The notes beneath the pieces are model-generated. The model had not been told where the DNA came from, did not search any database, and saw only the letters and a program-made list of their open reading frames with translations. From contig CAVTQP010000001.1 in assembly GCA_963736925.1 (NCBI GenBank), positions 134,159 to 198,158 of the forward strand: a stretch of DNA of 64,000 nucleotides, in the 5' to 3' direction. The stretch comes from an uncultured Actinomycetes bacterium. Lineage in GTDB: Bacteria > Actinomycetota > Acidimicrobiia > Acidimicrobiales > CAVTQP01. How positions within the stretch are numbered: the first letter of the stretch is position 1; every line of letters begins with the position of its first letter. The translations under genes were made by a program, and so were the position numbers. This document shows, piece by piece, positions 1-64,000 of this stretch.

Positions 1-729
1 GGTCCGTCCGGCGAGCGAACGAGCGAGGGCCCCGACGGGGAGCTCGCAACCACCGCCCATCTCGGATAAGAAGGCCCGTTCGGCATCCACCTCCGAGCGA
101 CTGGGCGCGTGCTCTATCGCAGCGACGGCCGAGCGGGTGACCTCGTCGTCCCGACGGCACTCGATCGCGAGGGCCCCCTGTCCGACCTGGGGAACCATCG
201 CCGAGACATCCAGCAGCTGTGCGACCGAGCTTTGCCTACCGAGGCGGCGGAGGGCGGCCATCGCCACCACCACGGCACCGTACGAGGCTGCCTTCTCCAG
301 CCGGGTGCCGATGTTGCCCCGAAGATCGGCAAAGGTCAGGTCCGGTCTCGCCCACGCCAGCTGTGCCCGCCGCCGCACTGAGCCGGTCGCCACCACGGAC
401 CCCGGAGAAAGCCCGTCCAGGTCCGACCCCACCAACGCGTCGCGGGGGTCCTCTCGCTCAGGGACCGCGGCCAGCACCAGACCCGGGGAGGTAAGCGAAG
501 GCAGGTCCTTGGCCGAGTGGACCGCCAGATCGGCCCGGCCCTCCAGCACGGCCTGCTGGACCTCCTTGACGAAGACACCCTGACCCCCCATCGCGGCGAT
601 GGCCGTGTCCCTCCGCATGTCGCCCGACGTCTCCACCGCGACCAGCTCGGTCTGCGCATCGATGAGGCGGGCTACATGGAGAGCTTGCCACCGGGCGAGT
701 GGACTGCGCCGGGTCGCTACCCGAAGCAC
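1..729 (-). CDS. hemC: porphobilinogen deaminase (hydroxymethylbilane synthase), 3' end outside window
   Basis: Absent from the ORF track because it runs off the window edge. My minus-strand translation from GTG at 729 reads VLRVATRRSPLARWQA..VETSGD..GVFVKEVQQAVLEGRADLAVHSAKDLP..GNIGTRL..QGALAIE, which is the HemC motif order. It starts 5 nt after the hemA stop. Confidence 0.9.
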   Translation of the reverse strand, partial: MLRVATRRSPLARWQALHVARLIDAQTELVAVETSGDMRRDTAIAAMGGQGVFVKEVQQAVLEGRADLAVHSAKDLPSLTSPGLVLAAVPEREDPRDALVGSDLDGLSPGSVVATGSVRRRAQLAWARPDLTFADLRGNIGTRLEKAASYGAVVVAMAALRRLGRQSSVAQLLDVSAMVPQVGQGALAIECRRDDEVTRSAVAAIEHAPSRSEVDAERAFLSEMGGGCELPVGALARSLAGRT

Positions 730-734
730 GATCC

Positions 735-2003
735 TCAGTCCAGATCGAAGAGCGCGCGTAGTGCCTCTGCCAGGCGCTCCCCCCGCGGAGAGCCCGCCGC
801 CTCCTTCAGCCGCACCGTCGGCTCGTGCATCAGCTTGCCGATGATGCCCTTGGTCAACGCCTCGACCGCGTGGCGCTGGCGCGGCTCGAGGCCTTCCAAG
901 CGGGAGTCAAAGCGGGACAGCTCGGCCTGGCGGACGGATTCGGCCTGATTTCGCAACGCGGCCACCAACGGTGCTGCTTCACGTGCGGCAGTCGCCTCCA
1001 GATACTGCTGCACCTCCTCGGCGATGATCGCTCTCACCTTGGAGATCTCGCGCCGCCGCCCCTCCATGCCAGCTTCGGCGAAAGCCCGGATGTCGTCCAT
1101 GTCCAGGAGCGTCACACCCCCGATCTTCGCCACCCCGGGATCTACGTTTCTCGGGACCGCGACGTCCACCATCAGCAACGGCCGCTCGGCGCGCGATCTC
1201 ATCACCGGCTCCATATCGTCCGTGCCGAGTAGCGCCGCCGAACCACCGGCCGACGTGAGTACCACATCGGCCTTCATCATGGCAGGGCCGAGTGACCCGA
1301 TCTCCACCGGCTTGGCGCCGATGCGCGATGCCAGATCTACGGCGCGGTTCCACGTCCTGCTCGACACCACCAGCTCACCGCTGGCCCTCGATCCGGCGAG
1401 GGCTGCGAGCATTCCCTCACCCACCTCGCCGGCGCCGAGGAGCACGACGCAACGGCCCTCCAGCGAGCCTCCGAGGCGGTCGGCGACCAGGGCAACGGCC
1501 GCATGCGAGACCGACGTGATCCCCCGGGCTATGGCGGTGTCCGAACGCGTACGCTTCCCGACCTCGACCGCGTGCCTGAACAGTGCCGAGAGGTTGAAGC
1601 CTGCGAGCTTCTCCTCCCTGGCCCGGTCCCAGGCCCTGCGAACCTGCGAGAGGACTTCGTTCTCACCGAGAACGGCCGAGTCGATACCGGCGGCCACCTC
1701 GAACAGGTGCGTCACCGCGGCATCCTCGTAATAGCAGTAGACGTGGTCCTCGAGCTCTTCGAGCGCAACGCCGCTCAGCTCGGCAAGGAAGTCCTGCACG
1801 TCGGCCACCGCTCCGTGGAACCGCTCGGCCTGCACATACACCTCGGTGCGCATGCAAGTCGACAGAATCAACGCCTCCGAGAGGTTCGGCCGGTCCCCTA
1901 GCTCGGCGAGGGCTTTGGGAAGGTCGAGGTCGGCAACGGTCGTGCGCTCGAGCAGGTCGAGCGAGGCGGTCCGCTGGTTGATGCCTAGGACGACGACAGA
2001 CAC
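735..2003 (-). CDS. hemA: glutamyl-tRNA reductase
   Basis: 422-aa ORF with a GTG start. It has the catalytic-Cys motif ILSTCMRTEVY and the NADPH loop LLGAGEVGEG. hemC follows it. Confidence 0.95.
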   Translation of the reverse strand: MSVVVLGINQRTASLDLLERTTVADLDLPKALAELGDRPNLSEALILSTCMRTEVYVQAERFHGAVADVQDFLAELSGVALEELEDHVYCYYEDAAVTHLFEVAAGIDSAVLGENEVLSQVRRAWDRAREEKLAGFNLSALFRHAVEVGKRTRSDTAIARGITSVSHAAVALVADRLGGSLEGRCVVLLGAGEVGEGMLAALAGSRASGELVVSSRTWNRAVDLASRIGAKPVEIGSLGPAMMKADVVLTSAGGSAALLGTDDMEPVMRSRAERPLLMVDVAVPRNVDPGVAKIGGVTLLDMDDIRAFAEAGMEGRRREISKVRAIIAEEVQQYLEATAAREAAPLVAALRNQAESVRQAELSRFDSRLEGLEPRQRHAVEALTKGIIGKLMHEPTVRLKEAAGSPRGERLAEALRALFDLD

Positions 2004-2713
2004 TCTCGCAACCGCTCCCTCGCTAGGTCTATCCGGCCCGCCCGCAACAGGGCGAGCATGTCCGACTGCAGGGCCTTTTGCCAGTCACGCTCCTCTGTCG
2101 AACCGCCGGCTGCCTTTATCGCGTCGCGCTCGGTGGAGAGGAGCTCCGCCAGAGCCTGGTACTCGGGGCCGAACTGCTCGGCCAAGAGAGACCTGAGCCA
2201 GGAAGCCAGCGCGGGGCTTTGCCCTCCCGTCGACACGGTGATCATCACGGGCCCCCGGCGCAGCACCGAGGGCAGGGTGAAGGAGCTCGAACGGACGTCA
2301 TCCGCGCTGTTGACCCATACGCCAAGCGCATCTCCGTCCTCGTAGACCCTCCGGTTGACCCCAGGGTCATCGGTGGCCGCCACGGCCAGCCGGTAGCCCT
2401 GGATCTCGCCGGGTACGTAGGCGCGCTCCTCCCATGTCAGGGAAGTGCCCAGATCCTCGGCCAGCCGGAGGATCTCTTGGCCCACGTCCTCGGCCACCAC
2501 GTGCACTCGTGCCCCGCACTCGACAAGCGAGCGAGCCTTGCGCGCCGCCACGGTTCCCCCGCCGACCACCAGGCAACGCCGGCCTGCCACCACGAGGTTC
2601 ACCGGGTACTGGGGGGTCTCAACCGGCACGGGACTTGGACCCGGCCGGGAGCTTCTCCCGGTGATCAGGTGGGGTCTCACCCACCCGGCTAGGGCAGGGA
2701 GAGCCGATCCCAT
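1985..2713 (-). CDS. siroheme synthase N-domain-like protein (precorrin-2 dehydrogenase / sirohydrochlorin ferrochelatase, SirC/Met8-like)
   Basis: It has the Rossmann motif VVGGGTVAARKARSLVECGARVHVVA. It sits between rex and hemA and overlaps the hemA start. The true start is probably internal (in-frame GTG at 2629) because 2619-2713 overlaps rex. Confidence 0.75.
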   Translation of the reverse strand: MGSALPALAGWVRPHLITGRSSRPGPSPVPVETPQYPVNLVVAGRRCLVVGGGTVAARKARSLVECGARVHVVAEDVGQEILRLAEDLGTSLTWEERAYVPGEIQGYRLAVAATDDPGVNRRVYEDGDALGVWVNSADDVRSSSFTLPSVLRRGPVMITVSTGGQSPALASWLRSLLAEQFGPEYQALAELLSTERDAIKAAGGSTEERDWQKALQSDMLALLRAGRIDLARERLRECLSSS

Positions 2714-3344
2714 GGCTCTGGTAGAAGCTCATGACTCTCAGCTCTATGGAAAGGTCAACTTGGCGCACTCTCACGTGCTCGGGAACGTTCAACACGGCTG
2801 GCGCGAAGTTGAGAATAGAGGTGATGCCGCCGCTCACGAGAGCCTGGGCCACCTCCTGGGCGACGACGGCCGGAGTGGTTATGACGGCTATGGCCAGCCG
2901 CCGCTCGGCCACCAGCAGGGGCAAGTCCTCCATACGGCTCACGGGGACGCCTCCGATGAGCTGGCCGACCTTTCCCGCATCGGAGTCCACCAGGGCTGCC
3001 ACCCGGAAGCCGCCGGAGGAGAAGCCCTGGGAGTTGGCGAGCGCCCGCCCCAGGTTCCCTACCCCTACGATCACCACCGGCCAGTCGCGGTCGAGCCCCA
3101 ACTCCCGACCTATCTGACTCAGGAGGAAGTCCACGTCGTAGCCGGCGCCTCTCGTTCCGTAGGAGCCGAGGAAGGAAAGGTCCTTTCGTACCTTTGCGGC
3201 GTTCACGCCCGCCGCCTCGGCCAACCCCTCGGATGAGACCGTGGGCGTCCGTAACTGTGCCATCTCCGTCAGCACCCTCTGATAGAGAGGCAGGCGGGCG
3301 ACCGTCGCCTCCGGTATCCGCCGGTGCTCGGCCATACGCCGCAT
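2619..3344 (-). CDS. rex: redox-sensing transcriptional repressor Rex
   Basis: It has the N-terminal winged helix IPEATVARLPLYQRVL and the NADH Rossmann motif VVIVGVGNLGRALA. It lies upstream of hem genes, as in Streptomyces rex-hemACD. Confidence 0.95.
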   Translation of the reverse strand: MRRMAEHRRIPEATVARLPLYQRVLTEMAQLRTPTVSSEGLAEAAGVNAAKVRKDLSFLGSYGTRGAGYDVDFLLSQIGRELGLDRDWPVVIVGVGNLGRALANSQGFSSGGFRVAALVDSDAGKVGQLIGGVPVSRMEDLPLLVAERRLAIAVITTPAVVAQEVAQALVSGGITSILNFAPAVLNVPEHVRVRQVDLSIELRVMSFYQSHGIGSPCPSRVGETPPDHREKLPAGSKSRAG

Positions 3345-3354
3345 CGTACCGACC

Positions 3355-3372
3355 TCGTGACGATGATCACAA
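3355..3372. promoter_or_regulatory. candidate Rex operator (ROP-like inverted repeat)
   Basis: TCGTGAC-GATG-ATCACAA lies 11 nt upstream of the rex ORF. Against the Streptomyces ROP consensus TTGTGAA-N4-TTCACAA it matches 5/7 and 6/7 half-site positions. Confidence 0.45.
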
Positions 3373-3457
3373 AGGGCGGGGACCCTTCAGGCGTGCCTCC
3401 CTCAGGGTGATCTGGACCGGCGCCGATACCTGGCGACGGCATCGGCCGAGGGCCCCT

Positions 3458-3649
3458 TCAGCCCGCCTCGATGTAGCGGTCTGCCAGGTACTTGTCCAGG
3501 TCCTCCTCCCGCAGCCGGTAAGACTTGCCAACCCGAACCGCCGGGAGCTGGCCGGCGTTGATGAGCCGGTACACGGTCATGTTGGACACCCGCAGGGAGC
3601 TGGCCACCTCCCCGACCGTGAGGAAACGGGCCCTAGCGTGCTGTTGCAG
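3458..3649 (-). CDS. excisionase-family helix-turn-helix DNA-binding protein (Rv0500A-like, conserved next to proC)
   Basis: Absent from the ORF track. My translation reads LQQHARARFLTVGEVASSLRVSNMTVYRLINAGQLPAVRVGKSYRLREEDLDKYLADRYIEAG*. No in-frame ATG/GTG/TTG lies between the upstream stop and the HTH. The CTG at 3647-3649 is preceded by GGAGAGGAGGA with a 5-nt spacer. Confidence 0.75.
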   Translation of the reverse strand: MQQHARARFLTVGEVASSLRVSNMTVYRLINAGQLPAVRVGKSYRLREEDLDKYLADRYIEAG

Positions 3650-3710
3650 TGAATCCTCCTCTCCACCCTGGGGCGACTGTACGCCAGTGTTGCTCCTGGG
3701 GGAAGAGGGG

Positions 3711-4502
3711 TCACCGTCGACCCAGCTCTCTGGCCCGCCCCGTCGCGGCTGTCACGGCGGCGACCAGCGCCTCCTCGAAGCCGGCTGCTCTCAGGGCGGA
3801 CAATCCGGCCTCGGTCGTCCCTCCCTTCGATGCGACCCCCGCGAGTAACTCCCTCGGTGAGCTGCCCGCTTCGAGCATCAGGCGGGCCGAGCCGAGGACT
3901 GTCTCCAGGACGAGCAGGTGGCTCACCTCACGAGGAAGTCCGTTTCGCACGCCGGCCTCTATGAGGGACTCGGCTACGGAGAATACGTAGGCCGGTCCCG
4001 ACCCCGAGAGCCCGGTCACTGCGTCCAACAGCTCCTCGCTCACCCGGGTCACCTTCCCCACGGAACCGAGGATCGATTCCGCCCAGTCCATGTCGGCATC
4101 GCCTGCTGTGCCTCCCCCGGCGATTGCGGCCACGCCGGCACCGATCAGCGCGGGCTGGTTGGGCATTGCGCGAACGACAGCGGATTCGGTTCCGAGCCAT
4201 GACTCCAAGGACCGGAGTGTCACGCCCGCCATGACCGACAGCACCCGTCTCTGAAGACCGGCGACGGAGTGGCAAGCGGTTTCGGCATCCTCGGGCTTGA
4301 CAGACAACACCGCGCCCTCGCTCCCATCCGGTGTCGCGGAGACGGGCACGCCCGGGAACTGCTCGGCAAGGCGTGCCCGCGCCTGCCGGCTGCTGTCGAC
4401 AACGAGGATCTCGCTCGGTGCGGCCCAATTCGACCCGATGACGCCCCCTATGAGCGCCCAGCCCATATGGCCTCCTCCGACGACTACGAGTCGCGGCCTC
4501 AT
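3711..4502 (-). CDS. proC: pyrroline-5-carboxylate reductase
   Basis: 263-aa ORF with the NADP loop VVGGGHMGWALIGG and the ProC signature region SKGGTTEAGLSAL. Confidence 0.95.
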   Translation of the reverse strand: MRPRLVVVGGGHMGWALIGGVIGSNWAAPSEILVVDSSRQARARLAEQFPGVPVSATPDGSEGAVLSVKPEDAETACHSVAGLQRRVLSVMAGVTLRSLESWLGTESAVVRAMPNQPALIGAGVAAIAGGGTAGDADMDWAESILGSVGKVTRVSEELLDAVTGLSGSGPAYVFSVAESLIEAGVRNGLPREVSHLLVLETVLGSARLMLEAGSSPRELLAGVASKGGTTEAGLSALRAAGFEEALVAAVTAATGRARELGRR

Positions 4503-4691
4503 GGCTCGGAGGCTACCGGGTTGGCCGGCCCGAGGAACCTCCTAACGCAGTCCGCACTTCCCCGAACGGACTACGCCACTCTGCCCCTCGGGCCTAGCCG
4601 GTGTGAACGTATCTCCAGCGCGCGCGATCGAGCAAGGAAAAGTTTTGGGAAATTCGCGACTCGTGGCACGTCGCGCGCAGTTGTAACGACA

Positions 4692-5120
4692 TCACACGCG
4701 ACGAGCTACGCGCTTGTACTTGCCCGCGTATCCGATGGCCATTGCCGTTGGAAAGCACTCTTCGGTGTACGCATACGATGCCCCGACGATGCGATCCAGT
4801 TCTGCTTGATCTAGAGCCAAAATCGGGATCTGGCCGACCAAGTACACCGCGTCCTCCGGACCAAGGCTGAAGCGCACCCCATACATCGAGGCGTTCCGTC
4901 GGAGCAGGTACTCGTAACACGCTTCGATGTTCTCCTCCGGTGCCGGCATGACTTGTGTCTCGTAGCTGAGAGTGCGCTCGCCGAGAGTCATCCAAATGGT
5001 GATGACCGACTTCTCGTCACCATGCATCCGGATGTACCAACGACTGAGGCGGGGATCGTGATCAACGGCGGATACAGCGGTGCCGTTGTTGAGTTGCTGA
5101 CGGGCCCAAGCGTCGATCAT
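4692..5120 (-). CDS. YbjN-like domain protein (putative chaperone/sensory-transduction-regulator fold)
   Basis: 142-aa ORF. Its size, sequence style and position next to mshA match the conserved actinobacterial YbjN-family neighbour. This is recalled from memory, not from a profile search. Confidence 0.5.
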   Translation of the reverse strand: MIDAWARQQLNNGTAVSAVDHDPRLSRWYIRMHGDEKSVITIWMTLGERTLSYETQVMPAPEENIEACYEYLLRRNASMYGVRFSLGPEDAVYLVGQIPILALDQAELDRIVGASYAYTEECFPTAMAIGYAGKYKRVARRV

Positions 5121-5177
5121 CGCGCGCTACGGCCTCTCGATCCTCCCCCGACGCCGCGCCGGTGTCCGGAAGATCGC

Positions 5178-6440
5178 TCAGTGGCACTCCACCAGGACTC
5201 GATCGGTGAGCTCCTGGTAGAGGCGGCGCAGGATCGCGCCTGCCTTCGGCCAGGTGTAGTTACGAGCACGAGCCGCGGCCATCTCGCTCATGCGCGCACG
5301 ACGGACCGGGTCGCAAAGCAGAGTCGTCATGTGCTCGGCGAAGGCCTGGGGGGCGCGCTCTTCGACCAGGAAGCCAGTCCGGCCCTGGTCGACGATCGTC
5401 CTCAATCCGCCGACGGCCGAAGCCACAACCGGCGTTCCGCAGGCAGCGCTCTCGAGAGCCACCAACCCAAAGGACTCCGATCGGCTGGGAACGAGGCAGG
5501 CATCCGCCGCCCGGTAGTAGGTGGAAAGGAGCTCATGAGCCTGGGGGGCGACGAAGTGGACCCTCTCCTCCACTCCCAGCTCCTTCACCATCAGGTGGAG
5601 CCGCCTCATCTCGTCGTTCCCCTGCGGGCCGCTGGGACCGCCCACCACGACCAAGAAGGCGCCGAGGGAGGGGTCGAGCCGGGCCAGGGCGGCCACCGCC
5701 ACGTCTGCACCCTTCAGGGGCTGTATGCGCCCGACGAAGACCAGCATCGAACCCCGGTCGGGTAGTCCAAGGGCGCGCCTGGCCTGACTCCGGTTCCCTG
5801 GAGCGAAGAAGGCGCGATCCACGCCGGGCGGCACGATGCAGATCCTCGAGGGGTCCGCGCCGTAGAGCTGCGCCAGCTGCACCGCCTCCACCGAGCAGGT
5901 GGCCAGCACGGCGTCGGAGCAGCCGATGATCCGAGCTTCGGCCTCCGCCCGCTTGGCCGGCTCCGAAGCGGCCAACTCGGCGGGGCTGGCCTCGGCCTTC
6001 ACCCTTGCCAGGGTGTGGAAGGTGGAGACAAGCGGCAGGTTCAGCTCATGCTTGACCGTGTCTCCGGCGATCCCCGACAACCAGTAGTTGGCATGTATGG
6101 CATCGACGGAGCCGGCGACGCCCTCCTCCCTTCGGCCCGTGCCTCCCGTCAGCCGGCAAAGCACCCCCTCGGAGAACTCTTCGATCACCTCCGGGAGACC
6201 TTCTTTGGGGATGGGGGCCAGCGGACCGGCCGGTACGTGGTGGACCCGCAGGCCGGGTTCCACCGCGACGGTGGCCGGGAGGTCCTCGGACCATGCCCGG
6301 GTGAAGACCTCGCACGCCACGCCCGCCCTGGCCAGGGCCGTGGAGAGCTCGCGCACGTGGACGTTCATCCCGCCCCCGTCGCCGGTACCGGGCTGGGCCA
6401 ACGGGGAGGTGTGCATCGACAGGACCGCCAGGCTGCGCAT
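5178..6440 (-). CDS. mshA: D-inositol-3-phosphate glycosyltransferase (mycothiol biosynthesis)
   Basis: 420-aa GT4-family ORF. The N-terminus SMHTSPLAQPGTGDGGGMNVHVRELS is characteristic of MshA, and the C-terminal region has the GT-B E-x7-E motif. Confidence 0.9.
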   Translation of the reverse strand: MRSLAVLSMHTSPLAQPGTGDGGGMNVHVRELSTALARAGVACEVFTRAWSEDLPATVAVEPGLRVHHVPAGPLAPIPKEGLPEVIEEFSEGVLCRLTGGTGRREEGVAGSVDAIHANYWLSGIAGDTVKHELNLPLVSTFHTLARVKAEASPAELAASEPAKRAEAEARIIGCSDAVLATCSVEAVQLAQLYGADPSRICIVPPGVDRAFFAPGNRSQARRALGLPDRGSMLVFVGRIQPLKGADVAVAALARLDPSLGAFLVVVGGPSGPQGNDEMRRLHLMVKELGVEERVHFVAPQAHELLSTYYRAADACLVPSRSESFGLVALESAACGTPVVASAVGGLRTIVDQGRTGFLVEERAPQAFAEHMTTLLCDPVRRARMSEMAAARARNYTWPKAGAILRRLYQELTDRVLVECH

Positions 6441-6525
6441 CTTGGCCGTACCCTACCGCCGGGTTGTCCTGAGAGAGGCGCTCGCGTCCTGTGAGCTTGC
6501 CTCCCTGGGCCGCGGACTATCGCTG

Positions 6526-7065
6526 TCAGCCGAGCAGATGGTCCACGCTCGCCTCGCCGCGCTTGTAGCGCCCGACGATCTCCTCTTGAAGCTGGTCGAT
6601 ACGAGCATGGAGGGCACGGCGGCGGTTGGACAGGTACGTCTCGCGCTCCTCCAGGAGGTGGGCGACCTCCCTCACTTCGGACCCCGACAGCTCAGGGAGG
6701 CGGGCGAGCCGCTCCGCGCCCGCCATCGCGTCCGGCCCCTCGGACAGGTCGTCCAGCCCGGGAGCCAGGTACACGGGGAGGTGTCCGGTACCCGGCGAAC
6801 TCACCCGCTCAGCCAGGATCTCGGGAAGCCTCTCCACGAGTGCCTGCAGGTCCGCCTGCCCACCGCCCGCCCTCCGGTCCAGGTCGGCCAGCACGATGTC
6901 GAGCCGCGCCTGGGCCAGCCGGCGCACGTAGGACACGGCTACCTCCAGCTCCTGGCACTCGGTCCTCTTGGCGCGCACCTCCGCGGTCGGCAGGTCGCTG
7001 AGGCCCCGAACGTATTGCGCGCTCAGGACCCGCTCGAGAGCCGATTCGTCGAGGGCCATGTCCAT
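6526..7065 (-). CDS. RsiG-like coiled-coil protein (putative c-di-GMP-binding anti-sigma factor homologue)
   Basis: 179-aa ORF. It carries EVAVSYVRRLAQARLD (6898-6945), a perfect E-x3-S-x2-R-x3-Q-x3-D, and ETYLSNRRRALHARID (6595-6642), the same pattern with H in place of Q. Confidence 0.5.
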   Translation of the reverse strand: MDMALDESALERVLSAQYVRGLSDLPTAEVRAKRTECQELEVAVSYVRRLAQARLDIVLADLDRRAGGGQADLQALVERLPEILAERVSSPGTGHLPVYLAPGLDDLSEGPDAMAGAERLARLPELSGSEVREVAHLLEERETYLSNRRRALHARIDQLQEEIVGRYKRGEASVDHLLG

Positions 7066-7158
7066 ACGATGCTACCCGGGCCCTCTCGAGGCGAGGTTCT
7101 AAGCTCCCGACCGCCTAGCTCGCCAAGACGACCGCCAGGACCAGATTCGATGCCGGCA

Positions 7159-7608
7159 TCACCGCTGGGATTGGCGAGTCAACCGCCCCGCCCTGTCGTG
7201 GGGGGAATAGCGATAGAGGACTCGACCCTGGATCGAGGAGCGCGGAACCGGGCCGAACGTGCGGCTGTCGGTGCTCACCCGCGGGTTGTCCCCACGGAGG
7301 ACCACCAGGTCCCCCGTCGCGTCGGCAACCCGCTTGACCAACCTTCGGCCGCCGCCTCTCGGATCTAGCACCGCCACCAGGTCACCGGGGCGGACCGCCG
7401 GCGTCACCCAGATCATCAGGCGGTCGCCGGGCTCGAGGGTGGGGGACATGCTCGAGCCGACCACCTCTAGTCGCTTCAGCCTCGAGGCGGATGCCAAGAG
7501 GGCCAGGGCCACTAGCAGCCCGGTTAGCCAGACTCGGGCTCGGGTAGGGTGAGGACGCAATCGACCGTCTCGCTTTGGAGCAAGGAGCCTCGGCATGCGC
7601 ATAGCCAA
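7159..7608 (-). CDS. sodX: Ni-SOD maturation protease (S26 signal-peptidase family)
   Basis: It has the Ser motif GSSMSPTLEPGD, then LVKRV, then GDNPRVSTDSR. It is divergent from sodN. The annotated start overlaps the sodN start by 14 nt, so the true start may be further downstream. Confidence 0.85.
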   Translation of the reverse strand: MAMRMPRLLAPKRDGRLRPHPTRARVWLTGLLVALALLASASRLKRLEVVGSSMSPTLEPGDRLMIWVTPAVRPGDLVAVLDPRGGGRRLVKRVADATGDLVVLRGDNPRVSTDSRTFGPVPRSSIQGRVLYRYSPHDRAGRLTRQSQR

Positions 7609-8014
7609 CCGCCTTCTTACACTCGCCGACCGCCTGAGCGCCCCCGGAGCGGTCCACGCGCACTGCGACCTCCCGTGCGGGGTCTACGACCCTGCGCAGG
7701 CCCGCATCGAGGCGGAGTCGGTGAGGGCGATCATGGAGAAGTTCAACGCGTCCAACGACAACGAGTTCAAGACCCGTGCGATCGACATCAAAGAGCAGCG
7801 GGCCGAGCTCGTAAAGCATCATCTGTGGGTGCTGTGGACCGACTACTTCAAGCCCGACCACTTGTCCAAGTACCCCCAGCTGCACGAGCTGTTCTGGAAT
7901 GCCACCAAAGCGGCGGGCGAGGCGAAGAAGACCACCGACGAGGCGGTCGGCCAGAGTCTCCTAGACCAGATCGGCGAGATCGACAAGATCTTCTGGGAGA
8001 CCAAGAAGTCCTGA
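7595..8014 (+). CDS. sodN: nickel-containing superoxide dismutase precursor
   Basis: A pro-peptide is followed by the Ni-hook HCDLPCGVYDP. The ORF is 139 aa. An AAGGAG RBS lies upstream. Confidence 0.95.
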   Translation: MRIANRLLTLADRLSAPGAVHAHCDLPCGVYDPAQARIEAESVRAIMEKFNASNDNEFKTRAIDIKEQRAELVKHHLWVLWTDYFKPDHLSKYPQLHELFWNATKAAGEAKKTTDEAVGQSLLDQIGEIDKIFWETKKS

Positions 8015-8269
8015 GCGGCGCCCCGGGCCCTCGCAACCCCCTGACACAGGAGGGAGGACGGCCACCTCGTCGGTATCGGTAAGAGACGTGTCCTCGTCGG
8101 CCGGCATCCCGTTCACCCACACACGGCTGCCGAGCAGCACACGAGCGAACTCCTCCCCGAATCGAGCTCGGGCTTCCCTCAACACGGCGCCGACCGTGCG
8201 CCCAGGCAGGTCGGTTCTTCCGACACCGGCAGCTTCGCGGGCCGACGCGAAGAGTCTCAACACCGCCAT
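7961..8269 (-). CDS. MoaD/ThiS/CysO-family sulfur-carrier-like protein with C-terminal extension
   Basis: MAVLRLFASAREAAG...EVAVLPPVSGG is a 78-aa beta-grasp carrier ending in GG. The ORF then continues for another 24 aa. The start was chosen at the internal Met (8269) of the 111-aa ORF. Confidence 0.65.
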   Translation of the reverse strand: MAVLRLFASAREAAGVGRTDLPGRTVGAVLREARARFGEEFARVLLGSRVWVNGMPADEDTSLTDTDEVAVLPPVSGGCEGPGRRSGLLGLPEDLVDLADLV

Positions 8270-8357
8270 AAAGCTCACCCGTAGCCTCCTACGCATCGGG
8301 CGTCAACCTGGCTTTGAACCAGCCCCCTTCGACAGACAGGTTGTAGGGTCGCTCGCC

Positions 8358-8837
8358 GTGAAGGTGGAAGTGGTGAGAAGCCCCCGACGGCGAAAGACCG
8401 TCGAGGCGCGGCAGGTGGGCGAGGTCTTGCGGGTGTCGATCCCCGCCACCATGACACAGGGCGAAGAAGATCACTGGGTGTCGGAGATGATCCGGAGGGC
8501 AAACCGCTGGAGCACCACCGAATCCATAGACCTGCAGTCCAAAGGCAGGGCGCTGGCTGAGCGGTTCGGGCTGCCTATGGCGTCGGGCGTTGCCTGGTCC
8601 TACAACCAGAACTCTCGCTGGGGTTCCTGCACCCCTACGGAGGGCTCGATACGCATCTCGTCTCATCTTGCCGGCATGCCCGACTGGGTACTCGACTACG
8701 TGATCGTCCACGAGCTATCCCACCTGGTCGTGCCCACACATGGCCCGGACTTCTGGGAGCTGGCCAACCGGTACCCACGGACAGAGCGCGCTCGCGGCTA
8801 CCTGATGGCCAAGAGCATCGAGCCCATGGAGAGTTGA
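8358..8837 (+). CDS. YgjP/DUF45-family zinc metallopeptidase-like protein
   Basis: It has the HExxH motif in VIVHELSHLVVPTHGPDFW, and the N-terminus VKVEVVRSPRRRKTVEARQV is typical of the family. The start is set at GTG 8358 because the 5' part of the 249-aa ORF overlaps the MoaD-like gene antisense. Confidence 0.7.
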   Translation: MKVEVVRSPRRRKTVEARQVGEVLRVSIPATMTQGEEDHWVSEMIRRANRWSTTESIDLQSKGRALAERFGLPMASGVAWSYNQNSRWGSCTPTEGSIRISSHLAGMPDWVLDYVIVHELSHLVVPTHGPDFWELANRYPRTERARGYLMAKSIEPMES

Positions 8838-8878
8838 CCCTTTCGCCCGAGAATCCTGTGGGGCACCCGTCGATCGCC

Positions 8879-9262
8879 CTACCCGCCCTGACCATGGACC
8901 TCTTGTTCTGCGACCGCCTGGTCACGCAGACAGAAGCGGGCCTCGGGACGCGCTTCCAACCTCGAGTCATCGATGGCCTGCCCGCAAGCCTCGCACGTGC
9001 CATAGGTGCCTTGGTCGAGACGGCGAAGCGCATGCTCGACGTCCTGCAGCTCGGCCTCGATCTGCTCGAGTATCGAAAGATCCTTCTCATGGTCGAAGGC
9101 CGCGCTGCCGACGTCGGCCTGGTGCTGGCTGAAAGATGACAGCTCGGAAAAGCTCGCCTCCTCTGATTGGGAGGTCAGGCCGGAGTCGAGAAACCCCTCC
9201 TTGAGCGACACCAGACGTGCCCGTTCATGATCCAACTCTTCCCTGGCTCGGTCTGGATCCAT
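8879..9262 (-). CDS. DksA/TraR-family zinc-finger protein
   Basis: 127-aa ORF with a coiled-coil region followed by CEACGQAIDDSRLEARPEARFC. Only three Cys of the usual C4 finger are present. Confidence 0.7.
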   Translation of the reverse strand: MDPDRAREELDHERARLVSLKEGFLDSGLTSQSEEASFSELSSFSQHQADVGSAAFDHEKDLSILEQIEAELQDVEHALRRLDQGTYGTCEACGQAIDDSRLEARPEARFCLRDQAVAEQEVHGQGG

Positions 9263-9592
9263 GCTTCGCGGATGCTAACGCCAACCCCGGGACTCACCTA
9301 GGCTCCTCGAGGAACTCAACTAGGCCGATCGAGGGACGGACCTAGGCCGCCCGAGGCTGGTCCCGCTCCTCCGCCCTGTTCCGGCTGTTGCGGAGACCTT
9401 CCAGGCGTCGCTCCCAGCGGAGCTGTCGGAGGAGCCAGGCCAAGGCCTGGGCCGACTCCGCCTTCGTGGGTCGCTCGGCCGGCGAGAACCTCTGGAGCGA
9501 GCCAGTCCCGGCTTCTGTTGTTGATACGAACATGCACTTAGTATACGTCCTCGTATCAGGGAGTCAAGCGCGAATAATGGCAGGATGGGAGG

Positions 9593-10231
9593 GTGCCCTC
9601 TGAGAAATGGACTCCCGAGCGCAGGAGGGCCCTCACCCGCGAGGCCCTACTCGACTCGGCTGCACGCCTGTTCGCCCAGCGTGGCTTCCATGCGGCCTCA
9701 CTCGACGAGATAGCCGAAGCGGCCGGGTTCACTCGGGGAGCCATCTATTCCAACTTCGGGGGCAAGGAGGAGCTGTTCTTCGCCGTCTTGGAGCGCCACA
9801 ACCAGTCAACCCTGGACGCCTTCTCGAAGGCGTTCCAGAGAGCGGGAGGAGCCGGCGCACTCGGCCCCTCTGAGACCGCGGCGGCATGGCGCGAGATCAT
9901 GATCGGCGATCGGGAGTGGCTTGCGCTCACCTTGGAGTTCCGGCTCTACGCCCTCCGCAATCCCGAGGTGAAGGAGCGCTTTGCCGCGTGGACGCGCCGG
10001 GATGAAGAAGCAGTGGTCCGCTTCACGAAGGAGACCATGGAGGCCGCCGGACTCGACCTCAAGATCCCGGTGGAGGACCTGGCAGCTATCGCCCTGGCGG
10101 CTTCGGGCGGGCTCCAGGAACTGGCCTTCCTCGACCCGTCCAAGATCGACGTGTTCGAATCTTTCATCCAGATGCTGATGGATGCCTACCGGCCGGTCGG
10201 CGTCCTGACGAACAAGCAGTCCGGAAAGTAG
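9593..10231 (+). CDS. TetR-family transcriptional regulator
   Basis: The N-terminal HTH is AARLFAQRGFHAASLDEIAEAAGFTRGAIYSNFGGKEELF. Confidence 0.9.
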   Translation: MPSEKWTPERRRALTREALLDSAARLFAQRGFHAASLDEIAEAAGFTRGAIYSNFGGKEELFFAVLERHNQSTLDAFSKAFQRAGGAGALGPSETAAAWREIMIGDREWLALTLEFRLYALRNPEVKERFAAWTRRDEEAVVRFTKETMEAAGLDLKIPVEDLAAIALAASGGLQELAFLDPSKIDVFESFIQMLMDAYRPVGVLTNKQSGK

Positions 10232-10290
10232 CCCTAGCCGTTCTCATCAACAGGGCTTGCTCGACTGACTACCTAGACTTCACGCCGCGG

Positions 10291-10363
10291 GGGCCGCTAG
10301 CTCATCGGGTAGAGCAGGGGACTTTTAATCCCAAGGTGCTGGGTTCGAGACCCAGGCGGCCCA
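10291..10363 (+). tRNA. tRNA-Lys (anticodon TTT)
   Basis: Hand-folded cloverleaf. The acceptor is GGGCCGC/GCGGCCC, the D arm is GCTC..GAGC, the anticodon loop is CTTTTAA, the T arm is CTGGG-TTCGAGA-CCCAG and the discriminator is A. Confidence 0.9.
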
Positions 10364-10534
10364 CCCCTTGTAGGTCCACTGGCTCACCCCTTGTAGGGGC
10401 CCTTTGGGTTGCCCTCCCTTGGGTTGCCCACCGTTGGGTGCGTCGTTTCGAAGTGCCTTCCTGTGGGGGGCCGGTCTCATGGCCAACTCCCGCGCCAGAA
10501 CGTTGGAGCATCCTGGCCTTGGTTCCTGTCCTTG

Positions 10535-10834
10535 TCAGACGAGCATCTCGTCGAGGCGTTGCTCGAGCGAGGCTGGCCGATCGCGCCAGGCTGCTCGGTA
10601 GGGCGCGAGCCACTCGGCGATCTCGCGAAGTGGTTCTGGACACAGTCGGTAGACACGCCGTTGCGCGTCTACCCGCACATCCACCACGCCAGCGTCGCGG
10701 AGGACCCTCAGGTGCTTCGACACAGCGGGCTGGCTGATGTCGAGCGCACCGACAAGCTCGCCGACCGTCCGCTCTTGCTTACGGAGGAGATCGAGGATCC
10801 GCCGCCTGTTCGCCACGGCGATTACCTCGAACAC
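10535..10834 (-). CDS. ArsR/SmtB-family transcriptional regulator
   Basis: 99-aa ORF with RRRILDLLRKQERTVGELVGALDISQPAVSKHLRVLRDAGVV. Confidence 0.9.
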   Translation of the reverse strand: MFEVIAVANRRRILDLLRKQERTVGELVGALDISQPAVSKHLRVLRDAGVVDVRVDAQRRVYRLCPEPLREIAEWLAPYRAAWRDRPASLEQRLDEMLV

Positions 10835-11008
10835 GGTGAAAGTATGAACTAATAGCTATATAACTGTCAAGAGATACAACATCCGGGCAGAAGAGGCCGC
10901 ATCGCATGCGACCTCCGTGCTGTTGAAAGATCCTCGGAGGACCGATGACTCTCGTTCCCCGGCACGGTCGAAGCAACCGACAGATCCACCGGACCAAAAG
11001 GAGCAATC

Positions 11009-11788
11009 ATGCCCACCCGTGACAGCGCCCCCATCGGATCGCCGTGCTGGGCCGATCTGTGGACCTCCGACGTGGAAGGCAGCCGCAGCTTCTACAGCGA
11101 GCTCTTCGGGTGGGAGGCCCAGGAGCCGAGCCCGGAGTTCGGCGGCTACTTCATGTTCACCCGCAACGGCATCCCCACGGCCGGCGGCATGGGGGACATG
11201 GGGGACATGCCGGCAAACGACAGCTGGACCGTCTACCTGTCCACCAACGACATCGCCAAGACCGTCGAGGCGGCCGATTCCAGGGGAGGCGAGGTCATCG
11301 GCCCTCCGATGGCCGTGGCCGACCTCGGCATCCAGGCGATGCTCACCGACCCTACCGGCGCCCACCTCGGCGCCTGGCAGCCGGGGACCTTCCCCGGGTT
11401 CACCGTTTTGAACGAGCGCGGCGCCCCGAGCTGGTTTGAGCTGCACACCCCGGACCATGCGGCGGCCGTTGCCTTCTATCGTGACGTGTTTCGTTGGGAT
11501 ACCAACGTGGTCGGCGACAGCGACGAGTTCCGCTACACGACAATGGCCGACCCGAGTGGCGAGGGCGACTTGGCGGGCATCATGGACGCTTCGGCCTTCC
11601 TCCCCGAGGGGGTGCCCGCTCACTGGTCGATCTACTGGGAGGTCGACAAGGCCGACGCCATCGTCACCAGGGTCAAGGCCCTCGGCGGCTCGGTCGTGAT
11701 GGGCCCCGAGGACACCCCCTATGGCCGCCTCGCCACGTGCAGGGATCCTGCGGGCGCCGAGTTCAAGCTTCGCACCCCCAACCAGTAG
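11009..11788 (+). CDS. VOC (glyoxalase/bleomycin-resistance) family protein, two-domain
   Basis: 259-aa ORF with two tandem VOC modules. Each carries an FY..(L/V)F(G/R)W(E/D) motif: SRSFYSELFGWEA and AVAFYRDVFRWDT. Confidence 0.8.
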   Translation: MPTRDSAPIGSPCWADLWTSDVEGSRSFYSELFGWEAQEPSPEFGGYFMFTRNGIPTAGGMGDMGDMPANDSWTVYLSTNDIAKTVEAADSRGGEVIGPPMAVADLGIQAMLTDPTGAHLGAWQPGTFPGFTVLNERGAPSWFELHTPDHAAAVAFYRDVFRWDTNVVGDSDEFRYTTMADPSGEGDLAGIMDASAFLPEGVPAHWSIYWEVDKADAIVTRVKALGGSVVMGPEDTPYGRLATCRDPAGAEFKLRTPNQ

Positions 11789-11895
11789 GCACGCCGGGCG
11801 GCGCGAGGCGTGGGGGATCTACGACGCCACACGATCTTGGAATGCTCGTGCGCTCGCGCATCGGGTCCACGGGGGATAGCGGCCCACGCGCCGCA

Positions 11896-12543
11896 TTACG
11901 TAGAGATGGAGAAAGAGCATATTGCGAGCTTCGTAGTAGTACTTCCACGTGGGAGCCCCTCACGACGAACGGCATCGTGGTGAACGATGGCGTCATCGCC
12001 GATGTGGCGCGGAAAGCCCGGCCTGAGGAATCCTCTAGTGGCAGTACTCGGTGTCCTCAGCCCACCAGAACAGATCTTCCATGGGCGGCCGACTCTCTCG
12101 ACGATTCCTCTCGCAATCAGAAAGCCGCACCAAGAGCCCCACGTCCCAATGGATCCGTCGGGCTGCACGGCCTTGGGGAATACGAAGGTCGGCTGAGGAC
12201 GTCGTCTCGCCAAGTTGCCAAGCGCCGCCAGACCCGGTTCCGCCACCATGTCGTCGTCAATGACCCACGCGTGGTCGAAGCCTGTCGACAAGAACTCGCG
12301 GAGCGCGAACGCGTACCGCCAGCAGGACCGTTGTTGGTGTGGCAACGAAGTACGCGAACTGGCAGCGAGCCGGACGGAAGGTGCTCGGGCCGGCACGGGG
12401 GGATCACTCGCGTTGTCCACCGCCAGGATGGCTTCCGGTCTAACAGCCTGTGCGGCAATGCCTTCGATGCAGCGTGATAGCCAACGGGGCGCGTTGTGAG
12501 TCAAGACCACGGCCAGGATTCCCCGAGTCGTCCCGTTGCGCAT
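11896..12543 (-). CDS. family-2 glycosyltransferase-like protein
   Basis: ILAVVLTHNAPRWLSRCIEGIAAQ..ILAVDNASD..AWVIDDDMV shows the GT-A N-terminal and DxD-like pattern. The middle region is atypical and may be degraded. Confidence 0.5.
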   Translation of the reverse strand: MRNGTTRGILAVVLTHNAPRWLSRCIEGIAAQAVRPEAILAVDNASDPPVPARAPSVRLAASSRTSLPHQQRSCWRYAFALREFLSTGFDHAWVIDDDMVAEPGLAALGNLARRRPQPTFVFPKAVQPDGSIGTWGSWCGFLIARGIVERVGRPWKICSGGLRTPSTATRGFLRPGFPRHIGDDAIVHHDAVRREGLPRGSTTTKLAICSFSIST

Positions 12544-12651
12544 GCCACCCCCTCGTCGACGAACACGACGCTTCCCGGCTCGAATGGCACGTCGGGCGCA
12601 TCTTTCCAGCTAGTAGTAGTACGATCCCAGCTTTGGCGATGAAGGCTTAGG

Positions 12652-13710
12652 TTGGGGTGGTGGAGGGCGGGTCGGACCGTCGATCCGAGGAAGGGCACCG
12701 TCACATCGGGAATGGTCCACGCGAAGGCCCCCTTGGTATCGGTGACAGCTACCCGCACCTGGGACGAGATAGTGAACGAAATGACTGATGGCGATCCAAC
12801 GACCATGAACCACCAGTCTCTCGATCGGGTGCCGCCCATGGCTGAACCGGACATAGGCGAGATGGCGCCGCGCACATTCGACCCGCCACGACTTCGAGTC
12901 GCTTTGAGAGGACGACCCTGGTGGAGTTCAGTGGACCGCGCCTATCGCTTCATCACCGCCGATCTGCGGGCTCTGCCCCATTTCGTCATCGTGGGGGCTC
13001 AACGCGCCGGTACAACGTCGCTTTACATGTGGCTCAGCTCACATCCGTCCGTCGCACCGCCGCTCAACAAGGAGGTCCACTATTTCGACGTCCATTACCA
13101 AAAGGGCCGAAGATGGTACAAAGCCCACTTCCCGCTCGCGAAGACCGGGCGTGTGACGGGGGAGGCTAGCCCGTACCTGCTCTTCCACCCACTTGCTCCC
13201 GAACGCGCCGCGCACGATTTACCGATGAGTACTCGCTTCATCGTATTGCTGCGCGAACCTGTTCAGCGCGCCATCTCGCACTACTGGTACTCACGTCAGT
13301 TCGAACGCTGGGAGACAGAGTCCCTCGAGAGGGCCATCGAGCTCGAACCCTACCGACTCCGAGCAGTAGATCAAAGAGTGCGGGAAGGTGAACGAAGCTT
13401 CGGACATGCCACCTTCTCGTACCTGTCGCGAGGAGAGTACGCGACCCAGCTCCGCTCATGGTTCAAGGCGGTGGGGCGAGAGCGGATCTTGGTGCTCGAG
13501 AGCGAGAAGCTCTTCAGCGACGCCGCCGCTCGACGGGCTGTCCTCGATTGGCTGTGCCTCTCCGAATATGATCAGCCATTCCCGAACTCGAACCAGTTCG
13601 AGCGGCTCCACCCGGCGAGCCCAGACCTCGTCCGCCGCCTACAAGAGCACTTCGAGCCTCACAATAGGGAGTTGTTCGAGCTGCTGGGATATGAACTGTG
13701 GACCAGATGA
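12652..13710 (+). CDS. sulfotransferase-family protein
   Basis: It has the 5'-PSB loop VIVGAQRAGTTSLY and the 3'-PB motif LLREPVQRAISHY. The start is uncertain because several in-frame Met/Val codons lie upstream of the domain. Confidence 0.8.
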   Translation: MGWWRAGRTVDPRKGTVTSGMVHAKAPLVSVTATRTWDEIVNEMTDGDPTTMNHQSLDRVPPMAEPDIGEMAPRTFDPPRLRVALRGRPWWSSVDRAYRFITADLRALPHFVIVGAQRAGTTSLYMWLSSHPSVAPPLNKEVHYFDVHYQKGRRWYKAHFPLAKTGRVTGEASPYLLFHPLAPERAAHDLPMSTRFIVLLREPVQRAISHYWYSRQFERWETESLERAIELEPYRLRAVDQRVREGERSFGHATFSYLSRGEYATQLRSWFKAVGRERILVLESEKLFSDAAARRAVLDWLCLSEYDQPFPNSNQFERLHPASPDLVRRLQEHFEPHNRELFELLGYELWTR

Positions 13711-13760
13711 GCCAGAGTGCACCGACGGCCGGCTGCTCGATCCTTTGGAAACGGTGACCG

Positions 13761-14451
13761 GTGAGCTTCCGCGATCTGGCCGCTGGGGTATTGAGAAGGC
13801 TGCCTTTCGGTGTTCACAGGGCGGTCCCACCCGGGATACGTCGGCGTCTTCGACACGGCCTCCGGCAGTATTACGTATGGGAGGCCCACTTCGACCACCA
13901 CAACGCGCGGGAGCTGGAACCTGGCGAGGCGGACGGGCCCCCTGACTTCGTTGGAATAGGTGTCCAGAAGGCCGGCACGACTTGGTGGTATCGCCTGATT
14001 ATCAACCATCGGGGTGTCTCAGTTCGATTCTCCTTCTGATCTTGCGAGACCCGGTCGAACGATTCCGCTCCGCACTTGCTCATCAGATACGCAACGGTAG
14101 CAATCACACGGGCGCGGTAGCCGAGGCGGTACGGCGAAGCCTGTACGCTGACGCTCTCCGAAGGTGGTTTGACCACTTTCCGGCTGAACAGCTTCTGGTC
14201 TTGCAGTACGAGCGGTGTGTAGCTCAACCGGAAGGAAGAGCTGGTCGCGACCTACCGGTTCCTCGGTCTCGAAGCAGGCCATCGGCCGGACCGCCTCACG
14301 GGTCCGGTGAACAGGACTGCCGAAGGCAAAACCGCGCTCTCCCCTGACGTCCCTCGTCGCCTCGAGGACTCTTCGCTCCCGACATCACGGAGCTGTCAAG
14401 CTGCTGCCGGCGATCGACCTCTCGCTGTGGTCCACAGCGATCGACGCCTAG
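13761..14451 (+). pseudogene. degraded second sulfotransferase (internal deletion plus frameshifts)
   Basis: The PSB loop FVGIGVQKAGTTWWY (frame of 13761) is followed within about 15 codons by the 3'-PB motif LILRDPVERFRSAL in another frame. The C-terminus ..FAPDITELSKLLPAIDLSLWSTAIDA* is in a third frame. Confidence 0.7.
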
Positions 14452-14452
14452 G

Positions 14453-15931
14453 TCAGCTCACCGAGAGCTTGGGTTGAGCCGGCGGCTGAGGCTGTGTGGG
14501 GGCAAGGTAGCCTCCTCGGCACACCCCGTCCACGGGCGGGTCTGATCGGGCCCTGGTGTTTCCGCAGGAGTACCCGACGGTAGGGCTGCCACCTGACAGT
14601 GGGACGACGCCTCCGGTCGCGAGAAGATAATTGTCCCGCACAGCGACGAGTGAGCTATTCGCTCCCGCATAGACAAACGGATGTCCGCTTGTGCTGTAGG
14701 GAATGATGTTATTCATCACCTCAACGTTTCGCGTGGTCGACCTGCTGGTGCCGTGGGGACCGGAGTCGAGGGAGATAGAGGGGAATAGCCACGTTGAACC
14801 CTTCTGCCCCGTGTTATGGGAGATGCTGATATTGGATGAAGCCGCAGTTATCTGCACCTTCATCTCCGCTCCGTTTATCAGGTGGTTATCGACAAATGCA
14901 AAGTTTGTGAGAGAGGCGCCCGACAACGAAGCCAGCAAGTATGGGAAGCCTCCCGAGATGGTGTTGTCCGTGACCTCGATGTTGCAAGAACAGCCACCCG
15001 CTACGTCGGACTCCATGTCGAACATCGTGGCGCCCACTCTTGTCAAGAAGTTGTGGCTGATGAGAACACGGTCCACATAGATCGGAGTTATTCCCTGACG
15101 CCCGCTCGTGTTGAAGTTGTTGCTGTTGATCGTGATGTCAGTGGAGGGAAATTGCGATCCACTTCCGGTCGCCTCATGTAGCCCCGAGATGGTCACGAAG
15201 TCACCGTCGACACCCTGGATCTTGGTGCCCCCGACCAGAGCTCGCTGAACTCCATTCAGCTGGATCGCTGAGTCCACCTCCTTACCGCCGCCGCTGTTCG
15301 GTCCGGCGCCCCCGCCGGTGTTCGGGCCCTCGATCGTCAGATTCTCGACAACGAGATCACAGCCTCCTTCGAACCACCACATGATCGGAGAGATGCGACT
15401 GTGCTTTACCAATCCCTTGGTTCCATTGCTGTAGACAGACCCGCAATAAGGCATCGATGCCGGATCGAACCCCTGGATCGTGTCAGCGCTGAGGGATCTC
15501 TGGCGAAAGATGGCCCCGTTGCCGTCGAAGACGTAGTCCCTGAAATTGCGGAGATACAGCGAGCCGTCCACCTGGTAGCAGCCGTTTTCGGTGAACTGGA
15601 CGACGACCGGTCTAGAGGGGGTGCCAACGGGAAGCGAGTAGAGCCAGTCGCGCAACGAGTCAGTCACGTTCATTGAGCAATCATGGGCAACTGGCGGTCT
15701 CTCGACGAGCGCACCGTTTGGATACGCGACCACGGCGCTCGGAGCATGGACGGCGACCGACGGATTCGGGGCGGCGACACGCGGATTCGCGGCATCGCCA
15801 CGGGGAGACACTTGGCCGCCGATCCGACGGGCGGACGGTGCACCAGGGACGAGGATCAGACCGAGTAACACACCGGCCGCGAACAGAGCAACGGCTCCGA
15901 CGCCAATGGCCGGCTTGCGGCTTCGAAGCAC
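14453..15931 (-). CDS. secreted/anchored right-handed parallel beta-helix repeat protein (pectate-lyase-fold, probable glycan-active)
   Basis: 492-aa ORF with an N-terminal hydrophobic anchor. It has repeated beta-helix turns: ISHNFL, VTDNTISGG, FVDNHLING and NLTIEGPN. Confidence 0.7.
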   Translation of the reverse strand: MLRSRKPAIGVGAVALFAAGVLLGLILVPGAPSARRIGGQVSPRGDAANPRVAAPNPSVAVHAPSAVVAYPNGALVERPPVAHDCSMNVTDSLRDWLYSLPVGTPSRPVVVQFTENGCYQVDGSLYLRNFRDYVFDGNGAIFRQRSLSADTIQGFDPASMPYCGSVYSNGTKGLVKHSRISPIMWWFEGGCDLVVENLTIEGPNTGGGAGPNSGGGKEVDSAIQLNGVQRALVGGTKIQGVDGDFVTISGLHEATGSGSQFPSTDITINSNNFNTSGRQGITPIYVDRVLISHNFLTRVGATMFDMESDVAGGCSCNIEVTDNTISGGFPYLLASLSGASLTNFAFVDNHLINGAEMKVQITAASSNISISHNTGQKGSTWLFPSISLDSGPHGTSRSTTRNVEVMNNIIPYSTSGHPFVYAGANSSLVAVRDNYLLATGGVVPLSGGSPTVGYSCGNTRARSDPPVDGVCRGGYLAPTQPQPPAQPKLSVS

Positions 15932-16019
15932 TCCGGTATTTATAGCCTCGCCTAGCTGCCAGCAGAACGCGGGCTGCCCAAGCGGCGGCGGGCAGGATCA
16001 TACCCCCACGGCGGCTGCG

Positions 16020-16907
16020 CTATCGGCCGGTGGGATCGGATACGCACTCGTTCACCAGCTCTCCGATGCCCTCGATGCTGCTGCGCAGTATCTGGCCCTC
16101 CTTCAGGTAGCAAGGCGGCGAACGACCGTCTCCGACGCCTGCAGGGGTGCCGGTCGAGATGAGGTCTCCGGGATCCAGCGTCAAGACCGAGCTGACATAT
16201 GAAACGACCTCCTCCGGCTTGAACACCAGGTTGCTGGTGCGTCCCTCTTGAACAACCTCACCGTCCACTTCGCAGCGAAGCGCCAAGTCCGCGGCTCCGT
16301 CGAGCTCGTCAGGAGACACCAACCAGGGGCCCACGGGCGTACTGCCTTCGAAAGCCTTGCCTTGAAGCCACTGGGAGGTGCGGCGCTGCCAATCGCGCAT
16401 GGAGATGTCATTGACGACTGTGAAGCCGGCGATGGCGTCCGCAGCCTCCTCCCGATCGGCGCGCCGAACGGTCCGGCCGATGACGAAAGCGAGCTCCACC
16501 TCCCAGTCGACCCGGCTCGACTCCGTCGGCAACAAGATCTGGTCCCTCGGTCCAACCAGGGTGCGGGCGAACTTGGCGAAGAGCGTCGGGTAAGTGGGGA
16601 TCTCCGCACCGAGCTCTCGGATGTGGTCCATGTAGTTGAGCCCCAGACAGATGATCTTGGAGGGGTTGGGCACCAAAGGAGCAAGATGGTTCGGGAACAG
16701 TTCCAGACGCTCTGCGGTCCCCGTCTGTCCCGCGATCGATGCCGGGTCAACCCGGCCGAGCAAGTCTCCGACGTCCGCTGCGTCCAGCAGCACCAGCTCC
16801 TCCCCGACCACACGGGCTGCTCTAGTGCTGCCCTCGTGACGGACGGTTGCCAGCCGCATACCCTCATCTCCTCCCGGTTCCGCAGGGGACGCCAGGGCAC
16901 CGAACAC
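16020..16907 (-). CDS. fumarylacetoacetate hydrolase (FAH) family protein
   Basis: 295-aa ORF. The FAH-fold motif order is KIICLGLNYMDH, WEVELAFVIG, VVNDISMRDWQ and GDLISTGTPAGVG. Confidence 0.9.
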   Translation of the reverse strand: MFGALASPAEPGGDEGMRLATVRHEGSTRAARVVGEELVLLDAADVGDLLGRVDPASIAGQTGTAERLELFPNHLAPLVPNPSKIICLGLNYMDHIRELGAEIPTYPTLFAKFARTLVGPRDQILLPTESSRVDWEVELAFVIGRTVRRADREEAADAIAGFTVVNDISMRDWQRRTSQWLQGKAFEGSTPVGPWLVSPDELDGAADLALRCEVDGEVVQEGRTSNLVFKPEEVVSYVSSVLTLDPGDLISTGTPAGVGDGRSPPCYLKEGQILRSSIEGIGELVNECVSDPTGR

Positions 16908-17174
16908 ACGCCTTGCTACGGTAAGTGGACCGATGCAGGGTATCCGACCTGAGGGTCCACGTACTGCGGGGGATCAAGCATTCCCCGACGCTCAAAGCCG
17001 CGACACCATGGGTTCCAGGGAGGGGCGCGCGAAGAAGAGGCGGACACGCAAGCGTCGCGTGCGCTTGATCGTCACCTCCCTGGCCGTCATCGCCGTCGTC
17101 GTGGTGGTAGCGAGCGTCGTGGCCGTCGAGGCCCTCCGAGGGCGCGTCGACTCAGCGCGACATCGAGATGTTCT

Positions 17175-18188
17175 GTGCTCCGATCACGGGTTCCCCGGCC
17201 CGGCCGCGAATCCTGTCTCAATCCCCGGGCCGCCTCTGGGTCGGCGTCCATTCCCACCTCGACCACCCAAGTACCGCTTGTCACCGACCCTGGCGCCCCT
17301 GCCCAGATCGTCACGCCGGGCCAGGATGCACCGAACCCCTTCGTTCTCTGGGACAATGGGCACTACTACCTGTACTCGAGCCAGTGGGGCTTCTTCGACC
17401 CCAACCTTCCCGTACGGGAATCGGACGTCAGGAACCGATGGGGCGCCCCGACTGACAGCATGCCCAAGCTCGCCGCTTGGGTGCAGCCTGGCTACACATG
17501 GGCTCCGGACGTCCACAAGATCAACAACGTGTACGTGATGTGGTACACGGCCTGGCTGGTCGGCCGGACGCCCATTACCGAATGCATCGGAGTCGCGTCA
17601 TCTCCTAGCCCCACCGGCCCGTTCACCGGCGCGCCCCAACCCAGCATCTGTCAGTTGAACCGCAACGGCTCAATCGACCCGCGTACGTTCATCGACTCAT
17701 CGGGCACCATGTGGCTTTACTGGAAGTCCGACGACAACGCGGACGTCAACGGGACCAGCAAGTCAAGCATCTACGTCCAGCAGCTGAGCCAGGACGGCAT
17801 GCACCTGATCGGGAAAGTGACCGACATACTGGATGCTGACCAGCCCTGGGAAGGAAGGATCGTGGAAGCGCCGGACATGGTTCAAGCCGCCGGCCGCTAC
17901 TGGCTCTTCTACTCGGCCAACTGGTTCAACCAGCCGTACTACGGAATTGGCGTAGCCGAATCCGCGAGCCCCACTGGCCCGTGTACCAAGCCCTACGACC
18001 ATGCCTGGTTGGGATCCAACAAGCAGGGCCAGGGCCCGGGCGAGGAGTCCCTGTTCACCGACCCCCAGGGAACCTGGATCGTGTACTCACCCTGGAGGGT
18101 CGTATATCCGGCGACCAACACGCCGCGTCCCGTAGCAATGGCCAGGGTCGGCTTCAATCTTTCGGGCCCCTACCTGGCGGCTTGGTGA
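17175..18188 (+). CDS. glycoside hydrolase family 43-like protein
   Basis: The motifs WAPDVHKINNVYVMWYTA, IDPRTFIDSSGTMWLYWKSD and VEAPDMVQAAGRYWLFYSANW indicate a five-bladed propeller GH43. A TM-anchor ORF (16933-17538, MGSREGRAKKRR..IAVVVVVASVV) lies in another frame upstream, so the N-terminus is unresolved. Confidence 0.75.
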   Translation: MLRSRVPRPGRESCLNPRAASGSASIPTSTTQVPLVTDPGAPAQIVTPGQDAPNPFVLWDNGHYYLYSSQWGFFDPNLPVRESDVRNRWGAPTDSMPKLAAWVQPGYTWAPDVHKINNVYVMWYTAWLVGRTPITECIGVASSPSPTGPFTGAPQPSICQLNRNGSIDPRTFIDSSGTMWLYWKSDDNADVNGTSKSSIYVQQLSQDGMHLIGKVTDILDADQPWEGRIVEAPDMVQAAGRYWLFYSANWFNQPYYGIGVAESASPTGPCTKPYDHAWLGSNKQGQGPGEESLFTDPQGTWIVYSPWRVVYPATNTPRPVAMARVGFNLSGPYLAAW

Positions 18189-18233
18189 GGTGGGCGCCTG
18201 GTAGAGCGCGGCCTGGTAGAAAGAGCGTTACCA

Positions 18234-18614
18234 ATGGACATCGAGGAGTTCTACGACGCGGACCCTCGCCGCCGGGAGTCGGCGGAGATCGAGTTCGGCG
18301 CAGACTGGCATGATGCTGCGGGTGTGCGATACGAGCTGAACTGGATCGAGGACACCGGAGAGCTCTACGTGATGCGTGAGCCCACGGAACAGGTAGCAGA
18401 AGATCCCTTCGGCGATTTCTTCCTGACTCGCGTGCCGGCGAGCGGCCTGGTGGTCAGGGTTCTCACCCGGCTATCCGATCGTGCTCATGTCGAACAGATC
18501 CTCGACGGTTGGAGGAAGGCCATAGCCGGGCCCGACAGCACCTCATGGGTCGTCGGTCGTCTCAAGGCTGCCGGTGTGGGTCCGGACGAGGGCTCCGACC
18601 CTGATGGTGCTTAG
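18234..18614 (+). CDS. hypothetical protein
   Basis: 126-aa ORF with coding-like composition. It is convergent with the P450 gene. No motif was recognised. Confidence 0.5.
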   Translation: MDIEEFYDADPRRRESAEIEFGADWHDAAGVRYELNWIEDTGELYVMREPTEQVAEDPFGDFFLTRVPASGLVVRVLTRLSDRAHVEQILDGWRKAIAGPDSTSWVVGRLKAAGVGPDEGSDPDGA

Positions 18615-19840
18615 CCGACTGTAAGGCTGAGAGACTTGAGCCCTCGTAAAACGAGGTTCTCCTTGTAGGCAGGCTCATCCACTGTCAGCGAGAGACGGCA
18701 TGACCTCTCAGCGATCGAGCCGATGACGATCTGAGCCTCCAGGCGAGCGAGCGGCGCTCCCAAGCAGAAGTGCGACCCGAGCCCGAAGGCCAGATGCCGA
18801 TTGTCGTGGCGCGTCAGATCCAGCCTGTCTGGGTCGTCGAACATCGCCGCGTCGTGGTTGGCTGACGCAAGAAGCAGGACCACGTTCTCGCCTCCGCTCA
18901 CGGTCAGGTCCCCGAGCTTGAAGTCCTCGAGCGCCACTCGGACCGTCAACTGTACGGGTGAATCCCAGCGGAGCAGCTCCTCCACGGCGTTTCGGATCAT
19001 GCCTGGCTCCTCGCGGAGCCTGGCGAACTCCCGAGGGTTGTGCAGCAAGGCCAAGAGGCCGTTTCCGATCAAGTTGACGGTGGTCTCGTGTCCAGCCACC
19101 AGCAGGAGAACCGACGTCGCCAGCAACTCGTCCTCGCTGAGCATGTCGCCTTCCTCCTCAACCGCAACGAGGCGGCTGAGCAGATCGTCTCGTGGCTGCC
19201 GTCTTCGCTCAGCTATGAGCACCGAGAAATACTCGGCGTAAGCAGCGATCGCGTCGTCCCGTTGCCTGATCTCTTGGGGGGATAACAGGAACTCCGGGTC
19301 CAGGCCCCTTGCAAGGGCCGAGGACCATGACTTGAACGTCTCACGGTCCTCGGCCGGCACCCCGAGCAGGTCACTGATCACCCGCACCGGTATCGGGTAG
19401 GCAAGATCGGCGATCAGCTCGAATCCGCCCCGTCCGATCACCTCGTCCAGCTGGTTGTCGACCAGTTCCTGGACTCGGGGCCTCAGCTCCTCGACCACGC
19501 GAGCAGTGAACGCCTTGGCCACGAGGCCCCGCAACCTGGTGTGGTCGGGAGGATCCATGAACAGGAACGGCCGGGCTGGGATCACCTGCCGTGGAGGTCC
19601 CTGAGTCGCGACGACCTGTTGGTACAGGTTCGATTTTGTCTCATCGCTGCTCATGCGCCGGTCTCGGAGCGCGGCGACGCAATCGGCGTGGCGGCTCAAC
19701 ACCCAACCGCCCATGGCTGTCGGCTGCCTTGGGTCTTCCTCTCGCAATCGTTTGTAGAGAGGGTACGGATCGGCTCGGAACGCCGGGTCCAACGGGTTCC
19801 ATACGGGCTTGTCCGAAAAGATCGCAGGTTCGGCCGTCAC
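18611..19840 (-). CDS. cytochrome P450
   Basis: It has the heme-thiolate loop FGLGSHFCLGAPLARLE, the ExxR motif in EELLRWDSP and the I-helix LLLVAGHETT. Its GTG start overlaps the coupling-protein stop (GTGA). Confidence 0.95.
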   Translation of the reverse strand: MTAEPAIFSDKPVWNPLDPAFRADPYPLYKRLREEDPRQPTAMGGWVLSRHADCVAALRDRRMSSDETKSNLYQQVVATQGPPRQVIPARPFLFMDPPDHTRLRGLVAKAFTARVVEELRPRVQELVDNQLDEVIGRGGFELIADLAYPIPVRVISDLLGVPAEDRETFKSWSSALARGLDPEFLLSPQEIRQRDDAIAAYAEYFSVLIAERRRQPRDDLLSRLVAVEEEGDMLSEDELLATSVLLLVAGHETTVNLIGNGLLALLHNPREFARLREEPGMIRNAVEELLRWDSPVQLTVRVALEDFKLGDLTVSGGENVVLLLASANHDAAMFDDPDRLDLTRHDNRHLAFGLGSHFCLGAPLARLEAQIVIGSIAERSCRLSLTVDEPAYKENLVLRGLKSLSLTVG

Positions 19841-21648
19841 GGATCGACGCTAGCACCCATGCCTGGTTGGCGATCCTCCACCGAGGGTGCAGGAGGGCTC
19901 GCACATGCACGCCGGCACAGCTCCCGGTCCGCGAACCACGGTCGCAGCGTCAGCCGGGCAGGCGGCAGGTGCCCGTATATCAAGACTCCCTCGCCGGGGC
20001 GCATGCGCCTGAGCAGGTCCGCTGGAGCCAACCGCCGTGAGGCGAGGGACTCGGTGGTGGAGCGACCCCCGTGGATATCGGTCGTTGTCGAAGCAACAGG
20101 CAGCTCCTCCTCACCCACCAGCGCGCTCACATGGTCGAGCGTGATGGGATCCGAGATGCCGGAGAGAACCACCTTGGAACGGTGGTTGTTCACGACAGTC
20201 GCCGACCGCGTGCCGTATCGGGCCGATATCTGCGCCATGTCCTGCCAGACGGTAACCAGCTGAACACCGTGGCCAGCAGCCGTGGCCGCGATGCTGTCCA
20301 GATCACCAAGGGGGGCGATGTTGGCCGCTTCGTCAAGCACCACGAGCAAGGGCGGCCTCAGTGGATGACCGTCGCGGGTCACACGTGCATAGGCGGCGCT
20401 CATCACTTCCGAGACGAGAGCCGAGAACACAGATTGCAGGCGCCGTTGCTCATGTGAGGGAGCGCACAAGTACAGCGTGTTCGGTCCGCCGTCCAGCAGA
20501 GTCTCCGCATTGATCTCGCTCCTGGATGAAGCGGCCACACTAGGGTCCGCGAAGGCTTCTAGAACGGTCTCGGCCGTCGTGTACACCGAGCTTCGTTGTC
20601 TCTCCTCCCGACGCCAGGTCGCAACCGCTGCCTGAAGCGCCTCGGTGACCCCGAGGTGCTCCAGGATCGTCGACACCTCGCCGACCTCTTGTGTGTCGAC
20701 CCACGCGACAACGTCAGACATCTCCCGCCCGGTGGACGCAGCCGCGAACAGGAGCGGCGCGAGGAGCTTTGCGGCAGTGGCGTGCCAGAAGTCGCCGTCC
20801 GCCAAACCATCCTGGTTGGCCCTGGTCGTCCCGCACAGCGCTGAGGCCACCCGCCGAGCCCCGGCCCAGGTACCAGCGTCCTCCAGGGGAGACCATCCCG
20901 ACGACGGGAGACCGGTGCAGGCGGTGGGGTCGTACAACCACGTCTCGCCACCAGTCCTTCGCCAGTCGATGGTGCTGCGGAGCAGATCACCCTTCACGCT
21001 CGCCGCAAGGACGGGACCGGTCCATTCGAGTATGGCGGGAACGGCGAACCCGGTGGTCTTGTGACTCTGCGTCGGCCCCATGACTATCACCGACTGGCTG
21101 ACCTCGCCGGCCAGCAACAGACGTCCAGACCTTCCGAGGGTCAGCCGGCCGCTACAGGGCCGGGCAACCAAGAGTGGCTTGAGCTCAGCTTTCTCGGCCC
21201 ACTGGGCGCCTCTCGTGGCAGAACGACTCCTTTTCAGCCCGATCCCGCTCCGGCGCCAATCCCTCCTGCGCAGGGAGGCCCCAGACAACCGCCGGCCGCG
21301 CCAGCCGAGGCTTGGCGTCCGCGGCCTCGAGGTCATAAGCCCCAAGGCGCCTGCCAAGACGATGAGCCCGTAGGCGAACAGGAGCTCCGCGACCAGGGTG
21401 GCTGCGAGCAGCAAATAGAAATACGCGGGACCGGGCACCAGTGCCTGGCTCGGACGGGGAAACGCCAGTCGAGGCGCTTCCGGGTGCTGCACCAGCTTGA
21501 CCACGACGAGTCCGGCTTGGCTTGGCGACAACCGAAGCCATCTTGAATGCTCCAGCCGGCTGCCGACCTGAGCGGTCAACCACAGGGTCAATGCGATGCC
21601 GATGAACAAGATCCCGGCCAACTCTCCGGCCCCAATGCCATTCTTCAT
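19837..21648 (-). CDS. type IV coupling protein (TraG/TraD/VirD4 family)
   Basis: It has the Walker A motif VMGPTQSHKTTG, the Walker B motif LLVVLDEAANI and N-terminal TM helices. The start is set at MKNGIGAGEL (ATG 21648); the 179-aa upstream extension of the 782-aa ORF overlaps the preceding gene and looks non-coding. Confidence 0.85.
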   Translation of the reverse strand: MKNGIGAGELAGILFIGIALTLWLTAQVGSRLEHSRWLRLSPSQAGLVVVKLVQHPEAPRLAFPRPSQALVPGPAYFYLLLAATLVAELLFAYGLIVLAGALGLMTSRPRTPSLGWRGRRLSGASLRRRDWRRSGIGLKRSRSATRGAQWAEKAELKPLLVARPCSGRLTLGRSGRLLLAGEVSQSVIVMGPTQSHKTTGFAVPAILEWTGPVLAASVKGDLLRSTIDWRRTGGETWLYDPTACTGLPSSGWSPLEDAGTWAGARRVASALCGTTRANQDGLADGDFWHATAAKLLAPLLFAAASTGREMSDVVAWVDTQEVGEVSTILEHLGVTEALQAAVATWRREERQRSSVYTTAETVLEAFADPSVAASSRSEINAETLLDGGPNTLYLCAPSHEQRRLQSVFSALVSEVMSAAYARVTRDGHPLRPPLLVVLDEAANIAPLGDLDSIAATAAGHGVQLVTVWQDMAQISARYGTRSATVVNNHRSKVVLSGISDPITLDHVSALVGEEELPVASTTTDIHGGRSTTESLASRRLAPADLLRRMRPGEGVLIYGHLPPARLTLRPWFADRELCRRACASPPAPSVEDRQPGMGASVDP

Positions 21649-21692
21649 CCGATCTTGACCGAGCGAACGCGACGAGTGTCCCGCAGCGTTTC

Positions 21693-22800
21693 TCACCCGG
21701 GCACCGAGGCCGGTGACCCGCGGCCCCGAGAGGCCATTCGGGAATCGGTGTCGACCATCGCCCGCTCGGTCGAGGCGAGCCGGTGCTCCACGAGAAACGA
21801 GCGCTGGCCCACCTTCCACAGGGCGACGCCACGTGACAGGAGGGGCAAGAGGCGGGCTTCGGTGTCGGTCAGCCCCAAACACTCCCGTGCAGCCTCCACC
21901 TCTCCGTGAGGCTGTCCATAGATCACGCGGGTCTCGGAGTCCGACAGCAGTCCCTGAGCCAGGCTGACCTGCTCGGAACCGGCGCCACCCGCAGACGCAA
22001 GATCGCTCAGGCGGTGCAGCACGGCCACATTCGCCACGCCGTAGGAGCGTGAGAGCTTCCAGGACGCCCGAAGCCATCTGGCGACGCCAAGGTTGGCCAG
22101 GATCGCCCACGCCTCGTCCACCACCAAGATGCGCCGGTGACTCCCTCCGCGCTCGAGAGCGGCCTGGAGCCATGCCGTGGCACACGCCATCAGCACTCCG
22201 AGAGCTTGAGACCCGTACACCGAGGACAGGTCGAGAACGACAAGCGATGCGTCGAGATCCAGCCCCGGCGTGGTACGCCCGTCGAACATCCCTCGCAGGT
22301 CTCCTGCGACAAGGCGTCGGAGCTCGAGAGCGACATCCCTGCCGTCAGCCAGGAGCGATTCGGGGTCGGTGCGAACTTCTCGTGCCGCCTCCTCTGAGGG
22401 CTCCAACATGGCCTCCACCACGTCGGGGATCGTGGGGACTGCGTCCAAGTGTTCGCCGGCCCGCTTCGCCAGGCTGGCTACGGCTAATTCCGCCGCTGTC
22501 CGCTCTCTTGGAAGTAATGGACGTCCGAGGCAGGCAGTGGCAAGAGCTGCAAGCAGCTCCGCCTGGCGACGGGCTGCTTCCTCGCCATGGAGCTTCCCCG
22601 GGTCGAGAGGATTGAGCTTGACGCTCCCACCCGGTCGGAGGCACACAGGGTCGACTCCCCATGCAGAGGCCAGCGACGCGTACTCGCCCTTGGGGTCGAC
22701 CACCCATGCCTGCTTGCCGAAGGCGGACTGTCGCCAGAGGTAGGTCTTGACGAATGAGCTCTTTCCCCTGCCGATCTGGCCGAGCACCACCATGTTCGGG
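21693..22800 (-). pseudogene. T4SS VirB4/TraC-like ATPase, C-terminal fragment (gene split by the insertion at 22801)
   Basis: It reads ..PNMVVLGQIGRGKSSFVKT (Walker A) and ILVVDEAWAIL (Walker B). The reading frame continues seamlessly from 41265 once the element and one repeat copy are removed. Confidence 0.85.
22785..22800. repeat. target-site duplication, left copy (CACCACCATGTTCGGG)
   Basis: It is an exact 16/16 match to 41249-41264 and abuts the left TIR. The bases flanking the repeat differ on both sides, so its length is exactly 16 bp. Confidence 0.9.
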
Positions 22801-23256
22801 GGCCAAGAGGAAAGAGGGGTGCAGAAATGCGGGTCTACCGTCTAAAACCCCTGCTCACGGCCCATTTCCGCCCACGCCGACCTGACGCCCCGTCAGATCC
22901 GCTGTCGGAAGGGCCCCCGCAGGGACTACGCCCCACCCTACCAGCCAAAACCCCCCTCTCCGCTCCCAGCTGGCCCCCTCAGGCTGGCTCAGGCCCCCCA
23001 TGTCGTCCTGTCGTCCCTCAGGGGCTCCCGTAGCGCCCCGTGGAGGCCGGTGGTAGGCCAGCTCCCCTCAGGCCCTCTGACGGCCCCTGAGCCGCCCCTC
23101 GGGAGGCCGTCTAGGCCAGGAGGGAGCCTGGCGGAGGTGCCGTCCACCGCCAGGTCGTCAGTCGGCCTCGATGTGTTCCCGGGTCAGGCGTTCGCCGCCC
23201 GTCGAAGGATGAGCCTTCAGTCAGCTGTTCGAGGCCGGGGTGCCGTCGGAGCGGTA
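22801..23256. repeat. left terminal inverted repeat (456 bp)
   Basis: It equals the reverse complement of 40793-41248. In my hand alignment the differences are one substitution (position 16) and two compensating single-base indels. It contains three CCCTCAGG copies at 22976, 23025 and 23065. Confidence 0.9.
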
Positions 23257-23408
23257 GCCGGCCCAATACCGCCCTGCTTGGGCGAAAATCGAGGTGCCGA
23301 ACTTCCGCCAGCTCGCCTTGCAGCCCGGCGGCGTCGTCGTCCGAGTCCTTGCGCAGGGTGGCAAGGATCAGGTTTACGTCGGGCCTGTGACGGCCGGGGA
23401 TGCGCTAG

Positions 23409-23621
23409 CTAGTGCTGGGACGGCCGGCGGCGCAGCGACTCGGCGACCTCCCGGCCTCGCTCCGCCTGCTCTTCCCGGGCACGCCGGCGAGAGGCTTTTT
23501 CCTCTGGCGTCTCCGGATAGACGACCACGGTGGGCTTGCCGTGGCTGTCCTTGTCGAGCACTTGTCTGGTCATCCATCCTCCCTTGGCATCATCCATTCT
23601 ACGGCTTGGGGTATCAGCCAA
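23409..23621 (-). CDS. hypothetical small protein
   Basis: 70-aa ORF with a charged C-terminus. It overlaps the 3' end of the upstream GAF-like gene. Support is weak. Confidence 0.3.
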   Translation of the reverse strand: MADTPSRRMDDAKGGWMTRQVLDKDSHGKPTVVVYPETPEEKASRRRAREEQAERGREVAESLRRRPSQH

Positions 23622-24892
23622 GCCAGACCATCGGCTAGCTGGGCTAAGACCTCGACACCGCCGTCGTCGAAGAACCCGTCATCTTCCCGCCCGATGGCCG
23701 TGAGGACGCCGATCGGTGTACCCCTTGCGCCCCGAATAACCGTGGCGGCAACAGTTGCGAACATGCGATAACGCCGCTGTTGGATGGCGGTGAGACCGTG
23801 CTCAGAGCTAGAAACGCCTTCCCCGGTGACTACAAAGGTGCCATCGGGGCTTTCCCACGCCTTGCCGGTAGCGCCAGCTCCCGAGGGAAAGATGGCCGGG
23901 TCCTCGAAGCTCAGGGCAGGAGGGAATACCGGAATGAGAAACCTCTGATCGGGGGTCGGCCCGTAGACCGTTAGGTGGTACTGCTCGGGAAGGCCGCCGA
24001 TCCAAGGGACCAGCAGGCTTCGGAACTGATCGCTGATAGCGGCTCGTTGCACAGCGAGTACCGCAGAGCGCGAGTCTTGCTCGACTGCCTCGTGAAGCAA
24101 ACGGTCAGCCCTAGACGTGAGCCACACGGCACCGACAGCGATGCCTAGCCAGCCGATGAGCACGAGCGATCGGCTCCAGGCAGGCCAGTCGGCCCACGAC
24201 GGAAAGACTGCGAACACGGTGGGGACCACGACTAGCAGGACGCCGAGGAAGACGGGGATGAGGAGGCGTTGCCGACGAGGCTGGCGCCTCGGCAGGTGCG
24301 GCCTAATCACTGCCCTCCGTAGGTCCCTCCCCAGCGGTACTCCTTGGCCTCGGCTCCAGTGATGGCGCCCGCCTGCATGGCTTCTTCGTGCTCGATCACT
24401 GACCGCTGCTGGTCTTGGCGGCGTTACAGCCTGGGACGCTTGTTGAATCTCCGAGCCGCCGTTGGTGATCTCCTCGGTTGCCCGCTGCACCTGAGACACG
24501 TTGTTGTTGTCGATCCCCTGCACGCAATCCTCGGCGCCCTGCTGCCAGTCCGAGAGGCCGGTGTGCCAGTGCTCGGCCGTGGTCGGGTCGGGGATGGCCG
24601 GCAAAGCGAGGGCGGTCTGTAGGTCGTCCTGGAACTTTTGGCAATCCGAGGCAACGGCCGATACGTTTCCGCCCTGCCCGTCGGTGCTGATCTTTTGGGC
24701 GTCAGCCACGACGGTTGCGAAGATCGGCGCATTCGTCTGTGCCCATGCGCGCATGGCGTCGTAGGAGCTGGTAGTGCTCGTCGTGGGTGCCGTCGTGGTC
24801 GTCGTTGTGCGGGCGGTGGTGGGTGTGGAGCTGCCACAGGCCGCCATGGCTAGGGCCGCGAGCCCCGCTGCTGCCACTGCTGCTCTCCTCAT
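23570..24892 (-). CDS. lipoprotein module plus 2-TM/GAF-like module (one ORF, possibly two genes)
   Basis: It has the lipobox LAALAMAAC and a Thr-rich linker, then two TM helices (LLIPVFLGVLLVVVPTVFAVF and LVLIGWLGIAVGAVWL) and a C-terminal GAF-like fold. An internal GTG at 24310 sits in a GTGA junction with a short ORF in another frame. Confidence 0.55.
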   Translation of the reverse strand: MRRAAVAAAGLAALAMAACGSSTPTTARTTTTTTAPTTSTTSSYDAMRAWAQTNAPIFATVVADAQKISTDGQGGNVSAVASDCQKFQDDLQTALALPAIPDPTTAEHWHTGLSDWQQGAEDCVQGIDNNNVSQVQRATEEITNGGSEIQQASQAVTPPRPAAVSDRARRSHAGGRHHWSRGQGVPLGRDLRRAVIRPHLPRRQPRRQRLLIPVFLGVLLVVVPTVFAVFPSWADWPAWSRSLVLIGWLGIAVGAVWLTSRADRLLHEAVEQDSRSAVLAVQRAAISDQFRSLLVPWIGGLPEQYHLTVYGPTPDQRFLIPVFPPALSFEDPAIFPSGAGATGKAWESPDGTFVVTGEGVSSSEHGLTAIQQRRYRMFATVAATVIRGARGTPIGVLTAIGREDDGFFDDGGVEVLAQLADGLAWLIPQAVEWMMPREDG

Positions 24893-25175
24893 GGGTGTCC
24901 TCCCGTTTGGTGCCCGCTGCGAGGGGTTGCTGGGAATGTCGTCAGGGCTCGGCCTTTTCTTGATGCCCAGCAGGGCAGTTTCCTAGCCATCGGCCGGGCT
25001 CGATGGCGAACACCTCGGCGTAGTGAGGCATGGCCCGGTTCTAGGCCAATCTGTGACGGGGGCAATCCCAAGAACCACAACCCGAAGGGTTAGACCTGCA
25101 GTTTTGGCAAAAGCGACTACGGCTGAAACTTATTGACGCTTCAGTGCCGATTGCAATCGACCGATATATGGGAGC

Positions 25176-25643
25176 GTGACAGCTCAGCGCATGGGGCAAA
25201 GGGTGCTTTACGCCGGCACGGTCGTGTTGGCCGTTGTCCTCGGTGCGTGCACTACCTCTCCGAAGGCTACCCCCGCGTCGACGACGCCCTCCAGTGCCCC
25301 CGCTACGGCAGCTCCAGCAGCGACGAGCAAGGCGCCATCGACAACTGCTGCGCCAAAGGTCTTGCTCTCTCAGCAAGGATCGGGCACAGCGACTACTGCT
25401 GACTTCGTTGCACCGACCGATTGGAATCTGGCTTGGACCTATGACTGTTCAAACTTTGGACAGTCAGGCAACTTCACCGTGACTGTTATGAATAAGACAG
25501 GAGCCAACGCGGAGCTTTCAGACCAGCCCGTAAATCAGTTGGGAATGAGTGGTAACTCGGTCGAGCACTATCATGCCGGAGGCGACGTGTACCTGACTGT
25601 CTCCTCCGAATGCAACTGGACGATCAAGGCGACCGCCGCCTAA
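25176..25643 (+). CDS. secreted lipoprotein, unknown function
   Basis: It has the signal peptide and lipobox VVLGAC, followed by a Pro/Thr/Ala-rich linker and a beta-rich domain. Confidence 0.6.
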   Translation: MTAQRMGQRVLYAGTVVLAVVLGACTTSPKATPASTTPSSAPATAAPAATSKAPSTTAAPKVLLSQQGSGTATTADFVAPTDWNLAWTYDCSNFGQSGNFTVTVMNKTGANAELSDQPVNQLGMSGNSVEHYHAGGDVYLTVSSECNWTIKATAA

Positions 25644-25707
25644 CAAAGGATCAACGGAGCGCGGCCGGTTCTTTAGCACCGTAGCTCCTGTGTGTGATCC
25701 TGTCCCC

Positions 25708-26397
25708 ATGTGCGGCCGCTTCACAAACACCCAGTCCCGCTATGACCTGGAGAAGTATTTCCAGAACGTCGTCGAGACCGCCGGCAGGGAGCTAAAGCCG
25801 AAGTGGAACGTGGCTCCCACCCAAGACGTTTACGCGGTGACGAGCACAGAAGATGGAGAGTCGAGACGGTTAGGCACGTTCCGGTGGGGCTTGGTGCCGA
25901 GCTGGGCCAAAGACGCCGCGGTCGGCAACAAGATGATCAACGCCCGAGCCGAGACCGTCTCCACCAAGCCGGCGTATCGCAGGGCGATTGTCACGAGGCG
26001 CTGTCTCATCCCCGCCGATGGGTTCTACGAATGGAAGCGGGCAGCAGGCGCCAGGAAGACAAAGCAGCCCTTCTATATCCACACTGCCGATGGCTCTCCG
26101 CTGGCGTTCGCCGGGCTGTGGGAGGTGTGGCAGGACCCGGAGGGTGATCCGCTCTACTCGTGCTCAATCGTCACAACCGGAGCCAACAAGGCCATGAGCA
26201 AGGTCCACAACCGCATGCCCGTCATCGTCCAACCTGACGACTGGGACGAATGGCTGGCTCCCGAGAAGTTGCGCGACAAGGAGCTGAAGCGACTCCTCTC
26301 AGCGGCTCCCGAGGACCTGTTGGTGCTCGACCCGATCAGCAACAGGGTGAACAACCCGAGGAATGACGGACCCGAGTTGGTCGAGGTGGAGCGCTAG
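25708..26397 (+). CDS. SOS-response-associated peptidase (SRAP/YedK/HMCES family, abasic-site sensor)
   Basis: MCGRF has the N-terminal catalytic Cys2. Further motifs are WNVAPTQ, RWGLVPSWAKD, NARAETV and LIPADGFYEW. The start is set at ATG 25708. Confidence 0.9.
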   Translation: MCGRFTNTQSRYDLEKYFQNVVETAGRELKPKWNVAPTQDVYAVTSTEDGESRRLGTFRWGLVPSWAKDAAVGNKMINARAETVSTKPAYRRAIVTRRCLIPADGFYEWKRAAGARKTKQPFYIHTADGSPLAFAGLWEVWQDPEGDPLYSCSIVTTGANKAMSKVHNRMPVIVQPDDWDEWLAPEKLRDKELKRLLSAAPEDLLVLDPISNRVNNPRNDGPELVEVER

Positions 26398-27086
26398 CGG
26401 AAAGTTGCCCGTGAGGCGACGTTGTCGGCGATTTCGCTTACGAGCTCATTGGGTATGCCTGCGGTCGAGAACACACCGATTCCGACCTCCATTGGGCCAT
26501 TGATGAAATCCACGTAGTCAGAGAAGTACGTGGTGCCATCGTTACACACGATGTTGGAACGAAGACCGAACGTCGGGTTGCCTTCAGCTGAATCAGAGAA
26601 GCGTGAGAAGTCGATGTGGCCGCCTTGGGCGCAGTTGCTCACGATAGCCGGCCCCCAGTTTGCCTTCTGGCAATCCTCGTACCGTGGTGCGAGATAGCCA
26701 GCAAAGTCTTGGCGGGCGAAGGATTCGGACGACCACACGGAAGTTATTGAAGAAGCGAACATCTTGTTGTTGCCTTGAGCCTGGTAGGTCGGTGAGGTGA
26801 CCGATGCCAACGGATTCGGAATGGTTATGCCGAGGCATTGGTTGACGTTTGGTCCGGGCGCCACCGGCGGGTTCGATGCCGTTTGGATTTGCCATGGCCC
26901 GGGCAGATCCGAGAGTCGCAGGCTGACCTGACGAGCTGCCTTATATGCCTTCGGCTCACTCGAAGTGATGCTGCTCCTCTTTACAGATGTCAAGGTCGTT
27001 CCAGACGATCCGGATGAGCTGGTCACCCCACATGCCGCGAGCGCCAAGGACAAGAGCATTAGCAGGAGCGCCGATTTCCTTCCCAT
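26394..27086 (-). CDS. secreted lipoprotein, unknown function
   Basis: It has the lipobox LSLALAAC and a Ser/Gly/Thr linker. The ORF is 230 aa. Confidence 0.6.
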   Translation of the reverse strand: MGRKSALLLMLLSLALAACGVTSSSGSSGTTLTSVKRSSITSSEPKAYKAARQVSLRLSDLPGPWQIQTASNPPVAPGPNVNQCLGITIPNPLASVTSPTYQAQGNNKMFASSITSVWSSESFARQDFAGYLAPRYEDCQKANWGPAIVSNCAQGGHIDFSRFSDSAEGNPTFGLRSNIVCNDGTTYFSDYVDFINGPMEVGIGVFSTAGIPNELVSEIADNVASRATFR

Positions 27087-27465
27087 TCCTCGTCATGTCG
27101 GCAGGATGCGAGTGGAACATAAGAGGCCGAAGAGGCCGCTGGTCGCGTTATCTAGCTGCCGGCTTCGTCGTAGGCCGGATCGCGGGCGTGGGCGATCCTG
27201 TCGAACTCGGTGTTCGACAACCTCCTCCTTGGGGGGGTCCCAGGCGAACAGGTGGGCGTGCTCGACCGCCTCCCACCTCGCATCGTCCACGTCGAGCGCC
27301 CAGGCACGACCGGTCAGCCGATGCAGTGTCTCGGCGAGGCCCGCTGGCGAGGCCGCTTCACGTCACCGGGCAGCGCGACTCCCTTCGGAGCAGCCTCAGC
27401 GCTCCGAGCGGTGAGTTACCACGTCGACTGGTGGTAGCCGGCTAGGACGCGTCAGCGTCCAGCGA

Positions 27466-28177
27466 GTGGGAGCGGGCAATCTGATTGCCTCTGGGCGGGA
27501 CGCAGATATCTTCGAGTACGGACCGGGGCTCGTACTGCGCAAAACTCGTGATGGGCGGTCCATCGAGACTGAGGCCCGTGTCATCGACTACGCCGAGCGC
27601 GCGGCTACCCGGTTCCCGCGATACACGAAGTGCGCGCTGGTGGTGCTGAGATCGTGATGGAACAGGTCGATGGCGCCGTGATGATGGAGCCGATGGCGAA
27701 GCAGCCATGGACAATGCCGCGGTATGTTTCGATGCTCGCGGACTTGCACGACCAGCTACACGACATCGCCGCGCCTGACTCGGCTCCCACAGTTGCCAGG
27801 CGGCGGCGACCGACTCGTCCACCTCGACCTTCATCCATTGAATGTTTTACTGTCGTCACGGGGACCGTCGTCATCGACTGGACCAACGCGGCACGCGGTG
27901 CGGGGCTGACCGACGTCGCTCTCACCTACGTCTTGCTCACCTGTCCAGGATGCCAGCGTCGCCGATCGTGCAGGTACTCGCGAAACCCGGCCGATGGTAC
28001 CTCGCACGAGCGTTCGCCAGCCGCTACCGCGGTACGGCCTTCGACGCTCACCTGGCTGAGGCAGCCGAGCTCAAAGCGCTCGACTCCAACATGGACGCCG
28101 AGGAGGTGAGAGCCTGCCATCGGCTGGCAGCGCACGCTCGGCAACAGGCGTCAAGGAAAAAGGACGTGCCAGCCTGA
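27466..28177 (+). pseudogene. aminoglycoside/choline-kinase-type phosphotransferase (APH fold), frameshifted
   Basis: The kinase-fold pieces are spread over four ORFs and all three frames. They are GRDADIFEYGPGLVLRK, VMEQVDG, LVHLDLHPLNVLL (catalytic loop) and VVIDWTNAARG. Confidence 0.7.
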
Positions 28178-38230: not shown

Positions 38231-38629
38231 CGATGGCCAACAAGCGCAAGTGCGGCTGCGAGACGCCGTGGGCGCAGACCCGACCCCGCTGATTTCCGAA
38301 GAGCCCTAATCGGGGCCGAGCGGCGAGACGCGTGCGGCCGTGGACGAAACCGACGTGGTGGTGGTTGCTATCAACCTCGTCCTCAGTCTCGCCCTCAAAG
38401 CGACACACGAGACGCTCACCTTTACGACCAGCTGGACGGGACCGAGATGGTGCTACGTAGGACGCCCGTTCGGCCGGGAAGGCCCACGGCACGTCGTCTC
38501 CGCACCATGTGTCGCCCGGGTTCAACCCGGCCGCCCTCCCGCCGGCAGTTGGGTGGCATGGGTGGCTCTGTTGGGCGTGGCGGTTCTAGTCGTGGTGTGC
38601 GTGAAGAGGGATAGAACGGAGCGGACGGA

Positions 38630-38887
38630 ATGAACGAGAAAGAACCCAACCCTCAGCACGTCGACGGCCCCCTAATCGAGGACCTGGTCCGGGCCATAAC
38701 CGGCACCCTCCGGGAGTCCCCCCACGTCGTGGCAGACGACCTGGAAGCTGGCACGTTGGACCTGGTGCGGGGTGTCATGCCCGCTTTGGAACAGCACGAC
38801 CGGCGGCCCCGCCAGGAAGAGGACGAAGCCAAGCGGGAGCGGTTCCACCGGGCCCAAGCGGCCTACCGAAACCGGCGGCAAGGGTGA
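38630..38887 (+). CDS. hypothetical protein
   Basis: 85-aa ORF with normal GC and a charged C-terminus. No motif was recognised. Confidence 0.35.
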   Translation: MNEKEPNPQHVDGPLIEDLVRAITGTLRESPHVVADDLEAGTLDLVRGVMPALEQHDRRPRQEEDEAKRERFHRAQAAYRNRRQG

Positions 38888-39029
38888 ACGGGGACCAGGC
38901 GCTGCCAGACCCCCCGTGGCGCCCCCGAAACCCATCTTGCGGCCGATTCCCCCCTCCCCGACGAGGTATCGCCCAACCAACCTACCGAAAAATGGGTTTG
39001 ACCAGCCCTAACGCCGGCGACCCCAGCAG

Positions 39030-39098
39030 GATCGCTAGGCGTAGAGGCCAGATCGCCAGACGTGGCGGCCAGATCGCCAGGTAGAATCGCTAGACGTA
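39030..39098. repeat. iteron-like imperfect direct repeats
   Basis: There are four copies of about GATCGC(C/T)AG(A/G)(C)GT(A/G)G, at 39030, 39051, 39072 and 39086. Spacing is 21, 21 and 14 nt. The array ends at the ATG of the downstream wHTH/P-loop gene. Confidence 0.55.
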
Positions 39099-40828
39099 TG
39101 ACCAGCACTTTTGCCGAAAGAGCCGAGATGGGCAGGGCGAATGAGAAAGCCGTCCTCACCGTACTTGTCCACGCTGGAGGAGCCGGCCTAGCCCCCGCCC
39201 AGCTGGCCGAACAAGCGGGCCTCCCGGCCTCCACCCTGAGAGCTGCCGTGGCCCGCCTAGAGGGGCGCCACCTGGTCGGCCGAGAGGGAAAACGCCGAAT
39301 CTTCGCCACCGCCGCTGGACGGGCTGAAGCCGCCTCCCACCTCCCCGGAACGTCCCTGGAGGGCGGGATCGAGGCCTCTATCAATCTCCTCCCCTCCGAG
39401 GCTCTTAGGGCCTGGGTGCGCCTCGTCCTGTCCGCCGCCATAGCCCGCCACCACCTCCGATCCATTCGGCCCTATGGGTGGCCGTCCGGCATAGCCGTAG
39501 GGCCGACAAAAACCGGGAAATCGACCGCCGCTCTGGTCGTTATTCACGCCTTGGGGCTGGATCCCGCAGGCGCCATAAGGCCTGTTTCCGGCGAGACGGA
39601 GCGCTCGCTTTTGGGCCGGCGGGAACAGCTGCCGGGCGGGCGGTGGCGCCTTATCCCGGCGGAGCCCCTGACCCTGCCAGCCTTGGTGCTGGAGGAGTGG
39701 GATCACAACAAGACGGACACGGCGGTACGCCGCGCGGTCCTCAAGCTTGCTCAAGGGGACGCCCGTGTCGCCGGGGAGGGGCTCGACACGTTCGACGTGG
39801 TGCCGACCGCCGTCCTCTTAGCCAACGGGAGCCCGGCGCAGGTCCCGGAGGAATATCGCCGACGAGCGTTTGTAGTCGACACCACGCCCCTACGGCCGCT
39901 GCTCGTGGACACGATCGGGCCAGCCGCCCGTGCCCTGGCACGGACCGGGGCCGTCCCCGCCCTTCCCCTTGGCACCCTGCGCCCACCGTGCGAACGGCTA
40001 CCGGACGGCATTCTCGACGAGGCAATGTCCTATCTAAGGGACGGGCTAACCGATCGAGGGTGGGAGCTGGCCGACGCGCAGTCCATCGAAGCGGCCGCCT
40101 TGGGCAGGGCTGCACTGGCCGGGGTGGACCTCCGACAGGCCGTCCTCGCCTCAGTGGCCGACTACCTGACAACTGCGGCAACCGTGGGGGAGGCGGCGCC
40201 CGGGCGAATGCCGGCGGCCTTGCTCGATGCGCTCGGGGGACGGCTGGCGCCGGACCCCACCGAGGCTCAGGCTGAAGCGGCCGACGTGCAGCAGCGGCGC
40301 ACGCAACGGGACCAGGAAGAACGCCGAGAGACCCATCAGCTCACGGCTGCACGAGCCGCACTCGCCCAACGCCTAGAAGACGCCGGAAGGCGTATTCGTT
40401 CGGGCGTGCCGGAGGACCTGCGGGACATAGCGGCGGGCGTGCGCGCATGGCTGTCTGCTCTTCGACGTGAGGCGCTCGACAGCCGAAGCAGGGAAGCCCT
40501 CGAACACGTTGCGGAGGAAGCGGAAGAGCCGCTGGCACACGCTCAGCGGATCTTGACGGAGCGGGCCGCACGTAAGGAGCAGATGAGGCTGCCGTTACCC
40601 GGCAAGCCCCTCACTGTGTCAACGGGTTCCGAACGGTCCCCCGTCGACACGTTGCTGTCGCTCGGATTGGTGAAGCCCGACGCACCTCCCGGGGTCGGGT
40701 ACCGTGCCACCGACCCCTCCTTCCGCGGTGGCCTCGTCGTCTTCCCCAACGACGGGTGGGACGATCCCGGTGTGGCGGCCGTCATGCAGCGGTACCGCTC
40801 CGACGGCACCCCGGCCTCGAACAGCTGA
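39098..40828 (+). CDS. winged-helix plus P-loop NTPase protein (possible replication/partition initiator of the element)
   Basis: It has an N-terminal MarR-like wHTH (LAPAQLAEQAGLPASTLRAAVARLEGRHLV), the Walker A motif VGPTKTGKST and a Walker-B-like LPALVLEEWD. Its last 36 nt lie inside the right TIR. Confidence 0.6.
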   Translation: MTSTFAERAEMGRANEKAVLTVLVHAGGAGLAPAQLAEQAGLPASTLRAAVARLEGRHLVGREGKRRIFATAAGRAEAASHLPGTSLEGGIEASINLLPSEALRAWVRLVLSAAIARHHLRSIRPYGWPSGIAVGPTKTGKSTAALVVIHALGLDPAGAIRPVSGETERSLLGRREQLPGGRWRLIPAEPLTLPALVLEEWDHNKTDTAVRRAVLKLAQGDARVAGEGLDTFDVVPTAVLLANGSPAQVPEEYRRRAFVVDTTPLRPLLVDTIGPAARALARTGAVPALPLGTLRPPCERLPDGILDEAMSYLRDGLTDRGWELADAQSIEAAALGRAALAGVDLRQAVLASVADYLTTAATVGEAAPGRMPAALLDALGGRLAPDPTEAQAEAADVQQRRTQRDQEERRETHQLTAARAALAQRLEDAGRRIRSGVPEDLRDIAAGVRAWLSALRREALDSRSREALEHVAEEAEEPLAHAQRILTERAARKEQMRLPLPGKPLTVSTGSERSPVDTLLSLGLVKPDAPPGVGYRATDPSFRGGLVVFPNDGWDDPGVAAVMQRYRSDGTPASNS

Positions 40829-41248
40829 CTGAAGGCTCATCCTTCGACGGGCGGCGAACGCCTGACCCGGGAACACATCGAGGCCGACTGACGACCTGGC
40901 GGTGGACGGCACCTCCGCCAGGCTCCCTCCTGGCCTAGACGGCCTCCCGAGGGGCGGCTCAGGGGCCGTCAGAGGGCCTGAGGGGAGCTGGCCTACCACC
41001 GGCCTCCACGGGGCGCTACGGGAGCCCCTGAGGGACGACAGGACGACATGGGGGGCCTGAGCCAGCCTGAGGGGGCCAGCTGGGAGCGGAGAGGGGGGTT
41101 TTGGCTGGTAGGGTGGGGCGTAGTCCCTGCGGGGGGCCCTTCCGACAGCGGATCTGACGGGGCGTCAGGTCGGCGTGGGCGGAAATGGGCCGTGAGCAGG
41201 GGTTTTAGACGGTAGACCCGCATTTCTGACCCATCTTTCCTCTTGGCC
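40793..41248. repeat. right terminal inverted repeat (456 bp)
   Basis: It is the reverse complement of 22801-23256, as described for the left TIR. Confidence 0.9.
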
Positions 41249-41264
41249 CACCACCATGTTCGGG
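41249..41264. repeat. target-site duplication, right copy (CACCACCATGTTCGGG)
   Basis: It is an exact match to 22785-22800. Confidence 0.9.
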
Positions 41265-41431
41265 TTGGTGAGCACCCCTCTCAGATACAGCTCGAAAGGG
41301 TCGTAGCTGAACGATCCGCCCAGGAGGTCGCGCCCGATCAGTACCCCGCGGCTTCCCAACCCTCCGTCGGACATGCACGGATACGCCGCGCCGAGGTGGG
41401 CGGTCGTGGCGCGGTGAGCCGGCAGACTCAC
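41249..41431 (-). pseudogene. T4SS VirB4/TraC-like ATPase, N-terminal fragment
   Basis: Its GTG at 41431 overlaps the upstream stop (GTGA). It reads VSLPAHRATTAHLGAAYPCMSDGGLGSRGVLIGRDLLGGSFSYDPFELYLRGVLTNPNMVV and then runs into the TIR. Confidence 0.85.
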
Positions 41432-42919
41432 GCCAGGCCCCGCCCGAGCGGGAGGGTCCATGTGAACGCCTCATCCTGTTGGCCGTACAGGCGCCTGAGC
41501 TCGAGGCGCGACTGAGCCGCGACTTGCTCGACCCGAGTGCACTCCTTCTCAAGTGACTCCTCTGACGCCGAGGTCACGGTCACATACCCGGTGAAGCGAA
41601 ATTGGGCGTGACCATCCGCGAGCTCCACCTCCCGCCTCACTACTCCTTCCTCCTCACGACGCCGGCGAGCCGTAGCCATGAAGCCTCCTCTACGCCGTAG
41701 CTCGGAGTCCGCCGTGTCGGCTGTACGAGCCTGTTCGGCCTCCCGTGCCGCCTTGGCCGGGCTGACGGGTTCCATCGTCATGGAGACTGTTCTGCGGGCC
41801 TCGACTTGCAATAGGAGGGGGCCGAGAAAGTCCGGGCCGACGTCGACCCTGGGCCACTCGGCGATCCAGTAGGTGGCATGCCACGTGGATTCGGTGCGAT
41901 AGCACGACCAGGACACTTCCGCCGCGTGGGGCCATGCTGCTGGCGACTCGGGCGAGGGCGGCCGTTCGCCGGCCGGCGCCGGCCTGTGCTCGACAGCCGA
42001 TCTGAAGGCGCGACACAGCGACCTCGGCGACAGGCAGCCCTCGACGGTGAGCTCGGCCGAGGCCAGCTGAGCACTCACAGAGCGCACCTCCTGTTCCAGC
42101 AGGGTGCACGATTCGAGATCGGCAGCCGCCTCGGGTCTGGATCTCTCTCGTCGGCGCGACCGCACGGAGATCGCCAGCATGACCTCGTGCCGCTTGCTCA
42201 CCGGCTTCGCCTCTGCAAGAAGGGCTGAATACGAGCGCACACATTCCGACCACGGGGTCTGCTTCATCTCCTCGTCGAGGTAGTTGAGAACAGCAGCGCC
42301 GTTGTCGGGCAGCCCCCGCTCCACCCACTGAAGCCTGTGGATGGCCGAGCTCTCTCGCGCCAACCCGGCCAGCATGGCGGCCCAGCATGCAATCCGATGA
42401 TGCTTCTCCTCTTCACCCAGGAGGGCGAAGCTGTGGCCCCTCGAGCGCGACAACGGCCGTATAGGTACGTGCCCTGGCGTCTTTGACGACTCCCATCCGC
42501 AGCGAGCCCTGCGCGACGGGTGGACTGATGACGCGACAGCCCCGGAGCACCTCGGGAGAGTCGCACTCGGACGGGACCGGCTGGGCTGCGTCAAGCCCAA
42601 CCCCCCAAACCGACCCATACACAGCTGCCGAGGCCAGGTACCGGCGCCTGCCGCGCGCCTGCCTGATGAACCAGACGACCACCAACGGCAGCCATTGCTC
42701 GGCTGTGCGCCCCCGTATCGGCCAGCAGGCGATGACGATTCCGGCGCACACGGACAGAACCGCCACCGACAATCCGGTCAGGCTCGCCCGGCCCCGCAGC
42801 ACGGCGACACCGACCACGAGCCCTACGCTGACCGCAGCGATCTGGCCGCCGCGCCACCCGGCTATCAATCCCCTTCGCTCCAGTGGTCCGAAGCGGTAGC
42901 GAGTCTGGTCGACGGCCAC
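41428..42919 (-). CDS. SCO6880-like T4SS membrane-associated protein (1-nt frameshift near 42437)
   Basis: The N-terminus TRYRFGPLERRGLIAGWRGGQIA and its TM helices are in the frame of 42919. The rest (HSFALLGEEEKHHRIACWAAML...) is in the frame of 42618. The switch occurs at a C-run at 42437-42440. Confidence 0.65.
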
Positions 42920-42928
42920 TTCTCTGCC

Positions 42929-44362
42929 TCAACCACGACCTCGATCGGAACCGTGCCCGTCGCCAGGAACCTGGCGGCTCGTGGCCCGCGATTCGGTGTC
43001 GGTCTCGATGCGGCCCGGGCCCGGTGAAACCGGGCCAGGGCCCGGGCGGTGCGGTGTCTCGGAGCCAGGATCTCGCCATTCGTCGTGGGAAGCGGTGGGC
43101 AGCGCCAGGCTCGGGGGCTCGGGCTTGCCCACGGCCATCGGGATGTCGTCTCCGAGGCCGGCGGGCGAGCCCGATGAGGCGAGCGCGACTTGAAGCACGG
43201 ACGAGGGGGCGGGCAGCGCATCCCTCGCCCGGCGTGACACCCCTTCCAGATGCGTGATCGCCCCCGCCTCGACCGCGGGGATGAGCCGCAGCAGTGTGAA
43301 TGGGACGAACGCGGCGAGCAACAAGAGGGCTGCGCCCCCGATGACTCCTGCGAACCCGGATGACCCGCCCTCTCCGGAAAGGGCGCCCGCGGCCAGGCTC
43401 ATCACTGCGACGACCACCAGCTTGGAGAGGATCAGGGCACCGAGGATCTCTCCGAGACGTCGGCACCAAGATGCTGTTACCGGCCACACCAGACCGGCCA
43501 GTGCGAGCGGCAGGAAGAGCACCGCGACGTAGATGGCTGCCGCCCTGATGACCAGCTCTAGCCAGAGTGCCAACGCCGCCCCGGAGACCACCAGAGCGCC
43601 GAGAAAAGCCACGAAGGCTGGGGTGCCGGGCGAGCCGCTAGCGAGGGCGGGTCCGGCCAGGGCCCGGCTGACACCCTGCATGAAGTTCTGGGAATCGATA
43701 CCCGCCCCTGAGGAGACGGTGGTGGTCATGGCGTCCACAGCCGAGAGAGCCAGCTGCACTAGTTGAACCGCCACGGCGACGAACAGCAGAGCCAACGGGA
43801 GCCTGACCAAAGCGGACCGGGCCAGCAAGGACAGGTCCTGGCGGGCGATCGCTTGAATGAGGGATACGAGCAGCAACGGCAGGACCAAGAAGGCGGCAAG
43901 GCCCGCCATGACCTTGAAGTGCCGGGAGAACCACGTCCCGCCGAGATCTGGCCGGGTGCTTGCGGACATCGCGCCTCCCACCTGGCTCAGAAGCCATGCG
44001 GCTCCCGCAGCCACCCACTGGCTCAGCGCGCTCAGGACGCTGTCGGCGCCGACGCCGATGACCGCGCCGGCCGCCCCTCCCACACCGGATCCGACCCCTC
44101 CCACCGAGGAGCCGACCGCTCCGGTCCCGGCCTGCCCGGGCTGACATGCTTGCTGCACGCCTGCGGAGTCTCCCTGACAGGCTTGAGGCTGCGAGCCGGG
44201 AGCGCCCTCCGTCGACGGCTGCAGTGCCGGTGGAGGTTGTGTCGGCGGAGCAGGTGAAGCAAGGGCTGGGGGAGACTGCGGTGACGCAACGGCTGCGGGT
44301 GACAATGCGATCGTTCCGACCAGAACTCCGGCTGCGACGAGCACCGTGCGCCCACGGCTCAC
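42929..44362 (-). CDS. polytopic membrane protein, VirB6/TrbL-like
   Basis: Its GTG start at 44362 overlaps the upstream stop (GTGA). It has a signal-like N-terminus, a Pro/Ala-rich linker and at least 6 TM helices. The upstream part of the 597-aa ORF is rejected. Confidence 0.65.
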   Translation of the reverse strand: MSRGRTVLVAAGVLVGTIALSPAAVASPQSPPALASPAPPTQPPPALQPSTEGAPGSQPQACQGDSAGVQQACQPGQAGTGAVGSSVGGVGSGVGGAAGAVIGVGADSVLSALSQWVAAGAAWLLSQVGGAMSASTRPDLGGTWFSRHFKVMAGLAAFLVLPLLLVSLIQAIARQDLSLLARSALVRLPLALLFVAVAVQLVQLALSAVDAMTTTVSSGAGIDSQNFMQGVSRALAGPALASGSPGTPAFVAFLGALVVSGAALALWLELVIRAAAIYVAVLFLPLALAGLVWPVTASWCRRLGEILGALILSKLVVVAVMSLAAGALSGEGGSSGFAGVIGGAALLLLAAFVPFTLLRLIPAVEAGAITHLEGVSRRARDALPAPSSVLQVALASSGSPAGLGDDIPMAVGKPEPPSLALPTASHDEWRDPGSETPHRPGPGPVSPGPGRIETDTESRATSRQVPGDGHGSDRGRG

Positions 44363-44649
44363 TTGATTCCCACGCCGGTGTTGAAGAAGAAGTTCACCAC
44401 CCCGGGAGCCGCCCCGATTATGAGGGCGGCCAGGCCCGAGATCAGGACCGTTCGCCGACCCAGATATGACTGCTGGTAGTTGTTGGAGTGAGCACCTAGG
44501 GCCCACGCGGCCGCACCGACCAGCAATCCCACCAGGGCGAGCACCAATGCCCACCAGCCGATGCCGTTGGTGAGGCTTTGCAGGGCGGAGCCGCCGGGAA
44601 GGTTGCCGGAGTTCGGTTGGAGGCTGACCCCTGCCGCTGACAGCAACAT
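44359..44649 (-). CDS. small two-TM pilin-like protein (DUF6112/TrbC-like)
   Basis: 96-aa ORF. LQSLTNGIGWWALVLALVGLLVGAAAWALGAHSNNYQQSY..LISGLAALIIGAAPGVVNFF matches my memory of the conserved first gene of actinobacterial T4SS-like clusters. Confidence 0.6.
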   Translation of the reverse strand: MLLSAAGVSLQPNSGNLPGGSALQSLTNGIGWWALVLALVGLLVGAAAWALGAHSNNYQQSYLGRRTVLISGLAALIIGAAPGVVNFFFNTGVGIK

Positions 44650-44973
44650 TTCGAGACCTCCTTCGAGCGAGACGATGGATCGGAGCCAACGCCAGGGTAA
44701 CCGCTATTTGATAGATTCTCAATATATTTCATGTATTTTTCTGGCCGCGAGGAGCCAAATGCCTGACCGAGCAACGCGGCTCACGGGGGCGAGCGGTGCG
44801 GGCGCGTGAGTGGCCGGCCTGATTGTCGCCCGCCTGGCCGAGTTAAGCCTGCGTTCACCCCATAGCCATGACGGCGTCTCTTGGCCCTCGTAGGGTTGGC
44901 GCTTGCGGCGCGCCGTCATACTGACCACGGCGCCAGCCGCCCTTGGCGGGTGGACCTGCTGTCGAGGAGGACC

Positions 44974-45750
44974 ATGTCGAAGCGAGTCGAAGTGGAGAAC
45001 CTGAGCGCTTACTTCGGCGAGCACCAGGCCGTGGCCGACATCTCCCTCGATATCGAGCCCAAGCAGGTCACCGCCTTGATCGGGCCGTCGGGATGTGGAA
45101 AATCGACCTTCATCCGCACGCTCAACCGGCTTCACGAGCTGGTACAGGGGGCTCATATGGAGGGTCGAGTGCTCTTGGACAGCGAAGACGTCTACGGGCC
45201 GCATGTGGACCCAATCGAGGTGCGGCGCAACATCGGCATGGTCTTCCAGCGACCCAACCCGTTCCCCACCATGTCGGTGAGGGACAACGTCAGCGCCGGG
45301 CTCCGCCTCACCAGACGCCGGCGCCGCCACGAGCTCGACGAAGCGGTGGAGAGCTCCCTCAAGATGGTGGGCCTGTGGGAGGAGGTGAACCGCCGGCTGG
45401 ACAAGCCCGCGGCGGGATTGTCCGGCGGTCAGCAGCAACGCCTGTGCATCGCCCGGGCGGTCGCCGTGGAACCCGCCGTGTTGTTGATGGACGAGCCGTG
45501 CTCCTCGCTCGACCCGGTCTCGACCCTCACCATCGAGGACCTCGTCTTCGAGTTGAAGGACCGTTACACGATCCTGATAGTCACCCACAACATGCAGCAG
45601 GCTGCGAGGGTGAGCGACATAACCGCCTTCTTCACCGTCGGAGGGCCCGGTGAACCGGGGCGCCTGGTGGAGGTCGGGCCCACCCCGACGATCTTCACCA
45701 CCCCCTCCGACAGCCGAACCGAGGCCTACATAACGGGCAGATTCGGGTGA
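44974..45750 (+). CDS. pstB: phosphate ABC transporter ATP-binding protein
   Basis: It has the Walker A motif GPSGCGKST, the PstB-typical [11 protein letters not shown], the signature LSGGQQQRL and the Walker B motif LLMDEP. A GAGGAGGA RBS precedes ATG 44974. Confidence 0.9.
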
Positions 45751-46991
45751 GCCCGCCGGTCATCGGGCTGATCGTGGGGGTGGCGGCGGTGTCGCTCGTC
45801 CTCCTGGTGACGGTCTTCCGGGGGACATCCCGGCGCAGGGGGCTCCGGCAACGCCTGACCGCCATCGCCGCCCGTCTCGGAGACGACCCGGAGGCCGCCG
45901 ACAGAGCCAGGACGGAGGAAGCTCTAGGCCGCCTCGAGCGGGCTTCAGACGCAGCTGCCGAGGCCGTGGCCGAGGCCAGCTCGGATGCCATACGTCTTCG
46001 CAAGGCCCTGGACTCCCTTCCCCTTGCGGTTGTCGTGTGCACCGAGGGCGGACACGTCGTGTTTCGCAACTCGGGGGCCGAGGCCCTGATGGGCGGGAGG
46101 CACTCCGACGCCCTGGCCGCCAAGGTCGTCGACGAGATGATCACATCGACGTGGGCGGGCGAACCGGCTTCCCAGAGAACGCTCGAGCTCTACGGCCCTC
46201 CAAGAAGAACCCTCAACGTCCATACACACACGGTCGACGACGGGCAGCGGTCGTTGGGCGTCATCGCGGTCATCGAGGACGTCAGTGACAAGAGGAGGCT
46301 CGAGGCGGTGAGGCGCGACTTCGTGGCCAATGTGAGCCACGAGCTGAAGACGCCGGCCGCCGCCCTTGGCCTCCTGGCCGAGACGCTGATGTCAGAGACC
46401 GACCCGACCGTCACGACACGGTTGGCGTCACGGATCCAGACCGAGGCGTTTCGGGTCAGCGGTATCATCGACGAGCTGCTCGACCTCTCCCGAATCGAGG
46501 CCGAGGAGTCACCACCACGTGAGCTGGTGCTGACCGACCTGGTGATGGCCGAGTCGATCGAAAGAGCGCGCCACGCAGCCGAGACGCACGGCGTGGAGCT
46601 CGTGCTGAAGGAGGCAGCCGCGCCCGTGGCTGTCATGGGGGACCGCCGCCAGTTGATCTCGGCGATAGGCAACCTGCTCGACAACGCAGTGAAGTACTCG
46701 GATCCGGGAACCACGGTCGAGGTGAGCACGACCAACAGAAACGGGCACGTCGACATGATCGTCGCTGATCAGGGCATCGGCATACCCGCACCGGACCTGG
46801 AACGCATCTTCGAGCGCTTCTACCGGGTGGACCGGGGGCGAAGCCGCAACACCGGTGGAACGGGACTTGGCCTGTCCATCGTGCGCCATATCGCCAGCAA
46901 CCATAACGGAACCGTCCTGGTCGAGTCCCGGGAAGGCGAAGGTTCCCGGTTCACCTTGAGGCTGCCCCTCAGACGGGATCGAGACCAGTGA
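45747..46991 (+). CDS. senX3: two-component sensor histidine kinase (SenX3/PhoR-like)
   Basis: It has an N-terminal TM helix, a PAS-like region, the H-box [12 protein letters not shown] and the HATPase motifs NLLDNAVKY and GTGLGLSIV. It overlaps the pstB stop. Confidence 0.85.
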
Positions 46992-47704
46992 CCGAGGCCC
47001 AGGCCACCGTGCTGCTGGCCGAAGACGAGGACTCCTTCGTGGACGCCCTCGTGGTCGGTCTGGAGAGGGAGGGCTTTCGCATGAGGGTTGCTAAGGACGG
47101 CGTCGAGGCTCTGCGCCTGTTCGAGACCGTCGAGCCCGACCTGGTCCTCCTCGACATCATGTTGCCCAAGCTGTCGGGCATCGACGTGTGTCGAGACATC
47201 CGAGCGCGCTCACAGGTCCCGATCATCATGGTGACTGCCAAGGGCACCGAGATCGACACCGTGGTGGGCTTGGAGATGGGTGCAGACGACTATGTGTCGA
47301 AGCCCTACCGGTTGCGGGAACTGGTGGCCCGCATGAGGGCCGCCTTGCGTCGCGCCCCCGTCGAAGCCGAGCTCGACCAACCCTCGGGCGAGGCCCTCGA
47401 AGTCGGCCAGGTCAGGCTGGACCCTCACCGGCACGAGGTCCGCGTCAGGGGCGACGAGGTCAAGCTTCCTTTGAAGGAGTTCGAGCTGCTCGAACTGCTG
47501 CTCGAGAACGCCGGAAGGGTCCTCACGCGGGACACCTTGATAGACCGAGTCTGGGGACCCAACTACTACGGGGACACCAAGACACTCGACGTTCACATCA
47601 AGCGGCTGAGGGCACGGATCGAAGCGGACCCGTCGCGACCTTCCCTCATCACGACCATCAGGGGGCTGGGATACCGGTACGAGCTCGGACGTCGACGTCG
47701 ATGA
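46988..47704 (+). CDS. regX3: OmpR-family response regulator (RegX3/PhoP-like)
   Basis: It has the receiver motifs VLLAEDED, DLVLLDIMLP and MVTAK, and an OmpR-type winged helix ending in IRGLGYRY. Confidence 0.9.
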   Translation: MTEAQATVLLAEDEDSFVDALVVGLEREGFRMRVAKDGVEALRLFETVEPDLVLLDIMLPKLSGIDVCRDIRARSQVPIIMVTAKGTEIDTVVGLEMGADDYVSKPYRLRELVARMRAALRRAPVEAELDQPSGEALEVGQVRLDPHRHEVRVRGDEVKLPLKEFELLELLLENAGRVLTRDTLIDRVWGPNYYGDTKTLDVHIKRLRARIEADPSRPSLITTIRGLGYRYELGRRRR

Positions 47705-48366
47705 CAGAGACGAGGAGGGCATTTCACGAGGAGCTCGCCGAGGTGAGCACCGACGTGATTCGACTGGGTGCCATGGTTTTGGAGGCCATACAGGCCTCGA
47801 CCGCAGCCCTGTTGAACACCGACCTCGAAGCTGTGGAGGCCGTCATCGAGAGCGGCGTCCACCCAGACCTTCTCAACAAGGCCATCGAAGACCGCTGCTA
47901 CCAGTTGCTGGCCCGCCAGCAACCCATGGCGATCGATCTACGGACGATCGTGGCCGTCCTCCGGGTCAATCACGAACTGGAGCTGACGGCCCATCTCATG
48001 ATCAGCATCGCCAAGGCCGCGAGACGCCTCTACCCCAACCAGCTGGAGCCCCGTCTCCGAGGGATCATCGACAGGATGCGGGAGCAGGCCAGCGAGGAGC
48101 TCCGCCTCGCCATGGACGCCTTCGCCGACCAGGACCAGGCCAAGGCATCCGCGTTGGTCGACATGGACGACGCGATGGGAGAGCTCCAACAGGTCTTGTT
48201 TCGGGCCATCTTCGCGGTGAGCAGCTTCGACGACTCCGGTATTCAGAGGGCCGTCCAGATCGCCCTGGTAGCCCGCTACTTCGAGCGGGCCGCCGATCAT
48301 GCCGTCAACATCGGGGAACGAGTGTTCTACATGCTGACAGGGACGCTTCCGTCCTCCACCGGCTGA
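47701..48366 (+). CDS. phoU: phosphate signalling complex protein PhoU
   Basis: An ATGA junction overlaps the regX3 stop. The ORF is 221 aa with two PhoU repeats (E..D....A-type helices and ARYFERAADHAVNIGE). Confidence 0.9.
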   Translation: MTETRRAFHEELAEVSTDVIRLGAMVLEAIQASTAALLNTDLEAVEAVIESGVHPDLLNKAIEDRCYQLLARQQPMAIDLRTIVAVLRVNHELELTAHLMISIAKAARRLYPNQLEPRLRGIIDRMREQASEELRLAMDAFADQDQAKASALVDMDDAMGELQQVLFRAIFAVSSFDDSGIQRAVQIALVARYFERAADHAVNIGERVFYMLTGTLPSSTG

Positions 48367-48415
48367 ACAACGACTCTGCCAGCCTTCAAGCGACGCTGGC
48401 TTAGGCTCGGCCACC

Positions 48416-48853
48416 GTGGACCAGGCGCGCCTCGATCGGATTCTGTCCGTGGTGCGAAAAGAGTCTGGGCGGCTGACGACCGCTCGCCGGGCGGTCGTGA
48501 CCGCCCTTGTAGAGGGTCGGGGCCATCTGACCGCCGAGGACCTCACAGGTCTGGTTCGCCGGGACCATCCAGACGTGCACCGGTCCACCGTCTACCGAAC
48601 CCTCGACTCCCTCGAGGCGATTGGGCTCGTCGACCATGTCCATCTGGGCCACGGCCGTGCCATCTATCACCTGACGGACGAACCTCACCAGCACCTGGTG
48701 TGTGAGTCCTGCGGTGCCGTCGTCGAGGTACCGGATTCGGTGTTCGAAGGTCTGGGGACCGACCTACGCCGATGGTACGGGTTCAGGATTCGACCCAACC
48801 ACTTCGCGGTGCTCGGACGTTGCGAGCTGTGTGACACGTCAGCCGGCCATTAG
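48416..48853 (+). CDS. Fur-family metalloregulator
   Basis: It has RLTTARRAVVTALVE, HRSTVYRTLDSLEAIGLV, the CxxC motif LVCESCG and a C-terminal CELC. Confidence 0.85.
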   Translation: MDQARLDRILSVVRKESGRLTTARRAVVTALVEGRGHLTAEDLTGLVRRDHPDVHRSTVYRTLDSLEAIGLVDHVHLGHGRAIYHLTDEPHQHLVCESCGAVVEVPDSVFEGLGTDLRRWYGFRIRPNHFAVLGRCELCDTSAGH

Positions 48854-48858
48854 CGTCG

Positions 48859-49798
48859 GTGTCAGCACCATGGGACCGATGCAGAGCCGTGCCCGCGATT
48901 GAGGTTGGCGAACTCGTGGTTCGCTACGGACAGCAAACAGCGGTGAATGGTCTTTCGTTCACGGCTGAAGCGGGTCAGGTGACAGCGCTTCTCGGACCCA
49001 ACGGTGCCGGCAAGACGACGACCGTCGAGACGCTCGAAGGCTACCGGCGTCCCGACTCGGGCCGGGTGAGCGTGCTGGGCCTGGATCCGGTGAACCAGCA
49101 CGGGGCCCTTGTCGGGCAGATCGGCGTGATGCTCCAGTCGGGTGGGATCTACCCGAGCATGCGCCGCGGCGGAGGCTCTCAGGCTCTTCTCCAGCTACTA
49201 CCCGAGTCCACGCGGCTGGAAGGAGCTTCTCGACCGGGTAGGCCTTGGCGAGGTGGCCTCCGCCCCCTGGAGGGAGCTCTCGGGCGGCGAGAGGCAACGC
49301 CTGTCGCTCGCGCTGGCCTTGGTCGGCAAACCCAGGATCGCCTTCCTGGACGAACCGACCTCGGGAGTGGATCCGGCCGGACGCTTGGTCATCCGCAGGG
49401 TCGTCGCCGAGTTGAGCGAGGCGGGGGTGTGCGTCCTGCTCACCACCCACGAGCTCGAGGAGGCCGAACGAGTCGCGGACCGGGTGGTGATCATCGACCG
49501 TGGAAGAGTGGTAGCCGCAGGAAGCCCGTCGGAGCTGATGGCTTCGGGGAGCGGCAGGGAGATCCTCTTCGGGGCCCCCCGAGGGCTTGCGATCGAGGAG
49601 CTCTCAACAGCCCTCGGTGCCCCGGTACGGGAAGACGAGCCCGGCGAGTATCGGGTGGAGGCAGCGGCCACGCCCGCAATGGTGGCGGCTCTGACTGCGT
49701 GGTTGGCCGAGCACGACCTGCCACTCGCCGATCTCAGGGCAGGACGCCACACCCTGGAGGACGTGTTCCTACGACTCACCGGCAGTACGGGCTCCTGA
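48859..49798 (+). CDS. ABC transporter ATP-binding protein (1-nt frameshift near 49164)
   Basis: The Walker A motif GPNGAGKTT is in frame 1. The signature LSGGERQRL and the Walker B motif IAFLDEPTSG are in frame 2. The switch occurs at ..PSMR/AAEALRLF. Confidence 0.75.
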
Positions 49799-49799
49799 A

Positions 49800-50525
49800 A
49801 TGTCGGGAGCGCTGAAGGCCCAGGCGGGCGCCGAGGTGAGGATGACCCTTAGAAGGGGCGACTCCCTTTTGCTCACCCTCGGCATCCCGGTGGTCATCCT
49901 CGTCTTCTTCTCGCTGGTCCACGCCTTGCCGACAGGGACACAGGATCCGGTGTCATTTCTCAGCCCGGGGGTGCTCGCCCTGGCCGCAATGTCCACGGCG
50001 ATGGTCAGCCTCGGCATCGCGACGGGCTTCGAGCGGGGTTACGGCGTGCTGAAGAGGCTGGGCTCGACTCCCTTGGGACGGCCCAAGCTGCTCGGTGCCA
50101 AGGTGATCTCGATCCTGGTCGTGGAACTGATACAGGTCGCCGTCATCGTGCCGGTGGCCCTGGGCCTGGGTTGGCATCCCCACGGGAACGCCGCGTCGGG
50201 CATCGGGGCGCTTCTCCTGGCCACCGTGGCTTTCGCCGGCTTGGGACTGTTGATGGCGGGCACGCTTCGAGCCGACGTGACCCTCGCCGCGGCCAATGGC
50301 ATCTGGGTCGTGCTGCTGCTTCTGGGAGGCATGCTGTTCCCCCTCTCCAAGCTCCCCGGAGCCCTCGAGGGGTTGGCGAAGGCGCTCCCGGCCGCCGCTC
50401 TTTCCCAGGCTCTCGGGTCGGCGTTCACGTCGGGACGGCCCGTCCCCGGGCAGGCGTGGTTGGTGCTCGCCATCTGGGCGGTGGCCGCGCCGGCGGCGGC
50501 TGCCGTCAGCTTCCGTTGGGAGTGA
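49800..50525 (+). CDS. ABC-2 type transporter permease
   Basis: 241-aa ORF with about 6 TM helices. It immediately follows the ATPase gene. Confidence 0.8.
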   Translation: MSGALKAQAGAEVRMTLRRGDSLLLTLGIPVVILVFFSLVHALPTGTQDPVSFLSPGVLALAAMSTAMVSLGIATGFERGYGVLKRLGSTPLGRPKLLGAKVISILVVELIQVAVIVPVALGLGWHPHGNAASGIGALLLATVAFAGLGLLMAGTLRADVTLAAANGIWVVLLLLGGMLFPLSKLPGALEGLAKALPAAALSQALGSAFTSGRPVPGQAWLVLAIWAVAAPAAAAVSFRWE

Positions 50526-50625
50526 CACACGAGCCCGCAACCGGGCTCGGCTACCGGGCTCCTGCCCCGGAGGCGAGCCCCCGAGGCGACTGAAGGCCAG
50601 GGCGTTGCCCGCCAACGAGCTCGGG

Positions 50626-51129
50626 TCAGGTTCGCTCCAGGCGATGCACCCATGACTGAAGTTGGGGAGCGGTGACGGGTCCGTTCACGCGAGCAACCAC
50701 CTTTCCCTCACGGGTCAAGAACACGGTGGACGGCAACCCCACGAGGTGGAAGACGTCCCCTGACACCCTGTAGTCCGGGTCGACGCCAACGGGAAACGCG
50801 ACTTTGCTGGCCCCGACAAGGGACCTTGCAGAGCCCGGGTTGTCGCTGACGTCAACACCGACGAAGGCCACAGACCTGACGGCGGAACGAGCAACGTCTG
50901 CGATCGCGGGGAGCTCCTGGTGACAAGGCACGCACCAGGAGGCGAAGAACGTCAAGACGACAGGTCGGCCCTTGAAGTCCGAGAGCTGCACCTTTCCCCC
51001 CGCCGGTGCCAGGCGTGGGAGTGCCAAGTCAGAAGGCGGGTGCCCCGAGGACAGGTTGTTCGCCACGACCACGGCTACCACCGCGGCCAGGACCGCCCCG
51101 GCGGTGGCCAGAACCGCAGCGCGCAGCAT
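50626..51129 (-). CDS. TlpA/ResA-like thiol:disulfide oxidoreductase
   Basis: It has an N-terminal anchor and a thioredoxin fold with WCVPCHQE. It lies next to ctaB. Confidence 0.85.
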   Translation of the reverse strand: MLRAAVLATAGAVLAAVVAVVVANNLSSGHPPSDLALPRLAPAGGKVQLSDFKGRPVVLTFFASWCVPCHQELPAIADVARSAVRSVAFVGVDVSDNPGSARSLVGASKVAFPVGVDPDYRVSGDVFHLVGLPSTVFLTREGKVVARVNGPVTAPQLQSWVHRLERT

Positions 51130-51136
51130 GCGGCGG

Positions 51137-52057
51137 TCAGGTCCTGGGAACCAGCTGGTCCAAGGCCATCGCTAAGAACAGCAGGCTGAGGTAGGTGATC
51201 GAGTACCCGAACAGACGCATTGCCGCCTCGGCGCCGGGATGGCTGCGCAAACGGAGCGCGTAGGCGATGAAGACCGCTCCGAGTGCCAGAGCCGAGCCCA
51301 GGTAGACCAAGCCCATGTGAGCCGCCGGAGCGAGAGCCAGCGACACCGCCCATAGCGCCACGCTGTAGAGGAGGATCTGTCGAGCGGTCCTGGCAATCGA
51401 GGTCACGGCCGGGAGCATGGGGACCCCCGCCTTCGAGTACTCGTCCCTGTAGCGCACCGCCAGCGACCAGAAATGCGGGGGCGTCCAAACGAAGATGATG
51501 GCGAACATCACCAACGGGGCTAATCCAAGCGTGCCAGTCACGGCGGACCACCCGACCAGCACGGGGACAGCGCCCGCGGCTCCTCCGATCACGATGTTCT
51601 GAGTCGAGGTCCGCTTGAGCCAGAGGGTGTAGACGAAGACGTAGAAGAGTGTCGCCGCCACGGCGAGCGTAGCGCTCAGCAGGTTGACGAATGCCCACAG
51701 CTCGCCGAATGCCAAGACCTCCAGGCTGACCGCAAAGGCCAGCGCCCCACTTGGGCCAATCTCGCCGGTGACGAGGGGGCGGCGCGAGGTCCTCTTCATC
51801 AGTCGATCGATGTCGCGGTCCACATACATGTTGATCGCGTTCGCCCCGCCGGCGGCCATGGCACCGCCGACCAGGGTGGCGACTATCAACCCCGGGTCGG
51901 GGAACCCGCGCTTGGCCACGACCATGCTCGGCAGGGTGGTCACTAGCAAGAGCTCGACGATCCGCGGCTTGGTTAGGGCGAGGTAGGCCCTTGCTGTGGC
52001 CAGTCGGTGTCGGTGTCTGCGCTGTTCTTCCCGCTGGGCTGAGGCGAACGTCGCCAT
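51137..52057 (-). CDS. ctaB: protoheme IX farnesyltransferase (heme O synthase)
   Basis: It is a UbiA-family protein with [14 protein letters not shown] and [15 protein letters not shown]. Confidence 0.95.
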
Positions 52058-52246
52058 CGAAATCCGAGACTACGACCAAGCCGAGGTGGCGGACAAAGCG
52101 GCGCCGCACCCCGACCCGACCCGGCCGGCGCCGTGACCGATTAAGCCCCGACCACCCCCCGAGATCCCAGCCGGCTCCCTACCCAAGCTTCCAGACCGCT
52201 CCCGACCAAGAGGCCGCTTCGCCCCCCCACATCACCCCAAATAGCA

Positions 52247-53206
52247 TTGCCGTCGTTGGGAACGTTGCAGCTCCGATCGATTCGAGTGAGCCCGGTCGCC
52301 TTCCGGCGGCTGGCGCTGGTGTCTGTAGTCGCGTTGTCCGCCATCATCGTCACCGGAGGTGCGGTGCGACTGACCGACTCGGGACTCGGCTGTCCCGACT
52401 GGCCCACCTGCGCAAATCACCACATCGTGGCCGCCTGGCAGTACCACGCCGTGGTCGAGTTCACCAACCGGGTGTTCACCGTGGTCGTAAGCGTGGCGGT
52501 CGCGCTTGTGGTGCTCGGTGCGCTGGTTCGCGTGCCACGACGCCGCGACCTGGTCGGGTTGTCGCTGGGCCTGGTCCTGGGGATGGTCGCCCAGATCGTG
52601 CTCGGCGGTCTCGTGGTGCTGTTCAAGCTTTCCCCCGCGCTGGTGATGTGCCATTTCATGCTCTCGCTGGCAGTTCTTTGGAACTCCTTAGTGCTCTACC
52701 GGCGCGCCGACCAAGTGGCCCTTCCCCCGGTACCTACCGTGGGCCGCGACCTGATCTGGCTGGGCCGACTCGTCTTCGGCACGGTCGCTGCGGTCATAGC
52801 TCTCGGCACGGCGGTGACCGGCAGCGGGCCCCACAGCGGCGGGACGGACGCCTCGAGGCTGCCGATCCCGTTCCACAGCATGGCCGAGCTCCACGCCAGC
52901 GTGGTCATGCTGCTCATCGGAATCACGCTCGCCACGCTCTTCGGCCTCCATCAAGCCCGGGCGCCGGTAGCGGTCCAGCGGCGGGCACGGGTGGTCTTCG
53001 GGGTGATGCTGGCCCAGGGAGCAATCGGGTACACGCAGTACTTCACGCGTGTGCCGGTCCTTCTCGTGGGATTTCACATTGCCGGGGCGACCCTACTTTG
53101 GATTGCAACGGTGTGGTTCTACTTGGGTCTCTTCAGTCGGTACCAGGTCGGCGAAGCCCCCTCACCGGCCGACGTGGAAGCAGTAAGGACCCTCGAGAGG
53201 GTCTGA
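52247..53206 (+). CDS. ctaA: heme A synthase (COX15/CtaA)
   Basis: It has [19 protein letters not shown] and polytopic helices with conserved His residues. It is divergent from ctaB. Confidence 0.9.
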
Positions 53207-53253
53207 GGCAGCGACTGTCCGCACCCCGTCTCGGAAGCGGGCACAATCGGTAC

Positions 53254-53565
53254 ATGACCACGACCACCCCCTCGCCGACGGAGGCGCCGAGCAGGCTCGA
53301 CGAACCGGGAGGGGCCGAGCTCGTAACACCCGACCGCCCTTGGATCGTGATCGTCTGGAACGACCCCATCAACCTGATGTCGTATGTGACCTACGTGTTC
53401 CAGAAGCTGTTCGGCTACAGCCGGGAGAAGGCCACCAAGCTCATGCTGGACGTCCATCACAAAGGCCGGGCCGTGGTATCAAGCGGCAGCCGGGAGCGGG
53501 TGGAGATGGACGTGTTCCGCCTGCACGCCCACGGCCTTTGGGCAACCATGGAACACGACCGGTGA
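53254..53565 (+). CDS. clpS: ATP-dependent Clp protease adaptor ClpS
   Basis: It reads [46 protein letters not shown]. The start is ATG 53254; the long upstream extension of the ORF is rejected. Confidence 0.95.
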
Positions 53566-53584
53566 GCATTCAAAGGAGATACCG

Positions 53585-54037
53585 GTGAGCAAGCGGGTCC
53601 GCCGCACCCGCAGGGGAACGCTCCGGTTGCACCTCCCCTCAGAAGAGCGGCTCCTGCTGCAAAGCCTCCCCTCCCAGGTGCTGGAGCTCTTGGAGACGGC
53701 GGATCCGGTAGCCCATCGCATCTTCCCTCCTGCATACGAGCAACAGCCGGAGCTCGAAACCGAGTACCGGGACCTGATGCACGACGAGCTGTTGGAGCAG
53801 CATCGCCGCGCCCTGTCCACCTTGGAGCAAACCGCGAACGCCGACGAGTTGAACGAGGAAGAAGCGGGTGCCTGGCTCGGAGCCCTCAACGACATGCGGC
53901 TCGTGCTGGGAACCCGCCTGGACGTGACCGAGGAGATGGAGCCCCTTCCCGACGATCACCCCGACGCCCCGGTCATGGCCATCTACACCTACCTGAGCTA
54001 TTTGGAGGAACAGGTGGTGGAAGCTCTGGGGCCATGA
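53585..54037 (+). CDS. DUF2017-like protein (conserved ClpS neighbour)
   Basis: 150-aa acidic ORF directly after clpS. The family assignment is recalled from memory. Confidence 0.6.
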   Translation: MSKRVRRTRRGTLRLHLPSEERLLLQSLPSQVLELLETADPVAHRIFPPAYEQQPELETEYRDLMHDELLEQHRRALSTLEQTANADELNEEEAGAWLGALNDMRLVLGTRLDVTEEMEPLPDDHPDAPVMAIYTYLSYLEEQVVEALGP

Positions 54038-55356
54038 GTCCTCGAATCCTGGCCATCATGGGATCGGGTGAAACCAGCCCGACAATGGCCAAGACTCATC
54101 GACAGCTGCTGTCGCGTCTGGGCGAACCGCCGGTGCCGGCCGTACTCTTGGACACCGCCTTCGGCTTCCAGGAGAACGCCGGCGAGATCTCGTCGAAGGC
54201 CGTCAGGTACTTCGCCGAGAGCGTTGGGGCCGGCTTGGAGGTGGCCAGCTTTCGATCGGCGTCAGCCCAACACGACCCTTTGGAGCGGGAGCTCGCTCTG
54301 GGACGGATCAGAGCGGCCCGGTACGTCTTCGCGGGGCCAGGCAGCCCCTCCTACGCCCTGCGGCAGTGGGAAGGCACCGCGATCCCACAACTTCTCGCCG
54401 AGAAGCTGCGTTCGGGTGGGGCAATCTGCTTTGCGAGCGCCGCCGCGCTGACCCTGGGCACGGTCACCGTACCGGTTTACGAGGTGTACAAGGTCGGCGA
54501 GGACCCTCACTGGCTAAAAGGGCTGGATCTCATGTCACAGACCGGTCTGGAGGTCGCGGTCATCCCTCATTTCAACAACTCGGAGGGAGGGACGCACGAC
54601 ACACGCTTTTGCTATCTGGGGGAGCGGAGGCTGGCGGTGCTGGAGAAGAGCCTCCCTGAAGGGAACTTCGTGCTCGGTGTCGACGAGCACACCGCCTGCA
54701 TATTCGACCTCGACGAGAAGTCCGTGTCGGTCGTGGGGCACGGGGCTGTGACGGTGCGCTCAGGAGGGGTCTCCGCACCAATTACCGCAGGTACCACACT
54801 CGAGATCGAAGAGCTGGGGCGGCGGGCTGCGGACGCCGTCCGTGGGAGCGGGACGCCCTGGCGGGCCCCCCCGCCGGACCGGTCCGACGCCGAGGCTTCG
54901 GGCGCCCACACCGCGTCGAGCCAGACGGTCTTCGCCCACACGAGTCCGTTGCTCACCGCCATTCACTCGCACCGAGACTCTTTCGAGCGCGCCCTCGAGC
55001 GCCACGACGCGTCCGGTGCCGCTCGCTCGATACTCGAGTTGGACGACGAGCTCGCGGCCTGGTCAGCCGACACATTGCAATCGGACGAGCTGGACCAGGG
55101 CAGAGCCGCGTTGAGATCCATGATCGCGAGGCTCGGCGAGCTGGCACAGGACGGCTTGCGTGACCCGCGGGATGTCCTGGGCGGTTTCGTGGACGCGTTG
55201 CTCGAGACAAGGTCCCGGGCCCGACAAGCCCGAAGGTGGGACGAGGCGGACTTGATCAGAGACGGCTTGACGTCGCTCGGAGTGGAGGTCAGGGACACCA
55301 CGGACGGCACGGAATGGGTTGTCGGCCCCAAGGGTGGGCGAATAAGGGCCTGCTAG
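54034..55356 (+). CDS. hypothetical two-part protein (S51/cyanophycinase-like N-terminal region plus CysRS-C-terminus-like tail)
   Basis: 440-aa ORF. The N-terminus is ILAIMGSGETSPTM...VFAGPGSPSYAL. The C-terminus RWDEADLIRDGLTSLGVEVRDTTDGTEWV resembles the C-terminal end of cysteinyl-tRNA synthetases. Confidence 0.4.
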   Translation: MSPRILAIMGSGETSPTMAKTHRQLLSRLGEPPVPAVLLDTAFGFQENAGEISSKAVRYFAESVGAGLEVASFRSASAQHDPLERELALGRIRAARYVFAGPGSPSYALRQWEGTAIPQLLAEKLRSGGAICFASAAALTLGTVTVPVYEVYKVGEDPHWLKGLDLMSQTGLEVAVIPHFNNSEGGTHDTRFCYLGERRLAVLEKSLPEGNFVLGVDEHTACIFDLDEKSVSVVGHGAVTVRSGGVSAPITAGTTLEIEELGRRAADAVRGSGTPWRAPPPDRSDAEASGAHTASSQTVFAHTSPLLTAIHSHRDSFERALERHDASGAARSILELDDELAAWSADTLQSDELDQGRAALRSMIARLGELAQDGLRDPRDVLGGFVDALLETRSRARQARRWDEADLIRDGLTSLGVEVRDTTDGTEWVVGPKGGRIRAC

Positions 55357-55381
55357 GCTCCGTTAGCCCCTCCTGGGACGA

Positions 55382-55454
55382 GCCCCCATCGTCTAGTGGC
55401 CGAGGACGCCGCCCTTTCAAGGCGGTAACACGGGTTCGAATCCCGTTGGGGGTG
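55382..55454 (+). tRNA. tRNA-Glu (anticodon TTC)
   Basis: Hand-folded. The acceptor starts GCCCCCA, the anticodon loop is CTTTCAA and the T arm is ACGGG-TTCGAAT-CCCGT. Confidence 0.9.
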
Positions 55455-55471
55455 CGATCCTGGGCCACCAG

Positions 55472-55546
55472 GGACCTGTGGTGCAGTCTGGAGTGCACGC
55501 CGGCCTGTCAAGCCGGAGGTCGCGGGTTCAAATCCCGTCAGGTCCG
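55472..55546 (+). tRNA. tRNA-Asp (anticodon GTC)
   Basis: Hand-folded. The acceptor is GGACCTG/CAGGTCC, the anticodon stem-loop is CCGGC-CTGTCAA-GCCGG and the T loop is TTCAAAT. Confidence 0.9.
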
Positions 55547-55547
55547 C

Positions 55548-55620
55548 GGTCGGGTAGCTCAGTTGGAAGAGCGCGCGCCTGAAAAGCGTGAGGTCACCGG
55601 ATCGAAACCGGTCCCGACCA
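55548..55620 (+). tRNA. tRNA-Phe (anticodon GAA)
   Basis: Hand-folded. The acceptor is GGTCGGG/CCCGACC, the anticodon loop is CTGAAAA and the T loop is ATCGAAA. It lies 1 nt after tRNA-Asp. Confidence 0.9.
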
Positions 55621-55667
55621 CCGGTCAAGCCACAGGGGGCGAGAGTGCCGGCGGCACCCGCGCCAGC

Positions 55668-57086
55668 TCAGTGCTGGACCCGTTCGCGATCACGGATCAC
55701 GCCCTCGTTTCGGGCCGCTTGTACGACCGCGGCGGCCACGGAGGGCACGATCGACCTGTTGAATACCGAGGGGACTATGTAGCTGGGCGAAAGCTCGTCG
55801 TCTGTCACAGTCGACGATATGGCCTCGGCGGCGGCCAGCTTCATGGATTCTGTGATCGCGGTCGCTCCGGCATCCAGCGCCCCCCTGAAGATCCCGGGAA
55901 AGCAGAGCACGTTGTTGATCTGGTTCGGGTAGTCGCTGCGGCCCGTGGCCACGACCGATGCGATGTCGGCAGCCTCCTCTGGATCCACCTCAGGCGTGGG
56001 GTTGGCCAGGGCGAAGACCACGGGGTCGGGGGCCATCGCCTTCAGGTCGTCCCTTGTGATCAGGCCGGGCCCGCTCACCCCTATCAGGACATCGGAGCCT
56101 GCCAGCACCTCGGAGACCTTGCCCTGGCGACGCTCCGGGTTGGTGTGCTCACCCATCCAGATCTTGGAGGCATCGACGTCTTGGCGTCCTGCGTAGATGG
56201 CGCCCCTGCGGTCCACCGCCACGATGTTGGAAACCCCAGCCTCGCTCAGGATTCTGGCCACCGCCACACCGGCCGCGCCCGCGCCCACGATCACGACGGT
56301 GACCCCCGAGATCTTCTTGCCTGCGACCTTCAAGGCATTCCGGAGGGCTGCCAGGACCACCACGGCGGTCCCGTGCTGGTCGTCGTGAAAGACGGGTATG
56401 TCGAGTGATTCCTTGAGTCGTTCCTCGACCTCGAAGCACCGGGGTGCGGCCACGTCTTCCAGGTTGATGCCCCCGAAAGCCGGCTCAAGGCACGCCGTCG
56501 CATCGACCAGCTGGTCTGAGGACGACACGTTCAAGCAGATGGGAAAGGCGTCGATTCCGGCGAACTCCTTGAACAGCATCGCCTTGCCCTCCATCACCGG
56601 CATCGCGGCATAGGGCCCGATGTCGCCGAGCCCGAGTACCGCGGTGCCGTCGGTGACGACAGCCACCGAGTTCGCCTTGATGGTGTAGTTGTGCACCTCC
56701 GTCGGCTCCTCGGCGATGGCCATGCTGACGCGGGCCACCCCCGGGGTGTACGCCATCGACAGGTCGTCCCGGGTCGACAGGGGAGCCTTGGAAGCGATCT
56801 CGATCTTCCCAGCCAGATGCATCCGGAATGTCCGGTCGTAAAGGCTCAACACCCTCACCCGGTCGAGAGTCTCGATCGATTTGCGAATCCGGCTGACGTG
56901 CTCCTCGTCGGCGGCGAGAACGGTGATGTCTCGAACGATCAGGTGGTCATACGAATCGACGATGTCCAGGCCCAGAATGTTCCCCCCGGCCTCGCCTATC
57001 GCGGTGGTCAGACGGCCGAGCTTTCCGGGATGGTTCTCCAGCTCGACGCGGATAGAGACCGAGTAGGAAACATTAGGAGCCGCCAT
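55668..57086 (-). CDS. NAD(P)-dependent malic enzyme with N-terminal ACT domain
   Basis: The ORF is 472 aa and starts with an N-terminal ACT-like domain. Downstream are SMAYTPGVA, VVTDGTAVLGLGDIG, FGGINLEDV and the Rossmann motif VIVGAGAAGVA. Confidence 0.9.
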   Translation of the reverse strand: MAAPNVSYSVSIRVELENHPGKLGRLTTAIGEAGGNILGLDIVDSYDHLIVRDITVLAADEEHVSRIRKSIETLDRVRVLSLYDRTFRMHLAGKIEIASKAPLSTRDDLSMAYTPGVARVSMAIAEEPTEVHNYTIKANSVAVVTDGTAVLGLGDIGPYAAMPVMEGKAMLFKEFAGIDAFPICLNVSSSDQLVDATACLEPAFGGINLEDVAAPRCFEVEERLKESLDIPVFHDDQHGTAVVVLAALRNALKVAGKKISGVTVVIVGAGAAGVAVARILSEAGVSNIVAVDRRGAIYAGRQDVDASKIWMGEHTNPERRQGKVSEVLAGSDVLIGVSGPGLITRDDLKAMAPDPVVFALANPTPEVDPEEAADIASVVATGRSDYPNQINNVLCFPGIFRGALDAGATAITESMKLAAAEAISSTVTDDELSPSYIVPSVFNRSIVPSVAAAVVQAARNEGVIRDRERVQH

Positions 57087-57179
57087 GCAGGGCGAACGCT
57101 ACACCGGCCGGTCTAAGAGCTGCTAGAGGACTCTCGATCCCAGGTCCGAGCTCCTACACCCGGCAGACGCGGTCACCTT

Positions 57180-57374
57180 TCAGGTCGCCGCCTCCTTGCG
57201 CTCCAAGCACAGGCGTACCTCTTCGGCCCGAAAACGACGGTGCCCCCCCAATGTCCTGAGCGCGTTGAGCTTGCCGGCCCTGGCCCACCTGGTCACCGTC
57301 TTAGGGTTCACGCGAAACATCGCAGCCACCTCTGATGGGGTGAGCAGCGCGTCGGGCGGGATCTCGAATGCCAT
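57180..57374 (-). CDS. bldC: BldC-like MerR/excisionase-family small DNA-binding protein
   Basis: LLTPSEVAAMFRVNPKTVTRWARAGKLNALRTLGGHRRFRAEEV is near-identical in pattern to Streptomyces BldC. Confidence 0.85.
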   Translation of the reverse strand: MAFEIPPDALLTPSEVAAMFRVNPKTVTRWARAGKLNALRTLGGHRRFRAEEVRLCLERKEAAT

Positions 57375-57622
57375 TGCGTTCCTCCCAGGGAACGTCCGCT
57401 CCTACCCGGACGTCAGATTGCTGCAGGGAAGGTACGACTCAAGCTCGTGGATAGCGATAGCCCCTGTGAGCCATCCTCACAGTTCCAAGTAGCTATCACA
57501 CCCGCCTGCGCGTCGCGACCAAACACGCTTCGTGGCGAATGCATCGACCGCTATGTCAGGAAAGTGAATTGCTGATCGACGCGTTACGCCGTTGCCTGCG
57601 GACCGGACAAGTTTCTCAGGTC

Positions 57623-64000: not shown

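What the first reader, a model, noticed from the sequence alone, without database searches (positions are those of the whole stretch)
22785..41264. 18.4-kb casposon-like element (Cas1 + PolB, 456-bp TIRs, 16-bp TSD) inserted inside a conjugation ATPase gene
Seen in the sequence: (1) 22801-23256 is the reverse complement of 40793-41248, and in my alignment the two differ by 1 substitution and 2 single-base indels. (2) A perfect 16-bp direct repeat, CACCACCATGTTCGGG, abuts both ends. (3) Deleting 22801-41264 joins 41431..41265 to 22800..21693 into one uninterrupted 1275-nt ORF. It reads ..FELYLRGVLTNPNMVVLGQIGRGKSSFVKT.., so the insertion sits four codons upstream of the Walker A motif of a VirB4-like ATPase. 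(4) The only recombinase-like gene inside is a full-length Cas1 homologue, and a family-B polymerase is present. Established knowledge: Cas1 + PolB + TIRs + TSD defines casposons, with reported TSDs of about 14-15 bp as I recall. Inference: this is a recent casposase-mediated insertion, a mobile element nested in and inactivating a conjugative T4SS operon. Described casposons favour tRNA or EF-2 3' ends, so a mid-gene target is unusual.
Basis: partly seen in the sequence, partly recalled or inferred. Interest (0 to 1): 0.9.

Follow-up and report, generated by a model that had tools for sequence, protein, structure and literature searches.

The report
Decayed casposon splitting a secretion ATPase gene
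This is a genuine 18.4-kb casposon, a transposon that inserts using a Cas1 enzyme related to the one CRISPR uses, and it has landed inside a secretion-system ATPase gene; its own DNA polymerase gene is dead, so it is a defective new member of a known bacterial casposon family.

Summary
The physical observation holds. The TIRs are 456 bp and match at 454 of 455 aligned bases, with two 1-nt indels. A perfect 16-bp direct repeat flanks them. Removing the element restores a 424-aa VirB4-like ATPase. Intact homologues at up to 75% identity read straight through the junction, and one syntenic relative (L085) shows the empty site.

The element is a casposon of the bacterial family-3 type:
- Its Cas1 keeps the catalytic residues and has a C-terminal HTH.
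- Its TIR terminus, GGGCCAAGAGGAAAGAGGGG, aligns with the GGGATAGGAGATAG termini of about 20 relatives I delimited.
- Its TSD fits the family's 14-bp rule: a 14-bp core plus 1 nt of TIR overlap on each side.
- No other recombinase was found.

- PolB is a pseudogene, with 7 frameshifts, 10 in-frame stops and reduced GC. The accessory gene upstream of it is also decayed. The Zn ribbon of cas1 lies out of frame.
- The host cluster is a conserved chromosomal T4SS-like cluster. Nothing shows it to be conjugative.

The interrupted ATPase halves carry no lesions and the TIRs and TSD are near perfect. PolB therefore probably died before this insertion, which implies a PolB-independent or trans-assisted move.

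A mid-gene target is not unique in this family: three actinobacterial relatives sit at the same codon of tadA.

Verdict: new member of a known kind, of moderate interest.

The parts
22785..22800 (.). Left target-site duplication (16-bp apparent repeat; 14-bp core at 22786-22799)
   Evidence: Exact copy of 41249-41264 and the only two copies in the window. Relatives have 14-bp TSDs with 0-3 nt of TIR overlap.
22801..23256 (+). Left terminal inverted repeat (456 bp). The tip (G)GGCCAAGAGGAAAGAGGGGTGCAGAAATGC is the presumed casposase binding end.
   Evidence: 454/455 identical to the reverse complement of 40793-41248. The tip aligns with the family consensus GGGATAGGnGATAGAGGG..CAAAAnTGC.
23570..24892 (-). 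Cargo ORF of 440 aa, possibly a membrane protein, function unknown
   Evidence: Open ORF. Only a weak, sub-threshold DUF2157 match. No NCBIfam or PADLOC match.
25708..26397 (+). Cargo gene: intact SRAP (YedK/HMCES-like abasic-site peptidase), starting MCGR
   Evidence: PF02586, E=3e-80, matching profile positions 1-214 of 214. The translation shows the MCGR start. Not found in related casposons.
28520..29194 (+). Cargo gene: class III nucleotide cyclase domain plus YHS domain (224 aa)
   Evidence: Guanylate_cyc E=2e-6 and YHS E=1.7e-8. Weak match to the cyclase part of LipJ.
29241..29660 (-). Small gene (139 aa) immediately downstream of cas1, conserved in at least one relative
   Evidence: tblastn hit at 45.6% identity, E=3e-19, to the ORF just downstream of cas1 in L029. 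No confident Pfam match.
30170..31738 (-). cas1 (casposase) ORF. The catalytic domain and the C-terminal HTH are in frame. The Zn ribbon (about 30505-30567) is encoded in the +1 frame.
   Evidence: PF01867 E=1.9e-34. Invariant E183, H267, D279 and E282 are present. TIGR00287 scores 92 bits against a 71.7 cutoff. QCAGCGVELAHHTRTWCPDCF is seen only in frame +1. The core is 37-39% identical to named family-3 Cas1 proteins.
32011..32241 (+). Intact 76-aa ribbon-helix-helix-like ORF (NikA/MobC-like) between cas1 and the PolB operon
   Evidence: ORF. NikA-like E=6.5e-4, below the Pfam cutoff.
32648..33209 (+). Decayed remnant of the roughly 190-aa accessory gene that lies between PolB and cas1 in 55 related loci
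   Evidence: An HMM of the 57-member cluster hits frame +2 at E=1.6e-9. About 9 in-frame stops fall within the 187 aligned codons.
33724..36903 (+). Family-B DNA polymerase pseudogene, including the C-terminal HTH part
   Evidence: tblastn of relatives' 976-1025-aa proteins gives hits in alternating frames. The HMM path needs 7 frameshifts and 10 in-frame stops, and 21 of 84 conserved columns are changed. ExoI (DTETT), motif A (DxxSMY), motif B (KIFANAGSYG) and motif C (FCDTDS) are recognisable. The family profile hits Pol alpha, Pol II and archaeal PolB in the PDB at motifs B and C, E=3e-5. PHROG 'DNA polymerase' E=5.5e-9 for the L005 homologue.
37502..37840 (-). Fragment of a metallo-beta-lactamase-fold gene (probable cargo pseudogene)
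   Evidence: Lactamase_B E=3e-5, covering profile positions 37-147 of 196 only. Weak similarity to an ORF in L059.
39062..40828 (+). 588-aa ORF with a weak N-terminal winged-HTH (MarR-like) match, running into the right TIR
   Evidence: MarR_2 E=3e-4, sub-threshold. 40% identity over 130 aa to a 645-aa protein in L017, which carries MarR_2 and AAA_5 matches and lies beside a related cas1.
40793..41248 (-). Right terminal inverted repeat
41249..41264 (.). Right target-site duplication
41265..41431 (-). 5' part of the interrupted VirB4-like ATPase gene (with the TSD it encodes codons 1-61)
   Evidence: Reconstruction, alignment with intact homologues and tblastn.
21693..22800 (-). 3' part of the interrupted ATPase gene. 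It is left as a 366-aa ORF that starts at the native Met59 codon inside the TSD and keeps Walker A.
   Evidence: ORF 21693-22793. It is identical to database protein P0086. The alignment shows no lesion.
19837..21692 (-). Downstream host gene: VirD4/TraG-like coupling protein
   Evidence: T4SS-DNA_transf E=1.4e-38, TraG-D_C and TrwB_AAD_bind. Same position as in the empty-site locus L085.
41428..44722 (-). Upstream host genes: SCO6880-family (EccE-like) and SCO6881-family (TrbL_3-like) proteins
   Evidence: NCBIfam NF042935 E=1.4e-65 and NF047967 E=1.3e-11. The syntenic genes in L085 carry EccE and TrbL_3 matches.

Best explanation
This is an 18.4-kb casposon of the bacterial family-3 type. 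It integrated by Cas1 (casposase)-mediated strand transfer at a 14-bp stagger into the coding sequence of a VirB4-like ATPase. That gene belongs to a conserved chromosomal T4SS-like cluster of an Acidimicrobiales-like actinobacterium. Gap repair produced the 14-bp duplication, which appears as 16 bp because the GGG-initial TIR overlaps it by 1 nt on each side.

Shown:
- the TIRs and the TSD;
- exact restoration of the target ORF, and an empty site in a syntenic relative;
- a Cas1-family protein with its catalytic residues, closest to family-3 casposases;
- a core syntenic with relatives: cas1 | accessory gene - PolB;
- a TIR terminus that aligns with the family's termini;
- no other recombinase.

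Also shown: the copy is degenerate. The PolB operon is a run of pseudogenes with lowered GC, and the cas1 Zn ribbon is out of frame.

Inferred: the interrupted host gene halves have no lesions and the TIRs and TSD are almost perfect, whereas PolB carries 17 disabling lesions. PolB was therefore probably already dead when the element moved here. The last transposition would then have needed only Cas1 plus the TIRs, with host or trans-supplied DNA synthesis. Cas1 could have come from this copy before its indels arose, or from another copy.

Consequence: the ATPase loses its conserved N-terminal 58 residues. A 366-aa remnant starting at Met59 could at most be expressed from within the element.
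For: - TIR, TSD and ORF restoration.
- Target gene real and collinear in homologues.
- Empty site with identical synteny, 15 of 16 bases equal to the TSD.
- Cas1. Core identity to the named family-3 casposon proteins AceAut-C1 (37%), StrAlb-C1 (34%) and NitAL212-C1 (30%), and to the Saccharopolyspora spinosa Cas1 (39%): using sequences from the supplement of PMC4046053.
- Cas1-PolB linkage in about 55 of 84 related loci.
- Relatives have TIRs, 14-bp TSDs and GGGATAGG termini.
- PolB identity of the roughly 1000-aa family. Motifs.
- PolB decay. GC and GC3 loss.
- Accessory-gene remnant.
- cas1 Zn ribbon out of frame.
- No other recombinase in any ORF of at least 100 aa.
- No CRISPR array, and no tRNA gene within 12 kb of the element.
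- Lesion contrast: 17 lesions in 2.9 kb of PolB against 0 in 1.275 kb of the split ATPase. About 7.5 would be expected at the same density, so the Poisson probability of zero is about 6e-4 (my calculation).
Against: - No intact source copy or helper was found. The nearest Cas1 in 5.8 billion proteins is 43% identical, and the TIR has no exact match in JGI metagenome contigs.
- The cas1 of this copy lacks an in-frame Zn ribbon, so self-mobilisation in its present state is doubtful.
- TIR identity could be kept by gene conversion between the arms. A 16-bp TSD is a weak clock.
- The decayed block has a sharp boundary at the cas1 start and a strand-asymmetric C deficit. That could instead reflect locally accelerated mutation after insertion.
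- Some frameshifts could be assembly errors. The TIR arms themselves differ by 2 indels but only 1 substitution.
Confidence: 0.8

Rival explanations
1. One reading: an autonomous, fully equipped casposon (working Cas1 plus working PolB) that recently inserted using its own machinery.
For: Near-identical TIRs, a perfect TSD and an undecayed target gene. The cas1 ORF is open with its catalytic residues.
Against: PolB needs 7 frameshifts and has 10 in-frame stops. The conserved accessory gene upstream carries about 9 stops. The cas1 Zn ribbon is out of frame.
Confidence: 0.04
2. An intact casposon inserted, and its core (31.7-38 kb) then decayed unusually fast. Possible causes are strand-biased cytosine deamination of a transcribed or single-stranded region, or host-directed mutagenesis. 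Meanwhile the TIRs were kept alike by gene conversion between the arms.
For: - The decayed block is contiguous, starts sharply at the cas1 start, and recovers GC gradually towards 39 kb.
- The + strand has C 0.27 and T 0.21, against C 0.33-0.36 and T 0.15-0.18 in relatives' PolB coding strands.
- C>T is the commonest single-step change at conserved columns, 7 of 14.
- The accessory-gene remnant keeps detectable homology yet about 5% of its codons are stops.
Against: - GC3 of PolB is still 0.65, so this is moderate rather than saturating change.
- The stop codons do not map cleanly to CAG, CAA, CGA or TGG ancestors.
- In relatives PolB is already 4.4 ± 3 GC points below cas1.
- Cargo genes on both sides are intact.
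- No close intact relative exists from which to infer a mutation spectrum.
Confidence: 0.13
3. Part of the apparent decay, especially the indels in cas1 and PolB, is an assembly or sequencing artefact of the source genome.
For: - The two TIR arms differ by 2 single-base indels but only 1 substitution, and one indel lies in a C5/C6 run.
- The cas1 Zn ribbon is perfectly preserved in the +1 frame, with all four Cys.
- Several relatives from long-read MAGs also show split PolB matches.
Against: - Ten in-frame stops, 25% of conserved PolB columns changed and an 11-13 point GC drop are substitutions, not indels.
- Every flanking host gene examined is uninterrupted: the 424-aa ATPase, the VirD4-like gene, SRAP and others.
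Confidence: 0.1
4. The TIRs and TSD belong to some other transposon type, and the decayed Cas1-PolB block is merely passenger DNA.
For: The casposon core is largely dead, and 456-bp TIRs are long.
Against: - No other transposase or integrase in any ORF of at least 100 aa.
- A 14-16-bp TSD is casposon-like.
- The TIR tip aligns with the termini of about 20 Cas1-PolB elements that have 14-bp TSDs.
- Published family-3 casposons have TIRs up to 602 bp and TSDs of 14-18 bp (PMC4046053).
Confidence: 0.02

Closest known systems
Family 3 (bacterial) casposons: AceAut-C1, StrAlb-C1, NitAL212-C1, HenMar-C1 (Krupovic et al. 2014, PMC4046053)
   Same: - A Cas1-solo with a zinc-binding domain and an HTH fused at the C-terminus, as described for AceAut-C1.
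- An RNA-primed-type PolB with an HNH gene upstream of it. The HNH gene was seen here only in relatives.
- Size 14-20 kb, TIRs 36-602 bp, TSDs 14-18 bp with TIR/TSD overlap.
- The window Cas1 core is 37% identical to AceAut-C1, 34% to StrAlb-C1 and 30% to NitAL212-C1.
   Different: - All four published bacterial elements are intergenic. This one splits a protein-coding gene.
- PolB and an accessory gene are pseudogenes, and the Zn ribbon is out of frame.
- The cargo (SRAP, cyclase-YHS) is not reported for them.
- The nearest sequence relative of any kind is only about 43% identical.
Family 2 archaeal casposons (Aciduliprofundum boonei, Methanosarcina mazei), the experimentally studied casposases
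   Same: Cas1-mediated integration of TIR-flanked DNA that generates 14-15-bp TSDs. The target is defined by the duplicated segment plus an adjacent 'leader-like' motif (PMC9939771). The M. mazei casposase 6opm is among the best PDB matches (E=3e-13).
   Different: They are archaeal. They integrate site-specifically at tRNA 3' ends without damaging the gene. Their casposase has no Zn ribbon of this type. The sequence relationship is distant.
CRISPR adaptation module (Cas1-Cas2)
   Same: A homologous Cas1 fold with the same catalytic E/H/D/E residues. Staggered integration followed by repeat duplication.
   Different: No CRISPR array in the window and no cas2 match among the element ORFs scanned. 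Subtype-specific Cas1 models score far below their cutoffs. CRISPR-type Cas4-Cas1 fusions appear only at E>1e-6 over about a third of the protein.
Other self-synthesizing elements: pipolins and Polintons
   Same: Integrated mobile elements that carry their own family-B polymerase.
   Different: Those use tyrosine or rve-type integrases, and piPolB or protein-primed PolB. Here the only integrase candidate is Cas1.

Membership tests
Casposon (superfamily) | Encodes a Cas1-family integrase with the catalytic residues | tested here: met
   PF01867 E=1.9e-34. TIGR00287 scores 92.3 bits against a 71.7 cutoff. E183, H267, D279 and E282 lie in invariant columns of a 26-sequence alignment.
Casposon (superfamily) | The Cas1 is stand-alone: no CRISPR array and no cas2/cas4 alongside | tested here: met
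   No spaced direct repeats in the 64 kb. No cas2 or cas4 Pfam match among the element ORFs scanned. Rfam finds only 4 tRNAs in the window, the nearest 12.4 kb from the element.
Casposon (superfamily) | Carries a family-B DNA polymerase gene | tested here: met
   A PolB-derived sequence lies at 33724-36903, homologous to the roughly 1000-aa protein linked to cas1 in about 55 loci. That family's profile hits Pol alpha, Pol II and archaeal PolB at motifs B and C (E=3e-5) and PHROG 'DNA polymerase'.
Casposon (superfamily) | The PolB gene is intact, so the element can make its own DNA | tested here: not met
   7 frameshifts and 10 in-frame stops along the HMM path, and 21 of 84 conserved columns changed.
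Casposon (superfamily) | Terminal inverted repeats | tested here: met
   456 bp, 454/455 identical. Within the published range of 25-602 bp.
Casposon (superfamily) | Target-site duplication of about 14-15 bp | tested here: met
   A perfect 16-bp repeat, read as a 14-bp core plus 1+1 nt of TIR overlap. The 20 delimited relatives give 14-17 bp (one apparent 22 bp), counting TIR overlap.
Casposon (superfamily) | No other transposase or integrase in the element | tested here: met
   Pfam scans of all ORFs of at least 100 aa find none.
Casposon family 3 (bacterial) | Cas1 groups with family-3 casposases | tested here: inconclusive
   The best named matches are the family-3 casposases AceAut-C1 (37%), StrAlb-C1 (34%) and NitAL212-C1 (30%), plus the Saccharopolyspora spinosa Cas1 (39%) from the same paper's Cas1 alignment. 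The family-2 casposase 6opm is much more distant. No formal phylogeny with all four families was built.
Casposon family 3 (bacterial) | Cas1 fused to a zinc-binding domain and an HTH (AceAut-C1 arrangement) | tested here: inconclusive
   The HTH is in frame and conserved (P501 and W506 invariant). The Zn ribbon CxxCG..CxxC is present in the DNA but in the +1 frame.
Casposon family 3 (bacterial) | HNH endonuclease gene next to PolB | tested here: inconclusive
   Relatives have it (PHROG HNH E=9.5e-5 for L001; 25 loci). In the window there is only a chance-level trace at about 33345-33413 (E=0.15).
Conjugative T4SS operon (target locus) | VirB4-type ATPase together with a VirD4-type coupling protein | tested here: met
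   P-loop_TraG and AAA_10 on the restored ORF. T4SS-DNA_transf, TraG-D_C and TrwB on the next gene.
Conjugative T4SS operon (target locus) | A relaxase or other mobile-element hallmarks showing that the cluster is part of a conjugative element | tested here: not met
   No relaxase or integrase among the large flanking ORFs scanned, between about 8 and 55 kb. The same cluster sits between the same two-component-system and P450 genes in L085, which suggests a conserved chromosomal cluster.

The most novel reading that the evidence does not exclude
The most novel reading my evidence does not exclude has two parts.
1. Bacterial family-3-like casposons of Actinomycetota integrate sequence-specifically into conserved P-loop strand-plus-glycine segments of secretion or conjugation ATPase genes. 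Examples are tadA at ..RPSRI(I/V)VGEV.. in three loci and this virB4-like gene at ..NPNMVVLGQI... These are gene-disrupting targets, unlike the gene-sparing tRNA and aEF-2 sites of archaeal casposons.
2. PolB-dead copies remain mobile in vivo using Cas1 and the TIRs alone.
Probability: 0.15. Interest if true: 0.75.

Novelty: new member of a known kind. Interest (0 to 1): 0.45.

Why it matters
Casposons are rare. Only 54 reference casposases were in use in 2023 (PMC9966878), and casposons are central to ideas on the origin of CRISPR adaptation. No bacterial (family 3) element has been studied experimentally.

This locus gives a clean filled-site versus empty-site pair for a bacterial casposon, with long TIRs and a 14-bp TSD inside a gene. 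It also shows that a copy with a dead polymerase can still have transposon ends and a target that look fresh. That bears on whether PolB is needed for casposon movement.

The related loci I fetched suggest a large, mostly undescribed population of such elements in soil bacteria. They share conserved termini, and subgroups have distinct target preferences: a GTCAA motif, a tRNA 3' end, and tadA.

Tried and rejected
- Pfam on the individual PolB-region ORFs found no polymerase domain. Pfam, NCBIfam and single-sequence PDB searches on intact PolB homologues from relatives also found nothing. PolB identity came only from a 28-sequence profile against the PDB, from PHROGs and from motifs.
- The source contig could not be retrieved. 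P0001 is not on record, and the genome-contig scan returned no identical locus.
I scanned all ORFs of at least 100 aa instead.
- Test of whether the window's target resembles the tadA target of relatives. A PWM built from three tadA sites ranks the true site 966th of 91,006 positions overall, and 161st for the TSD plus downstream part. This is suggestive only and post hoc, and the element's orientation relative to the gene is opposite. I do not claim it.
- Search for other copies of the TIR in metagenome contigs: none, in two exact-match scans.
- PADLOC on the cargo proteins: no defence-system match.
- Rfam, tRNA and tandem-repeat scans found nothing inside the element beyond two short tandem repeats.
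- Attempt to read a clean deaminase signature from the stop codons: not clean.

Full report
**1. The observation**

A repeat scan and a global alignment confirm that 22801-23256 and 40793-41248 are inverted repeats. Over 456 bp there are 454 identities, 1 mismatch and 2 single-base gaps.

The 16-mer CACCACCATGTTCGGG occurs exactly twice in the 64 kb, directly outside the two arms. The 20-nt TIR tip occurs only at the two ends, against 0 expected in shuffles.

Deleting 22801-41264 gives an uninterrupted 1275-nt ORF on the minus strand, encoding 424 aa that read ..LTNPNMVVLGQIGRGKS... This is far beyond chance.

One refinement concerns the TSD. The base before each arm is G, and related elements all begin GGG and have 14-bp duplications. 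The duplication is therefore best read as 14 bp (ACCACCATGTTCGG) plus a 1-nt TIR/TSD overlap on each side. This kind of overlap was tabulated for published casposons (PMC4046053).

**2. The target**

The restored protein matches P-loop_TraG and AAA_10. It has thousands of homologues of 410-430 aa at up to 75% identity, mostly from Acidimicrobiales, and all are collinear through the junction. P57, N58, M59 and V61, the residues encoded by the TSD, are invariant in the alignment.

The database copy of this gene from the source genome is the truncated 366-aa product (P0086). It starts at the native Met59 codon, which lies inside the TSD.

A metagenome contig, L085, carries the uninterrupted gene in the same gene order:
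- ABC transporter, response regulator, histidine kinase;
- DUF6112, TrbL_3, EccE-like, ATPase, VirD4-like;
- P450.

Its DNA at the site matches the TSD at 15 of 16 bases. So the empty site exists.

In the window, the neighbours are a VirD4/TraG-like coupling protein downstream and SCO6880- and SCO6881-family proteins upstream. Further out lie ordinary chromosomal genes. I saw no relaxase or integrase among the large flanking ORFs I scanned. The conserved synteny argues for a chromosomal T4SS-like cluster rather than a demonstrated conjugative element.

**3. The integrase**

The ORF 30170-31738(-) matches Cas_Cas1 (E=1.9e-34). It passes the generic cas1 NCBIfam model, while all CRISPR-subtype models fall far below their cutoffs.

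Its database relatives are stand-alone Cas1 proteins of 500-640 aa, at no more than 43% identity. CRISPR-type Cas4-Cas1 fusions appear only marginally. In a 26-sequence alignment the catalytic E183, H267, D279 and E282 are invariant, and the C-terminal HTH is conserved. There is no CRISPR-like array in the window.

Against sequences in the supplement of the casposon discovery paper, the core is 37% identical to the AceAut-C1 casposase, 34% to StrAlb-C1 and 30% to NitAL212-C1. All three are family-3 casposons. It is also 39% identical to the Saccharopolyspora spinosa Cas1 that sits between AceAut and StrAlb in that paper's Cas1 alignment.

One flaw stands out. The family's CxxCG..CxxC zinc ribbon (QCAGCGVELAHHTRTWCPDCF) is encoded at about 30505-30567 in the +1 frame relative to the flanking domains. 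The ORF stays open but reads through this segment out of frame. That means at least two indels, or assembly errors.

**4. The polymerase**

No ORF in 33.6-36.9 kb matches a Pfam polymerase.

In relatives, cas1 is accompanied by a divergently transcribed gene of about 1000 aa. This holds for about 55 of the 84 loci I fetched. A 28-sequence profile of that protein hits DNA polymerase alpha, E. coli Pol II and archaeal PolB in the PDB at motifs B and C (best E=3e-5). PHROGs calls it a DNA polymerase. The Exo I, motif A, motif B and motif C signatures are visible.

The window contains this gene only as a wreck. An HMM of the family threads 936 of 1004 columns through eight segments in alternating frames, which means 7 frameshifts. 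There are 10 in-frame stops, and 21 of 84 strongly conserved columns are altered.

Upstream of it, the roughly 190-aa accessory gene found in 55 loci survives as a remnant at 32648-33209, with about 9 stops. HNH is at most a trace.

The block is compositionally shifted:
- GC is 0.574 for PolB and 0.548 for the cas1-PolB spacer, against 0.681 for cas1. That gap of 11-13 points compares with 4.4 ± 3 points in relatives.
- GC3 is 0.65, against 0.75-0.81 for intact genes of the window.
- The coding strand has a deficit of C and an excess of T.

**5. Is it a casposon, and of what kind?**

In the 84 related loci I could delimit about 20 elements of 10-16 kb. They have TIRs of 33-514 bp, a conserved terminus GGGATAGGAGATAG...CAAAAnTGC, and 14-bp TSDs. 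The window's terminus, (G)GGCCAAGAGGAAAGAGGGGTGCAGAAATGC, aligns with these.

The core order, cas1 | small genes - accessory gene - (HNH) - PolB, is the same. Two further genes recur in single relatives: the small gene downstream of cas1 and the 588-aa protein with a winged-HTH-like N-terminus. Pfam scans of every ORF of at least 100 aa found no other recombinase.

Size, TIR length and TSD length fall within the published family-3 values: 14-20 kb, 36-602 bp and 14-18 bp. I therefore file it as a family-3-type casposon, with the reservation that I built no formal tree.

**6. How it got there**

The split ATPase has no lesion in 1275 nt, and the TIR arms differ at only 3 of 456 positions. PolB has 17 disabling lesions in 2.9 kb. 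At PolB's lesion density, about 7.5 lesions would be expected in the ATPase, so the Poisson probability of zero is about 6e-4. The insertion is thus much younger than the death of PolB.

The simplest reading is that a PolB-defective element transposed. It would have used Cas1 and the TIRs, with host or trans-supplied synthesis.

Two alternatives remain:
- Locally accelerated, strand-biased decay after insertion, with TIR homogenisation by gene conversion.
- Partial assembly artefact.

The sharp boundary of the decayed block at the cas1 start and the C-to-T skew keep the first alive. The 2-indels-to-1-substitution ratio between the TIR arms and the perfectly preserved out-of-frame Zn ribbon keep the second alive, for the frameshifts only.

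No helper or sister copy could be found.

**7. The target choice**

Published casposons sit at tRNA or aEF-2 3' ends or in intergenic DNA, and spare the gene. In this family I found several target types:
- Thirteen of 20 TSDs begin GTCAA or end TTGAC, mainly in acidobacterial members.
- One TSD overlaps the 3' end of tRNA-Val (L063).
- Three actinobacterial elements (L009, L032, L035) sit at the same codon of tadA/cpaF (..ALRMRP|SRI(I/V)VGEVR..), beside tadB and tadC in a chromosomal context.

Gene-disrupting insertion into a P-loop ATPase is therefore not unique to the window. The window site resembles the tadA site only modestly (PWM rank 966 of 91,006, or 161 for the TSD plus downstream part). 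The element's orientation relative to the gene is opposite, and its Cas1 is not especially close to those three (36-37% identity). I treat a shared recognition motif as an unproven lead.

**8. Verdict**

The element is a degenerate copy, and the 'conjugative' label for the target is unproven. It is a new member of a known kind. Two modestly novel aspects remain: a mid-gene target, and fresh-looking ends on a PolB-dead element. There is also a wider lead, a large population of family-3-like casposons in soil bacteria with distinct target preferences.

Noticed in passing
L005-L084 (genome-contig loci): At least 543 genomic stretches encode relatives of this Cas1. Most come from soil MAGs of Acidobacteriota, Actinomycetota, Chloroflexota and Eremiobacterota. 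About 55 of the 84 fetched loci keep the roughly 1000-aa PolB divergently upstream. This population is far larger than the 54 reference casposases cited in 2023 (PMC9966878).
   Followed up: partly
L005, L006, L010, L011, L018, L019, L020, L021, L023, L028, L029, L045, L076 (TSD coordinates): Thirteen of the 20 delimited relatives have a 14-bp TSD that begins GTCAA or ends TTGAC. This is a strong target-site motif, seen in either orientation relative to cas1.
   Followed up: partly
L009:2486-2499 and 14502-14515; L032:1351-1364 and 15770-15783; L035:842-856 and 12005-12019: Three actinobacterial casposons interrupt a tadA/cpaF-type (T2SSE) ATPase at the same codon, in the Walker-B-like ..RPSRI(I/V)VGEVR.. 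segment. In L009 the gene sits next to tadB/tadC-like genes in a chromosomal context. In L009 and L035, excision in silico restores an intact ORF; this was not done for L032.
   Followed up: partly
L063:245-260: The TSD of this Acidimicrobiaceae casposon overlaps the last 5 nt of tRNA-Val (175-249). This is the classic archaeal-casposon target type, here in a bacterium.
   Followed up: no
L025 (Tunturiibacter psychrotolerans X4BP1 chromosome), L040 (Tsukamurella soli JCM 17688), L050, L072; also L006, L009, L016, L019, L034, L037, L056, L069, L076, L083: Many relatives also have a PolB with an in-frame stop or with a match split between frames, including two cultured isolates. PolB decay, or long-read indel error in the MAGs, appears common in this family.
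   Followed up: no
window 25708-26397 (+): The casposon carries an intact SRAP (YedK/HMCES-like) gene with the catalytic MCGR N-terminus. None of the related elements has it. Its GC (about 0.59) is below the host level.
   Followed up: partly
window 31740-39000: A contiguous low-GC block (0.54-0.62) with positive GC skew. It starts abruptly at the cas1 start codon and recovers gradually towards 39 kb. The + strand is depleted in C and enriched in T relative to homologous genes in relatives.
   Followed up: partly
window 22975-23100 and 40950-41075: Inside each TIR there are repeated CCCCTCAGG / CCTGAGGGG motifs that form internal imperfect palindromes (inverted-repeat pairs I11 and I12). They may be protein-binding or structural elements of the long TIR.
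   Followed up: no
window 41428-44722 and 19837-22800; L085:4776-10993: The five-gene cluster DUF6112 / TrbL_3-like (SCO6881 family) / EccE-like (SCO6880 family) / short VirB4-like ATPase / VirD4-like is conserved in synteny between a two-component system and a P450 gene in two unrelated assemblies. It may be a chromosomal T4SS-like system of unknown role in Acidimicrobiales.
   Followed up: partly
L001:1362-3197: A reverse-transcriptase (RVT_1) gene, possibly a group II intron, lies between a T2SSE gene and the PolB side of a related casposon. The element's boundaries there were not resolved.
   Followed up: no
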